Origin: Oligoflexia bacterium
GTDB lineage: Bacteria; Bdellovibrionota; Bdellovibrionia; JABDDW01
Direction: 5' to 3'
Length of the DNA stretch: 64,000 nt
Assembly (NCBI GenBank): GCA_043732305.1
Contig: JAYTHU010000031.1
Span: 23,033-87,032 of the forward strand
Shown here: positions 1-64,000 of the stretch, piece by piece
Layout of the letters: every line of letters starts with the position of its first letter
Numbering within the stretch: the first letter of the stretch is position 1
Translations under genes and position numbers: made by a program
Notes under the pieces: generated by a model
What the model was told of the DNA's origin: nothing
The model's input: only the letters and a program-made list of their open reading frames with translations
Databases searched by the model: none

Positions 1-364
1 CCACACAGTGCATGACTCGAAGAATCGCACAGCTCCAAAGCTGCATTGGATTCTTGTCATGATCCCGGGTACTGGCGTATAAAAAAAGCCGCCGAATGTC
101 TTTTACCGCAGCGCGAGTTGCCAAAACTTCCGGAACTCGCTCATGAGAATCTAAAATATACTTATGCAATATATGGATAGCCTGTTCATACATTTGCCAA
201 ACAGTTTCATCTTCTTCTTTGATAGAGATATCATAACCGTAGGTTTTTAAAAATTCGCCGCCTTCTTCCAGAGACCTGAAGTCAAGCCTCGGCACGTCGA
301 TGGTGGAATAACCACCAATGATTGTTTTGATCATTTGGCTTGGAAAATCGAAATTACTGATCAT
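1..364 (-). CDS. TIGR04552-family protein, N-terminal part (runs off the window start)
   Basis: Not in the ORF track. Manual translation from the ATG at 364 gives MISNFDFPSQMIKTIIGGYSTIDVPRLDFRSLEEGGEFLKTYGYD...QLWSCAILRVMHCV, open to position 1. The IGGxSxID, FxxxYGYD and WxCxILxVMH pattern resembles the Myxococcus/Bdellovibrio TIGR04552 family. Confidence 0.7.
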   Translation of the reverse strand, partial: MISNFDFPSQMIKTIIGGYSTIDVPRLDFRSLEEGGEFLKTYGYDISIKEEDETVWQMYEQAIHILHKYILDSHERVPEVLATRAAVKDIRRLFLYASTRDHDKNPMQLWSCAILRVMHCV

Positions 365-386
365 GATGATTTTAACTTAGCGAATA

Positions 387-425
387 AAAAGACCTTTGCC
401 AAATTTTATTTGGTAAAGGTCTTTT
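387..425 (-). terminator. Rho-independent terminator-like hairpin after the lipoprotein gene
   Basis: AAAAGACCTTTGCCAAA...TTTGGTAAAGGTCTTTT is a near-perfect inverted repeat with A/T tails, 20 nt downstream of the stop at 446. Confidence 0.75.
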
Positions 426-445
426 AGATAAAGCTTAATATTTCT

Positions 446-1276
446 TTATTGACATCTAAAAAATGCGCAGGCGTTTCCGCTAAATTGTCCAAGAGTTCCT
501 GAAGCCACACTGGTTTGACCATTGATGGTGTTGACAGAAGTTTGATTGGTAAACCCAATGGTTCCGCTCAAAGTGTAGTTCACTCCGGATCCTGATAAAG
601 TTCCTATGACGGTGATTGTTCCTTCGCCATCGCTGAACACTAAATTAACTTTATTTCCCTGCACATAAGAACCTTGAGTCTGCAATCCAACATTGACAGG
701 AATTGCAGGAACCACACCACCGCTAGGATCAGCAGTTCCGGTCAATGAATCCCAGAAGCCCATAGTAATACCACCGCTTGAAGGAGCCACTTGCTGATTA
801 GACGCGACAACAGCAGAGAGTGTCTGATTGCTAGTGAAAACCATTGGCGCAGAGCTAGATCCACTAGGATTTGTGCCCATGGTCATTCCCACAACGCAAT
901 TTGAACCGTTGCAAGGAATCTGAGTGTAGCTTGCGGGTGTTCCAAAAATTGCAGAATTCCAATTGGTGTCCGTCGTTGTTGATGTGGCGCCAATAGCACC
1001 CCACGCCCAGTCAGTGCTCAAGAAATAGCGGGAGACGTCGTTGCTGTTCATACTTAAGCCAGGAGCCATGCCAGAGGTGACCTGACCCGAACTGGTGTTC
1101 ACTTGCGCCCATATAGAACTGCTCACTCCACTGGGAGCGGCTGGGACACTGACGCCACCACGGATGTTATTACCGTTGGTGCGACTGGTTGAATTTTTGT
1201 CTTTATTGTTGCTACCGCAGGCCGTGAATAGGAGCGTTGCTGCAACCGATAATGCTACTAATAAATTGTTTCTCAT
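446..1276 (-). CDS. Ser/Thr/Gly-rich lipoprotein, unknown function
   Basis: Likely start MRNNLL at 1276 with a GGAG RBS. Lipobox LFTA-C, beta-rich C-terminal half, ends CAFFRCQ. Confidence 0.75.
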   Translation of the reverse strand: MRNNLLVALSVAATLLFTACGSNNKDKNSTSRTNGNNIRGGVSVPAAPSGVSSSIWAQVNTSSGQVTSGMAPGLSMNSNDVSRYFLSTDWAWGAIGATSTTTDTNWNSAIFGTPASYTQIPCNGSNCVVGMTMGTNPSGSSSAPMVFTSNQTLSAVVASNQQVAPSSGGITMGFWDSLTGTADPSGGVVPAIPVNVGLQTQGSYVQGNKVNLVFSDGEGTITVIGTLSGSGVNYTLSGTIGFTNQTSVNTINGQTSVASGTLGQFSGNACAFFRCQ

Positions 1277-1327
1277 AAATCTCCACTTTGAAAATAGGTC
1301 CATCCGTATTCTCTCAAGTTTATGTAT

Positions 1328-1343
1328 TACAAGGGTTGGGCCA
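1328..1343 (-). promoter_or_regulatory. sigma54-like promoter (variant -12) for the lipoprotein gene
   Basis: Minus strand TGGCCCAACCCTTGTA = GG-N10-GT (consensus GG-N10-GC). Confidence 0.35.
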
Positions 1344-1455
1344 TGGTTTTGGTCCTAGGGAATGACAGGTTGACTATAGGATTGATTGTCAGGAGTGCAG
1401 TTCGAATAGGCCTTGAGTCGTCAGACAACTGTCTAATTTTTAGCCAAGTCGGTTT

Positions 1456-3297
1456 TTACCGAGGTGCCAGTAATGACTCGATCCTATTCACGGTGAATTT
1501 CTCCAGCCCCGGTTTGTCTTGCCATTTCTTGTCTGCAAGAATCTCGATGATTATCTCTCGTGCTTGGTTCTTAGTGAGATTTGGTCCACTCCCAAACGAC
1601 ACTTGTGTCAGCATTTTAAACAGAATAATTTGAGCTAAAGAAAACTTCAAATTCTTTGAAGAATCATGGGGTGCAAAAAATACGGTTGGAGCAGCGTGAA
1701 TTTGAAAAGAATAATTCTCTTTTTGAACCACCAACGTTAGCTCATCCAAATAAGATATCATCTCCCTCAACACCGCGACGGGAATCCTCTTATTTTCAAG
1801 GTAACTATCTAATAGTTCAAGTCTGGCAGCTGGACTGACCGGTAATTTCAAAACCTCCATCATTCTATCGAAATGAATTTGTTCTTCCGAACCCATTTTA
1901 AATCGAGGACGAGGTCTCTTATTGGAAACCTGTTGTAGGATTTTCTCAACGGCGAACATTTCTAACTTAGGAACATTCGACCATTTTTTAGTGTTAAAAA
2001 GTTTGCGGGCTATTTCCTGGGCCTCTTCCTTTGACAACGCTCCGTGCGCTCCGGGGATCAAACGCTTCAGCATCTTAAACAAAATCACATCACTATACCC
2101 AAATTTAGAATTGGAACGGGAATGGGGACTTTTGATTGAATAGAATATTGATTCTGGAAACGCAATAGACTGCATAGCTTCATTATCCTTGGCAATTGAG
2201 TCTTTATTCAAAACAGGAATCATTTTCATAAACACCATGACCGGCACGCTCGTAGATTCGACATAACTTTCCAAAACCCCGAGAACACTTTCTAGACTTG
2301 CGGGGGATTCCAAAAGAAAAAGCATGTGATCATAAATTTTTTGGTCCTCGGGGTCCAATTGAGACGAGCGTGGTCCATCTATGCCATTCTCACTGTCCAT
2401 CAAAAAATCGAGATCGATACCTTGTCGAGACGCCGAGATAACCGATTTCATAATTTCAATATCGCTGACTCCGTCGGCCAGTTCCTTGACCTCACTGACT
2501 TTCCCGATAATTGGCGAAAGAGCGTCGATCATCATCACGACCTGCATTTGGAGAGCTTTTAGTTTCTGTATCTCTTTAGTGAAAGTCGCGACAAAAACAT
2601 TTTCGCCCATTGAATTTTGAGTTGCTACCTCCAGAACGCTTTTTCGTTCGGCAATCGTGCTCTGTGTGACCCGAAGCAAAATGTATTCTTCATTCAATTG
2701 GCGAGATATTTCCGGAAATTCAATTTTACACAGGGCAATACTTTGCTTGCAGCCTTTAATTTTATTAGCAATCTCGGTAACGGAAACTTTATAATTCTTG
2801 CTCAGCCCAAGAAAATGGCTCACCGAAGATGGCTTACCGACTGTTAGTTTTTTCTGAAGCTCCGTAGTCAAAGCGGAAACATTCTGCATCCCAAAAAATA
2901 CGGTACGAACCTTCTCCAAGCTTTCTTTATTTCGGTTCAAGGACAGGCCCGTCTGCTGCTTTGAAACTTCCAAAACCAAATCAAAAATCGGCTGATCCCA
3001 ATCTTGCATAAATTCATTAGCCAGATACTGAGGATGAGAAAATCGAGAAGATTCGAGTTTGGACCTAAGACCTTCCACCAAAAAATGTGCAGCTTTCTGG
3101 ATTTCAGAGTCATCCAGACTTTTTATCGTATGTTCGAACTCTGGCAAAGACGAACCGGACTTCAGAGTTTCAAGGATGGATGCGCACCTGTCCCCGAGAG
3201 ACATTTCTTTTGGCGGCTGGGCACGGTGCCCTTCAATCTCAGAAGCCTCAACAAGGCCGGGGATTAAAAAGATAAAAACTAACATAAGAAACTTCAT
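1456..3297 (-). CDS. Secreted array protein A: conserved helical N-module plus two tandem ~145-aa C-terminal repeats
   Basis: Signal peptide MKFLMLVFIFLIPGLVEA; motifs RCASILE, RFSHPQY, CKQSIALC, LNEEY, IDLDFL; duplicated C-terminal domain. Confidence 0.85.
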   Translation of the reverse strand: MKFLMLVFIFLIPGLVEASEIEGHRAQPPKEMSLGDRCASILETLKSGSSLPEFEHTIKSLDDSEIQKAAHFLVEGLRSKLESSRFSHPQYLANEFMQDWDQPIFDLVLEVSKQQTGLSLNRNKESLEKVRTVFFGMQNVSALTTELQKKLTVGKPSSVSHFLGLSKNYKVSVTEIANKIKGCKQSIALCKIEFPEISRQLNEEYILLRVTQSTIAERKSVLEVATQNSMGENVFVATFTKEIQKLKALQMQVVMMIDALSPIIGKVSEVKELADGVSDIEIMKSVISASRQGIDLDFLMDSENGIDGPRSSQLDPEDQKIYDHMLFLLESPASLESVLGVLESYVESTSVPVMVFMKMIPVLNKDSIAKDNEAMQSIAFPESIFYSIKSPHSRSNSKFGYSDVILFKMLKRLIPGAHGALSKEEAQEIARKLFNTKKWSNVPKLEMFAVEKILQQVSNKRPRPRFKMGSEEQIHFDRMMEVLKLPVSPAARLELLDSYLENKRIPVAVLREMISYLDELTLVVQKENYSFQIHAAPTVFFAPHDSSKNLKFSLAQIILFKMLTQVSFGSGPNLTKNQAREIIIEILADKKWQDKPGLEKFTVNRIESLLAPR

Positions 3298-3303
3298 TTT
3301 TCC

Positions 3304-4695
3304 TTACTCCGAAACCAAAGTGTGCAAATGACTGATCACGTATTTTTCCAGACCACCGTAATAAGACCACGTTGAATCGGTCAAAATTTCCCCGGCAATG
3401 ACATGAGCATCCTCTTTAGATATTTTTCTCAAGTCGCTTTGAGTGACACGGCTTAATATTTTTGTAATGACAATGATTTTAAGCGGAAACTTCGAATTGA
3501 CATTCATGAAATTATGGGGAAGGAACTCGGTCGCCGGGTAAACTATTTTTTGGATAAACTGATCATCTCTCCAACTCGAATCATCAAATTTATAGATAAT
3601 AGGTACAATCTCTCTCAGCACATCAATAGAGATAGGAGTGCTATTTGCATAATCCTCGAGAATATTCAGAGCAATCCTGGAAGACGTCGGTGAGCTAAGA
3701 AGGTAAATCATATGATCGAGGATTTGTCTATCACCGAGGCTGATTTTTACCAGACTTAAAGAAGGATTTAATTTAGAATCTCCTTCCACGAGAAAATCCA
3801 GATCCAACCCTTGCGAAGAGGCACTGATCACTGATTTTACAATTTCACTCTCGTTCACGGCATCCGCCCGCTCTTTAATTTCCCGAACTTTTCCTAAGAT
3901 CTGAGAAAGTCCACCAGTCATAGCGGAAACTTGCAACTGTTGAATCCCCAGCTTTTCTAGCTCTCGTTTGAAAGACTCAACTAAGATTTTCTCACTCGTC
4001 TGTTCCATAGCCTCCCTTAAAATTCGTTCTCGCTCGACCATTAAACTGGAGGTAGCTTGCAGCAAAATATATTCTTCATTCAAATCTTGAACAATGGCGG
4101 AAAATTTAATTTTGCAAAGACCAATGGTTTTCCGGCACCCGCTAATTTTCTTAGCGAGTACCAAAACCTTAAGTTTATAGTCCGGTGATAACCAACGGCT
4201 GAGCTTGAAAACCGACGGCTTTCCCTCAGCTAAAATATTCTGTAACTTTCCCACAAGCAATCCGATGCTTTGGGTTCCATAAAGGGCGGCGTTGGCTCTC
4301 GCCATACTTTCTTTATACCGAGAAACATCAAGACCGATTTTCTGCTTTGAAATCGCCAGTACAAGATCAAAAACTGACTGATTCCAGTTCGCGAGGACTT
4401 CACTGGCTAAATGCTGCGGATGAGAGAAACGTGAAGTGGAGATTTTTTCTTTTACTGCCATCACCAATTTTGAAGCTTCTTCCCGAAGAGTGGCTTCTCC
4501 TAAATCACCCAATTTAGTTTCAAGTTCCAAAACTGTGGATCTATTTTCAAGCGCCTCTAGGACGCTGACGCAGCGAGTATGCAGATCAGAAGACTCCTGT
4601 GTTTTTTCTTCAGATAAAGATCCATGGAGTTCGGATGCCCTAGCGAAATTAGTCATACAAAAAATAAAAACTATAATAAATAATAAATATTTCAT
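3304..4695 (-). CDS. Secreted array protein B: conserved N-module plus one copy of the C-terminal repeat
   Basis: Signal peptide; motifs RCVSVLE, RFSHPQH, CRKTIGLC, LNEEY, LDLDFL; clearly paralogous to 1456-3297. Confidence 0.85.
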   Translation of the reverse strand: MKYLLFIIVFIFCMTNFARASELHGSLSEEKTQESSDLHTRCVSVLEALENRSTVLELETKLGDLGEATLREEASKLVMAVKEKISTSRFSHPQHLASEVLANWNQSVFDLVLAISKQKIGLDVSRYKESMARANAALYGTQSIGLLVGKLQNILAEGKPSVFKLSRWLSPDYKLKVLVLAKKISGCRKTIGLCKIKFSAIVQDLNEEYILLQATSSLMVERERILREAMEQTSEKILVESFKRELEKLGIQQLQVSAMTGGLSQILGKVREIKERADAVNESEIVKSVISASSQGLDLDFLVEGDSKLNPSLSLVKISLGDRQILDHMIYLLSSPTSSRIALNILEDYANSTPISIDVLREIVPIIYKFDDSSWRDDQFIQKIVYPATEFLPHNFMNVNSKFPLKIIVITKILSRVTQSDLRKISKEDAHVIAGEILTDSTWSYYGGLEKYVISHLHTLVSE

Positions 4696-6101
4696 TTTAT
4701 AACTCCACGCACAGAGGCAATTCCCGAGTTCTGAAGAGCAACTTTTCGGAGGCCACAGCCAGACTTCAAGGCAAAAAACTCCCCGTTCGAATACAACTGG
4801 GTCTCAAGCTTTTTATAAAGCTCCAGATGCCCGTCTGAAGTGAGACTCATTTTTTTCGCCATCTGGCTGAGAGTTTTTGCGGAGAGCGTTTCACCTTGAA
4901 ACAAAATCAATTTTTTTGATGCCATGTAAGGAATGACAAATTTCAAATAATACTTATAGTTTTGGGAACCGTCGAAAACTCTTCTCACCTTATAAATTTC
5001 TTGTTGTGGGGCGGATTTTGCATAGATAAATATTGATCCCGTGAAAGGTTTAACCGCTTTGAGAAGAAACAAAAGGCTTTCGAGAGAAATGAATTTCATT
5101 ACTTCAATCTCTGCGAGAATCATGTCTCCTATTTCATCGTTAGAAAGTTCCGAATGAATAGCGCGCGCCACCTTCAATTTGAACTGCTCCTGTTGATCCA
5201 AATCCGTGTCTGTACGACTCGGAGACAAAGTCACGTCGTTTTCACCGATTAAAAATCCTAAATCAAAACCTTGAGATGCCGCTTCCATCACCGTTTTATG
5301 AGTAGATCCTGTTTGAAAAATATCAGCCTGAGACATGACGTGGGAGATCTTGTCGATGGTCTCAGCCAGCTTTTCAGTTTTAATTTGCAATAAAGTTTTC
5401 TGCATGCCAAGCCTTTCGAGCTCAGTCTCAAGAATCCTTAAAAGCCCTGGGTGAGAAGTTATTTTCTTGGCCGCGACAAGAATCTTCATCTCATCAGAAA
5501 ATGTCATTTTTACGGCGTTGAGAAAAATCAGATCGGAATTGATTTGCTTTGATATGGAAGGCAAATCCAGTTGGCATTGGGCGAGAGATTTTTTACACAG
5601 GGCCGCTTTGCGGGCTAGGTCTTTGATTTTATTTGAATGGGTGCTTTTCAACATCAAAAATCTCCGCCCGCGGGAAATGGCCTTCTGAAGTTCATCAAGA
5701 ACTATGGTCACATTCCTTGATCCGTAAAGGAGATTTTTCGCATTGGTCAGAGCCGGAGCTTCAAGCAGTTGCCCCGCCCCAAGATAACGTTTAGAAATAG
5801 AATTCAGAAGTTCATTCAAGTCCGAGTGATTTTCGGCCATACCCTCGCGCAAGACGTGCACTGGCTGGGAAAGGGAATGATCCGTCAGACTTTTTTCTAA
5901 GTGAGAAATGAGATCTCGACTCTCCGCTCCAATCTTCTCGTCGCTCAACGGATGAAATTCTTTTTCCAAATCGTGATTTCTATTTTGGCTCAGATTTTCA
6001 AGTAAGAGTCCACAGCGAAGAGAAAGATCACCGGCATTTAAAAACGGAGAGAATAGAAAGACTAGTTCTAGAAAAAGTAGACCTATAATTTTCGATCTCA
6101 T
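4692..6101 (-). CDS. Secreted array protein C: conserved N-module plus distinct C-terminal domain
   Basis: Signal peptide; motifs RCGLLLE, LSQPVH, CKKSLAQC, FDLGFL; ATGA overlaps with both neighbours. Confidence 0.85.
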   Translation of the reverse strand: MRSKIIGLLFLELVFLFSPFLNAGDLSLRCGLLLENLSQNRNHDLEKEFHPLSDEKIGAESRDLISHLEKSLTDHSLSQPVHVLREGMAENHSDLNELLNSISKRYLGAGQLLEAPALTNAKNLLYGSRNVTIVLDELQKAISRGRRFLMLKSTHSNKIKDLARKAALCKKSLAQCQLDLPSISKQINSDLIFLNAVKMTFSDEMKILVAAKKITSHPGLLRILETELERLGMQKTLLQIKTEKLAETIDKISHVMSQADIFQTGSTHKTVMEAASQGFDLGFLIGENDVTLSPSRTDTDLDQQEQFKLKVARAIHSELSNDEIGDMILAEIEVMKFISLESLLFLLKAVKPFTGSIFIYAKSAPQQEIYKVRRVFDGSQNYKYYLKFVIPYMASKKLILFQGETLSAKTLSQMAKKMSLTSDGHLELYKKLETQLYSNGEFFALKSGCGLRKVALQNSGIASVRGVIK

Positions 6102-7954
6102 TCCGTCCTCAAAATGGCTTCGCTTACAAGCTGATCCACAACTTCACTTATCTTTGCGTCTCGCTCTGGATCAAGATGAACCCCTCTAGAAAGAGCTGTT
6201 CTTTCTATCACTTTCTTAAGATTTTCCCTCGCTGTAGTTTCAAATTCAGAAATGTTATCTTGCCCAAGGATTTGAACATGGCGCAAACCCACTACCGCAA
6301 AAAATATACTCGCATTGAATGCCTGTTTTTCGTGACTCATTCCTATCGCATTATAAATACTGTCAGGAATTTGCGCGTATGTGTCCACCCAATTCACAGA
6401 TTGGTTCTTGCGAGAAAAAAGAAGCGTCGACAGAGAAAGGTACTGCGCAATGGTGATGCGACGATTTTCCTTGAACAAATGAGTCCAAATTCTCGAGGCA
6501 ATACGGCTTGCAGAAATCTGACTCAGATAGGTTGTTTCCATTTCTTTTTTAATTCCCACGAGATAATCAGAAACACCTAAATCAACCAAAGGCTCAAGCA
6601 GTCCTCGAAGTGACTGATTCAATGCGAGGCCCAATTTGTCATTTTTATGATGGGACAAAACATAACCGATGAACTTTGGAATTTTCGATGCGAAAACAGG
6701 ATCTTCAAAAAGAAGGTTGAATCCCTGAAAGAGAACTCTTTGATCCGTGTTTTCGAGAAGATTAGTGGCCATTGTGCCGAATAAATGACTAGCCAAAAGT
6801 TCATCATCTTCACTGTTGGCAGCAAACTTTTCCACTCTAAGCATGGTTTCAGCAACCAAACGTGTATCTAACCACTTCACAGAAAGAAGAGCAGTGAGTT
6901 GTAAAAAATCTGCATTTTCCTGGAGCTTTTCCACTGCATGACCATAAGCTGCAGATGTGAGGGGCAATGATTTTAAAAGATTCCATGACTCTTCTTTTAT
7001 ACCCCAAATACTTACACTTTTTTGTTCGCGCCTATGCCACTCCATTTTCCATTCGATAGGCTCCACGTCATCTTCTCGCGGCACTAGAAGAGGCTGGAGA
7101 TCCACGGGCACTTTCAGTGATTGGGCTTTGATAATCAAACGGTGGCTAAACTCAACCCTGGATTCCCGAGCGTTACTGCCCACTTGATCGGCGGTAATAA
7201 TTATTTTTTCTAAAGTCTCACTCATAATCAAAAAATAGGACTCAAGCTTAGCTATCTCTAGCCTTTTGTTATTTAGCGCCGTTATCACGGAACTTTGAGG
7301 GAAAGTAGATGGCAACCAGTCAGATAGATTTTCCAAAAGGAGATCTAAAATTTTAACTTGATCTTGCAGTAACGACTCCACATTTTTGACCGTCGCGAAC
7401 TCCTGATTGAGATTTTCAATAATTGTTTTAAGCTCTTTTGAACAATGGTTGATCGATACCCGACACTCTCTCACTCGAGCGACTTGTTTGAGAAGTTCCT
7501 GCTTTTTTTTCTCGATGTTGAATCGAGCGCGACCGTATTGATCGATCCTTACATCTAAACTATTCAAAAGTTTCTGTTCGCTGTCCACACCAAAGAGAAG
7601 CGTTTCTAATTCTTCTAACTTTTTAGGCTTAGAGTTTGTGTTTTGAGAAACTTGTCTTTGGCTCACTGCTCGTACCATTTCTAAAAGAGGTTCAAAATGA
7701 TCTTGAAGCCGAGTTTGAATTTGAAAATACGGACTAGAGAATTTTTCTTTTTCTAATGCAAAAACTAAATCCTTCACTAATTTTTCATAGACTTGTTTCT
7801 GGTCCACAGGTTGGGATGCCTTGAATTCCAAAACTTTTTCAAGCTCAAGGATACATGGTTGTGCATTGATAAAGGTGGGAGAAGAAGTAACTGCTGAAAA
7901 AGCGTTGCCACCTAGAAAAAAAACGGGAAACACTAAAGATAAAAACACTTTCAT
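6098..7954 (-). CDS. Secreted array protein D
   Basis: Signal peptide; motifs PCILELE, KFSSPYF, KPKKLEELETLLFG, CRVSINHC, LNQEF, VDLQPL. Confidence 0.85.
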   Translation of the reverse strand: MKVFLSLVFPVFFLGGNAFSAVTSSPTFINAQPCILELEKVLEFKASQPVDQKQVYEKLVKDLVFALEKEKFSSPYFQIQTRLQDHFEPLLEMVRAVSQRQVSQNTNSKPKKLEELETLLFGVDSEQKLLNSLDVRIDQYGRARFNIEKKKQELLKQVARVRECRVSINHCSKELKTIIENLNQEFATVKNVESLLQDQVKILDLLLENLSDWLPSTFPQSSVITALNNKRLEIAKLESYFLIMSETLEKIIITADQVGSNARESRVEFSHRLIIKAQSLKVPVDLQPLLVPREDDVEPIEWKMEWHRREQKSVSIWGIKEESWNLLKSLPLTSAAYGHAVEKLQENADFLQLTALLSVKWLDTRLVAETMLRVEKFAANSEDDELLASHLFGTMATNLLENTDQRVLFQGFNLLFEDPVFASKIPKFIGYVLSHHKNDKLGLALNQSLRGLLEPLVDLGVSDYLVGIKKEMETTYLSQISASRIASRIWTHLFKENRRITIAQYLSLSTLLFSRKNQSVNWVDTYAQIPDSIYNAIGMSHEKQAFNASIFFAVVGLRHVQILGQDNISEFETTARENLKKVIERTALSRGVHLDPERDAKISEVVDQLVSEAILRTE

Positions 7955-9867
7955 TAATTTAACTGCCCCACCGTTCTATTCAGGAGATTGTCTATGTATT
8001 TTTCGACTCCCAGCTGATAGGATTGACTGGATCTCTTGTGACCGGGCATATGCTGAAGCACGATTCTCAACAGACGAGCATGCGCACGCTTTCTAAAATT
8101 AGGAATATTATCCATGCTCAGAATTTGAATCTTACTCAGTGCTTTTACGGCAAAAAATATTATTGGATTGAGCCTGACGTAACCATCCCCTTGGAATGGC
8201 CCATAAAATTCTTTGGGTAGAACTTTAAGTTCATCGTTGCTCCAACCTCCCGGACAGAGATCCCAGACAGAGGTTGCTCCGTGATTTACCGATACTTCTA
8301 AAAGTTTGAAATAATCTTCTGCAACCAAACGAGTCTTAGGATCGTTCAAATAATCCCACATCAGCTTGACTTCAAGATCTCGCGAGTCAGTGCCTTCTCC
8401 CGCAAGCTCGCCCATCCTCTGCATAAAATTAAAATCAACCATCACCGTGGGTCCCAGCATGAGGGCTTGTGTGATAATCAGGCGGGCTCGATCCGCGGTG
8501 CCCACTGGGTGCAGTTCACCCAGGAAAAGTGGAATCTGCCCGAGGACATCTCCCTGGAAAAGCCCACTGAACCGGCTGTGAATCCAATCATTCTCCATAC
8601 GGTGATTGAGACGTGACATAAGAAAGTCCACGGCAAGTTTTCCTCGAGCCTTAAATATCACGTCTTTGGATTTGAGAAAGCCTTCGATTGCACGAACAAT
8701 CTGCAGAAGGTCAGGTGCTCCGCCAATGTTTAAGGAAAATAATTCTATTTTCCTCATGAGACTTTCCGTCTGACCTAATTCATCAGCCAATATTTTAAAT
8801 TGCCGGCTGTTTAAGGGAAGCTTCAATAAAACCTGCCACGAAGGGTATTTATCATCCCAAACAGCACTCTCCATGTTGTCTTCGCTAGCGGCTATGTTCG
8901 CTGGCTTGTCGGGTCCCGGTAAAAACTGGTCTAAATTTATATTTATATCCCAATAAGTTGATTTCAGTTCATCCCGCTCTTTCAAGATAAAATTGAGATC
9001 AATGGCCGGTGACTCCGAACCAGCGCGGATGATAGCCCTTTGAATCCCTTCTATTTGGGTTGAGCCTGCGTGGCTTGCGGACTGATCTGCTCCGATCATG
9101 ATTTTTTCAATGGCGTCAGCCATCAATGTGAAATAACTCACCGATTGACCGAGCTCTTGAATCTTATTTGAAATAGCTTTCTTGACAGAATCACTTCCCG
9201 ATTTCACAGGCAACCAGTCATTGGTATTCGAGAGGACAAGTTCGAGAATTTTCGTTTCATCTTCCAAAACACTGAGCACGGTTTTTACAATTTTATATTC
9301 GGCGTTCATTTCTGAAAGCAGAACGGTCACATCAGTAGTGCATTTCTTAATGGCAGCACGGCATGCTTTCAATTTGTTCCCGGCATCTACAACCGCTCTT
9401 ACCCTATCGGCTATTTTCTCGCCCGTTGTTTTGAATGAAATCAGCCCCCCCTTCCGCTTAGCACTGAGGGTATTATTTAATTGCTCGAGTAATTTCAACT
9501 CCGTGTTTGTTCCAAAAAGAAGGGTTTCCAATTCTTCCAGAGCCTTGGGCTTTGTCGTCGAACTATTAGAAATTTGTCGGAGACTCACTTCCAGCGCAAG
9601 TTCAATGATGGGTTTTAGATATTCGCTCAAACTATTTTGAATGACAAAATAACTACTGGAAAAAAAATCACTTTTGAGAGCCGCTTCGAGCTGCTTTTGT
9701 AAAATAGAATATCTAATCTCGATCGACTCACCATTGTTTTTGACGATGCTTTCAAGAGACGCTTTGCATGGGGGCCGGCTGAGCTCGGCACTTTTAGCGC
9801 AGGAAATCCAAAGGCACCCTGCCAGAAATGCCATTGCCAAAATAAAAGGCTTTTTGTCCCCGCTCAA
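7954..9867 (-). CDS. Secreted array protein E (closest paralogue of D)
   Basis: Signal peptide; motifs PCKASLE, FFSSSYF, KPKALEELETLLFG, CRAAIKKC, MNAEY, IDLNFI; C-terminal IFFAVxxLxxxQILxxDNI shared with D. Confidence 0.85.
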   Translation of the reverse strand: MSGDKKPFILAMAFLAGCLWISCAKSAELSRPPCKASLESIVKNNGESIEIRYSILQKQLEAALKSDFFSSSYFVIQNSLSEYLKPIIELALEVSLRQISNSSTTKPKALEELETLLFGTNTELKLLEQLNNTLSAKRKGGLISFKTTGEKIADRVRAVVDAGNKLKACRAAIKKCTTDVTVLLSEMNAEYKIVKTVLSVLEDETKILELVLSNTNDWLPVKSGSDSVKKAISNKIQELGQSVSYFTLMADAIEKIMIGADQSASHAGSTQIEGIQRAIIRAGSESPAIDLNFILKERDELKSTYWDININLDQFLPGPDKPANIAASEDNMESAVWDDKYPSWQVLLKLPLNSRQFKILADELGQTESLMRKIELFSLNIGGAPDLLQIVRAIEGFLKSKDVIFKARGKLAVDFLMSRLNHRMENDWIHSRFSGLFQGDVLGQIPLFLGELHPVGTADRARLIITQALMLGPTVMVDFNFMQRMGELAGEGTDSRDLEVKLMWDYLNDPKTRLVAEDYFKLLEVSVNHGATSVWDLCPGGWSNDELKVLPKEFYGPFQGDGYVRLNPIIFFAVKALSKIQILSMDNIPNFRKRAHARLLRIVLQHMPGHKRSSQSYQLGVEKYIDNLLNRTVGQLN

Positions 9868-9884
9868 TTCTTCCCACCCTGATC

Positions 9885-11780
9885 TTATAATTTAGTTTTT
9901 GCTATATTTTCGAGCTCTGAAGTGCAGTCCGCTCCATCCATGGTTCCGCCCACACTACGACTCACTAAATTTTGAGCTTCAATGGCCGCAGAATTGAGAC
10001 GGCCCATCGCGATAAAACTCTTACTTGCTTCTATTTCCATGCGGGCTTTTTCAGAGATAATAAAGTCGGCCGTTTCCTTGATTGTCTCGGCGCTGAAGTA
10101 TGCCGTGGTATTGATCTCAATGATCATGTCATTGGCGCGCGCGACTTCAACTCGCAATTGTTTCAAACCTGCCTCTTGAGTGGCTCGCACCGCTTTGTTT
10201 GTACCTACGGCCATTTCTAAAGTGGAGTTGGTGTTTTTGATCATTTCCAAGGTGGTAAAAATAGGCATGCCATTTCTCACGTTAGCGATGTCTTCTCTTA
10301 CAAAATAAATAGTGTCTAGCTGTTTGGCCATAGCTTCACCTATGAGTTCCATAGCTGAGGCCTGACTCAAACCCGCATTGAGACGGTTTCTGAGCTTCTG
10401 GCCCACATATGAAATCACGGCTTTCTCATCTTCAAAACGTCCATTGAGATGAAATTCTTCAACGACTCTGGCGATTTCATCGTCGACGAGTTTCCCGAGA
10501 GCTACTTTCATTTTCAAATCTTGGAGGTATCCAGACATCTCATGAAGAGTCGTGATGATTTGCACGCCACTTTCCTTCAATGTTTTAGAGTTGCTCAGCA
10601 ATACATTGTCGACACTCGTGATGCCTTGGCGGTGACTCAACAGTGCCAAACGATCTTTCTTAGGTTTAACGGCGGAAGTCAATTTTCGTTTCACGTAGCC
10701 TGGATTAGGAGCTGCCGAAAGTTTTCCATGCCATCGTTCACGTATCGTGGATTTCCCCACTTCATGCCCCATGCTCTGAAGAAGGTAAGACAAGTCCTTG
10801 ATGTTTTGAAGAGATTTTAATTGGGTGTCGTTGATAGCAATATATTGTTTCGAGTTGCGATCTAAAATCTTATTGTTATTCAAGAAGCGTGTGGCCTGCT
10901 CGGAAGAAGCACTCAACTCACTTTCTAACGTTTGCATATTTTCTTGGCGGATTTGCGTTCGCCCCTCGGGAGATAATGTTTTTTCAATAAGTTCTAGAGC
11001 CAGCTCCTTAGCTTTTTTAGTGAGAGCGTCTGCGGAAACTCTGCTCATACGAACTTCAAGAGGCTTGGTTTCGCCCTCACCATTTTTATAATCACCAAGC
11101 AAGATTGTTCGAGTTTGATTTCGAGCGTAGAAAATTTCATCCACGCCATCACGTCTGCGAGAAGCGGCGTCTATCTCCTCGATTTCAAAAAGAATGCCGT
11201 CTCCGTTGGACAAAATATCTTTCGCATACTTCAAGAGACTAGCAGCAGGAATTTGCTGAGTGAGTCCTTGCCGAAGCACATCAAAATACATTTTTAAATT
11301 TACTAGAGAATCCGCATTTAATTTTCCCGGAGCAGTGGTCGTCACTAAAGTCACGAGATCTCTTAAACTGGGATCAGATGTCAATTGAGAGATATCAAAG
11401 GAACCAAGAGTCGCCAGAATCTCAAGTCTGATTTGGTTGACGTCAATGACTTTTGAATCTTTGGTTTCTTGAGCCACAATTGTTTGCAGGGCGGTGCTTA
11501 CTGCAGGAAGTTTGTCACCAATCACGGCGATGGAAGATATCGCTTCGGGACTAAGTTTGTATTGAGTTTTTCCACTCTTAAATCTTTCTTGCAGCCGTCG
11601 AGTGATTTCCGCAATCATGCTAGTTTGCACTACCTCAGTTTGCATTGCCTCCAATTGCCCGTGTTTATAGCTTGGCAGCTGAGTTGTAGTCACCTGACCG
11701 CCGGCAAAAGCAAGACTGCTCACCAATAAAAGGCTCAATGATTTTCCAAGAAGTTTGAGAAAAAAATTATTCTTTTGCAT
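9885..11780 (-). CDS. Signal-peptide-bearing TelA/KlaA (toxic anion resistance)-like helical protein, first gene of the leftward operon
   Basis: Start MQKNNFF at 11780 with a GGAGGG RBS; signal peptide ...LLLVSSLAFA. The C-terminal ~370 aa follow the TelA pattern by eye (LSPE..., SEQATRFL, ITSVDNVLLSNSKTLK, ALGKLVDDEI, QKLRNRLNAGLSQ, AYFSAETIKE). Confidence 0.6.
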   Translation of the reverse strand: MQKNNFFLKLLGKSLSLLLVSSLAFAGGQVTTTQLPSYKHGQLEAMQTEVVQTSMIAEITRRLQERFKSGKTQYKLSPEAISSIAVIGDKLPAVSTALQTIVAQETKDSKVIDVNQIRLEILATLGSFDISQLTSDPSLRDLVTLVTTTAPGKLNADSLVNLKMYFDVLRQGLTQQIPAASLLKYAKDILSNGDGILFEIEEIDAASRRRDGVDEIFYARNQTRTILLGDYKNGEGETKPLEVRMSRVSADALTKKAKELALELIEKTLSPEGRTQIRQENMQTLESELSASSEQATRFLNNNKILDRNSKQYIAINDTQLKSLQNIKDLSYLLQSMGHEVGKSTIRERWHGKLSAAPNPGYVKRKLTSAVKPKKDRLALLSHRQGITSVDNVLLSNSKTLKESGVQIITTLHEMSGYLQDLKMKVALGKLVDDEIARVVEEFHLNGRFEDEKAVISYVGQKLRNRLNAGLSQASAMELIGEAMAKQLDTIYFVREDIANVRNGMPIFTTLEMIKNTNSTLEMAVGTNKAVRATQEAGLKQLRVEVARANDMIIEINTTAYFSAETIKETADFIISEKARMEIEASKSFIAMGRLNSAAIEAQNLVSRSVGGTMDGADCTSELENIAKTKL

Positions 11781-11865
11781 ACTAGAAATCCCCTCCATAA
11801 AAGTACTTCATCCATCTTAACGCAATGCGTAAATAAATTTAAATTGTTTCTGCTAACCGCCACAC

Positions 11866-11881
11866 TGCAATTTCTAAGCCC
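11866..11881 (-). promoter_or_regulatory. sigma54 (-24/-12) promoter for the leftward six-gene operon
   Basis: Minus strand GGGCTTAGAAATTGCA = GG-N10-GC with TTGCA. Confidence 0.55.
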
Positions 11882-11882
11882 A

Positions 11883-11898
11883 CGGAACGCAACTTGCA
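11883..11898 (+). promoter_or_regulatory. sigma54 (-24/-12) promoter for the rightward two-gene operon
   Basis: CGGAACGCAACTTGCA = GG-N10-GC, close to TGGCACG-N4-TTGCA. Confidence 0.6.
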
Positions 11899-11910
11899 GT
11901 TGTTAATTTT

Positions 11911-13812
11911 ATGACCTTATTTTTTTTAAACACAGGCGGGTTCAATGATCATCGCCGTGGAAAAAGAACTCGACCCTACCCGAAAAGCGGGAATTTTTTT
12001 CAGGAGAAAAAAAGCGGAGCCATTCTATTCGTTTTACTAACTTCGCTATGTTCGTTTCTCGTAACTGGTGCAAGTCAGGCTCAAGAAGTCACCTCATTAA
12101 CCATCAGTGATGCCTGTCAGGCTATCTTGAAAACCCTAAAGGCAACGTCCAACCCGCATGAAAAAGACTCCGTCAATTACACTCCTATCAATGATCAGCA
12201 AATCGTGGATGGAGGAAAATCAATATCCAGCGTGCTTGCTGCCGCCCTGAGGGAAGATTTTCTCTCAAGTCCCAAATACATCATGCACGAACATCTCACA
12301 GAATTTTTGGAACCTGCCATGGATTTGGCTAGAGAAGTGAGCGCAAGGCAATTGGTCGGCCAAACCAGAGAAAAACCAAAAAGCATTCTAGAGATAGAAA
12401 CTCATCTTTATGGAAATAAAAGTTTAACGGCGAAGATTGAGGAAGCTGAACTGGCTCTCGACAAGCTTCAGAAAAAAAGTATTTTTCGCAAAAAAGCGAC
12501 AGAGGAGGTATTTAAAATTGCGAATGAAATTTTATCCTGTCGCACTGCCATTCAATCTTGCAAGCTTGATATCAAAGGGACTCTCATTCAACTGAACCAC
12601 GAGTACCGCCTGTCCCATGCTGTTGAACTTATTTTGACCGATCACTTAAAAATCCTCGAGAATCTTCAAGGACGTCACACCGAAACATCAATTCAGACAG
12701 TGATAGAAATTAAAAAAGCGGAGTTGAATAGACTGCTGGCGATTTTCAAAGCGGTTTCTACGCAGATTGAATCAGTCATTGAAGTCGGACATACCGTGGT
12801 GAAAGATGCGGACCAGCTTTCATCCGATAGAATTTCGCAACTCGTGATCAATGCCGCCAAGCAAAGTCCTTCCTTAGATTTGACGTATCTAAATCCGGAG
12901 ACTGAAGAAGAAGTACAAGAAAAACTTGATCCCGGAGTGATCTTCAAAGATCCCGCGACGGCGGCTCTGCAAAAACTGATTGACCTCACAACTTCCGATA
13001 TAGGCATACGCGAAACCCTATTGAATAAAATTTATCCTCAGATCTACACACCCTCTGGATACTCTTGGATGGTGAGGTACAAAACCCGGAAAGCCCTTGA
13101 TCGAATAAAAAATCAAATTAACATTGGCGGTAAAATCAACATCTACCTTCTTCCATCAGTGATGGAGATTCTTGTGGAATCTTTGGAAACTCTTGATGAG
13201 CCAGCACTTTTTGCGATCTTGTTAGACCCGGACATTGACCTGCCTGGGTCTCTGCCACAGCTTTTTTCAGCAATCACTCAGCACCCTAAGGCAAAGAAAA
13301 TACAAAACATTTTGCCCAGTTTTTTAGCCGGCAAAACCAGTTGGACAAGGAGCCGTGATTTTAGTGATCAGGTGACGGAGATTTCGAATTACTCCATCGG
13401 AGATCGGTCAAAACTTGATTCACTGGAGATTCTCATACGTAAATCGACGACCATATCACAAGACGAGTTTCTGCTTTTGGCAGCGAAAACTCCTTCTAAC
13501 GTTCCCTGGGGCCTCCCAACCGATGTTTACCTTAAAGGAAAACTCACCGCCTATGGTTTCGCGAAGCGAGATCTGATGGCAATACACATCAAGATAGAAT
13601 TTAATATCATTTTTGATGCTCTCGAAAAAGTCTCAATCAGAGATATTGAGTCAAAACAAAATTGGGAAAGGAAGGTCATTGGAATACTCACCACCCGGTT
13701 AAGGGCAGCCTATCCAGATGACAATTTTCCTAAAGAGGTGACGTTGGTTACGGCTTTGGACAATTTGCTCTTGAGAGCCATGCAATATTCCAGCAAAAGG
13801 TGTTACGAGTGA
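11911..13812 (+). CDS. Secreted array protein F (divergently transcribed paralogue)
   Basis: Hydrophobic signal ...ILFVLLTSLCSFLVTGASQA; motifs ACQAILK, FLSSPKY, KPKSILEIETHLYG, CRTAIQSC, LNHEY, LDLTYL. Start position uncertain. Confidence 0.8.
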   Translation: MTLFFLNTGGFNDHRRGKRTRPYPKSGNFFQEKKSGAILFVLLTSLCSFLVTGASQAQEVTSLTISDACQAILKTLKATSNPHEKDSVNYTPINDQQIVDGGKSISSVLAAALREDFLSSPKYIMHEHLTEFLEPAMDLAREVSARQLVGQTREKPKSILEIETHLYGNKSLTAKIEEAELALDKLQKKSIFRKKATEEVFKIANEILSCRTAIQSCKLDIKGTLIQLNHEYRLSHAVELILTDHLKILENLQGRHTETSIQTVIEIKKAELNRLLAIFKAVSTQIESVIEVGHTVVKDADQLSSDRISQLVINAAKQSPSLDLTYLNPETEEEVQEKLDPGVIFKDPATAALQKLIDLTTSDIGIRETLLNKIYPQIYTPSGYSWMVRYKTRKALDRIKNQINIGGKINIYLLPSVMEILVESLETLDEPALFAILLDPDIDLPGSLPQLFSAITQHPKAKKIQNILPSFLAGKTSWTRSRDFSDQVTEISNYSIGDRSKLDSLEILIRKSTTISQDEFLLLAAKTPSNVPWGLPTDVYLKGKLTAYGFAKRDLMAIHIKIEFNIIFDALEKVSIRDIESKQNWERKVIGILTTRLRAAYPDDNFPKEVTLVTALDNLLLRAMQYSSKRCYE

Positions 13813-16751
13813 AACCGAAATTTTCTGCTTCCACATTTCTAATTTTCGATTTTTTAATCTTCGCAACTCTTTTAAGCTTCGGCTTATGTTCAAGCTTAGG
13901 CTTTGGCGCCGAGCTTTTACGTTTCCCTTTCCAAGACGGAAGAAAAATTCTGGTGACTCAGGGTGATTCGGGCGTTCACGTTTCTTATGTCAGAAAAATA
14001 GATTCTTCGAATACAATCAGCAGCGCAGGCAAAGAAGTGGAAATAGAATTTCTCACTTTGCCAGAGCTAACGGGTTTTTCAGTCTTTAATAATTCCGACG
14101 TTTCAAATCACATTCCGAAAGAAATCAAAGCTTATAAAGTTGTTCAATCCAAAAAGTCGAACTTTGAGTTTAAAAACTGGTTGATCCTATCGGATAAAAC
14201 CCATGGCTATTTTATACGGCAACATAGTTTTTCTGGAAATAGCAAAATCCCTCTGGTGGTTTTTAAATTCAAAATGCCAAGCGACGTCAAAATGATTTCA
14301 TCAAGTTATGGGATGGGACCGGAAGGATCGCGATTTCTATATTTTATTTCTGTCGATGGAAAAACAGCCAAAACTATGGTTTTTAGTCCAGAAGAGGGAG
14401 ACCAACCACTCAAATTAATTCCTCAATTTGTAGATCTTGGAAATATTCAGGAGCCGGTTTTCCAAATTGTTGGCGATGAAATCGTTTGGAAAGAACGATA
14501 TCTGAAAAAATATAATTTCGACCTTCCTGAAATCAAAGACATTAAAACAGGGAATTCAAAAAACAATCCCATGGGTGATATTGAGAATTCTCAGGCGAAT
14601 TTGCAAAACACCGCCCGCATGGCTCATGAAGCTGCCACGGAATTATCCAAACCTGCGAACCAAAGAATGAAATCCGCAGAACGGACCCAGAATTTCAATC
14701 ATTCTCTTGCCACACCTGATGCTGATGTTGAATACAAAGGCCTTCATTACAAAATTGAAGAGTCACTTGAAGGAGTCGAAATTGTCAGGCTCAAAGATCT
14801 TAAAAGCCTCACTGTAAGCAAAGGAAGCTATAACTCAACTCATATTTTAGATGGCGGAATACTGAAATTTTCGGATATCTCTCGAGAAATATCTCTAGAT
14901 CACTTTGATGCCGAATGTGCCTTCATGCCCACTGGAAACAATCCCCAAGAAGTAAAGTTCATGGAAGGAACTTATGAAAACTTTAGAAAGACCGGATCAA
15001 TAAATCTCGTTCTTCCTGATTCGCGAAAAGAACTGGTCAGACAGGCGGTAAAACGCATGCTCGGTGAAAAGAAAAACAGCCTGCTTCTGACTGAAGGTTT
15101 TGGAGATCGAAAGTTCATTGTTCAAAATATAGTTCAGGCCTTGCCACCCACCTGGCGCGTGCTTACGCTTTCACCGGGACCACTCTCTAAAGACATCAAC
15201 TACTCGGGAAAAATTCAGGAAAACGTTTCCCATATTTTGGAAGCGGCAAAGACGACGCCTCTGGTTTTGGTGGCCGAAGACTTTCATATCTACAAAGGTT
15301 TGGGATCTACTGGTGGCAATCAAACTGATGTGCTTGAACTGATCCGTGATGCGGTCTTGAGTGGCCAACTGCGGTTGATTGCACTCTCCGGAGAGGAATT
15401 TAACGAGCGTGTTCATGATCCTGCTTGGGACCGAGCCCTTTTTAAAATTCCCCTTACTGATTTGAGTCAGGTAGAAGTTTTTGAATTCTTAAAAAATCTT
15501 TGGGCGGTAGATGGAAAAGGACTTCCACTTCCGAGCGCCAAAACTCTAAATAAAATAATCGATGTTGCGGGGAAATTCAATGTGACTGAAGAAGACCCCG
15601 CCCGCTCCGCCGATTTCATGGCTGCATACATTTCAGAATTGAGCGAGACAACGTCTCCATCCATCGACGTGAACGATGAAGTTTCTCTTTTGAAATCAGC
15701 TAAAGATTTCTATCGACTAGATCCTTCACTGATTGATCCAAAAATTTTATTCTCTAAAGTTCAGAACTTTATTCCTAAGGTTCGCGATTACGGTCTCATG
15801 GGGCATGATCATGTGATTGCAGCGGCAAAAAAAATGATTGCAAACTCCCTTTCTGGCGCATCACTTGATCCCGGGCCTGGATTTATTATGTACGTGGATG
15901 GTCCACCCGGCGTTGGAAAAACCGAAATGGCTAAGAGTTTTGCTTCGGCCATGGATTGGAACATCAAAAGAATTGTCATGCACCAGGCAATGACCTCAGA
16001 CACTCTGCTTGAAAATCTTTATCGCGCACTGAAAAAAAATCCACACTCTCTGATTTTTCTCGACGAGATAGAAAAAGCATCTCCCGACACTCTCAAGGGA
16101 CTTCTTCAAACCATGGACAATGAGTACTTCAACGTGGATATGGAGATTGGCGACAAACAAAAACGCACGGTGCGCGCGTCTACTAAACATGCGAAGTTTA
16201 TGCTCGCTGGAAATGTACTGGGCGAAGCAATCTCCCATTGGTGGCATGATCATCCGGAATATATTAACTCTCTCACACCACCTCATATGCAATTCATAAA
16301 GGACATGGGCGGCGAAGAACGTTTGCGGCAACTATTGATTCAAGAAGGTCTTCCGTCCCCGCTCATTGATAGGGCCTACGTGACTTATGCTTTTCCGCCG
16401 ACACGAGAACAGATAAAAGGTTTCCTCACTTTTAAGATCAACCTGATGATAAAAATATTTGAAAAAAACAATGATCGAAAATTAGTCTTCACTGGTCTTG
16501 AAAAATACATTGAAGATGTGACTGATTTTGCTATTCGGGAAAAGCTTGGACCAAGATCCATTTTGCGCGCCACCACGGGCTCTAATGGAGATTTCGCAAG
16601 CATTCTGGCAAACCTTGCAAGCACGTACGCTGCGGCACCGGGGAGTCATGACGGGCCGGTGAAGCTTCGATTCGATGAAAAAAGAACGGATCCCACCCAC
16701 GACTGCCAAAATATTTTGGCAGAAATGGAAAATGAGATCCGAGAAAACTAA
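13809..16751 (+). CDS. Signal-peptide-bearing ClpA/ClpB-like double AAA+ protein with degenerate first ring
   Basis: Probable GTG start overlapping the upstream stop (GTGA); hydrophobic N-terminus. D2 has GPPGVGKT and LIFLDEIEKA. D1 has TEGFGDRK at the Walker A position and VAEDFHIYKGLGS at the Walker B position. Confidence 0.8.
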   Translation: MKPKFSASTFLIFDFLIFATLLSFGLCSSLGFGAELLRFPFQDGRKILVTQGDSGVHVSYVRKIDSSNTISSAGKEVEIEFLTLPELTGFSVFNNSDVSNHIPKEIKAYKVVQSKKSNFEFKNWLILSDKTHGYFIRQHSFSGNSKIPLVVFKFKMPSDVKMISSSYGMGPEGSRFLYFISVDGKTAKTMVFSPEEGDQPLKLIPQFVDLGNIQEPVFQIVGDEIVWKERYLKKYNFDLPEIKDIKTGNSKNNPMGDIENSQANLQNTARMAHEAATELSKPANQRMKSAERTQNFNHSLATPDADVEYKGLHYKIEESLEGVEIVRLKDLKSLTVSKGSYNSTHILDGGILKFSDISREISLDHFDAECAFMPTGNNPQEVKFMEGTYENFRKTGSINLVLPDSRKELVRQAVKRMLGEKKNSLLLTEGFGDRKFIVQNIVQALPPTWRVLTLSPGPLSKDINYSGKIQENVSHILEAAKTTPLVLVAEDFHIYKGLGSTGGNQTDVLELIRDAVLSGQLRLIALSGEEFNERVHDPAWDRALFKIPLTDLSQVEVFEFLKNLWAVDGKGLPLPSAKTLNKIIDVAGKFNVTEEDPARSADFMAAYISELSETTSPSIDVNDEVSLLKSAKDFYRLDPSLIDPKILFSKVQNFIPKVRDYGLMGHDHVIAAAKKMIANSLSGASLDPGPGFIMYVDGPPGVGKTEMAKSFASAMDWNIKRIVMHQAMTSDTLLENLYRALKKNPHSLIFLDEIEKASPDTLKGLLQTMDNEYFNVDMEIGDKQKRTVRASTKHAKFMLAGNVLGEAISHWWHDHPEYINSLTPPHMQFIKDMGGEERLRQLLIQEGLPSPLIDRAYVTYAFPPTREQIKGFLTFKINLMIKIFEKNNDRKLVFTGLEKYIEDVTDFAIREKLGPRSILRATTGSNGDFASILANLASTYAAAPGSHDGPVKLRFDEKRTDPTHDCQNILAEMENEIREN

Positions 16752-16759
16752 ACCTTAAA

Positions 16760-18895
16760 TTATATCTTATAGAACTTCTGGCCACCACGAGCCATCTGCA
16801 AGAGTGCTTCAGACGGTTTGAATCTCGGAGCCTTATTCTTAACAGACAATTCTTCGAGCTCATCCACAATGGCGTTTACACCAAGGCTATCGGCCCATTT
16901 AAGTAGTCCACCTCTGAAGGGCGGAAAACCTGTGCCCATTATCATGCCCAAGTCGACATCGTCAGGGCGTTCGACGATTTTTTCCTGCATACACATGGCG
17001 GCTTCATTGATCATGGGAAACAAAACACGTTTCACCATTTCATCTGGATTGAACTTTCCGGGCGTTTTGGTAACTCCGGTGATTTCATAAATTTTAGGAT
17101 CCACGTGCAACATTTTTCCAGTCGCATCGTAAAGATAAAATCCTGAACCATTTTTCTTGCCGAATTTTTTTGCATCGACAACTTTGTGCATAACAGGTGA
17201 AGGCTCCGCGCGAACTCCGAAAGCTTTAAATAAAATTTTCGCCACTTTTTCCGCAACATCGATCCCCACTTCGTCGATCAAATGCATTGGACCCATGGGC
17301 ATTCCAAAATTCAATAAAGCTTTATCAATATTTTCAATGCTCTCGCCTTCACTGAATACGTAACAAGCTTCGTTCAAATAGGGCATGAGCAAACGATTGA
17401 CTAAAAATCCGGGACATTCCTTAACCACTATGGGAGTTTTTCCCATGCGTTTGGAAAGTGCAAAAATAGTTGCAGCTGCTTTGTCGCTGGTTTTTTCTCC
17501 TCTGATCACTTCGATCAAAGGCATTTTTGCGACGGGATTGAAAAAATGCATACCCACAAAATTTTCTGGCTTCGGCAAAGCGGATGAAATTTCATTGATG
17601 CTCAAACTCGAAGTGTTACTGGCAATAATGACATCGTCTTTGCATTGACCTGCGACTTCGGCTAAAACTTTTTTCTTCACATTTATATCTTCAACGATCG
17701 CTTCAATCACTACGTCCAAAGTTTTGAACCCAGCAAAGTCTACTCCACCGGAAATGTGATCCATCTTTCTTTGATATTCAAACTTGTTGATTTTCTTTCG
17801 TTTGACATCTTTTGAAAATAAATCCGCCGCGGTTTTTATTCCTTTGGCGATAGCATCAAGATTCACATCTTTCACTCGGACCATCATGTTTTTGTCCGCA
17901 GCGAGTTGTGCAATCCCGCCCCCCATTGTGCCCGCTCCAAGAACGCCGACGTGTTCAATGGGAGAAAGATCAATTTTTTTATTTCCCGGGAGACCAGTTT
18001 GTTTTTTCACAGCCTCAGTCATGAAATAAAGAGAGATTAAATTTTTACTGACAACAGTTGCCGCCATTTCACCGAATCCATCGGACTCGATTTTCATTCC
18101 TTTGACGAAATTTCCGCCGTAGGTTTTTTTAATGACTTCAAGTGCTTTCAAAGGCGACGGATAATGTCCACCCGTTTTAGCCATGAGAGCTTGTTTAGCT
18201 TTTGAGAAAATCACAGCTTTCGCAGGACCTTCTAAAATAACATTTACCAAACCCTTGGGTTTGAAAAACTTTCGGCGCTTGCCTTTTACAACAGCGTCTT
18301 TGGTGAATTTCACCACCTGCTCATGCAGAAGTTCTTTAGGCACGCACAGATCTATAAGGCCGATTTTATATGCTTTGCTTCCATTCACAGATTTACCGGC
18401 AAGAATGATATCTAAACTTTGCTGAAGTCCAATCAAACGGGGCAACCTCTGAGTTCCACCGAACCCTGGAAAAACTCCCAAATTAACTTCTGGTAAACCA
18501 ATTTTGGTTGATGGGTCATCGGTCGCGATCCTATAATCACAAGCTAATATCAGTTCGCATCCGCCCCCCATGCACGCTCCGTGAACGGCCGCAATGGTAG
18601 GCATGGGAAGAGCTTCAAGCAAAGTAAAAATACTTTGGCCAAAGGCTGCCGCTTCGGCGCCTTCCTCTTTTGTTTTAAGTGCTTTAATTTCTTCTATGTC
18701 AGCACCGGCAATAAAAATATTTGGCTTTTTAGAAATGAAAACAACAGCTCTATATTTTGATTGCGCAAGTTCTTCGATCACCTGCAACAGGCGTAAAAGA
18801 ACACCACCGGTAAGTTTATTTATTTTTTCACCGGGAAGATCAAATTCAACCCATGCGGTATCACCATCAGCCTTGATAGTGATCGCCTCATTCAT
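16760..18895 (-). CDS. fadJ: Fatty-acid oxidation complex alpha subunit (enoyl-CoA hydratase / 3-hydroxyacyl-CoA dehydrogenase)
   Basis: FIAGADI, GGGCEL, GLPEV, GAGTMGGGIA, SNTSSL, GMHFFNP. Start trimmed to MNEAITIK. Confidence 0.93.
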   Translation of the reverse strand: MNEAITIKADGDTAWVEFDLPGEKINKLTGGVLLRLLQVIEELAQSKYRAVVFISKKPNIFIAGADIEEIKALKTKEEGAEAAAFGQSIFTLLEALPMPTIAAVHGACMGGGCELILACDYRIATDDPSTKIGLPEVNLGVFPGFGGTQRLPRLIGLQQSLDIILAGKSVNGSKAYKIGLIDLCVPKELLHEQVVKFTKDAVVKGKRRKFFKPKGLVNVILEGPAKAVIFSKAKQALMAKTGGHYPSPLKALEVIKKTYGGNFVKGMKIESDGFGEMAATVVSKNLISLYFMTEAVKKQTGLPGNKKIDLSPIEHVGVLGAGTMGGGIAQLAADKNMMVRVKDVNLDAIAKGIKTAADLFSKDVKRKKINKFEYQRKMDHISGGVDFAGFKTLDVVIEAIVEDINVKKKVLAEVAGQCKDDVIIASNTSSLSINEISSALPKPENFVGMHFFNPVAKMPLIEVIRGEKTSDKAAATIFALSKRMGKTPIVVKECPGFLVNRLLMPYLNEACYVFSEGESIENIDKALLNFGMPMGPMHLIDEVGIDVAEKVAKILFKAFGVRAEPSPVMHKVVDAKKFGKKNGSGFYLYDATGKMLHVDPKIYEITGVTKTPGKFNPDEMVKRVLFPMINEAAMCMQEKIVERPDDVDLGMIMGTGFPPFRGGLLKWADSLGVNAIVDELEELSVKNKAPRFKPSEALLQMARGGQKFYKI

Positions 18896-18920
18896 AGGCT
18901 TGATCGTGGTTTTAAATTTA

Positions 18921-20264
18921 TTAATTTTCTCGTTCGACAATGACAGCTCCACCTTGTCCTCCTCCGATGCATAATGTTGCGAGTCCAAATTGGACTGATC
19001 TTCTCTGCATTTCTTTTAATAGTGTCAAAATCAATCGAGAGCCGGTCGCTCCGACTGGATGACCAAGCGCAATCGCTCCGCCATTCACGTTCAAAATAGA
19101 ATCGTCGAATTCTCCGAGCGCTTCATTCACACCCATGCGTTGCTCATAAAATTTAGCCGACGCCATAGCTCTGCGACACGCAATGACTTGCGCAGCGAAA
19201 GCTTCGTTGAGTTCAATGAGACCAATATCTTTCAATTTTAATCCAGCACGTTTCAATGCGAGTGGAGTCGCGAGTGCGGGACCAAGTCCCATGCGCTCGG
19301 GTTCCAAACCAGCAAAACCGTAAGAACGCATAACGCCCAGTGGTTTGTAGCCCATGCTCTCAGCTTTTGCTCGAGACATCATGAGCATCATGACGGCTCC
19401 GTCAGTGATGGGACAAGAGTTTCCAACAGTGATTGTTCCAAACTTTTTATCAAAAAAAGGTTTTAGTTTTGCGAGTTTTTCCATGCTGATATCTTTGCGT
19501 GGACCGACATCTTCTTTAAGATATTTGTCAAACTTAGGAGGCAAGAAAACAGCAGTCATCTCTTCTTGAAGTCTAGCTGCTGCAGCGAGCGCTTTTTTAT
19601 GCGAATTAAAAGCGTACTCATCTTGCTCTGTGCGAGAGATCTCAAATTCTTTGGCTAAAATTTCTGCGGTCTGGCCCATGTTGATTCCACAAACAGGATC
19701 AGTCAGGCCTTGCACAAGAGCAATATTTGGTTTGTTGGGAGTTTCTGCCATTGGACCGGTAGTCATGATGTCTTTGATCTGTGCAAAATCAGATTTGATC
19801 AAATTCATTAATGCGCCGATTCTCTGACCGCCACTCTTGGCAGAACCCAAAGCTTCAAGCGCTCTGACTTGAGTCTGACTCATCATGATGGGCATTTGTG
19901 ACATGCTCTCAGTGCCGCCTGCAATAACGGTATCAACCATCCCGCTTCGAATTTTATCAAACGCTTGAGAGACTGACTCCATGGCGGAGGCACAATTGCG
20001 ATGCACACTGTAAGCAGAAACTTCTTTGGGAATTCCTGCATTGAGCGCAATCACGCGAGAAATATTCACGGCATCTGCTGGGCTGCCAGTATTTCCGATG
20101 ATCACTTCTTGAATCGTTTTCACATCAAGATTAGTTTTATTTATTAATTCTTTTAAAGCCTGACGACCAAGCTCCACAGGATGCACATTCTTAAAGTTTG
20201 CTCCCGCTTTGACAAATGGCGTTCGTACGCCTTCAACAATGACAACATCATTCGGTGATTTCAT
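18921..20264 (-). CDS. fadI: Acetyl-CoA C-acyltransferase (thiolase)
   Basis: RTPF, NCAS, NEAFAAQ, GGAIALGHPVGATG, CIGGGQG; coupled to fadJ. Confidence 0.93.
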   Translation of the reverse strand: MKSPNDVVIVEGVRTPFVKAGANFKNVHPVELGRQALKELINKTNLDVKTIQEVIIGNTGSPADAVNISRVIALNAGIPKEVSAYSVHRNCASAMESVSQAFDKIRSGMVDTVIAGGTESMSQMPIMMSQTQVRALEALGSAKSGGQRIGALMNLIKSDFAQIKDIMTTGPMAETPNKPNIALVQGLTDPVCGINMGQTAEILAKEFEISRTEQDEYAFNSHKKALAAAARLQEEMTAVFLPPKFDKYLKEDVGPRKDISMEKLAKLKPFFDKKFGTITVGNSCPITDGAVMMLMMSRAKAESMGYKPLGVMRSYGFAGLEPERMGLGPALATPLALKRAGLKLKDIGLIELNEAFAAQVIACRRAMASAKFYEQRMGVNEALGEFDDSILNVNGGAIALGHPVGATGSRLILTLLKEMQRRSVQFGLATLCIGGGQGGAVIVEREN

Positions 20265-20303
20265 CTGGGTCCTCTCAGGTAAAGGTGCAACTCAAAAGTA
20301 GCA

Positions 20304-20331
20304 TTGACACCCCGACCCCCACAAGTCTAAT
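20304..20331 (+). promoter_or_regulatory. sigma70-like promoter for maeB-hflX
   Basis: TTGACA (20304-20309), 16-nt spacer, TCTAAT. Confidence 0.45.
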
Positions 20332-20361
20332 CTCTGCCTAATCTCTGGCCTAATCTTTGGT
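20327..20361 (+). repeat. Three tandem 11-12-bp direct repeats CTAATCT(C/T)TG
   Basis: ctaatctctgc / ctaatctctggc / ctaatctttggt between the fadI and maeB starts. Confidence 0.75.
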
Positions 20362-20381
20362 CACTATAAACAGGAGAATCC

Positions 20382-22661
20382 ATGCCCTTTGAAAAAGACG
20401 CGCTTGAGTATCATAGTTCTGGTCGCAAGGGAAAAATCGAAGTCGTTTCCACCAAGCCCTGCTTCACTTCGCGAGATCTTTCGCTCGCTTATACACCTGG
20501 CGTTGCTGAGCCGTGTAAAGCCATCGCTAAGGACGAAGAAAAAGTTTACGAATACACAACCAAAGGTAATTTGGTCGCAGTCATTTCGAACGGAACAGCC
20601 GTTTTAGGTCTAGGCAATATTGGCCCCTATGCCGGGAAACCCGTCATGGAAGGTAAAGGTATTTTATTTAAACGATTCGCGGATATCGATGTTTTCGATA
20701 TTGAGTTAGACACTCAAGACCCCGTTAAATTTGTCGAGGCAGTTAGACTTCTTCAACCCACCTTTGGTGGAATCAATCTTGAAGACATCAAAGCTCCTGA
20801 ATGTTTTTACATCGAAGAAGAACTCAAGAAAATCATGAAGATCCCCGTTTTTCATGATGATCAACATGGAACAGCCATTATCAGTGGCGCCGCATTCATC
20901 AATGCGCTAGAAATCACCGGAAAAAAAGCTGACGAAGTCAAAGTTGTTTTCAATGGTGGCGGTGCCGCAGCTATTGCGTGCGCTAAACTTTTTGTAAGTC
21001 TTGGCGTTCAGTACAAAAATCTTTTGATGTGTGACACCAAAGGAGTGATTTACAAGGGCCGCACTGAAGGCATGAACAAATATAAAGAAATCTTTGCCGC
21101 GGAAACAGCCAGACGCACTCTGACTGACGCGCTCATTGGTGCAGACGTTTTTGTAGGTGTCAGTGTCAAAGGCGCTGTCACCAAAGACATGCTCATGGGC
21201 ATGGCAAAAGGTCCTATTGTTTTTGCAATGGCCAATCCCGACCCCGAAATCTCGTACGAAGACGCTATTGCTGCTAGACCCGATGTTTTGATGGCTACTG
21301 GCCGCAGTGATTATCCTAATCAAGTGAATAACGTTTTGGGTTTCCCGTTTATTTTCCGCGGGGCACTCGATGTCCGCGCGACTACCATAAATGAGGAAAT
21401 GAAAATTGCAGCAGTGCACGCACTTGCTCAATTGGCGCGCGAAGATGTTCCCGATTCCGTTTCACGCGCCTACGGCGGGAAGAAATTTAAATTTGGTCCT
21501 GAATATATTATTCCGAAACCTTTTGATCCCCGTGTTTTACTCTGGGTTGCTCCCGCAGTCGCAGAAGCTGCCGGTAAATCCGGAGTCGCCAAAAACCCCA
21601 TCAAAAATATGGCGGAATATAAAGAACAGCTCGAAAAGCTTTTAGGGACATCTCGCGGAATCATTCGAAACGTCATCAACAAAGTCAAACACACCTCTAG
21701 CAACTCTTCATTGCCTTCGATTGTTTTCCCCGAAGGCTACAACGATAAAGTTTTAAGAGCATGCAACGCTATTTTAGAAGAAGGAATGGCACGCCCCATT
21801 ATATTGGGCAATGAAACCAACGTCCGCAATCGAATCAAAGAACTAGATTTAAAAATACTCAATAATGTTCCGATCATTCAGCCCATCAAATCGCCAAAGT
21901 TTGCAGTTTATGCTCGAAAATTTCATGACATGCGAAAACGCAAAGGTCTCACACTCGCTGAAAGCGAACGTTTGATCTATGACCCAAATTATTTTGGCGC
22001 CATGATGGTTCACATGGGCGATGCCGATGGATTCATCAATGGAGTCACGCAAAGTTATCCTGAAGGTGTCAGACCCATTCTGCGTGTGCTTGGTGTGAAC
22101 CCCGGCGAAGTCGCATCTGGCCTTTACATGATGGTCATGAAAAATCGCCTGCTCTTTTTTGCCGACACCACAGTAAACATTGATCCGACAGCAGAAGAAT
22201 TAGCCATCATTGCTATTCACAGTGCAGACACTGCTCGTTTTTTTGACGTCGAGCCTCGCATTGCCATGCTGAGCTTTTCTAACTTCGGCAGCATGAAAGC
22301 AGCAACGACTGTAAAAATGCAAAGGGCTGCAGAAATCGTCAGACAGAAACGTCCAGATCTTATTGTCGATGGAGAAATGCAGGCCGATGCGGCCGTTGAT
22401 CCAAGAATAATTAAAGAGCAATTTCCTTTCTGCGAAATCAAAGATGGCGCGAACGTTTTGATTTTCCCCGATTTAAATTCTGGGAACATTTCATACAAAC
22501 TCATGCAGCGCTTAGGCGGAGCGGAAGCTATCGGTCCCATTTTGATGGGCGTGACCAAACCTGCCAACACCATGCAACGTGCAGTAGATGTGAATGACAT
22601 AGTAAATATGGCAGCCATCACGGCCATTCAATGTCAAAGTTTGAGAAATCCAAACGCATGA
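20382..22661 (+). CDS. maeB: NADP-dependent malic enzyme with phosphotransacetylase-like C-terminal domain
   Basis: [46 protein letters not shown]-like half with DGEMQAD. Confidence 0.96.
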
Positions 22662-23917
22662 TTGATTTAGGTACTCAGCAAGAAAAAGTAATTCTGTGCG
22701 GAGTCGGATTAAGATCCGATCCTACGGGGCAAATCCAAGACAACTTGAATGAACTGGCTCTTCTTTGCGAAACCGCGGGCGGACTTGTTGTCGGAATCAC
22801 GTCTCAAAAACTAGAAAGAATTGTCTCATCCACATTTATTGGCAAAGGCAAGGTAGAAGAACTCGCTAAACTCCGTGAGGAAACTGGCGCTAACTTAGTG
22901 ATTATAGATGCTAAACTTTCTGGCGCTCAGCAAAGAAATCTGCATGAAATTATCAAGTGCCGAGTCATTGATCGATCACAGCTTATCATAGATATTTTTG
23001 CTCAACGTGCACGCACTCGAGAGGGTCAGCTTCAAGTTGAACTGGCACAATTGAAAGATCAATTGCCTCGTTTGATCGGGGAAGCCATCGCAGGTTTATC
23101 CAAACTCGCCGGCGGAATTGGAACCAGAGGTCCTGGTGAAACTAAACTTGAAATGGATAGGCGAAAGGTCAAAGAAAAAATCGAACACGTGACCAAAGAA
23201 TTGGAACATGTTCGAAAATCTCGAGCACTGCATCGGTCACGAAGAAAATCTTCGCACATTTCTACTTTGGCTCTGGTTGGTTACACCAACTCCGGAAAAT
23301 CAACGCTTTTGAATGTGATGACAAATGCTAACGTGGTCGCCGAAAATAAATTATTTGTAACCCTCGATCCCACCACTCGAAAATTATTTTTACCAAGTGG
23401 ACGCCAAGCCGTCATAACGGACACCGTCGGTTTTATCAATAAACTTCCCACGCATTTGATTGAAGCTTTCAAAGCGACATTTGAAGAAATCAAAGAAGCT
23501 GACATGGTTTTGCATGTTCACGATTCTTGTCACCCACTTTATGCTCAGCATGCTCAAACGGTGATTGGTTTGCTTGCCGAATTAGAAGTGGATCCGAAAA
23601 AAATCTTCAACGTTTACAATAAAATGGATTTGATTGGGACTGCACTCGACAAGCAGATTGCACGTATTTCTCCATTCGTGAATGTGTCAGCCTTGACTGG
23701 TACCGGGCTCAAAGAACTTGTCACTGCTATTGAAGAGTCATTCGAGTCTCAAGTTTTCCCTGTGGATCTTTACCTGCCAACCAGTGACCCCCGACTTATT
23801 TTCAAACTTGCTCGTGATGGTAAGATTCTCTCACAGGAATCCGGACCCAACATCACTCACTGCAAGGTGGAACTGAGCGAAGAAGCTCTGCAACGATGGT
23901 CAGAGTACCTGGGTTAA
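22658..23917 (+). CDS. hflX: GTPase HflX
   Basis: [42 protein letters not shown] overlap with maeB. Confidence 0.95.
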
Positions 23918-24046
23918 AGAAAGTTACTGTGCTTTTGGAGGAGCCCAAGGGCTCGAGAAATCGTAATTTAGTTTTTCTCGACCAGTGATTTCAATTTTTG
24001 CTTTGCTGAAACTTTCCATTCCAGACTTTTTGCCCTTCATAGACGA

Positions 24047-24247
24047 TCAAAATCCACTGACCATTTCAATTGGTAGATGATGAATACCTTGGGCTTCTAG
24101 TCTTCTAAAAAGAACAACTGCGCCAATTTTAGCAAAAAGAATTCCACCAACAGAAACGCCAGCAGGATCTTTCACACGAATTGTAAACCCTTCGCCAACC
24201 CGAAACTGGCGCATTTTCTCTTCAAGATATTTCGTGTCTCTGTTCAT
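24047..24247 (-). CDS. Small hypothetical protein, possibly Sm/SH3-like beta fold
   Basis: 66-aa ORF filling an intergenic gap; one helix followed by alternating beta-strand patterns. Confidence 0.4.
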   Translation of the reverse strand: MNRDTKYLEEKMRQFRVGEGFTIRVKDPAGVSVGGILFAKIGAVVLFRRLEAQGIHHLPIEMVSGF

Positions 24248-24278
24248 TGAAGAATTTTAAGCGAAGGATCTTTAAAAG

Positions 24279-24328
24279 AATTCGGAGTATCCGAAATAAA
24301 TCCTCGAGAGCCTTTGGCACTCCGAATT
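24279..24328 (-). terminator. Hairpin downstream of the LolC/E-type permease
   Basis: Minus strand AATTCGGAGTG...TACTCCGAATT inverted repeat followed by CTTTT. Confidence 0.45.
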
Positions 24329-24336
24329 ACGGTATT

Positions 24337-25578
24337 TTAGGAGCGAAAGCTATCGAGAGGATCTGTGTTTGCGACCTTGATAGCAGGGCCGATGGCGCTG
24401 AGAAAAGTCAGAATAGCCCCAAGCAAGACAATTCCAGCTATGACTAAAAATTCAATTTTTACCGGAAAGTGAGTGTCTAAAAAAACATCGGGCAGATGAA
24501 TAATAGGGAAAGTTTTTATGACCCAACAAATCAAAAGTCCGAGGAGAGTTCCACTTCCAATCCCCAAAGCTCCAAGAATCAAACCAATGTAAATAAAAAT
24601 AGCCATGATCTGTTTCTTCTTGGCGCCTAGAGCTTTTAAAATTCCTACGTCCTTTTCTTTTTCTGTCACCAGTAGAAACAAAACGGACATGATAGAAAAA
24701 CTGCTAATTAAAATAGTTAGACCCAGAAACATGCTCATGAGCCGTTTTTCCATTTTGAGCGAATAAAAAAGAGCTGAATTGAGATCCTGCCAAGTCTTCA
24801 CACCGGTCACTCCCTCAGCAATTAATCGCTCTTTGACCTGCAGAGCGTAGTCGGGACTAGGAAGCATAATTTCAAAACCGCTTTCAAGAGAAGCTGTGTC
24901 ACGAAATTTCCGCAGACCATTGACTTGGGAATCCTGGCGAAAATAAATGTATTTCGAATCATAATCAGAGAAATCTGCTCGCAAAAGTGCACGCACTTTT
25001 ACTTTTTGGTAAGTCGGAGTTTCTCCAGGAACAAGTAAACTCTCGGGTGAAATAACGGTCACTTCATCCCCTTCAAAAACTCCAAGACTTCGAGCTAGAT
25101 CAACACCAATGGCAATTTCATCTTTTCCTAAAAGTAACTTTTCATCAGAAGACTTTGTCTTGCCGGTGGAATAAGTGCCGTTTGCATCTTCAATAATTTC
25201 AACCGAATGACCAACTCTTTTACCCATCTGATTGATACGTGAAAGTTCGGCGCCGTAAGCTTCGGCACCAGTAAAAAGACCATCCACTGTTCGCACGATC
25301 ACGTCTTGACGACTAAAAGATGTCATGGACTGCGTAGAGATATCTTTTTTGAGTGTTATTTCCTGCGCAGGTGTCAGACCGGTAATAGTGAGGTGTGGCT
25401 GAGAGTGCAAAAGTCTTTTCTCAATCGCTTCGTCGAAGCCGCTCATCACCGATAAAACCACAATCATTGTCAAAACACCAAGTGAAATGCCCGAGATTGA
25501 AATCCACGCAAGGACACGGACGACGGATGAATGCGACGACGTCAGCAGGTAACGTTTTAAGAAAAGCTTCTCTAACAT
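24337..25578 (-). CDS. LolC/LolE-family (FtsX-like) ABC permease
   Basis: ISISGISLGV...VLSVMSGF, TWQDLN, EKEKDVGILKALGA; 4-TM topology. Confidence 0.88.
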   Translation of the reverse strand: MLEKLFLKRYLLTSSHSSVVRVLAWISISGISLGVLTMIVVLSVMSGFDEAIEKRLLHSQPHLTITGLTPAQEITLKKDISTQSMTSFSRQDVIVRTVDGLFTGAEAYGAELSRINQMGKRVGHSVEIIEDANGTYSTGKTKSSDEKLLLGKDEIAIGVDLARSLGVFEGDEVTVISPESLLVPGETPTYQKVKVRALLRADFSDYDSKYIYFRQDSQVNGLRKFRDTASLESGFEIMLPSPDYALQVKERLIAEGVTGVKTWQDLNSALFYSLKMEKRLMSMFLGLTILISSFSIMSVLFLLVTEKEKDVGILKALGAKKKQIMAIFIYIGLILGALGIGSGTLLGLLICWVIKTFPIIHLPDVFLDTHFPVKIEFLVIAGIVLLGAILTFLSAIGPAIKVANTDPLDSFRS

Positions 25579-25582
25579 TTTC

Positions 25583-26035
25583 CTATTTGATTATACTTTT
25601 TCGAATTTTTCCAAGGAAATCAAACAAACGATGAATAGGTTGACCAAGCGCCGCTTTTAATTGCAATGAAGACTTGGCGCTTTTCTTAAAATTAGAGATC
25701 ATTTGCTTTCGCAAAATCTCCTCTAAGCTCTCTTTCTCCAAAATATTCAATGCCATTTTCACGGCCTCGAAATTTGGAGATGAATCAAATCGAACAGCTT
25801 GAGTGACATTGCCCTCTTTACCTGACTCGACAACTAAGCCTGTCTTGATCCCCTCGACACAATTCCACTCTGTCAGTTGACCATGAAACATGAGCTGTTG
25901 TTTGATGACCTGTTTTGCGCCGTTGATCCATGTGACAAGATCCGCATTGCCTTCACTGCGATACCAAAAGCTCACAACCTCTTGAGGTTTGCCCTTGGTT
26001 GGAACCTGAATGACGTTCATGGCCATCATTTTCAT
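25583..26035 (-). CDS. Hypothetical protein in the mla operon
   Basis: 150-aa ORF with a 4-nt overlap with mlaD. Confidence 0.7.
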   Translation of the reverse strand: MKMMAMNVIQVPTKGKPQEVVSFWYRSEGNADLVTWINGAKQVIKQQLMFHGQLTEWNCVEGIKTGLVVESGKEGNVTQAVRFDSSPNFEAVKMALNILEKESLEEILRKQMISNFKKSAKSSLQLKAALGQPIHRLFDFLGKIRKSIIK

Positions 26036-26985
26036 TGGCTTGCAGGAATTCTTTGTTGTTTCTTGAGAAGCTCAGCTGCGACGGCAGCGGCTTCTTCTTC
26101 TTTTACTTCTTTAACCGAACTCTTCAGTAAAAAAGAGCGCTGCATGGCTTTTAGAACCACCACGGCTTCACGAATAGCTTGCACACTCTGTGCGCTCACC
26201 TCAGGAATTTGGGGCGCAACCTGCGCGATTACGGGGAGAATTTTATTTAGTTCTTCCGTCGTCTTTTTAAGTTCAGACATGACGGCCATGCTATCAGCGC
26301 CAAGCCTTGGAAGATTTTTGGAAAACTCTTTTACCTGAGGTAAAAGTTCTGCAGTTTCTTGCAAAGTTTTAGCAAGATTTTTTCGACGAGTCATCTGCTC
26401 CGCCATTTCGTTTAAATTCCGCATGGTAGGAAGTGCTTGATCGAATATTCCAATAAATTCTTCAGAACGCTTAGGATCGGAAAAAGCCTGAGCCACAAAT
26501 TGTAAGTTCTTAAGTAGCGAATCAAGAGTTTTAAGATACGGTCCCAAGTGGCCGCCACCAAGCAAATCCATAAGATCTATGGTCTCCTCGCTTGCAATCC
26601 ACTCGCCAGATTTTGTAATATCGCCTGAGCTGCCGGCTGTTATCTCAAGTGATTTATCACCAATGATAAAAGGTCTGATCACTCGCGCAATAGAATCTTT
26701 TTTTATTTTCTTAGCAAAATCAGAACGTACACTGAGGGTGACTTCAATCTGATTGTCTTCGGTGATGTTTACTTTTTCTACAGATCCAGCTCTCAGACCT
26801 AGCATTTGCACGGCAGTGCCAGCATGCAACCCATCTCCCTGAACGAGCTTTGTTTTAAAGGTAGATCGACTTGCAAACCAACCTTGTTTCATAGCAATGA
26901 AAATTGTAAACACAGCAAAACCCACGAAGCTTATCGCAACAAATAATCCGGCGGTTTTCTCTATTTTACTAAACTGCTCGCGCAT
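26032..26985 (-). CDS. mlaD: MlaD/MCE-family protein
   Basis: N-terminal TM, GLHAGTAVQMLGLRAGSV, IIGDKSLEI, helical C-terminus. Confidence 0.88.
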   Translation of the reverse strand: MREQFSKIEKTAGLFVAISFVGFAVFTIFIAMKQGWFASRSTFKTKLVQGDGLHAGTAVQMLGLRAGSVEKVNITEDNQIEVTLSVRSDFAKKIKKDSIARVIRPFIIGDKSLEITAGSSGDITKSGEWIASEETIDLMDLLGGGHLGPYLKTLDSLLKNLQFVAQAFSDPKRSEEFIGIFDQALPTMRNLNEMAEQMTRRKNLAKTLQETAELLPQVKEFSKNLPRLGADSMAVMSELKKTTEELNKILPVIAQVAPQIPEVSAQSVQAIREAVVVLKAMQRSFLLKSSVKEVKEEEAAAVAAELLKKQQRIPASQ

Positions 26986-27670
26986 CGAGCTTGCCTTCCT
27001 TCAACGTCCATTGTTTTGCACCAATGCTCTCAACAAATTTAGCATCTTGAGTGCTGAAGAGCAGAAGACTGTCCTTCACACTTACTTCTCGGAATTTTTT
27101 AATCCATTTCTTAAGTGATTCTACCGCTTCTTCACCAATGCCTAGACTAGGCTCGTCCAGAAAAATAATTTGCGGGTTCACAAGAAAACAACGCACGATC
27201 CCCGTCACCTTACGCACGCTTGGAGAAACTTCGTCTGGCTTTAAGTCCAGGAATTTCGCGAGTTTAAAATCGGAAACCAAAGCGTCGTACAGGTCCTGAC
27301 TTCGCTGAGATCTCCACTGATTGTGATAATTGAGTGAAAGTTTTAAGTTTTCGTCGATAGTTTTATTCATCATCACACCGCCATTTTCAAAACAAAAAGC
27401 CGTGCTGAGTTTGAGAGGAATCAATTCTTCGAAAGGAAGAACATTCACATTTTTGTTATTGTATAGCACTTGTCCACTGGTAGGCCGACTAAGCCCCGCG
27501 ATAATTTTTAGCAGCAAGGATTTACCTGAAGAATCTCCACCGTATATCGCAATGCATTCGCCGAGCGGAATCTCAACGTTGATCGAGTCCAAAATTTCTT
27601 CCCGAGTTTCAAATTTGAGTGAAATATTTTCCAATATAATTTTTATGACGCGCTCTCGGGGTTTAATCAC
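26969..27670 (-). CDS. mlaF: MlaF-like ABC ATP-binding protein (atypical motifs)
   Basis: Walker A GGDSSGKS, Walker B IFLDEP; lies between mlaE and mlaD. Confidence 0.8.
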   Translation of the reverse strand: MIKPRERVIKIILENISLKFETREEILDSINVEIPLGECIAIYGGDSSGKSLLLKIIAGLSRPTSGQVLYNNKNVNVLPFEELIPLKLSTAFCFENGGVMMNKTIDENLKLSLNYHNQWRSQRSQDLYDALVSDFKLAKFLDLKPDEVSPSVRKVTGIVRCFLVNPQIIFLDEPSLGIGEEAVESLKKWIKKFREVSVKDSLLLFSTQDAKFVESIGAKQWTLKEGKLDARAV

Positions 27671-28488
27671 AATATCCCCAATTGCTTTAAGCTTTGAAGG
27701 TAAACGCCTAACGAGACTAGGCTATTGAATGAGACCGTGTAAAGGATGCTGTTCATAACCGCACTCGTTGTCATTCTTGGAACCTCGGTGAATGAACTCT
27801 TCACACTCATGCCCTGATAGCAAGAAACACTGAAAATAATCAGGCCGCTAAAAATATTTTTAAGAAGAAAGAGCAAGACATCAGTTCCAGAGATCGCATT
27901 GGCAATGCTCTCAGAGAAAAAATCGAAAGAAATGGGATGAATGATATTTACTAAAAAATAACCACCAAAGAGAGCCACCATGCTGAAGAAAAATCCCAAG
28001 CAAACCACACTGACCACGCCTGCCACAATTCGGGGAAAGACAATATAACTCAATGGATTTATTCCCACGCTTTCAAGCAGGGTGATCTCGCTATTCACAC
28101 GCATATTGCCAATCTCACTAGCCACGGCGGTTCCTGAACGCGCAATCACCACCAATGCCACAATGAGAGGGCCAAGTTCCCTCACAATTAAAACCACCAG
28201 TAGATTTCCGAGCATTTCTCCGCCACCCAGTTTAGACAACTGGGAAACACTCTGCAATATGGCGAATGATCCAGTGATGAGAGCAAGCAATCCAATCAAA
28301 GGCATGGCTTGAAAACCTGTGAAATAAATCTGTGCCAAAATGACTTTTAGAATTTCAATAAAACTTTGCTCGCGCATTCTTGTGATGGAAGTCTTCGTGG
28401 TGAAATAAACCATCTTGCAGATTTCGAAGGAAAATAAGAAAAAATTGAGAATTTTGAGTCCAAGACGATTGGCTAGTTTTATAATCAC
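27667..28488 (-). CDS. mlaE: MlaE-family permease
   Basis: RELGPL, ARSGTAVASEIGNM, PRIVAG. Confidence 0.92.
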   Translation of the reverse strand: MIIKLANRLGLKILNFFLFSFEICKMVYFTTKTSITRMREQSFIEILKVILAQIYFTGFQAMPLIGLLALITGSFAILQSVSQLSKLGGGEMLGNLLVVLIVRELGPLIVALVVIARSGTAVASEIGNMRVNSEITLLESVGINPLSYIVFPRIVAGVVSVVCLGFFFSMVALFGGYFLVNIIHPISFDFFSESIANAISGTDVLLFLLKNIFSGLIIFSVSCYQGMSVKSSFTEVPRMTTSAVMNSILYTVSFNSLVSLGVYLQSLKQLGIL

Positions 28489-28508
28489 TGTCTTTACCTC
28501 CCATTTAA

Positions 28509-28536
28509 CTGTCGGCCAGGCAAAGGAAGGGCTTTA
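28509..28536 (-). promoter_or_regulatory. sigma28 (FliA)-like promoter for the mla operon
   Basis: Minus strand TAAA-N16-GCCGACAG, just upstream of the GGGAGG RBS. Confidence 0.4.
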
Positions 28537-28566
28537 GAATATATTGGCGCTAACCGAAAAATATTT

Positions 28567-29547
28567 ATGGACCAAAACTCTTATTGTGTCATGGCTATCG
28601 ATGTCTTTATGAAAATGCAGGGACATATCCCGTTTGACGTTTACGTTAAACGCGCGGATAAAACCTTCACAAAAGTCTTTCAAAAGGGCGACATGATTGA
28701 TCTTAAACGCTTCGAAATTTATGTCACCAAAGGTGTTGATTCGATTTTCATTCTTAAAAAAGATCGTCGGCAATACATCAATTCCACTGACAAGATGATC
28801 ACAAAGATGTTGGGCGTGCAAAAGGTGAAATTGGCCGATGCCTCATTTGCAGTTCAAGAACTTACCGAACAAATTTTGTTTGAGATCTATGAAGACAATG
28901 TTTTTGATGAAGAAACGTTGAACATCGCGCAACGCTATACAAAATCATTTGTGCAACTGATGAGACAAGACGTTTCGGTACTGACCGCATTTCTGAAAAT
29001 GTCTCACAATGAAACTTTCATGGTGAGACATTCCCTTTCGACCGCCATTTTTGGATTGCTTCTCGCAAAATCTGATGGAATCTCGAGCGATAAAATGCTG
29101 GAAATCATTTGTCTTGGAGGACTACTTCACGATATTGGAATGTCGACGCTATCAAATGATCTTAACGTTTATGAAAAACCACTCAGCCGCTCGGAAGCAG
29201 TGCAAGTGAAAGCTCATACTGAGAATGGCACCAAACTCATAGACAAGATTCCGGATTTCCCCGAGGAAGTAAAACTCGTGATTCAACAACATCACGAGTC
29301 TTTCAACGGCCAAGGATATCCGAACGGTCTATTTGGTGACAGTATTTTTTATCCCGCACGCGTGATCAACATTGCAGACGCATTCTCCGCCCTGACCACC
29401 CGTCATGCCGGTCGCCAAATCTATACGCCCAGTCAAGCTATGGATTTGATGATTAGAGAAAAAGCTAAGTTTGATCCAAAGCTTTTAAAGAAATTCGAAG
29501 CGCTATTTCAGCCACCGCGCACTCCTACAAAAAAAACAGCAGCATAA
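28567..29547 (+). CDS. HD-GYP domain protein (cyclic dinucleotide phosphodiesterase-like)
   Basis: LLHDIG, QHHESFNGQGYP, IADAFSALT, FDP. Confidence 0.9.
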   Translation: MDQNSYCVMAIDVFMKMQGHIPFDVYVKRADKTFTKVFQKGDMIDLKRFEIYVTKGVDSIFILKKDRRQYINSTDKMITKMLGVQKVKLADASFAVQELTEQILFEIYEDNVFDEETLNIAQRYTKSFVQLMRQDVSVLTAFLKMSHNETFMVRHSLSTAIFGLLLAKSDGISSDKMLEIICLGGLLHDIGMSTLSNDLNVYEKPLSRSEAVQVKAHTENGTKLIDKIPDFPEEVKLVIQQHHESFNGQGYPNGLFGDSIFYPARVINIADAFSALTTRHAGRQIYTPSQAMDLMIREKAKFDPKLLKKFEALFQPPRTPTKKTAA

Positions 29548-29566
29548 AATCACAGACTGAAATCGC

Positions 29567-30148
29567 TTAAAAAATAAATACACGGTAAAAAACATATTTG
29601 TAGAATTCGTCAAACGTGGTCACCCAAAGTTTTAAACCTTGAGTGCGGTCACTCGGCACCACGTACGGAATGATTGTCACAACCGGTGGAAACACATGCT
29701 CAAAAGTCTGCAGCGCACGATTCATATGATAATCAGACGTGATCAAGAGAATACTCTTACAACTCAAAGCTTCCACCAAAGCTAAACTCTGTTGGGCGTT
29801 TCCGGCAGTAGAATTAGAACGTCGTTCTAAAATAACTTTTTCCAAATCTATTTCCGGAGAAAAAACTACTTCAGGAATCATATCCATCAGTGTCGAGTGT
29901 TGATGAACGCCAGAAATAATAAGTCTTTTGATTTGTCTGCGGCTCATTAGCGCGAGTCCTTCACGGATCCGCCCTGGCCCCCCAGTAAGAACGACACCAC
30001 AATCAGCGCGACTATTGTAAGAACGCGGGAGAGTGCCTCTAATGATCTCTGAGTACTCGTTCATTCCAAAAATCGGAATAACAATCCACAAAAAGATCAA
30101 TAGATAGATGAGATATTTAAATAGCCGCGATAATTTCGATTTCAACAT
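29567..30148 (-). CDS. YdcF/DUF218 (ElyC-like) protein
   Basis: N-terminal TM, VVLTGG, ISG, STAGNA, LITSDYHMNRA. Start trimmed to MLKSK. Confidence 0.85.
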   Translation of the reverse strand: MLKSKLSRLFKYLIYLLIFLWIVIPIFGMNEYSEIIRGTLPRSYNSRADCGVVLTGGPGRIREGLALMSRRQIKRLIISGVHQHSTLMDMIPEVVFSPEIDLEKVILERRSNSTAGNAQQSLALVEALSCKSILLITSDYHMNRALQTFEHVFPPVVTIIPYVVPSDRTQGLKLWVTTFDEFYKYVFYRVFIF

Positions 30149-30500
30149 CAACCCCTTTAGGGAGAGCCGAAACTTCAACTGTGCTTCGCGCTGGTGGATT
30201 TTCTGTAAAATACCCACCGTAAACTTCATTGACCGCAGCAAAGTCACTCATGTTTTTTAGAAATATCGTGGTCTTGACGACATTTTTAAAATCGCCTCCA
30301 GCCTCAGTCAAAACGGCTTTAATATTTTTCATGACTAGTATGGCTTGTTCTGTGACAGTGCCTTTCAGCACTTCGTTGGTTGCAGGATCAATCGCGATTT
30401 GACCGCTACAAAATAGTAATCCATTAGAAAGCACGGCCTGACTGTAGGGGCCGACAGGAGCGGGAGCATGAGCGGTACGAATTATTTTTTTTCCGGACAT
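30117..30500 (-). CDS. ridA: RidA/YjgF enamine deaminase
   Basis: APAPVGPYSQA, SGQI, NEVY, PARS, LPKGVDVEIE; GGAGGT RBS. Confidence 0.93.
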   Translation of the reverse strand: MSGKKIIRTAHAPAPVGPYSQAVLSNGLLFCSGQIAIDPATNEVLKGTVTEQAILVMKNIKAVLTEAGGDFKNVVKTTIFLKNMSDFAAVNEVYGGYFTENPPARSTVEVSALPKGVDVEIEIIAAI

Positions 30501-30564
30501 TTGAAAACCTCCAAGGTTTGAGATTACCATTTTGCCGGTTTAATAGAGCAAATGCCAATGAGAA

Positions 30565-31038
30565 TTAAACGATGCGGGTCTTTTTCTTTCCACTGCGCTT
30601 GTGCTCTTTAAGTGCTTGCCTGATCATAGGAGCCATATCTGCGATGTATTGAAAAATAGGATTTTTAAATTCAAACTCCATTGTTTCCACACCCATCAAA
30701 ACGAGATTAACCCAAAAAGTAGGGTCAGAAATCGTATTTTCATCTTTCCCATCAATCTTTTGTGATTCAATCCATAGTGCAACCCACCGGCTAACTGTCT
30801 GTTGAGTTTTAGTTTGAAGATCACGGACAGAGTTTTCCATTCGTTTAATAAAAAATAAAGGCAAACCAATTCCAAAAATGAGAACCCCTAAGCCAATGAA
30901 CATCATGGCTTCAGGTTGAACCATTCCAGTTTTAAAAAAATAAAACGCAGCCACTATTCCCGTGAACAATAAAAAGAAATTGATCAAGAGTAACGCTTGA
31001 AGATATTTTTTTAACATTCGATATTTCGCTAAACTCAT
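30565..31038 (-). CDS. Hypothetical membrane protein (2 TM)
   Basis: Two hydrophobic segments in the N-terminal half. Confidence 0.7.
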   Translation of the reverse strand: MSLAKYRMLKKYLQALLLINFFLLFTGIVAAFYFFKTGMVQPEAMMFIGLGVLIFGIGLPLFFIKRMENSVRDLQTKTQQTVSRWVALWIESQKIDGKDENTISDPTFWVNLVLMGVETMEFEFKNPIFQYIADMAPMIRQALKEHKRSGKKKTRIV

Positions 31039-31215
31039 ATGCTTCCTATCGGGTTGAAATCATCAGACCTAACCTAGACTCTGGTCCAAATATACTCAGC
31101 GTTGCTGACTCGAACACTCATCTGGGTTTGGCGGAATCGATACCGACAGGGTACACGTATATTTTCTAATTCCCTTGACGGCACATTTTTTATCTTCGAT
31201 CATGTTTATAACATA

Positions 31216-31425
31216 ATGACGACACCAAAAAAAAACGACAAGCCTCAAAAAATTATTTTGCAATCCACTCTGATCGAACTTCAAAAAGCTTTCGATGATT
31301 GGGATAAAGTCGTTGTGCCCGAACCAGTGAAACCGGAAGTAGAAGGCGCAGAAACGGAAATTAGGAAAAAAACTCAAGAAATTTTACAGAAGCTCAATGA
31401 GCAAATTAAAGAGTTCGACCTTTAA
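31216..31425 (+). CDS. Small hypothetical helical protein
   Basis: Charged helical ORF MTTPKKNDK...IKEFDL; start trimmed from the track. Confidence 0.55.
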   Translation: MTTPKKNDKPQKIILQSTLIELQKAFDDWDKVVVPEPVKPEVEGAETEIRKKTQEILQKLNEQIKEFDL

Positions 31426-31461
31426 CTTCCCGCTCTAGTAAGTTTCAAATTTTATAATTTT

Positions 31462-32145
31462 CTAAAAATGATAAATTCCCAAGAAAACCAGTCCACCGAG
31501 TAGCGCAAATGCTGCTCCCCGTTTGCCAGCTGCAGAAATAGGCAGAAGCTGTGAAAACGTGATGTACACAAGAATCCCGCCTGAAATGGGCAAGAGATAC
31601 TCCTGCCATTGCGAGAAAATCGAAGGAGCAAGCAATCCCAAACCTAATGCAGATAGCACGATTCCTAAAGACATGAGAGCTCGCCAAACTGTGGCTCCAG
31701 CGGCTAATGCGACCCCGAAAACAATCAATGATTCAGGGATGAGATGGAAAATTTGCCCAATTAAAACTTTTTGTCCCAAACCTGTGCTCGATAGAAAAGT
31801 AGTTCGAATGGCCACTCCGTCAAACAGCGCACAGAAAGTAAGACAACCAACCGTCGAACAGGCCGCAGCGACATCCAGCAAAGGCGCATGCGAATGCCCA
31901 TGACCGTGGTCATGCGAATGATCATGATGAGAACAAGAATCTACACTGGTATTTAAAAAATTGAGATGAGGGGAAACAAATCGATCGAAGATAAATACTA
32001 AAACAACGCCCGCCAGGATCCACGGCGAGCGATTTTTTACTGTAGGAATGAGATCGATGAAAATCAGCGCGGATAAGTAGCCCGTGCCGAATGCCATCAT
32101 GGACCTTAATATTTTATTTGATGCTAGGCTTTTTTCGCTTTTCAA
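31462..32145 (-). CDS. ZIP-family divalent metal transporter
   Basis: His-rich loop HHDHSHDHGHGHSH, LFDGVAI, FHLIPE, multiple TMs. Start uncertain. Confidence 0.8.
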   Translation of the reverse strand: MKSEKSLASNKILRSMMAFGTGYLSALIFIDLIPTVKNRSPWILAGVVLVFIFDRFVSPHLNFLNTSVDSCSHHDHSHDHGHGHSHAPLLDVAAACSTVGCLTFCALFDGVAIRTTFLSSTGLGQKVLIGQIFHLIPESLIVFGVALAAGATVWRALMSLGIVLSALGLGLLAPSIFSQWQEYLLPISGGILVYITFSQLLPISAAGKRGAAFALLGGLVFLGIYHF

Positions 32146-32407
32146 GACTTCTCTTTATTTTCACCAAGCGCGCGGAGAGATTTTCTTCACGAGCTTTGAA
32201 AATGGCATTGGCAATTCCGCCCTGCTTTTGAATTGTCTTGATTCCGTTAGCAGAAATCTTCAAAGTGATCGAACGCCCGATCTCTTCAATGATATATCTC
32301 TTGTGAGTGATATTTGGCAGCCAACGCGTTCTATTTTTATTGTTCGCGTGACTGACCAAGTTTCCTGATCTGGGACCGATACCGGTAAGTTCACAAAATT
32401 GAGACAT
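32114..32407 (-). CDS. rpmB: 50S ribosomal protein L28
   Basis: CELTG, GNLVSHANNKNRTRWLPN. Confidence 0.95.
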   Translation of the reverse strand: MSQFCELTGIGPRSGNLVSHANNKNRTRWLPNITHKRYIIEEIGRSITLKISANGIKTIQKQGGIANAIFKAREENLSARLVKIKRSLEKRKKPSIK

Positions 32408-32961
32408 TATTCAGCTCCTCGTTGATGACCACCACCGAAACCACCACCGCCGTGTCCACCACGGTCTCCACGATCGCCTCTATCATGCCCGCCGCCAAAT
32501 CCACCGCCGCCGCCACGATCAAAACCGCCGCCACCGCCGCGATCTCCACCGTCACGGCCGCCGCCGAAACCGCCGCGACTTCCGCGATCACGATAGCTGC
32601 TTTGTTGTTCTTCGTAGTTGATATATTTTGTTCCAACAGGAAGAAGTGCAAGTGTGCGAGCACGTTTAATGTGCACTTTTAATGATCTTTGTTGTTTAGC
32701 ACTCAGTCGGCTCACACGAGCAGGAATAATTTTTCCATGTTCGGTAACAAACGGTCTGAGACTTTCAGGATCTTTGTAATCGAAAACCAAATCGACTGCG
32801 GGACGTGGTCGTCCTCGGCGTCCTCCGCCTCGGAATCCTCCGCCTTTTTCATCGCCACCGTCACGGCCGCCACCATCGCGTCCGCCACCGTCACGACCAC
32901 CAGCACTTCGGTCAGAACCGTGTGCGCCTCTTGAATCTCTAGTTTCTCTTTGTTCTCTCAT
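32407..32961 (-). CDS. rpsR: 30S ribosomal protein S18 with Gly/Arg/Asp-rich N- and C-terminal extensions
   Basis: DYKD...[14 protein letters not shown]...QQR...[11 protein letters not shown] core flanked by GGRDGG repeats. Confidence 0.93.
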
Positions 32962-32972
32962 TTAAAAAATCC

Positions 32973-33140
32973 TCACTTAATTTCTTTGTGCAAAGTATGT
33001 CTTCGCAGGAACGGATTGAACTTCATTTTCTGAAGGCGATCCGGTGTCTTAGTTTTGTTTTTTGATGTGGAGTAACGAGAGGGCGGTTTGCCTTCTTTAC
33101 GTGCTTCTGTGCATTCCAATGTGATTAGAACTCGTGCCAT
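32973..33140 (-). CDS. rpmG: 50S ribosomal protein L33 (below the ORF-track cutoff)
   Basis: Manual translation: [55 protein letters not shown]. Confidence 0.93.
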
Positions 33141-33239
33141 AAAATAAACCTTTCTTGATCTTTATCTGAGCGCTTGAAATTACCCCTACTCCCCGCTATT
33201 TTGCAACTGTAAATATTTAAATAATAAGGGAGCGGTTCA

Positions 33240-34571
33240 TTGACTCAATCATCACACACACCAAACGCATCAAAACTTCTGATTAAAAACTGTGATCTTT
33301 GGACAACGTCAGAGGTGAAAGTCGCTCAAGACATCATCGTTCACGATGGAAAAATCGTCGATATTTATCCATCTTCGATCTCAAACGGTGAAAATTTTCA
33401 TGATCACGTCGTGTATGAACCCAAGGACGCATTGATTCACCCACTTGGCGTTGACCCTCAAGCCCACTTGCGTGTTCCAGGTCAGAGTCAGAAGGAAACA
33501 GCCGAGACCGGTATCAAAGCAGCGCTTCGCGGGGGTTACGGGGCTCTTCTCACCATGCCAAACACTCAGCCTGTAATTGATACTCCGGAAATTTGTGACA
33601 TCGCCATGAAAGAACTTAAACCCTGGATGGACAAACTCGGGGTGAATGTCTATTTGTCTGCCGCCATGACAGTGGGGCAAAACGGAAAAATGCCAGTCGA
33701 AGGACTCTCGCTTAAAAAATGGGGCGTGAAAGCACTGACTGATGACGGGAAAGGCCTGGCCTCTGACGAACTCATGGAAAAACTTTTTCAAATTTCAGAG
33801 CAGACAGGTCTTCCTTTGCTTCAGCACGCAGAATTTCCTGGTCACGGAGGTGTTCTTGCTCCGGGGAGCGTGCAAAAGAAACTTGGCGTGAAGCCCTATT
33901 TTGCTGATCCTGAAGTTGAAATGGTAAAAAGAGACATCGCGCTATTGAGAAAACATCCAAAAGCGCATTATCACGTGCTTCACGTCTCAAGCGCGCAGAC
34001 AATTGAACTTGTAGCCCAGGCTAAAAAAGAAGGATTGCCCATCACTTGTGAAGTTTGCCCTCACCATCTTTTATTCACCACAGAAGACATCCGTGAAAAC
34101 GATAGCTCGTTTAAGATGAATCCACCTCTGAGATCAGCCAACGACCGCAAAGTTTTACAGCAGGGTTTAGATGAAGGAATTATTGATTTTGTTTCGACTG
34201 ATCATGCTCCGCACGAGGCATCATTAAAAACTCGCGAATTCACTTCTGCGGCCTTCGGAACAACGGGACTGGAAACTGCGCTGAGGGCATTGCTGTTTTT
34301 AGAAAGCGAAAATCTACTCTCGAAGAAAAGAGTGGTTGAAACGTTCTCTCACCGCCCGGCCATGTTTTTGAAAATTGAGAATGAGATCAGTCAACTTTCT
34401 AAGGGAGATTTTTTTCATGCAGTGATTGTCGAAAATAAATCCAAGGCCACTAAAATAGAAAAAGCTGATCTAGCCAGCCTTTCTTCGAACAATTGTTTCC
34501 TAGAATTTGCAATGCCCGGGAAAATCACTAGGGTCTACAATAGAAAAGGCCAATTTGATTTCTCAAATTGA
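33240..34571 (+). CDS. pyrC: Dihydroorotase-family amidohydrolase
   Basis: DPQAHLRVPG, MPNTQP, TDDG, QHAE, EVCPHHL, KMNPPLR, TDHAPH. Confidence 0.85.
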   Translation: MTQSSHTPNASKLLIKNCDLWTTSEVKVAQDIIVHDGKIVDIYPSSISNGENFHDHVVYEPKDALIHPLGVDPQAHLRVPGQSQKETAETGIKAALRGGYGALLTMPNTQPVIDTPEICDIAMKELKPWMDKLGVNVYLSAAMTVGQNGKMPVEGLSLKKWGVKALTDDGKGLASDELMEKLFQISEQTGLPLLQHAEFPGHGGVLAPGSVQKKLGVKPYFADPEVEMVKRDIALLRKHPKAHYHVLHVSSAQTIELVAQAKKEGLPITCEVCPHHLLFTTEDIRENDSSFKMNPPLRSANDRKVLQQGLDEGIIDFVSTDHAPHEASLKTREFTSAAFGTTGLETALRALLFLESENLLSKKRVVETFSHRPAMFLKIENEISQLSKGDFFHAVIVENKSKATKIEKADLASLSSNNCFLEFAMPGKITRVYNRKGQFDFSN

Positions 34572-34605
34572 CCTTCTAATTTCCCTCTTAGACTGAGAGG
34601 ATGAA

Positions 34606-34911
34606 CTACCAGCTGGCTTTTGTTACGCCAGGCAAGAGACCTTTGAGGGCCATCTGTCTGAACGTCAAGCGAGACAATTCAAATTTCTTGTAAACCGCAC
34701 GTGGGCGGCCAGTCACTCGGCAACGATTACGAATTCTGTTTTCACAGGAATTTCGTGGCAGAGCTTCGAGTTTACGTCGAGCTTCAGATCGGTCTTCAGG
34801 AGACAATTTGATACTCTTAGCAAGAGCACGCAGTTCCTGTCGGACTTCACGATACTGTTCAGTCACTCGTTTTTTTCGGTCATTGTTCGCAATTTTTGAT
34901 AATTTAGCCAT
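34606..34911 (-). CDS. rpsN: 30S ribosomal protein S14, long (101-aa) Zn-ribbon-less form
   Basis: [18 protein letters not shown]...[21 protein letters not shown]. Confidence 0.95.
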
Positions 34912-34987
34912 CGAGTTAAAACTCCATTTGTTTTTAAATTCGCTCCAAACTACTTCAGGACGAATTCTTTTTCAATACATTTGTTTT

Positions 34988-35003
34988 TGGCCCTGCTATT
35001 GCA
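34988..35003 (+). promoter_or_regulatory. sigma54 promoter for the secreted protein at 35058
   Basis: TGGCCCTGCTATTGCA = GG-N10-GC. Confidence 0.6.
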
Positions 35004-35057
35004 TTAGAAAGCTAACAAAACACAACAACATGCTCTCCAAAGGATTAAGGGATAGGA

Positions 35058-35720
35058 ATGAAGCCATTCGTAATAGTATTTAGTCTGCTACTGGCTGGTT
35101 TCACATCAACGGCGCTCTCAAAAGTAACGGAAACTGACTATGCTTCGGCTTTCGATGCATTGAAGACATTTAGTGAAAGACCCGGCCGCGGGCCCTATGA
35201 ATCTTGGGAAAAGCTTGAGGCCAACCTGGCAAAATCATTTGTTGTCATCAAAGAGCCAGAAACAGACATTCAACCGTATAATTTTGTTGTCTACTCGCCC
35301 TTTGATCTTCCAACTAAGTTCGGTGCAGCCGCTCACACTTTTGTATTAAGGCGCACCAAAGCTTCTCGCTTTCAGGTTCTCGTTTCAAGGAATGAAGACC
35401 TGACTCTCTCAAGTTCGCTTGTTCCCACATTGTTTGAAGAGAATGAAAAATCAAATCCGATAGTGCGAGACGTTGTCATTTCACGTTTTAAGTTTGAAAA
35501 CGAAACTTCGCTTCAAGAATTCTTAAACAAATGGAAAAATGCTCGCTCTGCTTACGTCGGAGATGGGTCAGTTCGCTACCCCCAACAAGCCAGAGCAATT
35601 AGATCAATATTTACCGAAGCTTTTCCGTATATCTGGCTGAAAGAAAAATTTGCCTCTGGGAAATCATGTTTGAATCGACTCAAAAATGTGACTGACGGAA
35701 ATCAGCCTCTGAGGAAGTGA
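35058..35720 (+). CDS. Secreted hypothetical protein
   Basis: Signal peptide MKPFVIVFSLLLAGFTSTALS; C-terminal SCLNRLKNV. Confidence 0.75.
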   Translation: MKPFVIVFSLLLAGFTSTALSKVTETDYASAFDALKTFSERPGRGPYESWEKLEANLAKSFVVIKEPETDIQPYNFVVYSPFDLPTKFGAAAHTFVLRRTKASRFQVLVSRNEDLTLSSSLVPTLFEENEKSNPIVRDVVISRFKFENETSLQEFLNKWKNARSAYVGDGSVRYPQQARAIRSIFTEAFPYIWLKEKFASGKSCLNRLKNVTDGNQPLRK

Positions 35721-36190
35721 CAAGTGTAACCACCAGGATTTTTCTGCAGGTAATCCTGGTGATAGGTTTCGGCAGAATAAAACTGTTCGGCGGGAATAAT
35801 TTCAGTCACAATCGGCCTTGACCAGCGTCCGGAATCTTGAACTTCTTTCTTTTTATTTTCGGCGACGGTTTTCTGATCTTCGTTTTGGTAAAAAATTATT
35901 GAACGATATTGTGAGCCCATGTCATTGCCCTGTTGATTCTTGGTAGTGGGGTCATGCATGCGGAAGAAAAAATCTAAGATTGCTTCAAATTTAGTTTGCG
36001 TGGGATCAAACTCTATTTCAATAGATTCGGCGTGACCGGTTTTCCCAGTCTTGACTTCTTCATAGCGGGGATACTTTGTGGTTCCGCCGCAATAGCCAAC
36101 CTCAGTTTCAATCACTCCAGGGATTTTTCGAATGATATCTTCCATCCCCCAGAAGCATCCACCGGCTAAAACAGCAACTTCAGTTTTCAT
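35702..36190 (-). CDS. msrA: Peptide-methionine (S)-S-oxide reductase
   Basis: GGCFWG, GHAE, HDPT, QGNDMGSQYRS, AETYHQDY. Confidence 0.95.
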   Translation of the reverse strand: MKTEVAVLAGGCFWGMEDIIRKIPGVIETEVGYCGGTTKYPRYEEVKTGKTGHAESIEIEFDPTQTKFEAILDFFFRMHDPTTKNQQGNDMGSQYRSIIFYQNEDQKTVAENKKKEVQDSGRWSRPIVTEIIPAEQFYSAETYHQDYLQKNPGGYTCHFLRG

Positions 36191-37142
36191 TTTTTCTGCT
36201 CTCCAAAAATCTTTTTCTACAGGGACTGATGAAACTCAAAACTGATTCTTGAGAATTCATATGACCCAAAAGTTCTCTCAGAGAATGTGGCGGATGAAAA
36301 TAAAAGTCAAAATGATTCCATAAAGCTTTGAGAACAGGCTGCATTTCGTGAGCTACTGGGCGGTAATCGACGGACTTTCCTTTTACAAACACAAAGCTAT
36401 TGGTGATTTCTGACTCTAGAGGAATGTCCAAATTCAGACCGTAAGAATAAGCTAAAAAATTTCTTGGACTCTCATTGTATAGGCGAGTGTAGAAACGTTC
36501 ACTGTCCACGCATGAGTTTCGTCCAAAATCAAACATGTTCTGGATCAAAATGTTTTTGACGTTTTCTAAAAGAGTTCCAAAAACTTCTTCGTGATAATAG
36601 GCAAAGATCTCAGACATCAACACTCGGAGATCGCTCGATGACAACTCCGGGGCGATTCTTTTTGAAATGACATATGCTGTTTTAAAAAGTGCGTTGTAGA
36701 GTTCAAAATCCACAGGATTGCGCTGCTTCTTCACAAACATTTCAAATTCAGCGTGCGCCATCTCGTGAAAAACCAACCCTTGGGCAACCATCGCACTTAT
36801 ATCGTGCTGATCGCGAGCTTCGCCTAAAGTTTTTAATCTCATTCCGCTAGATTCGTGAACCAAACTATTTTCTCTGATCTTGAGGACGTTTGTCCAATCG
36901 TTGTAAGTCGCAGCTCCATCTGGAGTCAAAAATTGATCGATCACACCGAGTGCACTGAGATGGACGTGGCTAGCTACCAAATCAAAGTGATCCATGTTTA
37001 ATCCAAGGTATTTGGAAATGTCGGCAGAATATTTGGTGGTGCTGCTTGCTTGCACTCGACAGGGAAAAAATCCAAGAGAAATGAAAACGACTAAAATCAA
37101 CATGCCTACAGAATGTAGGCGCCCCTTTAAGAACGATCGCAT
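36180..37142 (-). CDS. Secreted protein with HExxH zinc-peptidase-like motif
   Basis: Signal peptide; LVFHEMAHAE with downstream SEIFAYY. Confidence 0.65.
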   Translation of the reverse strand: MRSFLKGRLHSVGMLILVVFISLGFFPCRVQASSTTKYSADISKYLGLNMDHFDLVASHVHLSALGVIDQFLTPDGAATYNDWTNVLKIRENSLVHESSGMRLKTLGEARDQHDISAMVAQGLVFHEMAHAEFEMFVKKQRNPVDFELYNALFKTAYVISKRIAPELSSSDLRVLMSEIFAYYHEEVFGTLLENVKNILIQNMFDFGRNSCVDSERFYTRLYNESPRNFLAYSYGLNLDIPLESEITNSFVFVKGKSVDYRPVAHEMQPVLKALWNHFDFYFHPPHSLRELLGHMNSQESVLSFISPCRKRFLESRKNEN

Positions 37143-37179
37143 AATATTACCCCCCGGTAAATGTCAGGCAGAGCCTATG

Positions 37180-38514
37180 TCAGGGGGTCTTTTGCACGCA
37201 AGCGAGAAATGATTTCTTATGAGAATCTTCATTCATTTGGCACAGGCTTATGACTTGACCTTTTTGATCATGGATACGCACTTTCCATTCTCCTTGGGTC
37301 ACGAGGTCAATAGTCAAATAACCAAAACTGTCAAAGCTGACAAAATCAGGATCTTCTTTTGGAAATTTATCCAGAGCCGTGCCGCTCGCACCAACTATAA
37401 ATTCAAGGGGACGATTGTCGTTGAATCTATTTAAACTCAAAATGTGGATGTGGCCGGCAATGACAACTCCGACATCCATGTTTTTTGGTATTTTAGTTTT
37501 AATTTTATTTTTTATTAATTTGGTTTCAGTTAAAAACGGTCGATGAGTTAAAATCCATAGTTTTTGATTTTCTAAAGTTTTATTTTTAGAAAGAATATCT
37601 AAACTTCTTTGAATGTTTGTTTCATCAGTGGCATCGATCACGGCTAAAACCACAGAGCCCATGGGGATCAAGTAAGGATCAATATTGTTCACACAGTTTG
37701 CAGTGTAAGGATGGGGATCTAAGAATCTCATCCAACCTTCTTTTGAGCGATTGCAATCCTCATGATTGCCACGTACAAAAATAAAGGGAGCCGTCTTTAA
37801 CAAAGGATCAGCGGGCAAAATAAAATCTTCCATCCAACTGTTAGCCACATCACCTGAAGTGATGCCTTGGCATTCGGGATGTCCTACAGGACAAGCCGAT
37901 TCTCGGTAATGATAATCCCCCACATGAATCACAAGCTCAGGATTCTCTTGCGCCATTGAGTTCGCTAAGCTTGCAAAGGGCCAAGAATTCTTATCTCCAC
38001 AACCTTGAATCGCGGCACCTTTTTCATTCACCTTCACTCGACAGCCAGTGTCACCCATAACGGCGATTCTTGTGATTCGAGACTTTGGTAAAGGGATCTT
38101 ATCAAAATCCAATATGTAACTTGGTACCTCACTTATAGGAACAGTGGCTTCATTTGGATTTTTTTCCGTCGTCCAAACACCTGATGGCTTTCTCTTGAGG
38201 CCCAGTTCACAAATTTGACTTGGGAAAGTCTTGGTAATAGCGGCTCGTCCATAAAGGGGAATAGAGCTAGACCCAACTTTTAGTGCAGGGCAGGTTCCAC
38301 CGCCCTCGCTTATGGTCCTTAAAATTGCATTTCCCCTGATTCCTTCTTCAACCCAATAATAAGGCGCGCCTTCATTGTAAACGAGGCCACTCTTCTTTTT
38401 GACAGCCGGATTTGCGAATGGTGCCTTTGCAACTTCAGCGGATTGACATGCCGTGAGAAAGACGGCAGAAAAAATAATTGAAACAAAATTTAGTTTGGAA
38501 AGTTTGATTTTCAT
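37180..38514 (-). CDS. Metallophosphoesterase lipoprotein
   Basis: Lipobox FLTA-C; GDTG, HVGDYHYRE, RGNHE, THRP, AGHIH. Confidence 0.88.
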   Translation of the reverse strand: MKIKLSKLNFVSIIFSAVFLTACQSAEVAKAPFANPAVKKKSGLVYNEGAPYYWVEEGIRGNAILRTISEGGGTCPALKVGSSSIPLYGRAAITKTFPSQICELGLKRKPSGVWTTEKNPNEATVPISEVPSYILDFDKIPLPKSRITRIAVMGDTGCRVKVNEKGAAIQGCGDKNSWPFASLANSMAQENPELVIHVGDYHYRESACPVGHPECQGITSGDVANSWMEDFILPADPLLKTAPFIFVRGNHEDCNRSKEGWMRFLDPHPYTANCVNNIDPYLIPMGSVVLAVIDATDETNIQRSLDILSKNKTLENQKLWILTHRPFLTETKLIKNKIKTKIPKNMDVGVVIAGHIHILSLNRFNDNRPLEFIVGASGTALDKFPKEDPDFVSFDSFGYLTIDLVTQGEWKVRIHDQKGQVISLCQMNEDSHKKSFLACVQKTP

Positions 38515-38544
38515 ATGAAATGATAAAACCATAAAGGGGGCTTC

Positions 38545-38922
38545 ATGAATAGAAAAATTTTAGTTGCTAGTCCAATCGCTGCGATTGCATTTTTGAATCT
38601 ATTTTCAATTTTTATTTGCGGTTTTATTTCCTCCAACTCTAGTGCGTCAACACTGAGTTGCACGAGTGTTTCCCAAGGGAAACTTGGTGGTCAGGACGTA
38701 GAAGTTAAAACTGGATTTGCTCAAGTCGAGTTCACCGATAAAGGTGTAAAATTTAAAGCCGACGTTGCAGAGGGCCACATTAATACGGTGTCGATTGAAA
38801 ACCTAGCCACAAGCGTCAGCACTCTCGCTTATTCAAGTGATGGCGAAGCTAAAACGCTTTCAACACAAATGCGCGTCCATGACAGCCTATTTGCGGGACT
38901 CGATTGCGACCTCGTCAATTAA
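38545..38922 (+). CDS. Small secreted beta-rich protein
   Basis: Hydrophobic N-terminus; one Cys near each end of the mature region. Confidence 0.65.
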   Translation: MNRKILVASPIAAIAFLNLFSIFICGFISSNSSASTLSCTSVSQGKLGGQDVEVKTGFAQVEFTDKGVKFKADVAEGHINTVSIENLATSVSTLAYSSDGEAKTLSTQMRVHDSLFAGLDCDLVN

Positions 38923-39011
38923 ATTACCAGGAGACTCTAAATATTCATAAGCTGGTCCTAAGTCTCATTAATTTCAGTAAAACTTCGCGTTTGCAAAGCC
39001 GATATAAACTC

Positions 39012-40715
39012 ATGCCATTAAAAAGTCACGAGCTAGCAAAAGTCCGAGTCCGCATGCTCTATCAGCAAAATACGATAACGGAATTCAGTGCACTCTTCGT
39101 TGCAGCAGTGTACTTCTCCGCCTATCGCACGGTCGTCCCAAAAACGTTACTCATTGCTTGGTCTATGGAATTTGTAGCGCTGTCTATCATTAGGGTTGTT
39201 ATTTCCCTTAGATTTTTGAGAAAAATAATTCACGAAGGAAAGGATTTCGATCCGGTTTATTGGGAAAGACTTTTTTGTGTTGGAGTTTTTCTTTCAGGCT
39301 TATCCTGGGGAATTGCTGGCTCTGTTTTACTTCCGGAATCATTTACTCATCAGGTCATGATGGGCTGTATGCTTTCAGGAATTACCGCAGCCGCCTCCAT
39401 TGCATTTTGCTCATCTTCAATGGCGGCACAAATATTCCTTTTCACTTGTCTTACTCCTTACATTCTAACTCTCTTTTTTTCAAAATTTACCATGGGACAT
39501 GAATTAGTTGCGGTGGCCCTAAGCTACCTCGTGATCTTTAGTATTTTATCTTTAAGGGTAAACAAGTTCGCTCTGTCGACATTTTCGCTCGGCTATGAAA
39601 AAGATCGATTGATTGAGGAAATTAAAAGCAGTAAGGAAGCTTTAGATCTAGCACAAGCCATTGCCCATGTAGGCAACGCAGTCATTAAACCCAAAACAGA
39701 CACAATCACGTGGTCTGATGAAATATTTCGCATACTTGAACTAGATCCCAAAATCGATAAACCAAGTTCAGAACTTTACTATTCCCTTGTGCATCCCGAC
39801 GATGTTCATGACGCAAGAAGCAGCATCGCAGATTCCATAAAAACAAAAACTTCCCGCGCAAAGGACAGAAGAATCATAACGAGATCCGGAAACCTCAAGC
39901 ATATCTCAACAAAAATAGCGATTAGTACGAATGTCGCCGGCGAAGTCACCACCATCAATATTGTTGTGCACGACATCACAGACAGAAAAAAAGCGGAGAT
40001 AGTTCTAGCGCAAAATTATAAAATGTCCGCACTTGGTGAAATGGCGGGAGGCATAGCGCATGAGATCAACACTCCCCTCGCAATTGTTGCTGGTAAGATC
40101 GATCAGCTCAAAGATATGCTCATGAGGCCTTCCCTGGATTTAGAAAAAGCTATTCAGTGGTCAGATAAAATCAAAACAACTATCACGCGGATGGCAAAAA
40201 TCACTCAAAGCTTAAAAACATTCTCAAAAGATGCTGATGAAGATTCGTTTGAAAACACCAAACTAACTGATGTTGTCACCGAAAGCACAAACCTTTATTT
40301 GAATAAACTAAAAGAAAACGGCATAAAATTCTCGATTGAAATTCCAGTAAATATGGAATTAGAATGTCGATCTATTCAACTGTGTCAGGTTATATTTAGC
40401 TTGATCTTGAATTCCATTGACGCCATTCGAGAACTTCCGATCAAGTGGATTAAAATTACGGCGCAAGACATTGGCTCTGAAATTAGATTTTCCGTCATTG
40501 ATAGCGGAACTGGGATTAAAGAAGAGCTCAGAAATAAAATCATGCAGCCATTTTTTACTACCAAGGAAATTGGTAAAGGCATGGGATTGGGCTTAAGCGT
40601 TTCCAGAGGAATGATTGAAAGTCATTGCGGTCGTATTGAAATCGATCCAACCAATCATCACACCTGCTTCACAATCACACTTCCAAAAAAGCAAAATAGA
40701 AAACTCGCCGCCTGA
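39012..40715 (+). CDS. Membrane PAS-domain sensor histidine kinase (orphan)
   Basis: 5-6 TMs, PAS (WSDE, VHPDD, DITDRK), H-box AHEINTPL, N box, DSGTG, PFFTTK, GMGLGL. Confidence 0.92.
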   Translation: MPLKSHELAKVRVRMLYQQNTITEFSALFVAAVYFSAYRTVVPKTLLIAWSMEFVALSIIRVVISLRFLRKIIHEGKDFDPVYWERLFCVGVFLSGLSWGIAGSVLLPESFTHQVMMGCMLSGITAAASIAFCSSSMAAQIFLFTCLTPYILTLFFSKFTMGHELVAVALSYLVIFSILSLRVNKFALSTFSLGYEKDRLIEEIKSSKEALDLAQAIAHVGNAVIKPKTDTITWSDEIFRILELDPKIDKPSSELYYSLVHPDDVHDARSSIADSIKTKTSRAKDRRIITRSGNLKHISTKIAISTNVAGEVTTINIVVHDITDRKKAEIVLAQNYKMSALGEMAGGIAHEINTPLAIVAGKIDQLKDMLMRPSLDLEKAIQWSDKIKTTITRMAKITQSLKTFSKDADEDSFENTKLTDVVTESTNLYLNKLKENGIKFSIEIPVNMELECRSIQLCQVIFSLILNSIDAIRELPIKWIKITAQDIGSEIRFSVIDSGTGIKEELRNKIMQPFFTTKEIGKGMGLGLSVSRGMIESHCGRIEIDPTNHHTCFTITLPKKQNRKLAA

Positions 40716-40749
40716 GAATTAGTAATACAAAGCGTGGAGGAATTTTCTT

Positions 40750-41187
40750 CTACTTAAACTCAGAGGATTTGGCAGCAGCCTTCTTTTTCTGATGGAATAA
40801 GTAAGGCAAAATAAATGCCAGGCCAACGTAGGTGTGCAGGCCCGTGACCAAATTTTTGAAATTTTCGTCAACTGCGTAAAGAATAAAAGGTACCGTCAAA
40901 GTTAGAAATCCCAGTATGGCGAGATTAAACAATCCTCCGCGTTTCCTCTCAACTCCTTTTAATCCCGGTTGAATGTGAACGCGGATGAAATACCCAAAGA
41001 CAATCAAGAAAGCAAAACTCACAACCGCATGAGCTTTCAAAATCCAGATTCGCGAAGGCGGTGATTCTAATCCCATTCCGTAGTCGTGAGATAAAAATTT
41101 CTGCATGAGCCAAACAATCAAACCCGTGACATAGAGTGCAAGAAAACTATAAATAAATATTTTCTTGAATCTCCCTTGAAGCTTCAT
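40750..41187 (-). CDS. Four-TM membrane protein of the flavinylation cluster (His-containing, cytochrome b-like)
   Basis: His residues in or next to TM helices (LKAHA, RVHI, GLHTY, LFHQ); 4-nt overlap with apbE. Confidence 0.65.
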   Translation of the reverse strand: MKLQGRFKKIFIYSFLALYVTGLIVWLMQKFLSHDYGMGLESPPSRIWILKAHAVVSFAFLIVFGYFIRVHIQPGLKGVERKRGGLFNLAILGFLTLTVPFILYAVDENFKNLVTGLHTYVGLAFILPYLFHQKKKAAAKSSEFK

Positions 41188-42113
41188 GGGGCTATAAGTT
41201 CAGAGAACAAATCCAAGGTTTGATCATCCTGGATTATATTTTCTGTGAGCAGTGTTTCATCATGGAAATATCTTTCCGCCACTTCGCCAAAGGAATCAAA
41301 AATCAAAATTTCAGATTTAAATTGATCGCAGGCTTTCTGAATTGTTGAAGGCGTGCCAAACAAGGCCACCTTGGTCAGAGCATCAGCTACGCTGCAGGTG
41401 TCAGCCAGCACGACGGCCGCATGATCACTCGTGAGATTCGCACGAAGCGGAAGTTCATATCTAGTGGTCGATTGTGCATTGTTTTTCGAAACCGTTAATG
41501 AACTTGTCGCAATGGCTTTAAAATGGGTTTCGATCTTCCGTAATACTGGGATATCATAATTTCCGAGTCGCAAATCGATCTGCGAATTCACTTTGTTAAA
41601 AAAGCGCATGTCGCCACCGGCATTCACTACTCCACTGACAAGCAAACTTTCAAATAGACCATTGGGAGCCACTCCACCAAAAACTTTCGACTCAGAAAAG
41701 ATTCTCAAGAAATCTTTACTAGAAACAAGAGTCAAAATCTCCTCAACAACAGCATCGACAATAAAGCCTTTTGAAATTCCATCCAGATCGACAGAAAATC
41801 CAGCGTCTTTACGAACTCTAAAAACTGAATCCGTCTTTTCTTGGATATCCAAAGCCAATCCTAACAGAAGATTAAAATCTTGGTTGTTTTCTCGCCGCTC
41901 AAAAGGTTCATTTGAAAATCGAGAAAATATTTTTTCTAAGTTATGCGCCTTCTCAAAGGCCGCTGCAAAAATGGCATCGGCGAAAACTTCAGTGTCGAAA
42001 GTTGAAAAAAATCCTTCGGCTAAAGTAGAACCGGGCGCCAAATCGAGAGAGACTTGAAAAAACGTACCCAGCAAGGGTTTAGATCTTTTATATTTCTTGT
42101 TTAATGATGTCAT
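41184..42113 (-). CDS. apbE: FAD:protein FMN transferase (ApbE family)
   Basis: PLLGT, DLDGISKGFIVD, VNAGGD, AIATS, ADALTK. Confidence 0.85.
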   Translation of the reverse strand: MTSLNKKYKRSKPLLGTFFQVSLDLAPGSTLAEGFFSTFDTEVFADAIFAAAFEKAHNLEKIFSRFSNEPFERRENNQDFNLLLGLALDIQEKTDSVFRVRKDAGFSVDLDGISKGFIVDAVVEEILTLVSSKDFLRIFSESKVFGGVAPNGLFESLLVSGVVNAGGDMRFFNKVNSQIDLRLGNYDIPVLRKIETHFKAIATSSLTVSKNNAQSTTRYELPLRANLTSDHAAVVLADTCSVADALTKVALFGTPSTIQKACDQFKSEILIFDSFGEVAERYFHDETLLTENIIQDDQTLDLFSELIAP

Positions 42114-42618
42114 ATGATTCCAACACTCTCTTGACTCCCGCAGTGACGTGAGAAGAAGAAAGGGTAGCTCCGCTGATGTTTTTGATGTCTTTGTCGAGTT
42201 TGAAAAGAGCTGTTTTATCTTTTCCTACAAATTGATTTCTCCAAGCATCGCGCTTGATCTCATGCCCGTATGATTCTCGATATTCCAATATCTCAATGCC
42301 TTTGACTTTACCTTTGGAAGTGATTCCCACGGCATAGGTGATCATCTCGTGTTTCCCGAGAGCCCGATCAATCACAACAACATCTTTATTTTTATTTTTC
42401 CAGACGGTGATTGTTTTATTTTTCACGGAATCATCAGATAATTTCTCAATCAAAGTGATCTGATTCGAAGTCAAAAGAATCTGACTCTTGACCATTTTCT
42501 GGCCGGGGAATATTAAATCCACAGCTTTGTGCTCAGTCATATAAATTTCGCAATGAGCAGTCACCGCGTACGCGGGTCCAAGTAGGCTGAGAACTAAAAC
42601 TCCAGGCTTAGAAAACAA
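42088..42618 (-). CDS. Secreted FMN-binding domain protein
   Basis: Signal peptide; EILEYRESYG, QFVGK, flavinylation motif ISGATLSS. Confidence 0.9.
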   Translation of the reverse strand: MFSKPGVLVLSLLGPAYAVTAHCEIYMTEHKAVDLIFPGQKMVKSQILLTSNQITLIEKLSDDSVKNKTITVWKNKNKDVVVIDRALGKHEMITYAVGITSKGKVKGIEILEYRESYGHEIKRDAWRNQFVGKDKTALFKLDKDIKNISGATLSSSHVTAGVKRVLESYDIIKQEI

Positions 42619-42656
42619 GGTCCATCTCCTTTTCTAGAACTAATAAATAGCTAATA

Positions 42657-43580
42657 TCAATGTGCGTGAGAGTGCTCCGTGCCCAATGGAATTCCGAATG
42701 CCACCCGAAACTCAATATTCTCGTGTTGCCCCAGATGCGCATAAGAGCTGGTCACAGGAACACCATCATTACCAATACCGAGATTTCTCGGCCAGCCGGC
42801 AATTTGCGGCAACACAGTAACCGTCCACCAGTAGGCTTCACCACCATAATGCACATCTACCCCAGCAAAATAAGCCGAGTGTTCTTGGGTTTGAAGATTC
42901 ATGTCCGTGAACTCCATATGATTTCTTAATTCGACCCCTAAAAACCAATTGTCATGAACGCGGTAATTTGCGCCCAACGTGAATTCTGCCCAGAGCTCTT
43001 TCGATGAAGCTCCATCGTTTATTTCCCACTCGGGTTCCAACATAAAATTAAATGCTGTAACCATCTGATCACCAAAGAAATCCTTTTGCAAAATTATTCT
43101 GGTCTCGAGTGATCTCTCGATTTTATCTTGCCCCGTCTGTTTGTCTCTGACTGCAACTTCAGGCTCGATATAAAAGCCTAGACCTACGCCGTCTTTATAA
43201 GGGCTCAATACACGATAAATGAATTCTACCGACACTCCATTCACATTGAATTCGTTTTTATCCGGCAGATTGTTTGAGATATCCTCTGGGAGATAAATGT
43301 TTTTTAGGTAGTTGTAAGAGCTATTTATATAGAAAGCGGCCTGAAATTTGTCAGTGACTCCGTATTCGAACTCATTTCTGAGATCGACTGCCGTGTAACT
43401 CCCGCGAGCCTTCCCAGTGCGCATGGTCTGCTTCTGTTCATACTCCCAGTGATCGGCAGGGGTCGTATCTAAAGTGTAAACGTAACCGAAGTAACCTTCG
43501 CTGGCATGGGCTTTCTCAGAAAGCAGCAAGAGTGGTGATAAGAGTGCAAGCAGAGTCAAAATTGCGCGCGATCGGGCCAA
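42657..43580 (-). CDS. Outer-membrane beta-barrel-like protein (DUF6662-like)
   Basis: Signal peptide; FGYVY, EFEYGVTD, LSPYKD, alternating aromatic strands, His-rich tail. Confidence 0.7.
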   Translation of the reverse strand: MARSRAILTLLALLSPLLLLSEKAHASEGYFGYVYTLDTTPADHWEYEQKQTMRTGKARGSYTAVDLRNEFEYGVTDKFQAAFYINSSYNYLKNIYLPEDISNNLPDKNEFNVNGVSVEFIYRVLSPYKDGVGLGFYIEPEVAVRDKQTGQDKIERSLETRIILQKDFFGDQMVTAFNFMLEPEWEINDGASSKELWAEFTLGANYRVHDNWFLGVELRNHMEFTDMNLQTQEHSAYFAGVDVHYGGEAYWWTVTVLPQIAGWPRNLGIGNDGVPVTSSYAHLGQHENIEFRVAFGIPLGTEHSHAH

Positions 43581-43596
43581 TGGGAACCTCCATAAG

Positions 43597-43611
43597 TGAT
43601 AGTTACTATCA
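43597..43611. promoter_or_regulatory. Fur-family 7-1-7 operator
   Basis: Perfect inverted repeat TGATAGT-T-ACTATCA directly upstream of the RBS of the flavinylation operon. Confidence 0.7.
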
Positions 43612-43708
43612 TATAGCTTTAGTTGACCGTAAACTCAAACAGTGACGGCAATTATTGTCACTGAGTGTAACCATTTCATATCAACGGCGGTTTAACCCAT
43701 TTTGGCGC

Positions 43709-43724
43709 TGGCACCTTCATTGCT
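43709..43724 (+). promoter_or_regulatory. sigma54 promoter for the Agl/Glt-like operon
   Basis: TGGCACCTTCATTGCT, near consensus. Confidence 0.7.
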
Positions 43725-43812
43725 TTATACCAAGCGAAAGACAAATTCTGAAACGGAAGCCGACTTCGGCACCGATCAGAGATGAATTAATTTTTAAAAA
43801 GCGAGGAAGTAT

Positions 43813-44481
43813 ATGGGTCTGTTTTCAAGTGTTGTGGGTGCGTTTCAACATGGCGGCATCTGGATGTGGGTTATTTTCGTAGCTCAAATGTTTTCTTTAG
43901 CCATCATTGTAGAGAGAGTTTCAGCTCTGTACTTCAAACGTAACGACAAACAAAAAGCCGTGGCTCGTTTGTTCGAAGATGATATCCGCAAAGGCCAAAT
44001 CGATAAAGTTCTCACTCGCGCCATGAAAATGGGCGATTCCGAAGCCATCACTCGCGTGATTCAAGTTGGAGCTCAAGCGTCTTTAGACATGGGTGGACGT
44101 GAAGAAATTCAATCCCGCATGGATGAAGTTTTACTCGCAGAAAATTCTAAATTAGAAAAACGCACTGGATTTTTGGCGATGATCGGAAACGTCGGAACAT
44201 TATTAGGTCTATTAGGAACCATCGTTGGCTTGATTGATTCATTTGCATCAGTGGCTAACGCTAACCCAATGGAAAAAGCCGCTTTGCTTTCCCAAGGTAT
44301 TTCAATCGCGATGCATTCTACCGCTTACGGGTTGATCATGGCGATTCCTGCTCTCGTGATGTACGCAGTTCTCACAAACCGAGCTAACGCACTTTCTGAA
44401 GATTTAAATCAAGCAGCACTCATGGTTTTCAACTGGCTCAGCTTTAACAATGAATCAGTCTCAATCAAAAAAGCTAGATAA
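43813..44481 (+). CDS. MotA/TolQ/ExbB proton channel (AglR-like)
   Basis: GTLLGLLGTIVGLIDSF, GISIAMHSTAYGL. Confidence 0.92.
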   Translation: MGLFSSVVGAFQHGGIWMWVIFVAQMFSLAIIVERVSALYFKRNDKQKAVARLFEDDIRKGQIDKVLTRAMKMGDSEAITRVIQVGAQASLDMGGREEIQSRMDEVLLAENSKLEKRTGFLAMIGNVGTLLGLLGTIVGLIDSFASVANANPMEKAALLSQGISIAMHSTAYGLIMAIPALVMYAVLTNRANALSEDLNQAALMVFNWLSFNNESVSIKKAR

Positions 44482-44499
44482 CCGGAAAAGGAGAAACTT

Positions 44500-44925
44500 A
44501 TGTCACGCAAAAAAGAATTAGACTTCGAATTAAATATCATCCCGATGATCGATATTCTTTCCGTCTGCATCTGTTTTCTCCTGATGACTATCGTTTGGAT
44601 TCAAGTGGGAGCAATAAAATCGGCTCAGAGTTTGGGTGGACAGGCAAAAACTGCCAAAACTAATCCCCCTGCTATTTGGGCCACTCTTACTCCTAGCGGA
44701 ATGATCCAACTCGATTTGAAAGACGTTCCTAAGAACGAAAGATTTTCTAAACAAGTTCCGCTCTCGGCAGTGCCACAGGTAATGGCGTTTGTGAAAAGTC
44801 ATGTTCCAACAATCAACACGGGTCTGGTGATGCCATCAAAGCTCACCGCCTATAGCGACATTATCAGCGTGATGGACCAAATGAAAAAAGTGGGAATCAA
44901 AGACGTAGGAATTTCGCCACTCTAA
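44500..44925 (+). CDS. ExbD/TolR-family protein
   Basis: LNIIPMIDILSVCICFLL with the conserved TM Asp. Confidence 0.88.
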   Translation: MSRKKELDFELNIIPMIDILSVCICFLLMTIVWIQVGAIKSAQSLGGQAKTAKTNPPAIWATLTPSGMIQLDLKDVPKNERFSKQVPLSAVPQVMAFVKSHVPTINTGLVMPSKLTAYSDIISVMDQMKKVGIKDVGISPL

Positions 44926-44952
44926 TGAGTGATGAAAATAAAGGAATAGAAG

Positions 44953-45444
44953 ATGTTAGGTAGAAGTTTTTTAAAAGAACAAAGTCTAAAGGGATTGCTG
45001 AGCACCCAATCAATGCTCCGTCCTGAAAAGGCGGCCAAAAAAAAATCCATGATCTTCAGCATCATGCTGACATCTTTGGTCGACGCATTTTGTATTTTGG
45101 TTATATTTCTTCTCACCAATGCCACTAATTCTGGCCAGCCTCTCGATTGGAAAGGCAAGTATCAACTACCTGGCGCCACACAAAGTGAAGCGCTCGGATT
45201 TGGAACAGTCGTTAAAATTCAAGGCAGTGGCAGTTCCCTCACCTACTCGGTAGATAACAAACAGATCTCCATTGGAAATTTGGTCAAAGAATTAATCAGC
45301 ATCACCAATAAAGAGAATCTCATAGTTCAGGCCGATCGCGGAACATCATATGAAGCGCTCAATCCTATTATTCTTGCCGCAGCTCACGCAGGATTTGAAC
45401 ACTTCCAATTTGCGGTCTTACCGACTCAAGTGGTAAGCAAATGA
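44953..45444 (+). CDS. ExbD/TolR-family protein (second copy)
   Basis: MLTSLVDAFCILVIFLL, IVQADR. Confidence 0.88.
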   Translation: MLGRSFLKEQSLKGLLSTQSMLRPEKAAKKKSMIFSIMLTSLVDAFCILVIFLLTNATNSGQPLDWKGKYQLPGATQSEALGFGTVVKIQGSGSSLTYSVDNKQISIGNLVKELISITNKENLIVQADRGTSYEALNPIILAAAHAGFEHFQFAVLPTQVVSK

Positions 45445-48377
45445 AAAATTTAGCACTGGGCCTTCTTACATTTTTAATGAGCACTCATATAAGTGTGCAA
45501 GCCCATGCTGAAACTATGAATTTGGAATCGACAAATCTTGTCATCACCAAGCTTGAGCATCTCCTCACTTATACTCAAAACCAAGCAGATCAAAATGATT
45601 CCACCGGGAGCTCTTCAAAGATCGCTTTGAAGATGAGATTGGCAGATCTTTATTCTGATCGCGCTCGTTTAGAAGAACAGTTGCAACAAGTAGAAAAATC
45701 CAAGGCAGATCGACTAAAAGCTCTCGGCACTTATAATTCCATTATTAAAAGTGTTGGCGATCAAGAATCAAAATCTCGAACAATCTCTCAGATGGCTCAC
45801 CTGTATCAATTGACAGATCAAAGCGGAAAAGCCACCGATCTTTATAAAAATATTCTAAAAAATAAAGTCGATTATTCCACCGAAGTGATTGCTCAGGCCT
45901 ATTTGGATCTCGGTGAAATCGCTTTAGTGAAAATGAAATATTCCGATGCCGAGAAAGATTTCAAAAATGCGCTTATTGATAAAAGTCGTACGTCTTATAT
46001 CAATTCACGCCTTGCTTGGTGCGCATTTCATAAAGATCAACTTGCAAAAGCAATGAGCATAATGACTGCAATTTTGAAAGACACCGCAGTTGACAACACC
46101 CTTAAAGAAAATGCGTCACATGATTTGGCAACCTTCACGGCCCAGAAAACTACGATTGAATTGAGTGATGTCCAAAAAATCGTCGACCTCAGCCCCGAAT
46201 CTTCTAAAGATTCAAACCTCACCTATTTCGCGAGTGAACTTGATCGTTTGGGGAAGAAAAAAGCGGCACTTCTTGTTTATCACATTCAAGATTCCAAAAA
46301 TCATCGCGCTAAAGACTTCGAAGAGCATCTCGGTTTAGCCCAAATTCAATATGACCTGGGACATAAAAAGGAAACTGCAGACGAACTTGGATTATTCTTC
46401 GCTGGATGGAACAAGAATGGCTGTAAAAAAGAAGAAAGAAACTGCGACCTTCTAAAATCTCGCGGCAAAAAATTGATCACCGATTGGACTGCGGCCGAAG
46501 AAAGAACCCCAACTCCTGAACTTGTCCGCGCGTTCACTGGCTACATCAGTCAATTCCCTGAGGCAGAAATGGTTTTCTGGGCAGCGCAAACTGCAAAACA
46601 AGCAAAACTCTATAAAGAAGCCTTCGATCTGTATAATCAATGTGCTGGAATTACCAGCAGCTCAGGCGCCACTTTAGACAAATCTACATCCAAACTTTTT
46701 GAAGGCTCTTTGCTAGGCCAAATTGATGCCGCCGAACTTTCTCAAGACAGCACTCTCCAAATCAAAGCCTACATGAATTACCTTGCAGCAAATCCTAAGG
46801 GTGAAAAAGCTCAGAGCGTTAAATACCAACTGGCTCACGTTTCGTATGAATCAAAAGATTTCACTTCAGCAGCCGAGCAATTTCACGCAATTGCCATCAC
46901 CAGCGATGGTGACAAAGCGGTTAGAGAAAAAGCTGCCGACACTTCTATTGAAGCTCTCATTGCTTCTAAAAATGAAACAAATCTGCAAGCATGGTCTCAG
47001 GAATATTCAAAATTGTTCATCACCCGTTCTGCTGAATTTCAAAAAGTCTCCAGACAAGCCATGCTGAATCGTCAAGTCAAAGTCATCAATGGAAAAGCAG
47101 ACAAAGGAGCTTTGGCCGGAGCATTAGCAGAAATGACTGCGGTTGATTTGTCCCATGCAAGCCGCGAAGAAAAACTCACGATCTATAAAAATCGTCTCGT
47201 CACAGCTGAACGTTTAAAAAATATTTCTGAAGTAGAAAAAGCCGCAACCGCGATTCTCAATCTTGAACCATTGAGAACTGAAGATCGTGAGATGGCATTG
47301 AATCGGCAAGAGTGGGTTGCAGAAATGAACTTGCACTTTGACCAGGCTTTTAAAATCGCTAAGAAAATGAAAATGACAGCCCTCACTCCAGAGCAAAGAT
47401 TACAAAAGCTATCTCTCCTTGCAGAACTCTCTGGGAATAACTCGAAATCTTATGACGAACAGTTCTTAAAAATCAGTCGAAATAAAACATTGAGACTTGT
47501 TGTTATTTCTAAATTTGTGAAAAGTGCCGCAAATCCTTTAAAGGTTTTCAACCAGTACTCCTCTGAGCTCAAAGAAAACCCCGAACTCTATGCAGGCTTA
47601 GGTTTAGAAATATTCGCTCAAACCAATGACTATCGATTCGCATCTCAACTGATACAAAAGAAAAAGGTGCGAATGACAGTTTCGGGTCATGCGCTTTCCC
47701 GCTTTATCTTCTTAAAAGATTTCGATTACATTCGAGCAGAAAAGTTCCATCCTTTAAAAGCTCCTCTTAAAAAATCCTTGAGCGCTAATCTCAACATTAT
47801 GAAGAGAATTCAAAACGAAGCCAAACGCGCCATCAACTATGGTGACTGGACACTTCAACTTGTCACTCTCACGGAACTTCAAAAACGAAATGCAAAATTA
47901 GGTGAAGCAATCACCCATCTGCCAATCCCTCGCGGACTAAGCAAGAAAAATCATCTGCAGTACATAGCTCTGCTCACTCAACAAGCCGCTCCCTACTCTC
48001 AAACCGCTCATAGAATGTCAGTGCACATTGCTGACATGTGGGACAAAGCCGACACCAAAAAGATGGCTGCAGAAGTCAAGAACACTCAGTTCTCCATGCG
48101 CAGTCTGGCGATAAAACAAATTCGCACAGTGGCAGTTATCGCTCCCGAAGATCGATTTAAATCTTTACGGGAAGATTTAAATGACGCGCTCAAAGAAGCC
48201 AAAGAAAAACCCACCCGCGATCAAATTGCAAAGCTCATGGATGCAGTAAAACAAGAACCCTTTGATGAAGCAAAAATCAATGAACTGCGTTCGCTCGAAG
48301 AGAAAGCCGGACATGAAATATTTGTTGCTTATTTAGATAGTCGTTTGATTCAACTCAAACAAGGAACAAAAGAATGA
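45441..48377 (+). CDS. Large periplasmic TPR protein of the gliding cluster
   Basis: Signal peptide; many TPR-like helical repeats (RLADLYSDRAR, AYLDLGEI, RLAWC). Confidence 0.8.
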   Translation: MKNLALGLLTFLMSTHISVQAHAETMNLESTNLVITKLEHLLTYTQNQADQNDSTGSSSKIALKMRLADLYSDRARLEEQLQQVEKSKADRLKALGTYNSIIKSVGDQESKSRTISQMAHLYQLTDQSGKATDLYKNILKNKVDYSTEVIAQAYLDLGEIALVKMKYSDAEKDFKNALIDKSRTSYINSRLAWCAFHKDQLAKAMSIMTAILKDTAVDNTLKENASHDLATFTAQKTTIELSDVQKIVDLSPESSKDSNLTYFASELDRLGKKKAALLVYHIQDSKNHRAKDFEEHLGLAQIQYDLGHKKETADELGLFFAGWNKNGCKKEERNCDLLKSRGKKLITDWTAAEERTPTPELVRAFTGYISQFPEAEMVFWAAQTAKQAKLYKEAFDLYNQCAGITSSSGATLDKSTSKLFEGSLLGQIDAAELSQDSTLQIKAYMNYLAANPKGEKAQSVKYQLAHVSYESKDFTSAAEQFHAIAITSDGDKAVREKAADTSIEALIASKNETNLQAWSQEYSKLFITRSAEFQKVSRQAMLNRQVKVINGKADKGALAGALAEMTAVDLSHASREEKLTIYKNRLVTAERLKNISEVEKAATAILNLEPLRTEDREMALNRQEWVAEMNLHFDQAFKIAKKMKMTALTPEQRLQKLSLLAELSGNNSKSYDEQFLKISRNKTLRLVVISKFVKSAANPLKVFNQYSSELKENPELYAGLGLEIFAQTNDYRFASQLIQKKKVRMTVSGHALSRFIFLKDFDYIRAEKFHPLKAPLKKSLSANLNIMKRIQNEAKRAINYGDWTLQLVTLTELQKRNAKLGEAITHLPIPRGLSKKNHLQYIALLTQQAAPYSQTAHRMSVHIADMWDKADTKKMAAEVKNTQFSMRSLAIKQIRTVAVIAPEDRFKSLREDLNDALKEAKEKPTRDQIAKLMDAVKQEPFDEAKINELRSLEEKAGHEIFVAYLDSRLIQLKQGTKE

Positions 48378-48628
48378 AATACACAAAAGTTCAATTGATT
48401 ACCAGTCTTGCTCTAACGATTTTAATAGGCGTAGCAGCACAAGCGGCCACACCGTCATCGCAACAACTGAAAACTGATCATAACTTCAACGACAAAATGG
48501 TTGGCGGACAATATCAAGATCCCAATGGCGCAAAGGTAGACGTCGATGATGACAAAGTTTTGGATGATTTGATTGGTGTAAGAAAAAACTTTAAAGATCG
48601 TTTAAAAGAATCTGCACAAAGAAATTAA
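48374..48628 (+). CDS. Small secreted protein of the gliding cluster
   Basis: Signal peptide; LIGVRKNFKDRL; overlaps the upstream stop. Confidence 0.7.
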   Translation: MKYTKVQLITSLALTILIGVAAQAATPSSQQLKTDHNFNDKMVGGQYQDPNGAKVDVDDDKVLDDLIGVRKNFKDRLKESAQRN

Positions 48629-48638
48629 GGAATTATTT

Positions 48639-49832
48639 ATGCGTGGAACATACGTTTTAGAAAATCGAAAAGGTCAAGTGGTGCGAGCCCTCAACTGGGA
48701 ATCGGAAGAGGCATTTGTTATCCTCAGGCACGACACCCGCCGCATTGAAACGAGAAGTTCGATTAAAATTCTAAAAAGCAAAGGCATTGATTTCACAGTC
48801 CTTCACGAAACCACCAAGGAGAAAATTAAAAAAGCTCCACTGAAAATCTTAGACCAAGGCGTGATTAGATTTGTTCCCGAAGTTGAAAAATACGCTCTCT
48901 CCGTTGTCCCCCAAGCAGATGATGTTAAAGCATTCCCCCTCTATTTGAAATGGACGTTAGGTTCAGGAACCGCTGCTCTTATTTTGTTAATGATCATCGG
49001 ACACTTTTTGATTTCGAATGTGAAACCAGAAGAACCTCAAGTGGTGGTTATTGAAACCAGGCCCACCGAGAAAATTAAAATTGTCACCCCCCATATTAAA
49101 AAGTCCATATTCCAACCCACTGTCGCGCAAAAAACTCCTCCTAAAGTGAAACATTCAGCAATTGCTCAGCTTAAAAAAGTCACCAGAACTCCTCCTAAAC
49201 ATGCCGAAGTAAGTCTCAATAACGTCGGCGATTTAGCGGTTTTAGGCCAACTTCAAAAGAGCAATCAAAAAAGTGGAATCAAACTTAGCGCTACCAACAC
49301 TTCGCAAGGTGTAGGACTTGGCGGATTAGAGGGTTCCGGAGGAATGCAAACATCTCTCTACGCAAAAGGTTTGATTGCAGCTCCCCTCGGAACCGGTGCA
49401 CAAGCATCTGGCCAAGGCGGATACGGCAAACATGGCGCAGGCGGCGGTCAAGCAGGTTTTGGAAAAATGAGTTTAGTGGGATCATCCACTGCTTATTTCC
49501 AACCCGTGCAAAGTGATGCCGTGATCGAAGGCGGACTTGATTCCGCGCAAATCGCTGAAGTCATTCAACGCCACCTGGGACAAATCAGAAATTGTTACGA
49601 GCAAGGTTTGCAGAGTGCTCCTGGTTTAAATGGTCGCATTGCCATCAAATTTGCGATCAATGGGAGTGGCAAAGTCAGTGCCGCTGATGTCACAAGCTCA
49701 AGTTTACATTCCGAAAATATTGAAAGTTGTATTGTTTCTCACTTGAAGACATGGCCCTTCCCCAAGCCAAGAGGCGGCGTGATTGTCAAAGTGAATTATC
49801 CATTTGTGCTTAAAAGAATTAGCCAAGGTTAA
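48639..49832 (+). CDS. AgmX/PglI C-terminal (TonB-C-like) domain membrane protein
   Basis: Single TM, Pro/Lys-rich and Gly-rich linkers, QIRNCYE...CIV...WPFPKPRGG..VNYPF. Confidence 0.88.
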   Translation: MRGTYVLENRKGQVVRALNWESEEAFVILRHDTRRIETRSSIKILKSKGIDFTVLHETTKEKIKKAPLKILDQGVIRFVPEVEKYALSVVPQADDVKAFPLYLKWTLGSGTAALILLMIIGHFLISNVKPEEPQVVVIETRPTEKIKIVTPHIKKSIFQPTVAQKTPPKVKHSAIAQLKKVTRTPPKHAEVSLNNVGDLAVLGQLQKSNQKSGIKLSATNTSQGVGLGGLEGSGGMQTSLYAKGLIAAPLGTGAQASGQGGYGKHGAGGGQAGFGKMSLVGSSTAYFQPVQSDAVIEGGLDSAQIAEVIQRHLGQIRNCYEQGLQSAPGLNGRIAIKFAINGSGKVSAADVTSSSLHSENIESCIVSHLKTWPFPKPRGGVIVKVNYPFVLKRISQG

Positions 49833-49841
49833 GGTGAAAAT

Positions 49842-51374
49842 ATGAAAATAAAAAATGTTCGAACGAATTTAATTTACTCAAGCCTCACAGGACTTTCTCT
49901 TGTAGCCCTACTTTCCGGATGCGGAAGAGACAAAGCTGACGCGATGAAAGATTACAAAGGTCTGACACTAGTATCTGCTGAGCAAAAACAAAATAGCTCA
50001 GTCAATTACGGCGGAGTGAATGCGTTTAGAATCAGTTGCCTCAACTGTGAGCAAAAACATGATCTCGCGTATTTTTCAGACGACGAAGTCGGAGAGATAA
50101 AACTGAAAGTCGAATCCGTGAACAATCTTGGAATTTCGAAATTGAGAATGTCCTTAGGCACAGAAATTCCTGGAGCGACTCTCACCCCTTCAACGATCAA
50201 AGGTGATGTTGGAGTTTGGATATTCAAATGGAAACCAAATCATGTGCTCAATGGAAATGTTATTCCCCAAGCTTTTGATCTTATCCTTGAAGCTTACGGA
50301 CAGGCCACCGTGGGTGGTCAGCAAATGATCACGCCCGTGACGAAAGTGATTGCCATCTATGTCGGTCAATCAGGAACTCGCCCAAGCATTCAAGACAACA
50401 CTGTTCCCACCACCGCTAGCGAAGGCGAAACAATCCCCTTCACCATCACCGTTTTTGACGGATCATTGAGATCCAAAGGGACTGCCCCCACTTTAAATAT
50501 TCTGTCTTATCAAGGCGGAAAAAACAGTGAAAACCCCTGTTATAATTATAAGGAATACGCAGACATTGGACTCAATCCAGATTCCAAAATCCAAAATCCC
50601 GCACCCTTAAATGGAGCGTTTGTTTACAGTTACCTTATGATTTCTAAAGCTGGAGTCAAACTTCCCAAGAGAAACGACCTCTACTCCAGTAATGCAAATC
50701 TTTGCTTCAGCGCGACCACTTCAAGCAGCGTGACTCAGAACACTTCGATCGATGCGAAAAATTTCCGAATCGAAATGCTCTTTAAAGTCAGACCACCACT
50801 TTTAAAATGGAATGATATTCCTTCAAACTCTACCTCGATTGATTTGACTGCAGGAATTCCTCAGACCATTAAGTTTGAAGTGACCGACAAGGAAAAAATC
50901 GGAACTGTTTCCGCCGAGACCAATGCCACCCTGAAATGGCCCTCGGTCAATGGAGGAGCACCTGCTTTAAAATGTGAAGGATCGGAGAGCTTCCATCAAA
51001 TTTGCACTTTCACCTGGACTCCTAGCTGTAGTGTCTCAGAAGCTAAGCCATTGACTAAAAAGTTGATCGTCACAGTCTCCAACGTTTCAGGCGGACATAA
51101 AAAAAATGGTTCTGAAGACTACATCACTTTAAATGTAAATAAAAAAGATTTGGCTTGTGATCAAACTGTCAGTGCCACAGCAGTGCAAGCCGTCCCAATG
51201 CAAACAGCTCCAGAAGTTGCAGCAGCAGCCGACAGCGCCAGCGCTCCGGTGAGTGCATCAAAAGCTCAAACCAAGACAATTAAGAAACACAACTCTGGAT
51301 CTGGAAAAGGCCGAGCTAAGCAAGCCGCAGCCGCAGGTGCAAGCACCGATTCATCTGGAAAGTCAGGTAATTGA
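49842..51374 (+). CDS. Lipoprotein with beta-sandwich-like domains
   Basis: Lipobox LLSG-C; beta-rich with paired Cys; Ala/Ser-rich tail. Confidence 0.72.
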   Translation: MKIKNVRTNLIYSSLTGLSLVALLSGCGRDKADAMKDYKGLTLVSAEQKQNSSVNYGGVNAFRISCLNCEQKHDLAYFSDDEVGEIKLKVESVNNLGISKLRMSLGTEIPGATLTPSTIKGDVGVWIFKWKPNHVLNGNVIPQAFDLILEAYGQATVGGQQMITPVTKVIAIYVGQSGTRPSIQDNTVPTTASEGETIPFTITVFDGSLRSKGTAPTLNILSYQGGKNSENPCYNYKEYADIGLNPDSKIQNPAPLNGAFVYSYLMISKAGVKLPKRNDLYSSNANLCFSATTSSSVTQNTSIDAKNFRIEMLFKVRPPLLKWNDIPSNSTSIDLTAGIPQTIKFEVTDKEKIGTVSAETNATLKWPSVNGGAPALKCEGSESFHQICTFTWTPSCSVSEAKPLTKKLIVTVSNVSGGHKKNGSEDYITLNVNKKDLACDQTVSATAVQAVPMQTAPEVAAAADSASAPVSASKAQTKTIKKHNSGSGKGRAKQAAAAGASTDSSGKSGN

Positions 51375-51376
51375 TT

Positions 51377-52150
51377 ATGAAAAATCTTTATTTAATTCCG
51401 CTACTCGCATTGAGTTTAGCAAGCAGTGCAAACGCTACTGTCACAAACAACACCACGCAGAAAAAAGTGGTGATAAAAACAAGCGTTCCTGCCCAAGATA
51501 CAGTGTCAAGTGAGATTGACTCCCTCGGCGACGATCAAGCGGTAGTCCAAAGAGCTCGTGCACTCAGCCCAAACAACACAGTAGAAATCGTGCAAAAGCG
51601 TGCCGTCGATAGACACAATCGCCTCGAACTTGGTGTGGATTACGGAATGGTTGGTGGCGGAGATAGTTATGTGAACTCCCAAACTTTTGGTGGTCACATT
51701 GATTATCACATCACTCCACATTGGTCGGTCGGCGTGAGATACTTAAGTTATGTGAACACTCTGACCAATGAAGGACAGAACGTTTTCAATAATGCTGCTC
51801 AACTTCATGCCGCAGGCAATGACGGATTACAAAAAGTTTCCCCCGTCGATAGTCCCATTCAAACAGGTTTGATTGTTGCTGACTGGTATCCAGTTTACGG
51901 AAAAATGAATATTGCGAATTGGATTCTGCACTTTGACATCTACACATTGGTTGGTTATGGCCGAACAGAAACACTCAACAATGGTTTCTCCCCTACCTAC
52001 ACTGGTGGAGCAGGAATTGGATTTTGGTTGACCAACAGTCTCGCCCTTCGCCTTGAAGGTCGTTACCAGGGATATCAAGACAAACCGCTAACAGATGTTC
52101 GCCAAGAAAACACTTTTATTGGTCAAGCATCTTTGGGAATTTTGTTATGA
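51377..52150 (+). CDS. Outer-membrane beta-barrel (GltA/B/H-like)
   Basis: IVQKR..R..R.E, WYPVYGKM, HFDIY, GAGIGFWL. Confidence 0.82.
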   Translation: MKNLYLIPLLALSLASSANATVTNNTTQKKVVIKTSVPAQDTVSSEIDSLGDDQAVVQRARALSPNNTVEIVQKRAVDRHNRLELGVDYGMVGGGDSYVNSQTFGGHIDYHITPHWSVGVRYLSYVNTLTNEGQNVFNNAAQLHAAGNDGLQKVSPVDSPIQTGLIVADWYPVYGKMNIANWILHFDIYTLVGYGRTETLNNGFSPTYTGGAGIGFWLTNSLALRLEGRYQGYQDKPLTDVRQENTFIGQASLGILL

Positions 52151-53136
52151 AATTATTTATGAGCGTCTTTCTAAGCTTGGGCATTTTAAGTTCGTTTGCA
52201 ACCGCAAGGGCTTCACAGGTTTTGACAAGCGCTCAAAGCCAGTGGAAAAAGGCTTTGTCTCTTGGTTTGCAGGATAAAAACATTCAAGCGTCCGATGTTT
52301 TGCGCGGTCTTTTAATGTCATCACAAAAAGAAATCGGCCAGGATGAAATCCTCATGGCGTTAGCCAGAGTCAAATACCAAGGTGGAAATTTATCCGATGC
52401 TATTGAGCTTTACGGGCAGATTTCATCAAAATCAGATTTCTGGTTACAGTCTTTAGAAGAGAAAGCTTGGGCTTATCTCAAACAAAACAAATTTGAAAAA
52501 GCGCTTTCGCTTTATCACACTTTATCTGCACCTGCTTTCTCAGCTCAAGTCGGTCCAGAAGCCTATTTGATTGGCGCTTACTCCAGTCTTAGAATTTGTG
52601 ATTACAAATCAGTTTTTGAGATCTTTACTAGTTACAAAGCAAAGTATAAAGATCTGGCACCGGAACTTCAGAAATTAAGTAAAAATCCATCCTCACCTGC
52701 TGTCGAGCGTGCTCTGCAGGTCATTGCACTGAGTTCAAAGAAAGATAAGAAACTCAATTGGGCTGATCTTGGTTCAGATGTCACGCGTCTTCCCCAATTT
52801 ATCAATCGTGACAAAGAAATTTCTGAAGATATGAAAGCTGGAAATAAATATCAGGCTCTCAATCGTGTGATGACCCTGGTTTCAAACGATCTGAAAGATA
52901 TTTCTCAAATCACTCGTAAACTTCACATCGTTGAAATTGAAGCCATTCAACGCATGAGTTTGAAAGATCACAAAGAAGCGGTCACCACCCACGTGAGCGA
53001 ACAACAAACAAACAACGACATTTCATTTCCTAAAGAAGAAGAAACATGGCTAGACGAAGTCACCCATTATCAAGTGCGCGCTGAGGGATGCAAACCGTCC
53101 CCTCAGGTTGTAGGCGTAAAAGTAGGTATCAAATGA
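52147..53136 (+). CDS. TPR protein (GltC-like)
   Basis: Signal peptide; ALARVKYQ, WLQSLEEKAWAY, LRICDY, terminal E.W.DE...Y..R...C motif. Confidence 0.75.
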   Translation: MKLFMSVFLSLGILSSFATARASQVLTSAQSQWKKALSLGLQDKNIQASDVLRGLLMSSQKEIGQDEILMALARVKYQGGNLSDAIELYGQISSKSDFWLQSLEEKAWAYLKQNKFEKALSLYHTLSAPAFSAQVGPEAYLIGAYSSLRICDYKSVFEIFTSYKAKYKDLAPELQKLSKNPSSPAVERALQVIALSSKKDKKLNWADLGSDVTRLPQFINRDKEISEDMKAGNKYQALNRVMTLVSNDLKDISQITRKLHIVEIEAIQRMSLKDHKEAVTTHVSEQQTNNDISFPKEEETWLDEVTHYQVRAEGCKPSPQVVGVKVGIK

Positions 53137-54326
53137 AAAGAATAGTGTTTGCGATCATAGCTCTGAGTTTCATTCTGATTTTCAACGGTTGTCGAAACTC
53201 TTCACCCAAAGTACAAACTCCGGTGGCTCTAGAAAACGCCATGGATTTACCAGCGGACATGGTGGAACAAGACACAACTCCTAAAGTTGATATTCTTTTT
53301 GTCATCGACTACTCCACCAGCATGTTCAACCACCAGGTGAATTTGGCTAAGAACATCAATCAGTTTGTGAAGTCATTTGAAAACAACAAGACCATTGATT
53401 TTCACATGGGTATGCTTCCCATCTACGACACTTGGCATTTCGGAAATTTAGAAACCAATCCCAATCGTCACACGATGGTGGCTCCATATCCCCTCGGCGA
53501 ACTTTTAAAATTAAAAGATCCTACTCAGCCACTTTGCGATTTCAAAAACGATCCCGCGTGTAAAGTTCCACCTGTGATGGACGGACCGCGCTTTGTAACG
53601 AGAGACACTCCTGATTACCTGGGAGTTTTGGAGCGCACTATTCTCATGGGCGAACAATTAGGGCCTGCCTATGAAGAAATGTTTTCCCCTATCATGCCCG
53701 CATTGACTCAGCCTGATTTGGTGAGTGGAGTGAACGGCGGATTTTATCGCGCGGACGCAAATCTTATAATCGTTTTCATCACTGATGGTGACGATGGAAC
53801 AGACCGATTGTCAGCTGGTGAATTAGCTCAAAGTTTGTTTGCTCTCAAAGGTGGCGATACAAATAAAGTTTCGGTGGTTGGTGTTTTATCTCCCACCAAA
53901 GAAACGGGTTGTGCCAAAGACGCCGGTGCGCCAGGCGGACCAGTTAAGATCGAAGAACTTCTCAGACTCACACACTCTGAAAAGTTCGAGCTCAGCCTTT
54001 GTTCTCCAAACTTCGGAGACAAGCTTGCACAAATTGGATCTGATCTTTCTGTCAAAGTAGAAAGGCAATCGATTGAGCCTAAAAAGATTCCTGATTTTGG
54101 CCCCGGAAAAACTCTCACTGTTTATTTTGGAACTCAACTTCTGAATCCGGCAACTTCGTCTGATCCTGATTCCGGTTGGAGCTATGATCCCAACCCTACT
54201 GGATGGCCTCGCGTGAGCATTGGTTCTAAAACAGCTTTGAAACCTGAAGCTGGTGCGAAGTTCAAAATTCAGTTCACACCTATCTCCGCTTCCAATATGG
54301 TGAATGGCCGAGTGACTACAGAATAA
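53133..54326 (+). CDS. vWA-domain lipoprotein
   Basis: Lipobox FNG-C; MIDAS DILFVIDYSTSM and IVFITDGDD. Confidence 0.8.
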   Translation: MKRIVFAIIALSFILIFNGCRNSSPKVQTPVALENAMDLPADMVEQDTTPKVDILFVIDYSTSMFNHQVNLAKNINQFVKSFENNKTIDFHMGMLPIYDTWHFGNLETNPNRHTMVAPYPLGELLKLKDPTQPLCDFKNDPACKVPPVMDGPRFVTRDTPDYLGVLERTILMGEQLGPAYEEMFSPIMPALTQPDLVSGVNGGFYRADANLIIVFITDGDDGTDRLSAGELAQSLFALKGGDTNKVSVVGVLSPTKETGCAKDAGAPGGPVKIEELLRLTHSEKFELSLCSPNFGDKLAQIGSDLSVKVERQSIEPKKIPDFGPGKTLTVYFGTQLLNPATSSDPDSGWSYDPNPTGWPRVSIGSKTALKPEAGAKFKIQFTPISASNMVNGRVTTE

Positions 54327-54403
54327 TTTTTCATGCTCGCGCTTAAGAGCGTGAAGTAAGTCCCTAGTATCTCTCACCAAAACCGTTCCAAAGGCCAGAA
54401 ACC

Positions 54404-54419
54404 TGGAACGGTTCTTGCT
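54404..54419 (+). promoter_or_regulatory. sigma54 promoter for the exported AAA ATPase; overlaps one arm of a 10-bp inverted repeat
   Basis: TGGAACGGTTCTTGCT = GG-N10-GC; AACCGTTCCA (54381-54390) pairs with TGGAACGGTT. Confidence 0.65.
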
Positions 54420-54446
54420 ATACATAAAACTAAATGGGGGGAATTC

Positions 54447-55607
54447 ATGGGGATGATGTTTTTAGATAAAATTTTACCGGTATCACTAATCTTTTTATTT
54501 TCTGTCACGGGCATTTCGGCTCAACAAACCACCGCCAAATACGATCCTTCCGTAACCCATGATTCAATCGACGCTGAATTTCACAAAGTGGGAAGCGGAA
54601 TTCTTATTGCCAATCAAGGCTGTCCAATAACACTCGCAAAGCTTTCAATCTTGGAAGGCGCAACAACTTCTAACGACGTCATGATTTATGACGTCGAACC
54701 TCTGAAGGCACTCCTCGCATCAGAAACTCTGAAAGACAAACCAGAACTAAAAGCTTTTTATGAAAAAATGGTCAAGCGTGGCGGACACAGAACTCTCTTC
54801 AGTGCACCTTCCTTGGCTGCTCTAGACAATCTCAGGACCCATTCGCCAAATCATGCGTCTGTCATTGACGATTTGAAAAAAATGGCGAGCCTCGCACATC
54901 AAGGGAGTGAGTCTTTGCAATTCACTCCGCTACTCTTATTGGGCGAACCAGGAGTTGGAAAAACTCACTTTGCTAAAGAGCTTGCAAAAGTGATCGGCAC
55001 TCCCTTCGAATTTATTGGCATGGGATCCTTGACTGCGGGATGGGTAATCTCCGGAGCGTCCTCTCAGTGGAAGGGCGCACGTGCTGGGAAAGTGGTTTCA
55101 GCATTGATTAACGGCAAATCTGCAAACCCACTTATTATGGTCGATGAAATAGATAAGGCCGGCAGCAATCAAACCTATGACCCTCTTGGCTCACTCTATA
55201 GTCTACTTGAATCAGAGACTGCAGAGCACTTTCAGGATGAATTTGCCGAGGTAGAGATGGATGCGAGTCGAGTGCTCTGGATTGCGACCGCCAACGACGC
55301 CAACGGTATTCCGGCTCCAATTTTAAATAGAATGGATGTCCATGAAATAAGAAAACCATCTCGATCTGAAACTCGAGAAATCGCCTACGGTATTTATCTC
55401 GATTATTTAGATGCTCACCCCGGGTGGAAATTTTCTCCAACACCATCAGATGATGTTCTGGATAAGCTCTCCGGTGCATCTCCGCGGGACCTCAAGCAAA
55501 TGATACTTAAAGCTTTTGGTGAAGCGAGCCTTGCCAAAAGAGAAGCTATCACCACCGATGACATTGATTTAAAATCCAATGGTGGAAAGCCTAGTATTGG
55601 GTTTTAG
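54447..55607 (+). CDS. Signal-peptide-bearing Lon-like AAA+ ATPase without a protease domain
   Basis: ILPVSLIFLFSVTGISA signal; GEPGVGKT, NPLIMVDEIDKA, DPLGSLYSLLE, FQDEF, WIATAN, PILNRM. Confidence 0.85.
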   Translation: MGMMFLDKILPVSLIFLFSVTGISAQQTTAKYDPSVTHDSIDAEFHKVGSGILIANQGCPITLAKLSILEGATTSNDVMIYDVEPLKALLASETLKDKPELKAFYEKMVKRGGHRTLFSAPSLAALDNLRTHSPNHASVIDDLKKMASLAHQGSESLQFTPLLLLGEPGVGKTHFAKELAKVIGTPFEFIGMGSLTAGWVISGASSQWKGARAGKVVSALINGKSANPLIMVDEIDKAGSNQTYDPLGSLYSLLESETAEHFQDEFAEVEMDASRVLWIATANDANGIPAPILNRMDVHEIRKPSRSETREIAYGIYLDYLDAHPGWKFSPTPSDDVLDKLSGASPRDLKQMILKAFGEASLAKREAITTDDIDLKSNGGKPSIGF

Positions 55608-55649
55608 CCAATTGACGTCTCTTGCAGAAATGGTTGAACGATTAAAGTT

Positions 55650-56981
55650 TTAAGCTTTGAGATAATTTCTGAGCAAAGGTCCGGCATCGACCTTTGCTTT
55701 TAAAACACCGCAGAAAATAAAAACTCCAGCTACTTTGCGGTTCAGGAAGATAAACTCTCTGGGTGGCGTGCGAAGAGGAAATTTTCTAGACAGCATCATT
55801 CCTTGAGCCGTCAGTCGTTGCGGAAGATCAGTGTTCTTCCAGTCGTATAGTCCCTTGAAGGGTTCGACCGTGGTCTGGCAAAAACTCTCGAAGGCTTCAA
55901 GCATCTCTTCAGAATCCCCAGGCCTAATCAAATTTAGATCCAAGAGAGCAGAACTCAATCGAGGTTTATCCGCCAACACAGAGGCCTTGAGGAGTTCACG
56001 GTATTTTTTCAAAAAGATATCAGAATAGTTTTTCAAAGCTCCAAAATCGAGCAGCACTAGCTGATCAACCTCATTGGAGTTTATTCGAATTTTATAATTT
56101 CCCAGGTGCGGATCTGTTTGGACGGATCCCCACTCGAAAACCTCCTTGAAATATAAATCTAAGAAATTTAAAGCAAGAACGTTTCTCCGTTCAGATGAAA
56201 GAGCCACAACAGAAAGATCATCGGGAGACACGCCAGACTCAAAACTGCTCGCAATGATTTTCTGACTACAAAATTCTGGAATAACTTCTGGAACTATGAA
56301 ACGTGAATCTCCAGCAAGTCTCATTCTATATTTTGCAGTCTCTTGGGCTTCTCGAAGGTAATCCATTTCTGCAATTAATGTTTCTCGAACCTCAGAGAAC
56401 AGATCGTCCGTGTTTAATTCCCGTGGTAAGAGTTTGAGAAGTTTAAGAAATGATTGCAGCGCACGTAAATCTGAGTCAATCGCTTTTTCTAAATCGGGAT
56501 ATTGAATTTTTAAAACGATCTCTCTGCCTGTAGCTTTGATGACTGCTCGATGCACCTGCCCCAATGATGCCGAACCCAACGGCACTTTACTGATAATGAG
56601 TTCAGCTAATTGTGCCTCTGAAAACTGCGATTTTACTATCTCTTCAATGACGGACCACTTAACCGAAGGTGAATGAGCCTGAAGTGATTTTAGGATATCA
56701 TTCACTTCAGGTGGCAGGAAATGTTCTCCATACATTGAAAGCATTTGGCCAGCTTTCATGAGACTACCTTTGAGTTCCCCTAAATCAGACGAAAGTTTTC
56801 CCGCTCGATCCATAAGAAATTTCTGCCATTTAGAATCTTTGACGGTTTTGCTTGAGAGAAGTGTCGCAGCTCCATAGCTTGTGAGCTTGGCACCCGTTGA
56901 AAGAGTGAATTTTGCGAGCTTCAAACTACGTCCAAAAACAGAGGTAGTTATTTTTTTTAATTCTGGAATAGGCTTCTTCAT
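55650..56981 (-). CDS. ABC1/AarF/UbiB-family kinase
   Basis: LKGSLMKAGQMLS, SASLGQVH, LKIQYP, QTDPHLGN, LLDFGA. Confidence 0.92.
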   Translation of the reverse strand: MKKPIPELKKITTSVFGRSLKLAKFTLSTGAKLTSYGAATLLSSKTVKDSKWQKFLMDRAGKLSSDLGELKGSLMKAGQMLSMYGEHFLPPEVNDILKSLQAHSPSVKWSVIEEIVKSQFSEAQLAELIISKVPLGSASLGQVHRAVIKATGREIVLKIQYPDLEKAIDSDLRALQSFLKLLKLLPRELNTDDLFSEVRETLIAEMDYLREAQETAKYRMRLAGDSRFIVPEVIPEFCSQKIIASSFESGVSPDDLSVVALSSERRNVLALNFLDLYFKEVFEWGSVQTDPHLGNYKIRINSNEVDQLVLLDFGALKNYSDIFLKKYRELLKASVLADKPRLSSALLDLNLIRPGDSEEMLEAFESFCQTTVEPFKGLYDWKNTDLPQRLTAQGMMLSRKFPLRTPPREFIFLNRKVAGVFIFCGVLKAKVDAGPLLRNYLKA

Positions 56982-57033
56982 GGGTCACTTTACACTAGAC
57001 AGTCCCAATTTCGTCTGAAAAGATTGCCCTCTA

Positions 57034-57765
57034 GTGGGTCGGGGGATTTGGCTTTTTCTGGTTGCAATATTTTTGGTCACTTCGCAAATTTCATTTGCCG
57101 ATGACCTTCTCCCCTGGCAAAAAATCGTCCTGACTGAATACACCCATATCTACACGCCGGACTTAGTGAACGTGAATATCGATTGGTCTAATCCCTCCGT
57201 GGTGGCATTTGCCAGTCTGCTCAGCACTGGAGCACCCGATAACTTTGTGAGGACAGTCACTCTCGATGGCGGTCTCATGCGAAGCTCCCACCTGACAGGA
57301 GATGCCTTGCGGATGACTCTTTGTCATGAAACAGGTCACCTGGCTGGTTTAGCCCCGCGCAAAAACGTACCGCTCGATGGGGATGGCCCAGTCGGACCCG
57401 ATGGCCGAAGTTATTTCTCGAGTGAAGGCCAAGCGGATTATTATGCGACCACAGTTTGCTTTAGAAAAATCACGCAAGAGCAAAATCACCCAGCATTTAT
57501 AGACTCTTATAAAGTCACTCCCCGTCTTGCTCGGCTTTGCAAGGGTGACACACTCTGCTTAAGATCTGCCCTCGCGGGCAAAGCGTTTTTAGAAATTGCC
57601 GCAAAATCTGGAATATCTTTTGAGGCTCCTGACCAGACTCAAGTTTCCGAAACCATCCTCGACTCTTACCCTGACCGCCAGTGCCGTTTAGACACGCTTG
57701 TTGCGGGGAGCTTGAACCCTCCGGCAGCACGTCCCTCCTGCTGGTATTTCAATTCGGGCAATTAA
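57034..57765 (+). CDS. Secreted zinc metallopeptidase-like protein
   Basis: Signal peptide; LCHETGHL, SEGQADYYAT, YP..QCRLDT, RPSCWY. Confidence 0.75.
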   Translation: MGRGIWLFLVAIFLVTSQISFADDLLPWQKIVLTEYTHIYTPDLVNVNIDWSNPSVVAFASLLSTGAPDNFVRTVTLDGGLMRSSHLTGDALRMTLCHETGHLAGLAPRKNVPLDGDGPVGPDGRSYFSSEGQADYYATTVCFRKITQEQNHPAFIDSYKVTPRLARLCKGDTLCLRSALAGKAFLEIAAKSGISFEAPDQTQVSETILDSYPDRQCRLDTLVAGSLNPPAARPSCWYFNSGN

Positions 57766-57830
57766 TTTAAAGGTGAGATTTTTAACAATTGTATAGATAC
57801 CGTTCCTGATCATCGGTTACTCCTAAGACC

Positions 57831-58910
57831 GTGAAAATCTTTGAGCACCAATCAGATATAAAAGTCGCTTCAACCATCCCCAGTGAATGGTACACCAGCG
57901 ATGCGTTTTTTAGACAAGAGATGCATTCGATTTTTAATCGCGGCTGGAATCTCGTCGGCTCAATGGATTCGCTCAAAACAAAAGGCGATTATTTTACTGC
58001 CCAAGCCGGATCTGAAAACTTTCTGATTGTAAAATTTGGAGATGGATCACACGACATAAAAGGTTTAGTCAATGTTTGTAGACACCGTGCAGGACCAGTG
58101 GCTGTAGGTTGTGGCAATAGTAAAGTGCTTCAGTGCAAGTATCACGGCTGGATTTACGACCTGAACGGAAACCTTATAGGCACACCGGAATTTCAGGGAG
58201 TAGAAAATTTCGAAAAGCAAGATCATCCACTGCCCGAAGTAAAACTAGGATTTAAAGGACCTTTTATTTTCGCTTCTTTAAATCCATTGATTTCTTTCGA
58301 AGAATTCTGCGGAGAGATCAAGACTGATGATTGCAAGCAATCGGATGATGTTTTTTCAACGAAGCTCGTTCCATTTTTAAAACGTGATTATGAAGTCGCA
58401 TGCAATTGGAAAGTCTACGTCGATAATTATCTGGAAGGTTATCATTTGCCCTTGGTGCACAAAGGCCTTTCAGCAGAATTAGACTATTCACAATATCGAA
58501 CGGAAACGTCCACTTGGTTTTCCGAACAATTTGCACCCGCAAAAAATTCTGCAAGTTATTACCGTACTGACCTAGGAGACACCGCTCGTTATTACTGGCT
58601 TTTCCCAAGCACCATGGTCAACGCCTACCAAAATATTGTACAAACAAATGTTGTTTTACCAATTTCAAAGAATAAAACCATAGTCAAATTTATCTGGTAT
58701 GAAAAACCTGATTCTGGCGATGAAACTCGAGTAGCAGAAATGATTAAATTTTCAGATGTGATTCAGGAAGAAGATCGATTGATTTGCGAGCAGGTCCAGA
58801 AAAATTTAAATTCGGTCACATATGAATCAGGCCGCTACTCTGTCAAAAGAGAAAACGGCCTTCATCATTTTCACAGTTTGTTGTCTAAACTCAATTCCCT
58901 GAAGAAGTAG
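57831..58910 (+). CDS. Rieske non-heme iron oxygenase alpha subunit (choline monooxygenase-like)
   Basis: CRH...CKYHGW, NWKVYVDNYLEGYHLPLVH, EDRLICEQVQ. Confidence 0.9.
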   Translation: MKIFEHQSDIKVASTIPSEWYTSDAFFRQEMHSIFNRGWNLVGSMDSLKTKGDYFTAQAGSENFLIVKFGDGSHDIKGLVNVCRHRAGPVAVGCGNSKVLQCKYHGWIYDLNGNLIGTPEFQGVENFEKQDHPLPEVKLGFKGPFIFASLNPLISFEEFCGEIKTDDCKQSDDVFSTKLVPFLKRDYEVACNWKVYVDNYLEGYHLPLVHKGLSAELDYSQYRTETSTWFSEQFAPAKNSASYYRTDLGDTARYYWLFPSTMVNAYQNIVQTNVVLPISKNKTIVKFIWYEKPDSGDETRVAEMIKFSDVIQEEDRLICEQVQKNLNSVTYESGRYSVKRENGLHHFHSLLSKLNSLKK

Positions 58911-59178
58911 TATCTGAATCACCTTGGGCTGTTCCACGACCATTTGTTCCATTGGAATCAGTGGTGTGAGTTCCATGTCTTCCCATTTTAGAAGATTTCA
59001 TTCTATCCGTGCCTGGACTCATATCAGAACCAGGTGTAGTAATAGCACCATTGGTTGTGGAGCCAGAGGGGTTGGCAGTTGTCATTCCGGTAGGATCCGT
59101 GGCTAGTGCCAAAGCACTAAAGCCAGTGACTGTCAAAACGACTATTCCTGCGAATAATTTCTTTCCTTGGACTTTCAT
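58891..59178 (-). CDS. Small secreted low-complexity (Thr/Gly/Ser) protein
   Basis: Signal peptide ...FSALALA; AAGGAG RBS; sigma54 motif upstream. Confidence 0.7.
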   Translation of the reverse strand: MKVQGKKLFAGIVVLTVTGFSALALATDPTGMTTANPSGSTTNGAITTPGSDMSPGTDRMKSSKMGRHGTHTTDSNGTNGRGTAQGDSDTTSSGN

Positions 59179-59219
59179 ACATTCTCCTTTTTAAAAGTTT
59201 TTTTTTCAATCCCAGGAAC

Positions 59220-59235
59220 AGCAATACACGTACCA
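59220..59235 (-). promoter_or_regulatory. sigma54 promoter
   Basis: Minus strand TGGTACGTGTATTGCT. Confidence 0.65.
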
Positions 59236-59493
59236 GTGATGCGCAAGGCTCAACCTATCTGATGCACAAATTATGTCGAGAATTGCAACTCGGCGGAAAT
59301 ATTTCCATTTTACGATGAAATCAAGTCGTCATCATCAGGAAATTGCCGTAGGTGCGGATCATTACTTTTAATAATTAGCTAAATCCATGCCAACTCTATC
59401 GATAATGACGTTCGTAAGAAAAACATGGAAAAAACACCGCCCCAGATGTAATTTCACAACTCCTAAAATGTAATTCATCAACTGGAGATTAAA

Positions 59494-60243
59494 TTGATAG
59501 TTAGCCTTCCTTGGTATGACTTTGCAGAGACTTCGACTTTTCTCGACAATCTTTGGATGAGTCTTCGCGGTAAACTTGATCATGGACAGCAAAATAAAAT
59601 TCCGTCGGTTTTAGATCGCACAACCAAGCAAATCGCATCCTTATTGAGCAACAATCTATTTCTAACTCAAACATGTGGTTACGATATCGCCTATGGCACA
59701 CCGGGACCACTGAGTGTGATCGTCACCCCGATTTTTGAGGCCGAAGGAGCGAGCGAGGGATACTACTCAAGCTTTCTAGTTTCTAAAACTGAATCGAAAA
59801 TAAATAATTTAAGTGCCGCGGTGGCTTTTGGCAGGTTCGCGGCAAATGATGACCGCTCATTCTCTGGCTATCACTGCGTGCGTGAACTTTCAACTTCAGT
59901 CCAACCTTTGTGGAGTGGGAGCCATATTGAGTCATTGAATATGATCAAAAATGAATCTGCAGATTGGGCGGCCATTGATGCCGTGACATGGAGTTTACTT
60001 AAAAAACATTCGCCAGAAAAGATCGAAGACATGCAGATTTTTGGTCAAACACGGCGAGTGATTGCTCCTCCGTTGGTCACAGCCGCGTGCGTTCCAAAAG
60101 AAGAAATCATAATGTTAAGACGAGCGGTAAATTCACTCAACGAAGATGCGGTGGCTAAGGAACATTTGCAGAGCATGTTGATTTACGGCTTCCGCGAATT
60201 TTCGAAAGAGCATTACCAGGAGTCAATCATCCGCAAGGAATGA
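59494..60243 (+). CDS. PhnD/SsuA-like substrate-binding-fold protein without signal peptide
   Basis: SLPWYD, QTCGY, Y.S..V, N...S.SG, SGSH..S, AAIDAVT. Confidence 0.75.
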   Translation: MIVSLPWYDFAETSTFLDNLWMSLRGKLDHGQQNKIPSVLDRTTKQIASLLSNNLFLTQTCGYDIAYGTPGPLSVIVTPIFEAEGASEGYYSSFLVSKTESKINNLSAAVAFGRFAANDDRSFSGYHCVRELSTSVQPLWSGSHIESLNMIKNESADWAAIDAVTWSLLKKHSPEKIEDMQIFGQTRRVIAPPLVTAACVPKEEIIMLRRAVNSLNEDAVAKEHLQSMLIYGFREFSKEHYQESIIRKE

Positions 60244-60267
60244 TTCTCAAAACGACCAAGCCTTTTT

Positions 60268-61392
60268 TTATTTTAATCCAGGTGTATCAAAGTATAAAAG
60301 TTGAGTACTGCGTCCAATGTCTGCATATTTCAATAAAGTTTTTGCGTCCACCCAACCGTCGTTATTTTGCTTTTGCCACAGAGCACCCCAGACGTTTTGT
60401 ACCTGCAATTGTTCCTTGCAATCAGAGGTCTCTGATTCGCCACAAACAGCGCTCGCTTTGCATATCCTTCGGGAACCCGTGACTGAAAGAACATGACCGT
60501 CACATTTTTCGAGATCTCCTGAAGGAACTGCGTTGAGGCAAAAAGACAACGCTATTGGCCTATCATGAGATAAAACTTTTTTTATTTGGTTGAGAGAATC
60601 AATATAACGCTTCGTGGTTGGGCCTGTATCTTTCGGCCAGAAATCATAAGCAGCTACTTCAAAACTTGAGGCTGTGTGACAGTCGTAGAAAAGCATACGG
60701 TTAAGAAATTGATCAAAAATTTCGTCTGACTTCAACGAACCAATTATTGTTTCTTTAGCGCGGGTTATGTCAAAGTCATCTTGAAATATCTCAATCATCT
60801 TTGCAAGACACGCAGGGCAATTGGTCGGCGAGTGCAAATCGATTTTCAAATAAACATCCCTGAGTCTAAGCAATGCGCCTCTGGCCTCGTCAGCCCGCAC
60901 CGTAGGAAAAGGGGCAGTATATTTAGATAAGGATTTTTTGTAACTATAACAAGATTCCGAAGAGGCCATTGATGCATTTCTGACTGCAACCAACGTAAAC
61001 TCAACACTCCCTCGGTTGAAGATAGAAAGGGGATTATTCTTTTTGAGTTGAACTGCTCCGGGAGGTCGCATTTTTTGCGCCACGTCTGCCTCTTCACTGA
61101 GAGCCCGCATGGAAAGAACAGAAGGGATATTTTTAGGATCAAGCGTTGTACAGTCCACATTGGTACGTTTACATCCTTCTAAGAGCCAAATATCAAGTGC
61201 CACTTGAGCAGCACACATAGGAATGCCACCAACGGATTGAACCGGAGGCATATGGCTTACAGAAATATTTTTGCAAACATTTGTATAATCTCTTGGAAGA
61301 CTCGAATCAAGAGAAGGGACTCCTTCTCCGGCATGTGCGACTAAAGACACTACGGAAGCTAATAAAACCATCATCGGCAATTTAATTTTCAT
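60268..61392 (-). CDS. Secreted papain-like (C1-type) cysteine peptidase
   Basis: Signal peptide; PVQSVGGIPMC (Gln/Cys), GHVLSVTG (His), QVQNVWG (Asn), DGWV. Confidence 0.7.
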   Translation of the reverse strand: MKIKLPMMVLLASVVSLVAHAGEGVPSLDSSLPRDYTNVCKNISVSHMPPVQSVGGIPMCAAQVALDIWLLEGCKRTNVDCTTLDPKNIPSVLSMRALSEEADVAQKMRPPGAVQLKKNNPLSIFNRGSVEFTLVAVRNASMASSESCYSYKKSLSKYTAPFPTVRADEARGALLRLRDVYLKIDLHSPTNCPACLAKMIEIFQDDFDITRAKETIIGSLKSDEIFDQFLNRMLFYDCHTASSFEVAAYDFWPKDTGPTTKRYIDSLNQIKKVLSHDRPIALSFCLNAVPSGDLEKCDGHVLSVTGSRRICKASAVCGESETSDCKEQLQVQNVWGALWQKQNNDGWVDAKTLLKYADIGRSTQLLYFDTPGLK

Positions 61393-61477
61393 AAATTCTT
61401 ATTCTCAACGAGGGGGATCAAAGTATAAAACTGGGGAGCTGCGGCCGATGCCTGCATATTGGTCATTCCGTACTACT

Positions 61478-61493
61478 TGCAATACTGAGACCC
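61478..61493 (-). promoter_or_regulatory. sigma54 promoter for the peptidase gene
   Basis: Minus strand GGGTCTCAGTATTGCA = GG-N10-GC. Confidence 0.5.
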
Positions 61494-61803
61494 GCACAAG
61501 AGAAATCCTAGTTCATTTGAATGCCCTCCAAATGGCTAAGAATTGTTCAGAAATGCATTCTATTTAGACAGACCAATTGTTCTACTTCCGCCATGACAGG
61601 AGTTCCCTACTCCACCTCAAATCACGAATTTGAAAAGAACAAAGTGCCACTGAAGCCCAATCGAAATGTCAGTTCCTCCGTCGTCTTCCAGCAAAAATTC
61701 AAAAGCTCAAGTCTCGCAGCCAGAAAACCTGGTCCCGAAACGTCATTTTAAAGATCATTGAACGCCTTGAAGACAAAACCATCACTATTGAGAGGAGCTA
61801 ATC

Positions 61804-62127
61804 ATGAACTCCGATAGAATCACTAATTTTGCCATAACGGTTGTCCTTATGGCGGCTGTGGCCGGAAACTTAGATCGCCTGAATCACTGCCAAGTGGCCA
61901 CAGCCAAGGTTCTCTGGGAATCCCGAGCCTCGGCCTGGTGTACGCCACAATTTTGGCCCGAGCAAAACATCAAAAACCATAAAACCATCAGTACAAATAC
62001 TAAAACCAGGAGGTATTGTCACTTCTTCGATCAACAGACTAACTCAGACAGCGTCCGACAAGTGTTTAGATATTTTCTAAACACTTTGTTTAAAAATATA
62101 TTGTTTCGCGTTATATCGCGTGTATAG
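61804..62127 (+). CDS. Small hypothetical membrane/secreted protein; C-terminal half doubtful
   Basis: GAGGAG RBS and hydrophobic N-terminus; the tail looks non-coding-like. Confidence 0.4.
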   Translation: MNSDRITNFAITVVLMAAVAGNLDRLNHCQVATAKVLWESRASAWCTPQFWPEQNIKNHKTISTNTKTRRYCHFFDQQTNSDSVRQVFRYFLNTLFKNILFRVISRV

Positions 62128-62136
62128 TCCGGCCCT

Positions 62137-62934
62137 ATGGAAAGTAACAACAAAGACGATATGGAAATAGGTGAGCCCGGCGATTTTCTAAGAGAAGAAC
62201 TTACGAAACGAATTTCAAAGAATTCTAAGTATTCACTTCGTGCATTTGCTAAAGCTCTTAGAGTCAGCCCTGCAACCCTCTCGCTAGTAATATCTGGCAA
62301 ATCCCCGCTAACACAGAAAATATTGAGACATATCACTCAAAATTTGAATCTTAGTCCTGAACAGTCGTTTCATTTTGAAAAACAAGTTTTAAGACGTAAG
62401 CAGCCTTACTTGATGCCAGCAACTGTCAAGGAATCAAATGTTAGAAATGTCACTCTTGAAATTTTTAAAGTATTGTCTGAGTGGTACTATTATTCGATTT
62501 TAAGTCTTTTGGAACTCAAAAATTCATCGGCTGACCCAAAGTGGATATCACAAAAACTGGGAATTTCCGTCTTTGAGGCAAAAGAAGCAGTTGATCGGCT
62601 AAAAAAATTAAACTTTATTTCAAAGCAAAACGGAAAATGGAAGCAGTCATCTGCGCAATTAAGGATTGATGATTCCTCAACCATATCAGCGGCCAGAAGA
62701 TTTCAAAAACAACTTCTCTTAAAAGCTATAGAGTCTCTAGAAAATATGCCAACAACAAGACGGGATTTTTCTTCCATGACGTTTACAATGAGCAGCAAGG
62801 ATATTTCCTATGCAGCTGAGAAAATTGCAGACTTCAGGAGAGAAATAACAAAGGACTTAGAAAAAAGAAAATCTATAGATTCTGTCTATAATTTAACAAT
62901 TCAATTATTTCCAACCACTATGGAGCAAAAATGA
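62137..62934 (+). CDS. TIGR02147/DUF4423-type HTH protein
   Basis: YSLRAFAKALRVSPATLSLVISGK (HTH), EWYYYSIL, RDFSSMT, VYNLTIQLFP. Confidence 0.85.
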   Translation: MESNNKDDMEIGEPGDFLREELTKRISKNSKYSLRAFAKALRVSPATLSLVISGKSPLTQKILRHITQNLNLSPEQSFHFEKQVLRRKQPYLMPATVKESNVRNVTLEIFKVLSEWYYYSILSLLELKNSSADPKWISQKLGISVFEAKEAVDRLKKLNFISKQNGKWKQSSAQLRIDDSSTISAARRFQKQLLLKAIESLENMPTTRRDFSSMTFTMSSKDISYAAEKIADFRREITKDLEKRKSIDSVYNLTIQLFPTTMEQK

Positions 62935-63719
62935 AAATAGTATTTTTCTTCACGCTATTGTGCTTTGGCATCGCCAACGCAGGAAACGAAGCTAAAGGAA
63001 CATTTTTTGATCAGCAAGGCCAACTTTTAATTGCAGAAGCGACAGCTCAGCTATATCCATATTTGCAAAAAATAAATGCAAAAGTTTTTAGAGGCCATGA
63101 AGAAAGAAGATATATAGCTCTTTTGGCCATAAAGGATATCCAAATTAGATCTACCAAAGTTGAATACCGAGATGGTAAAGAGTTAATGCTGAACTTCAAC
63201 GTGGAAACACAAAAAATAATAGCCTTAAACAATTTCTTTGTAGCTTTTAGATCAGTGCCCGTAAGCGCAGAAAATATAAAAACTGTTAAGAGAATGTTGC
63301 TGCATGAGACGGCTCATTTGTGGGGAGACTCAGATGTTGATGCAGAGTTTTTTGCACAATCTGTTCTCGAAAAATCTGTGAATTCAAATGACCCAGAAGA
63401 TTCTTGCTACGTCCGAACATATAGCACCCTTTTGGGACACGCTTATGCCGTTGGAGTGTCAGGACCTAGCGACGGCTAGCGTGATTCAGTTAGAATCGAT
63501 ACTCTTGATGTCGCATTACGCACGTTGCAAAAGTTAAGAGATTTTCATCTATGCTCAGTCGCGGAAAAAGCATGTCTGATACGCTATTCGGATATAAATA
63601 TCTTTAGTATTGGCTATCTAAGTCCTCGTGGAAATTTCATAAAAGTTTCACAAGAATCAAAATTTGAATCTGCTCTTGAAATGGCTCAAAAATTGAGAAC
63701 AAATAATATTTGTAATTGA
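62931..63719 (+). pseudogene. Secreted HExxH protein interrupted by one in-frame TAG (63477-63479)
   Basis: Signal peptide and LHETAHLW. The same frame stays open after the TAG and joins track ORF 63525-63719. Confidence 0.65.
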
Positions 63720-63744
63720 ATTTTAAAAATTAAAAGGAAGAAAC

Positions 63745-63909
63745 ATGAAATTTATATTTTTTTGTACGGTCTTATTTTTTTCAGGCGCACTGTGGGCTCA
63801 ACAGTCAAAAGCAGAGACTAAGGCGATTTCGGCTGCACAATGTCTGGCAACGCTGGAGTCTATGGGGGAGAGTTTTAACTTATTGTCCATAACCCCCAAT
63901 CCAACGTAA
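63745..63909 (+). CDS. 54-aa ORF consisting of a signal peptide plus the C-x3-L motif; probable truncated remnant
   Basis: AAGGAAG RBS; MKFIFFCTVLFFSGALWAQQSKAETKAISAAQCLATLESMGESFNLLSITPNPT*. Confidence 0.5.
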   Translation: MKFIFFCTVLFFSGALWAQQSKAETKAISAAQCLATLESMGESFNLLSITPNPT

Positions 63910-64000
63910 GCGCTCCATCGCGCCCATCTTTTCAGCCTTCTTTTTTATGGCATGATAGAGGATTTGGCGGGCTCAGGAGAAGTTCTGTGAGTCTTTCGTA

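Follow-up and report, generated by a model that had tools for sequence, protein, structure and literature searches.

A predicted exported TelA-domain protein encoded with modular paralogues and a Clp-derived ATPase in an Oligoflexia bacterium

Introduction

What would a Clp-type ATPase do outside the cytoplasm, encoded beside a TelA-like protein and a set of modular secreted paralogues? TelA and Clp ATPases are normally cytoplasmic, and the periplasm is not an ATP-rich compartment. A preliminary description of the locus analysed here, made from the DNA letters, had proposed a co-regulated exported apparatus of an architecture that it did not recognise. We followed up its claims computationally. 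The window is the whole 64,000-nt stretch that was analysed (G000:C31:23033-87032, in which G000 denotes the source genome), and we infer predation by the source organism from its class. A review treats two steps at the feeding junction of Bdellovibrio-type predators, the delivery of enzymes into prey and the early disruption and opening of the prey inner membrane, as still lacking an explanation (PMC12428579, in part).

Results

Layout of the locus and promoter motifs

The eight large ORFs, named A, B, C, D, E, T, F, and K, lie where the preliminary description had placed them, six on the minus strand and two on the plus strand, in two divergent, tightly packed operons (Table 1). Adjacent ORFs of an operon either overlap, by 1-13 nt, or are separated by 6 or 17 nt. 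The gap from which the two operons diverge, previously given as about 130 bp, measures 112 nt, or 130 nt if T begins at its second ATG (11780), the start matched by its 631-aa database form (P0001). The G+C content of the locus is the same as that of the remaining window.

Table 1. Coordinates of the features of the locus, numbered from the first letter of the window.
Feature	Coordinates	Strand	Description
Paralogue A	1456..3297	-	613 aa; signal-like leader with tag C38 behind it, helical module common to A-F, internally duplicated head also present in B
Paralogue B	3304..4695	-	463 aa; leader, tag C42, module, single copy of A-type head
Paralogue C	4692..6101	-	469 aa; leader containing one Glu, tag C30, module, own head
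Paralogue D	6098..7954	-	618 aa; leader, tag C34, module, E-related head
Paralogue E	7954..9867	-	637 aa; leader, tag C34, module, D-related head
T	9885..11798	-	637 aa (631 from ATG 11780); leader, N-domain of ~220 aa outside known families, complete TelA domain, C-terminal tag C625 (sole Cys)
TelA-aligned part of T	9972..10772	-	profile-profile alignment with canonical TelA, 247 columns, probability 96.5%, E 7e-10
Sigma54-type -24/-12 motif toward the six-gene operon	11867..11880	-	GG-N8-TTGC
Sigma54-type -24/-12 motif toward the two-gene operon	11884..11897	+	GG-N8-TTGC
Paralogue F	11911..13812	+	633 aa; leader behind a long basic N-region, tag C69, own head; module modelled by AlphaFold (pLDDT 89)
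K	13800..16751	+	983 aa; leader, N-region of ~370 aa outside known families, first AAA+ module degenerate, second intact but lacking its pore loop, tag C969 at the C-terminus
Walker A of the second AAA+ module of K, intact	15900..15923	+	residues 701-708

A sigma54 promoter carries GG and GC at -24 and -12, 10 nt apart, and both of the motifs claimed for the gap fit this consensus, standing back to back. The loose pattern occurs near chance in the window (44 found against a mean of 34 expected, with 44 or more in 7 of 100 shuffles). The plus-strand motif ends just 13 nt before the ATG at 11911, implying that the true start of F is uncertain. A motif of this type also stands upstream of T in two further genomes, G066 and G228; it was absent at five sites examined in G229, G230, and G286, and ahead of the first module gene of G066.

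A Ser/Thr/Gly/Asn-rich, lipoprotein-like ORF (446-1303, minus strand), 152 nt downstream of paralogue A, showed no likeness to the eight proteins by BLASTP and was excluded from the gene set. Farther along are a ribosomal protein S18-like ORF with long Gly/Arg-rich tails (32407-32961, minus strand) and a Lon-like stand-alone AAA protein with a signal-like leader (54447-55607, plus strand), the latter preceded by a sigma54-type motif at 54405-54418. Two more leader-bearing, C-terminally tagged proteins without a Pfam family are encoded at 35058-35720 (plus strand) and 36180-37142 (minus strand), and a sigma54-type motif lies ahead of the former at 34989-35002.

Predicted export leaders

The N-terminal signal-like sequences noted previously were recovered in all eight proteins with a hydropathy script, whose rule gave at least two false calls among 40 proteins. 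Each protein has a basic N-region, a short hydrophobic core, and an AxA-like site, with no later transmembrane segment; the highest 19-residue hydropathy of the mature proteins is 1.04-1.58. Homologues carry such leaders as well. We predict that the eight proteins bear type I Sec signal peptides.

Were the hydrophobic N-terminal stretches uncleaved anchors, the proteins would face the predator cytoplasm, where ATP is available, and the ATP paradox would disappear. The basic N-region ahead of the leader of F is indeed unusually long, and the leader calls rest on a hydropathy rule. We nevertheless regard anchoring as very improbable, because each of the eight leaders is a short stretch behind basic residues that closes with an AxA-like site, and because 48 of the 53 module family members with an intact N-terminus have a leader. 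By the positive-inside rule, a basic N-terminus places the rest of the protein outside, and the invariant cysteines likewise argue against anchors.

T and the TelA family

The likeness of T to TelA was upheld through its homologues, although T of the window itself gave no TelA match in Pfam. A profile of the paralogue module led to a locus in G066 with T and K homologues, from which a two-sequence T profile was made. The T homologue in G286 matched Pfam PF05816 (E 5e-6, profile positions 36-327 of 332) with 30.9 bits against a cut-off of 30. Its C-terminal part gave feature matches of 0.94-0.95 in the Atlas, 24 of 30 of them within TelA-bearing clusters, and its best named Atlas match was a putative toxic anion resistance protein. 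A six-sequence T profile was then aligned with 13 canonical TelA proteins by HH comparison (Table 1). By way of these homologues, a full-length TelA domain can be assigned to T.

A signal-like leader opens each of the six T proteins, and each also has an extra N-domain, which is not a second TelA copy. The canonical TelA proteins of four relatives are leaderless, and three of the four were seen behind an SPFH-type gene. No XpaC or SPFH partner gene was found near T among nine window proteins scanned with Pfam.

Other searches with T returned little. There was no match to window T in the Atlas, nothing significant for the T profile among PDB sequences, and no match to T in plasmids or metagenome contigs. 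Three word-index protein searches, made with T, with the alignment of the paralogues, and with that of T, each gave just a window protein; since relatives exist, these blanks are uninformative. The single-sequence AlphaFold model of T (pLDDT 40) was unusable. A complex prediction pairing the T TelA domain with the E module scored 0.05, which is uninformative either way.

In one study and a meeting abstract, TelA is tied to membranes and envelope stress: TelA genes are reported to protect against envelope-active compounds in Listeria and, with XpaC, to affect membrane lipid domains in Enterococcus (PMC12791056, in part; PMC6811118). The mechanism of TelA itself is described as not known (PMC12791056, in part).

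K, a Clp-derived ATPase

ClpA was the best NCBIfam match of K (E 1.6e-18), with 66 bits where the cut-off is 993, and TssH scored lower, in agreement with the ClpA/B-type AAA+ assignment made before. We aligned five K proteins with two ClpA proteins and the ClpB of the source genome. The Walker A lysine and the arginine finger of the first ring were gone in 5/5 K proteins. The second ring retained Walker A, Walker B, sensor 1, the arginine finger, and sensor 2 in all five, and its GYVG pore loop was deleted in all five. A Clp N-domain was not matched in K (Pfam), and the ClpP-binding IGL/F loop was absent from the alignment. The dead first ring and the missing pore loop of the second indicate that K is no standard unfoldase. 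From these residues, K is a Clp-derived ATPase whose second ring is predicted to be active and whose first ring is predicted to be dead.

The full N-region of K occurs in the same six of 390 class genomes as T and in no other, in a search for which five of the six K sequences were part of the query. Three further genomes matched only its last 60-80 residues; two of these partial matches are stand-alone Clp-like genes, one of them with a leader, an intact first-ring Walker A, and the tag. The N-region profile gave nothing significant among PDB sequences. The best named match of the K profile was in a Bdellovibrionaceae assembly (L039, E 8e-62), suggesting a place for the source organism among Bdellovibrio relatives.

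The source genome encodes a second leader-bearing Clp-like ATPase (L188, G000:C62:32457-35108), with an intact first ring, a deleted second-ring pore loop, and a C-terminal tag, and stand-alone genes resembling it occur in G041 and G139. Such stand-alone genes suggest that leader-bearing Clp ATPases form a wider family, of which the T-linked branch is the one with the dead first ring.

The shared module of the six paralogues

Six paralogues with a common N-module and variable C-termini had been claimed, and 13 of the 15 pairs among A-F indeed matched by BLASTP over residues ~30-320, a module of ~270 aa (E 9e-7 to 3e-106). No seventh copy was found in the source genome; G066 has at least seven copies, G228 at least six, and G089 at least four. 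A module profile gave 70 matches among 1.84 billion cluster representatives; the module family, as profiled, is a small one of no known name. Of 69 module proteins, 67 retain a C-x6-C pair. The heads among the matches fall into 32 unrelated groups. Pfam recognised an FGE-sulfatase-like head in 2 of 55 scanned relatives and none in the six window paralogues. In each of G229, G230, and G286, one distant module member lies downstream of T (HH 81%, E 1.2e-5).

AlphaFold gave a confident, long helical bundle for the module (pLDDT 89), for which no specific structural relative emerged. Foldseek against the PDB and viral libraries returned nothing at E 0.001 or better, the module profile gave nothing significant among PDB sequences, and the best VIA match was to syntaxin-type bundles (Z 11.8).

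Several secreted long-helix paralogues in one operon would also fit a multi-component helical pore-forming toxin of the ClyA type, formed by T and the paralogues and directed against prey membranes, and AhlC did appear in the fold search of the module (Z 8.6, rmsd 3.5, 163 aligned). That score is, however, below the Z of ~13 that the fold tool itself gives for ordinary helical bundles, and syntaxin and spectrin-type bundles scored higher. The absence of Foldseek matches at E 0.001 or better and the lack of any mature 19-residue hydropathy window above 1.58 also count against such a toxin. Toxins of the ClyA type are, moreover, not known to include a dedicated ATPase. A toxin of this kind appears very unlikely.

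A relationship between the module and TelA is suggested by a collinear alignment of their N-terminal halves, which scored 31.0 against 18.9 for the reversed sequence and at most 18.2 in 25 block shuffles. The HH probability of 10-23% is weak, yet it exceeded all 26 controls. No canonical TelA was recognised among the 70 module-profile matches, 55 of which were scanned with Pfam. Since the weak collinear alignment stands above its controls, each paralogue may plausibly combine a shortened TelA stalk, represented by the module, with a new head.

In the viral fold search of the module, a phage TelA ranked sixth (E 0.035, TM 0.22). A 378-aa fold match from a Yersinia jumbo phage (L209:57-2442) was not counted: an equally long, conserved gene of no family precedes the TelA gene there, with matches in 74 phage records, and the match could equally belong to either gene. 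We also set aside weak module matches in G194, G209, and G352 (E 1e-4 to 5e-4, fewer than 90 positions) as likely chance.

Co-occurrence of the three gene types

T was found with the two-sequence profile in 6 of 390 class genomes. The three gene types occur together in the source genome and five others; the search of a phylum sample gave G000 and G066 only (2/401). T and K lie at most about 4 kb apart in five genomes. In G229 they are on separate short contigs, on which the other genes follow the order of G230. All six T genomes have at least one module gene. Because the six belong to three families, four of them to one genus, they amount to about three independent cases. Five other genomes of the source organism's own family gave no match to T, K, or the module.

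Each of the five T genomes other than the source genome encodes, next to T, a leader-bearing protein of ~960-1016 aa without a Pfam family (L011:15746-18610, L020:16382-19432, L022:3337-6249, L023:3246-6125, and L024:2786-5719), for which no counterpart was found in G000. A leader-bearing, C-terminally tagged ABC1 kinase is encoded near T and K in G066 and G228 (L011:6762-9056 and L020:12765-15137). The locus of G286, G230, and G229 includes a second paralogous secreted family of ~270-310 aa (L023:8105-11804, L024:10552-11370, L024:15152-15970, and L223:2893-3708).

It is conceivable that T and K alone form a linked pair and that the six paralogues are independent tagged, sigma54-driven secreted proteins, duplicated in tandem beside them, without any eight-part machine. 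Module genes do occur without a T or K orthologue found in G089, and in G228 they are scattered over six contigs, unlinked; moreover, the copy number varies from one to at least seven, and the heads are unrelated. Against this stand the module gene next to T or within 4 kb of it in five of the six T genomes, spanning three lineages and three gene orders, the presence of module genes in all six, and the sharing of both operons by the paralogues, T, and K here. We judge independent paralogues to be unlikely. The co-regulated exported apparatus of the preliminary description thus stood in its leaders, its co-occurrence, and its TelA and Clp assignments, but was weakened by the paralogues without T and K in G089 and their scatter in G228. 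The gene set is real, conserved, and apparently undescribed.

A cysteine tag and a wider class of exported proteins

Absent from the preliminary description were a cysteine tag common to the eight proteins, the defects of K in its first ring and its pore loop, and a larger tagged class. The sequence C-x-x-x-L is present in all eight proteins, just behind the leader in A-F and near the C-terminus in T and K. The tag was kept in 46 of the 53 module family members with an intact N-terminus and at the C-terminus of 5/5 aligned K proteins; in G066 it takes the form C-x-x-F-Y. T has its end-tag only in the source genome, the other five homologues lacking it at the end.

Across the source genome, 91 of 651 predicted non-lipoprotein exported proteins carry the tag pattern at an end, a rate about twice the cytoplasmic one, so that part of the 91 is due to chance. 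Among predicted exported proteins longer than 250 aa with a single Cys (n = 84), the Cys is at an end in 35 (11.9 expected), as against 10 of 63 in the cytoplasmic single-Cys control (10.7 expected). Leu at +4 follows in 27/35 of the proteins with terminal Cys and 6/49 of those with internal Cys. Upstream sigma54 motifs are commoner for tagged first genes (23/61) than for untagged (45/350) or cytoplasmic ones (26/710) (Fisher p 1.6e-5). By these counts, tagged proteins form a predicted exported class that is spread over the genome and enriched for sigma54 motifs.

We compared 43 hand-picked tagged proteins (39 from the 91 strict cases and 4 from a looser list) with 40 random untagged exported ones. 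Pfam families were matched by 19 of the tagged proteins, including a PrkA/YeaH/SpoVR-type set and a DnaJ domain, and by 25 of the untagged proteins, mostly ordinary envelope families, with two false leader calls. Families dependent on ATP or aminoacyl-tRNA account for 8/43 tagged proteins (an ABC1 kinase, PrkA, SelO, two ATP-grasp proteins, two AAA proteins, and a Leu/Phe transferase; two of the eight matches are below the Pfam cut-off) and for 2/40 untagged ones, in raw counts; both of the latter have a Cys just behind the leader. Solute-binding proteins, porins, secretins, and penicillin-binding proteins, which are common among the 40 untagged proteins, number 0/43 among the tagged.

Individual members of this kind include three adjacent large genes (L174, L169, and L172; G000:C50:1270-12292), all with leader and tag, whose products are a PrkA-type AAA protein, a protein of 1804 aa without a family, and a SpoVR/DUF444/vWA fusion. 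They make up a predicted exported version of a gene set that usually belongs to the cytoplasm. Two leader-bearing proteins (L175, G000:C102:36808-39201; L263, G000:C239:1470-2924) match Leu/Phe-tRNA protein transferase weakly, an enzyme that needs charged tRNA. Also leader-bearing in the source genome are a SelO-like protein, an ABC1 kinase/M48 fusion, two ATP-grasp proteins, and DnaJ and MoxR-type proteins (L179, L170, L184, L185, L205, and L226).

Discussion

An exported ATPase is useless without ATP, and the locus together with the tagged class therefore points to delivery into an ATP-containing compartment. Because the tagged class includes enzymes that require ATP or charged tRNA, the prey cytoplasm is the simplest destination. 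We propose, with a probability of roughly 40%, that the locus encodes a tagged module that is driven by sigma54, exported, and passed into prey, where it would form a TelA-type membrane assembly with exchangeable heads remodelled by K. Sigma54 would switch on both operons, and Sec would export the eight proteins. A second, tag-dependent step would then take the class to a place containing ATP, most simply the prey cytoplasm at the feeding site. There, T would co-assemble with the paralogues on the prey membrane, the module serving as a shortened TelA-like stalk that bears exchangeable heads. The second ring of K would dismantle these T/paralogue assemblies or seed them without threading a chain, with the first ring as a structural element.

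After export, the module might instead stay in the periplasm of the predator or at the feeding junction and serve there, in the manner of cytoplasmic TelA, to scaffold the envelope or shield it from stress, either with ATP leaked from opened prey or with K as a nucleotide-gated ring. The envelope protection ascribed to TelA in Listeria and its lipid-domain effect with XpaC in Enterococcus fit such a role, as does the C-x6-C pair of the module proteins, which suits an oxidising compartment. The feeding pole of an epibiotic predator has, moreover, been proposed to reach the prey cytosol directly (excerpted text of PMC12428579). Two observations argue otherwise: the tagged class contains aminoacyl-tRNA- and ATP-requiring enzymes and none of the typical envelope families common among untagged proteins, and the relatives retain a separate cytoplasmic TelA with an SPFH partner. 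Action in the envelope seems to us unlikely.

Beyond the tagged module proposed for this locus, a broader scheme can be put forward tentatively, and we hold it to be doubtful as a whole. Bdellovibrio-type predators would deliver a Cys-tagged, Sec-exported class of proteins, ATP-driven machines included, into the prey cytoplasm through an undescribed second step; the locus would then supply one such machine, a TelA polymer that is exported, carries interchangeable heads, and either attacks the prey inner membrane or reorganises it, while a Clp ATPase devoid of a pore loop cycles the polymer on prey ATP. For the study of delivery, the locus offers a short tag, a promoter class, and named cargo. 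If the proposal is true, T would be the first exported form of TelA, a widespread family, and one accompanied by a naturally occurring series of modular relatives. Even with the proteins confined to the predator envelope, an assembly that depends on ATP outside the cytoplasm would be out of the ordinary.

Comparison with known systems

No described system matched the architecture, as the preliminary description had supposed, and no description of an exported TelA or of the gene set was found in a body of literature that covered few subscription journals. T, like the TelA/YaaN/KlaA proteins (PF05816), has a complete TelA domain. Canonical TelA proteins have no leader and are encoded beside XpaC (PF10112) or SPFH genes, whereas T combines a leader with an additional N-domain and has an ATPase as its neighbour. 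T is, by its domain, a member of the TelA family, but not by its predicted location or its partners.

The paralogues resemble LXG-type polymorphic carriers in layout: the helical N-module is conserved while the C-terminal heads vary, a genome has several copies, and there is a helical partner protein. They differ from these carriers in having Sec-type leaders and no known toxin domain in the heads, and the tight packing of the ORFs leaves no room for immunity genes between them.

K shares with ClpA and ClpB (Hsp100) two AAA+ modules in Clp order, the second intact. It departs from them in its dead first ring, deleted GYVG loop, missing ClpP-binding loop, unrelated N-region, export leader, and C-terminal tag. 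ClpV/TssH, NSF, Vps4, and the torsins offer analogies, in that the ATPase is encoded with the assembly it would serve. NSF, as K is predicted to do, combines one working ring with one structural ring, and the torsin of the endoplasmic reticulum is likewise a relative of the second Clp ring with a signal peptide and without a pore loop. K keeps its own arginine finger, and ClpV, NSF, and Vps4 thread substrates via the pore loops that K lacks. By analogy with these proteins, K would work at best like a dedicated remodelling ATPase.
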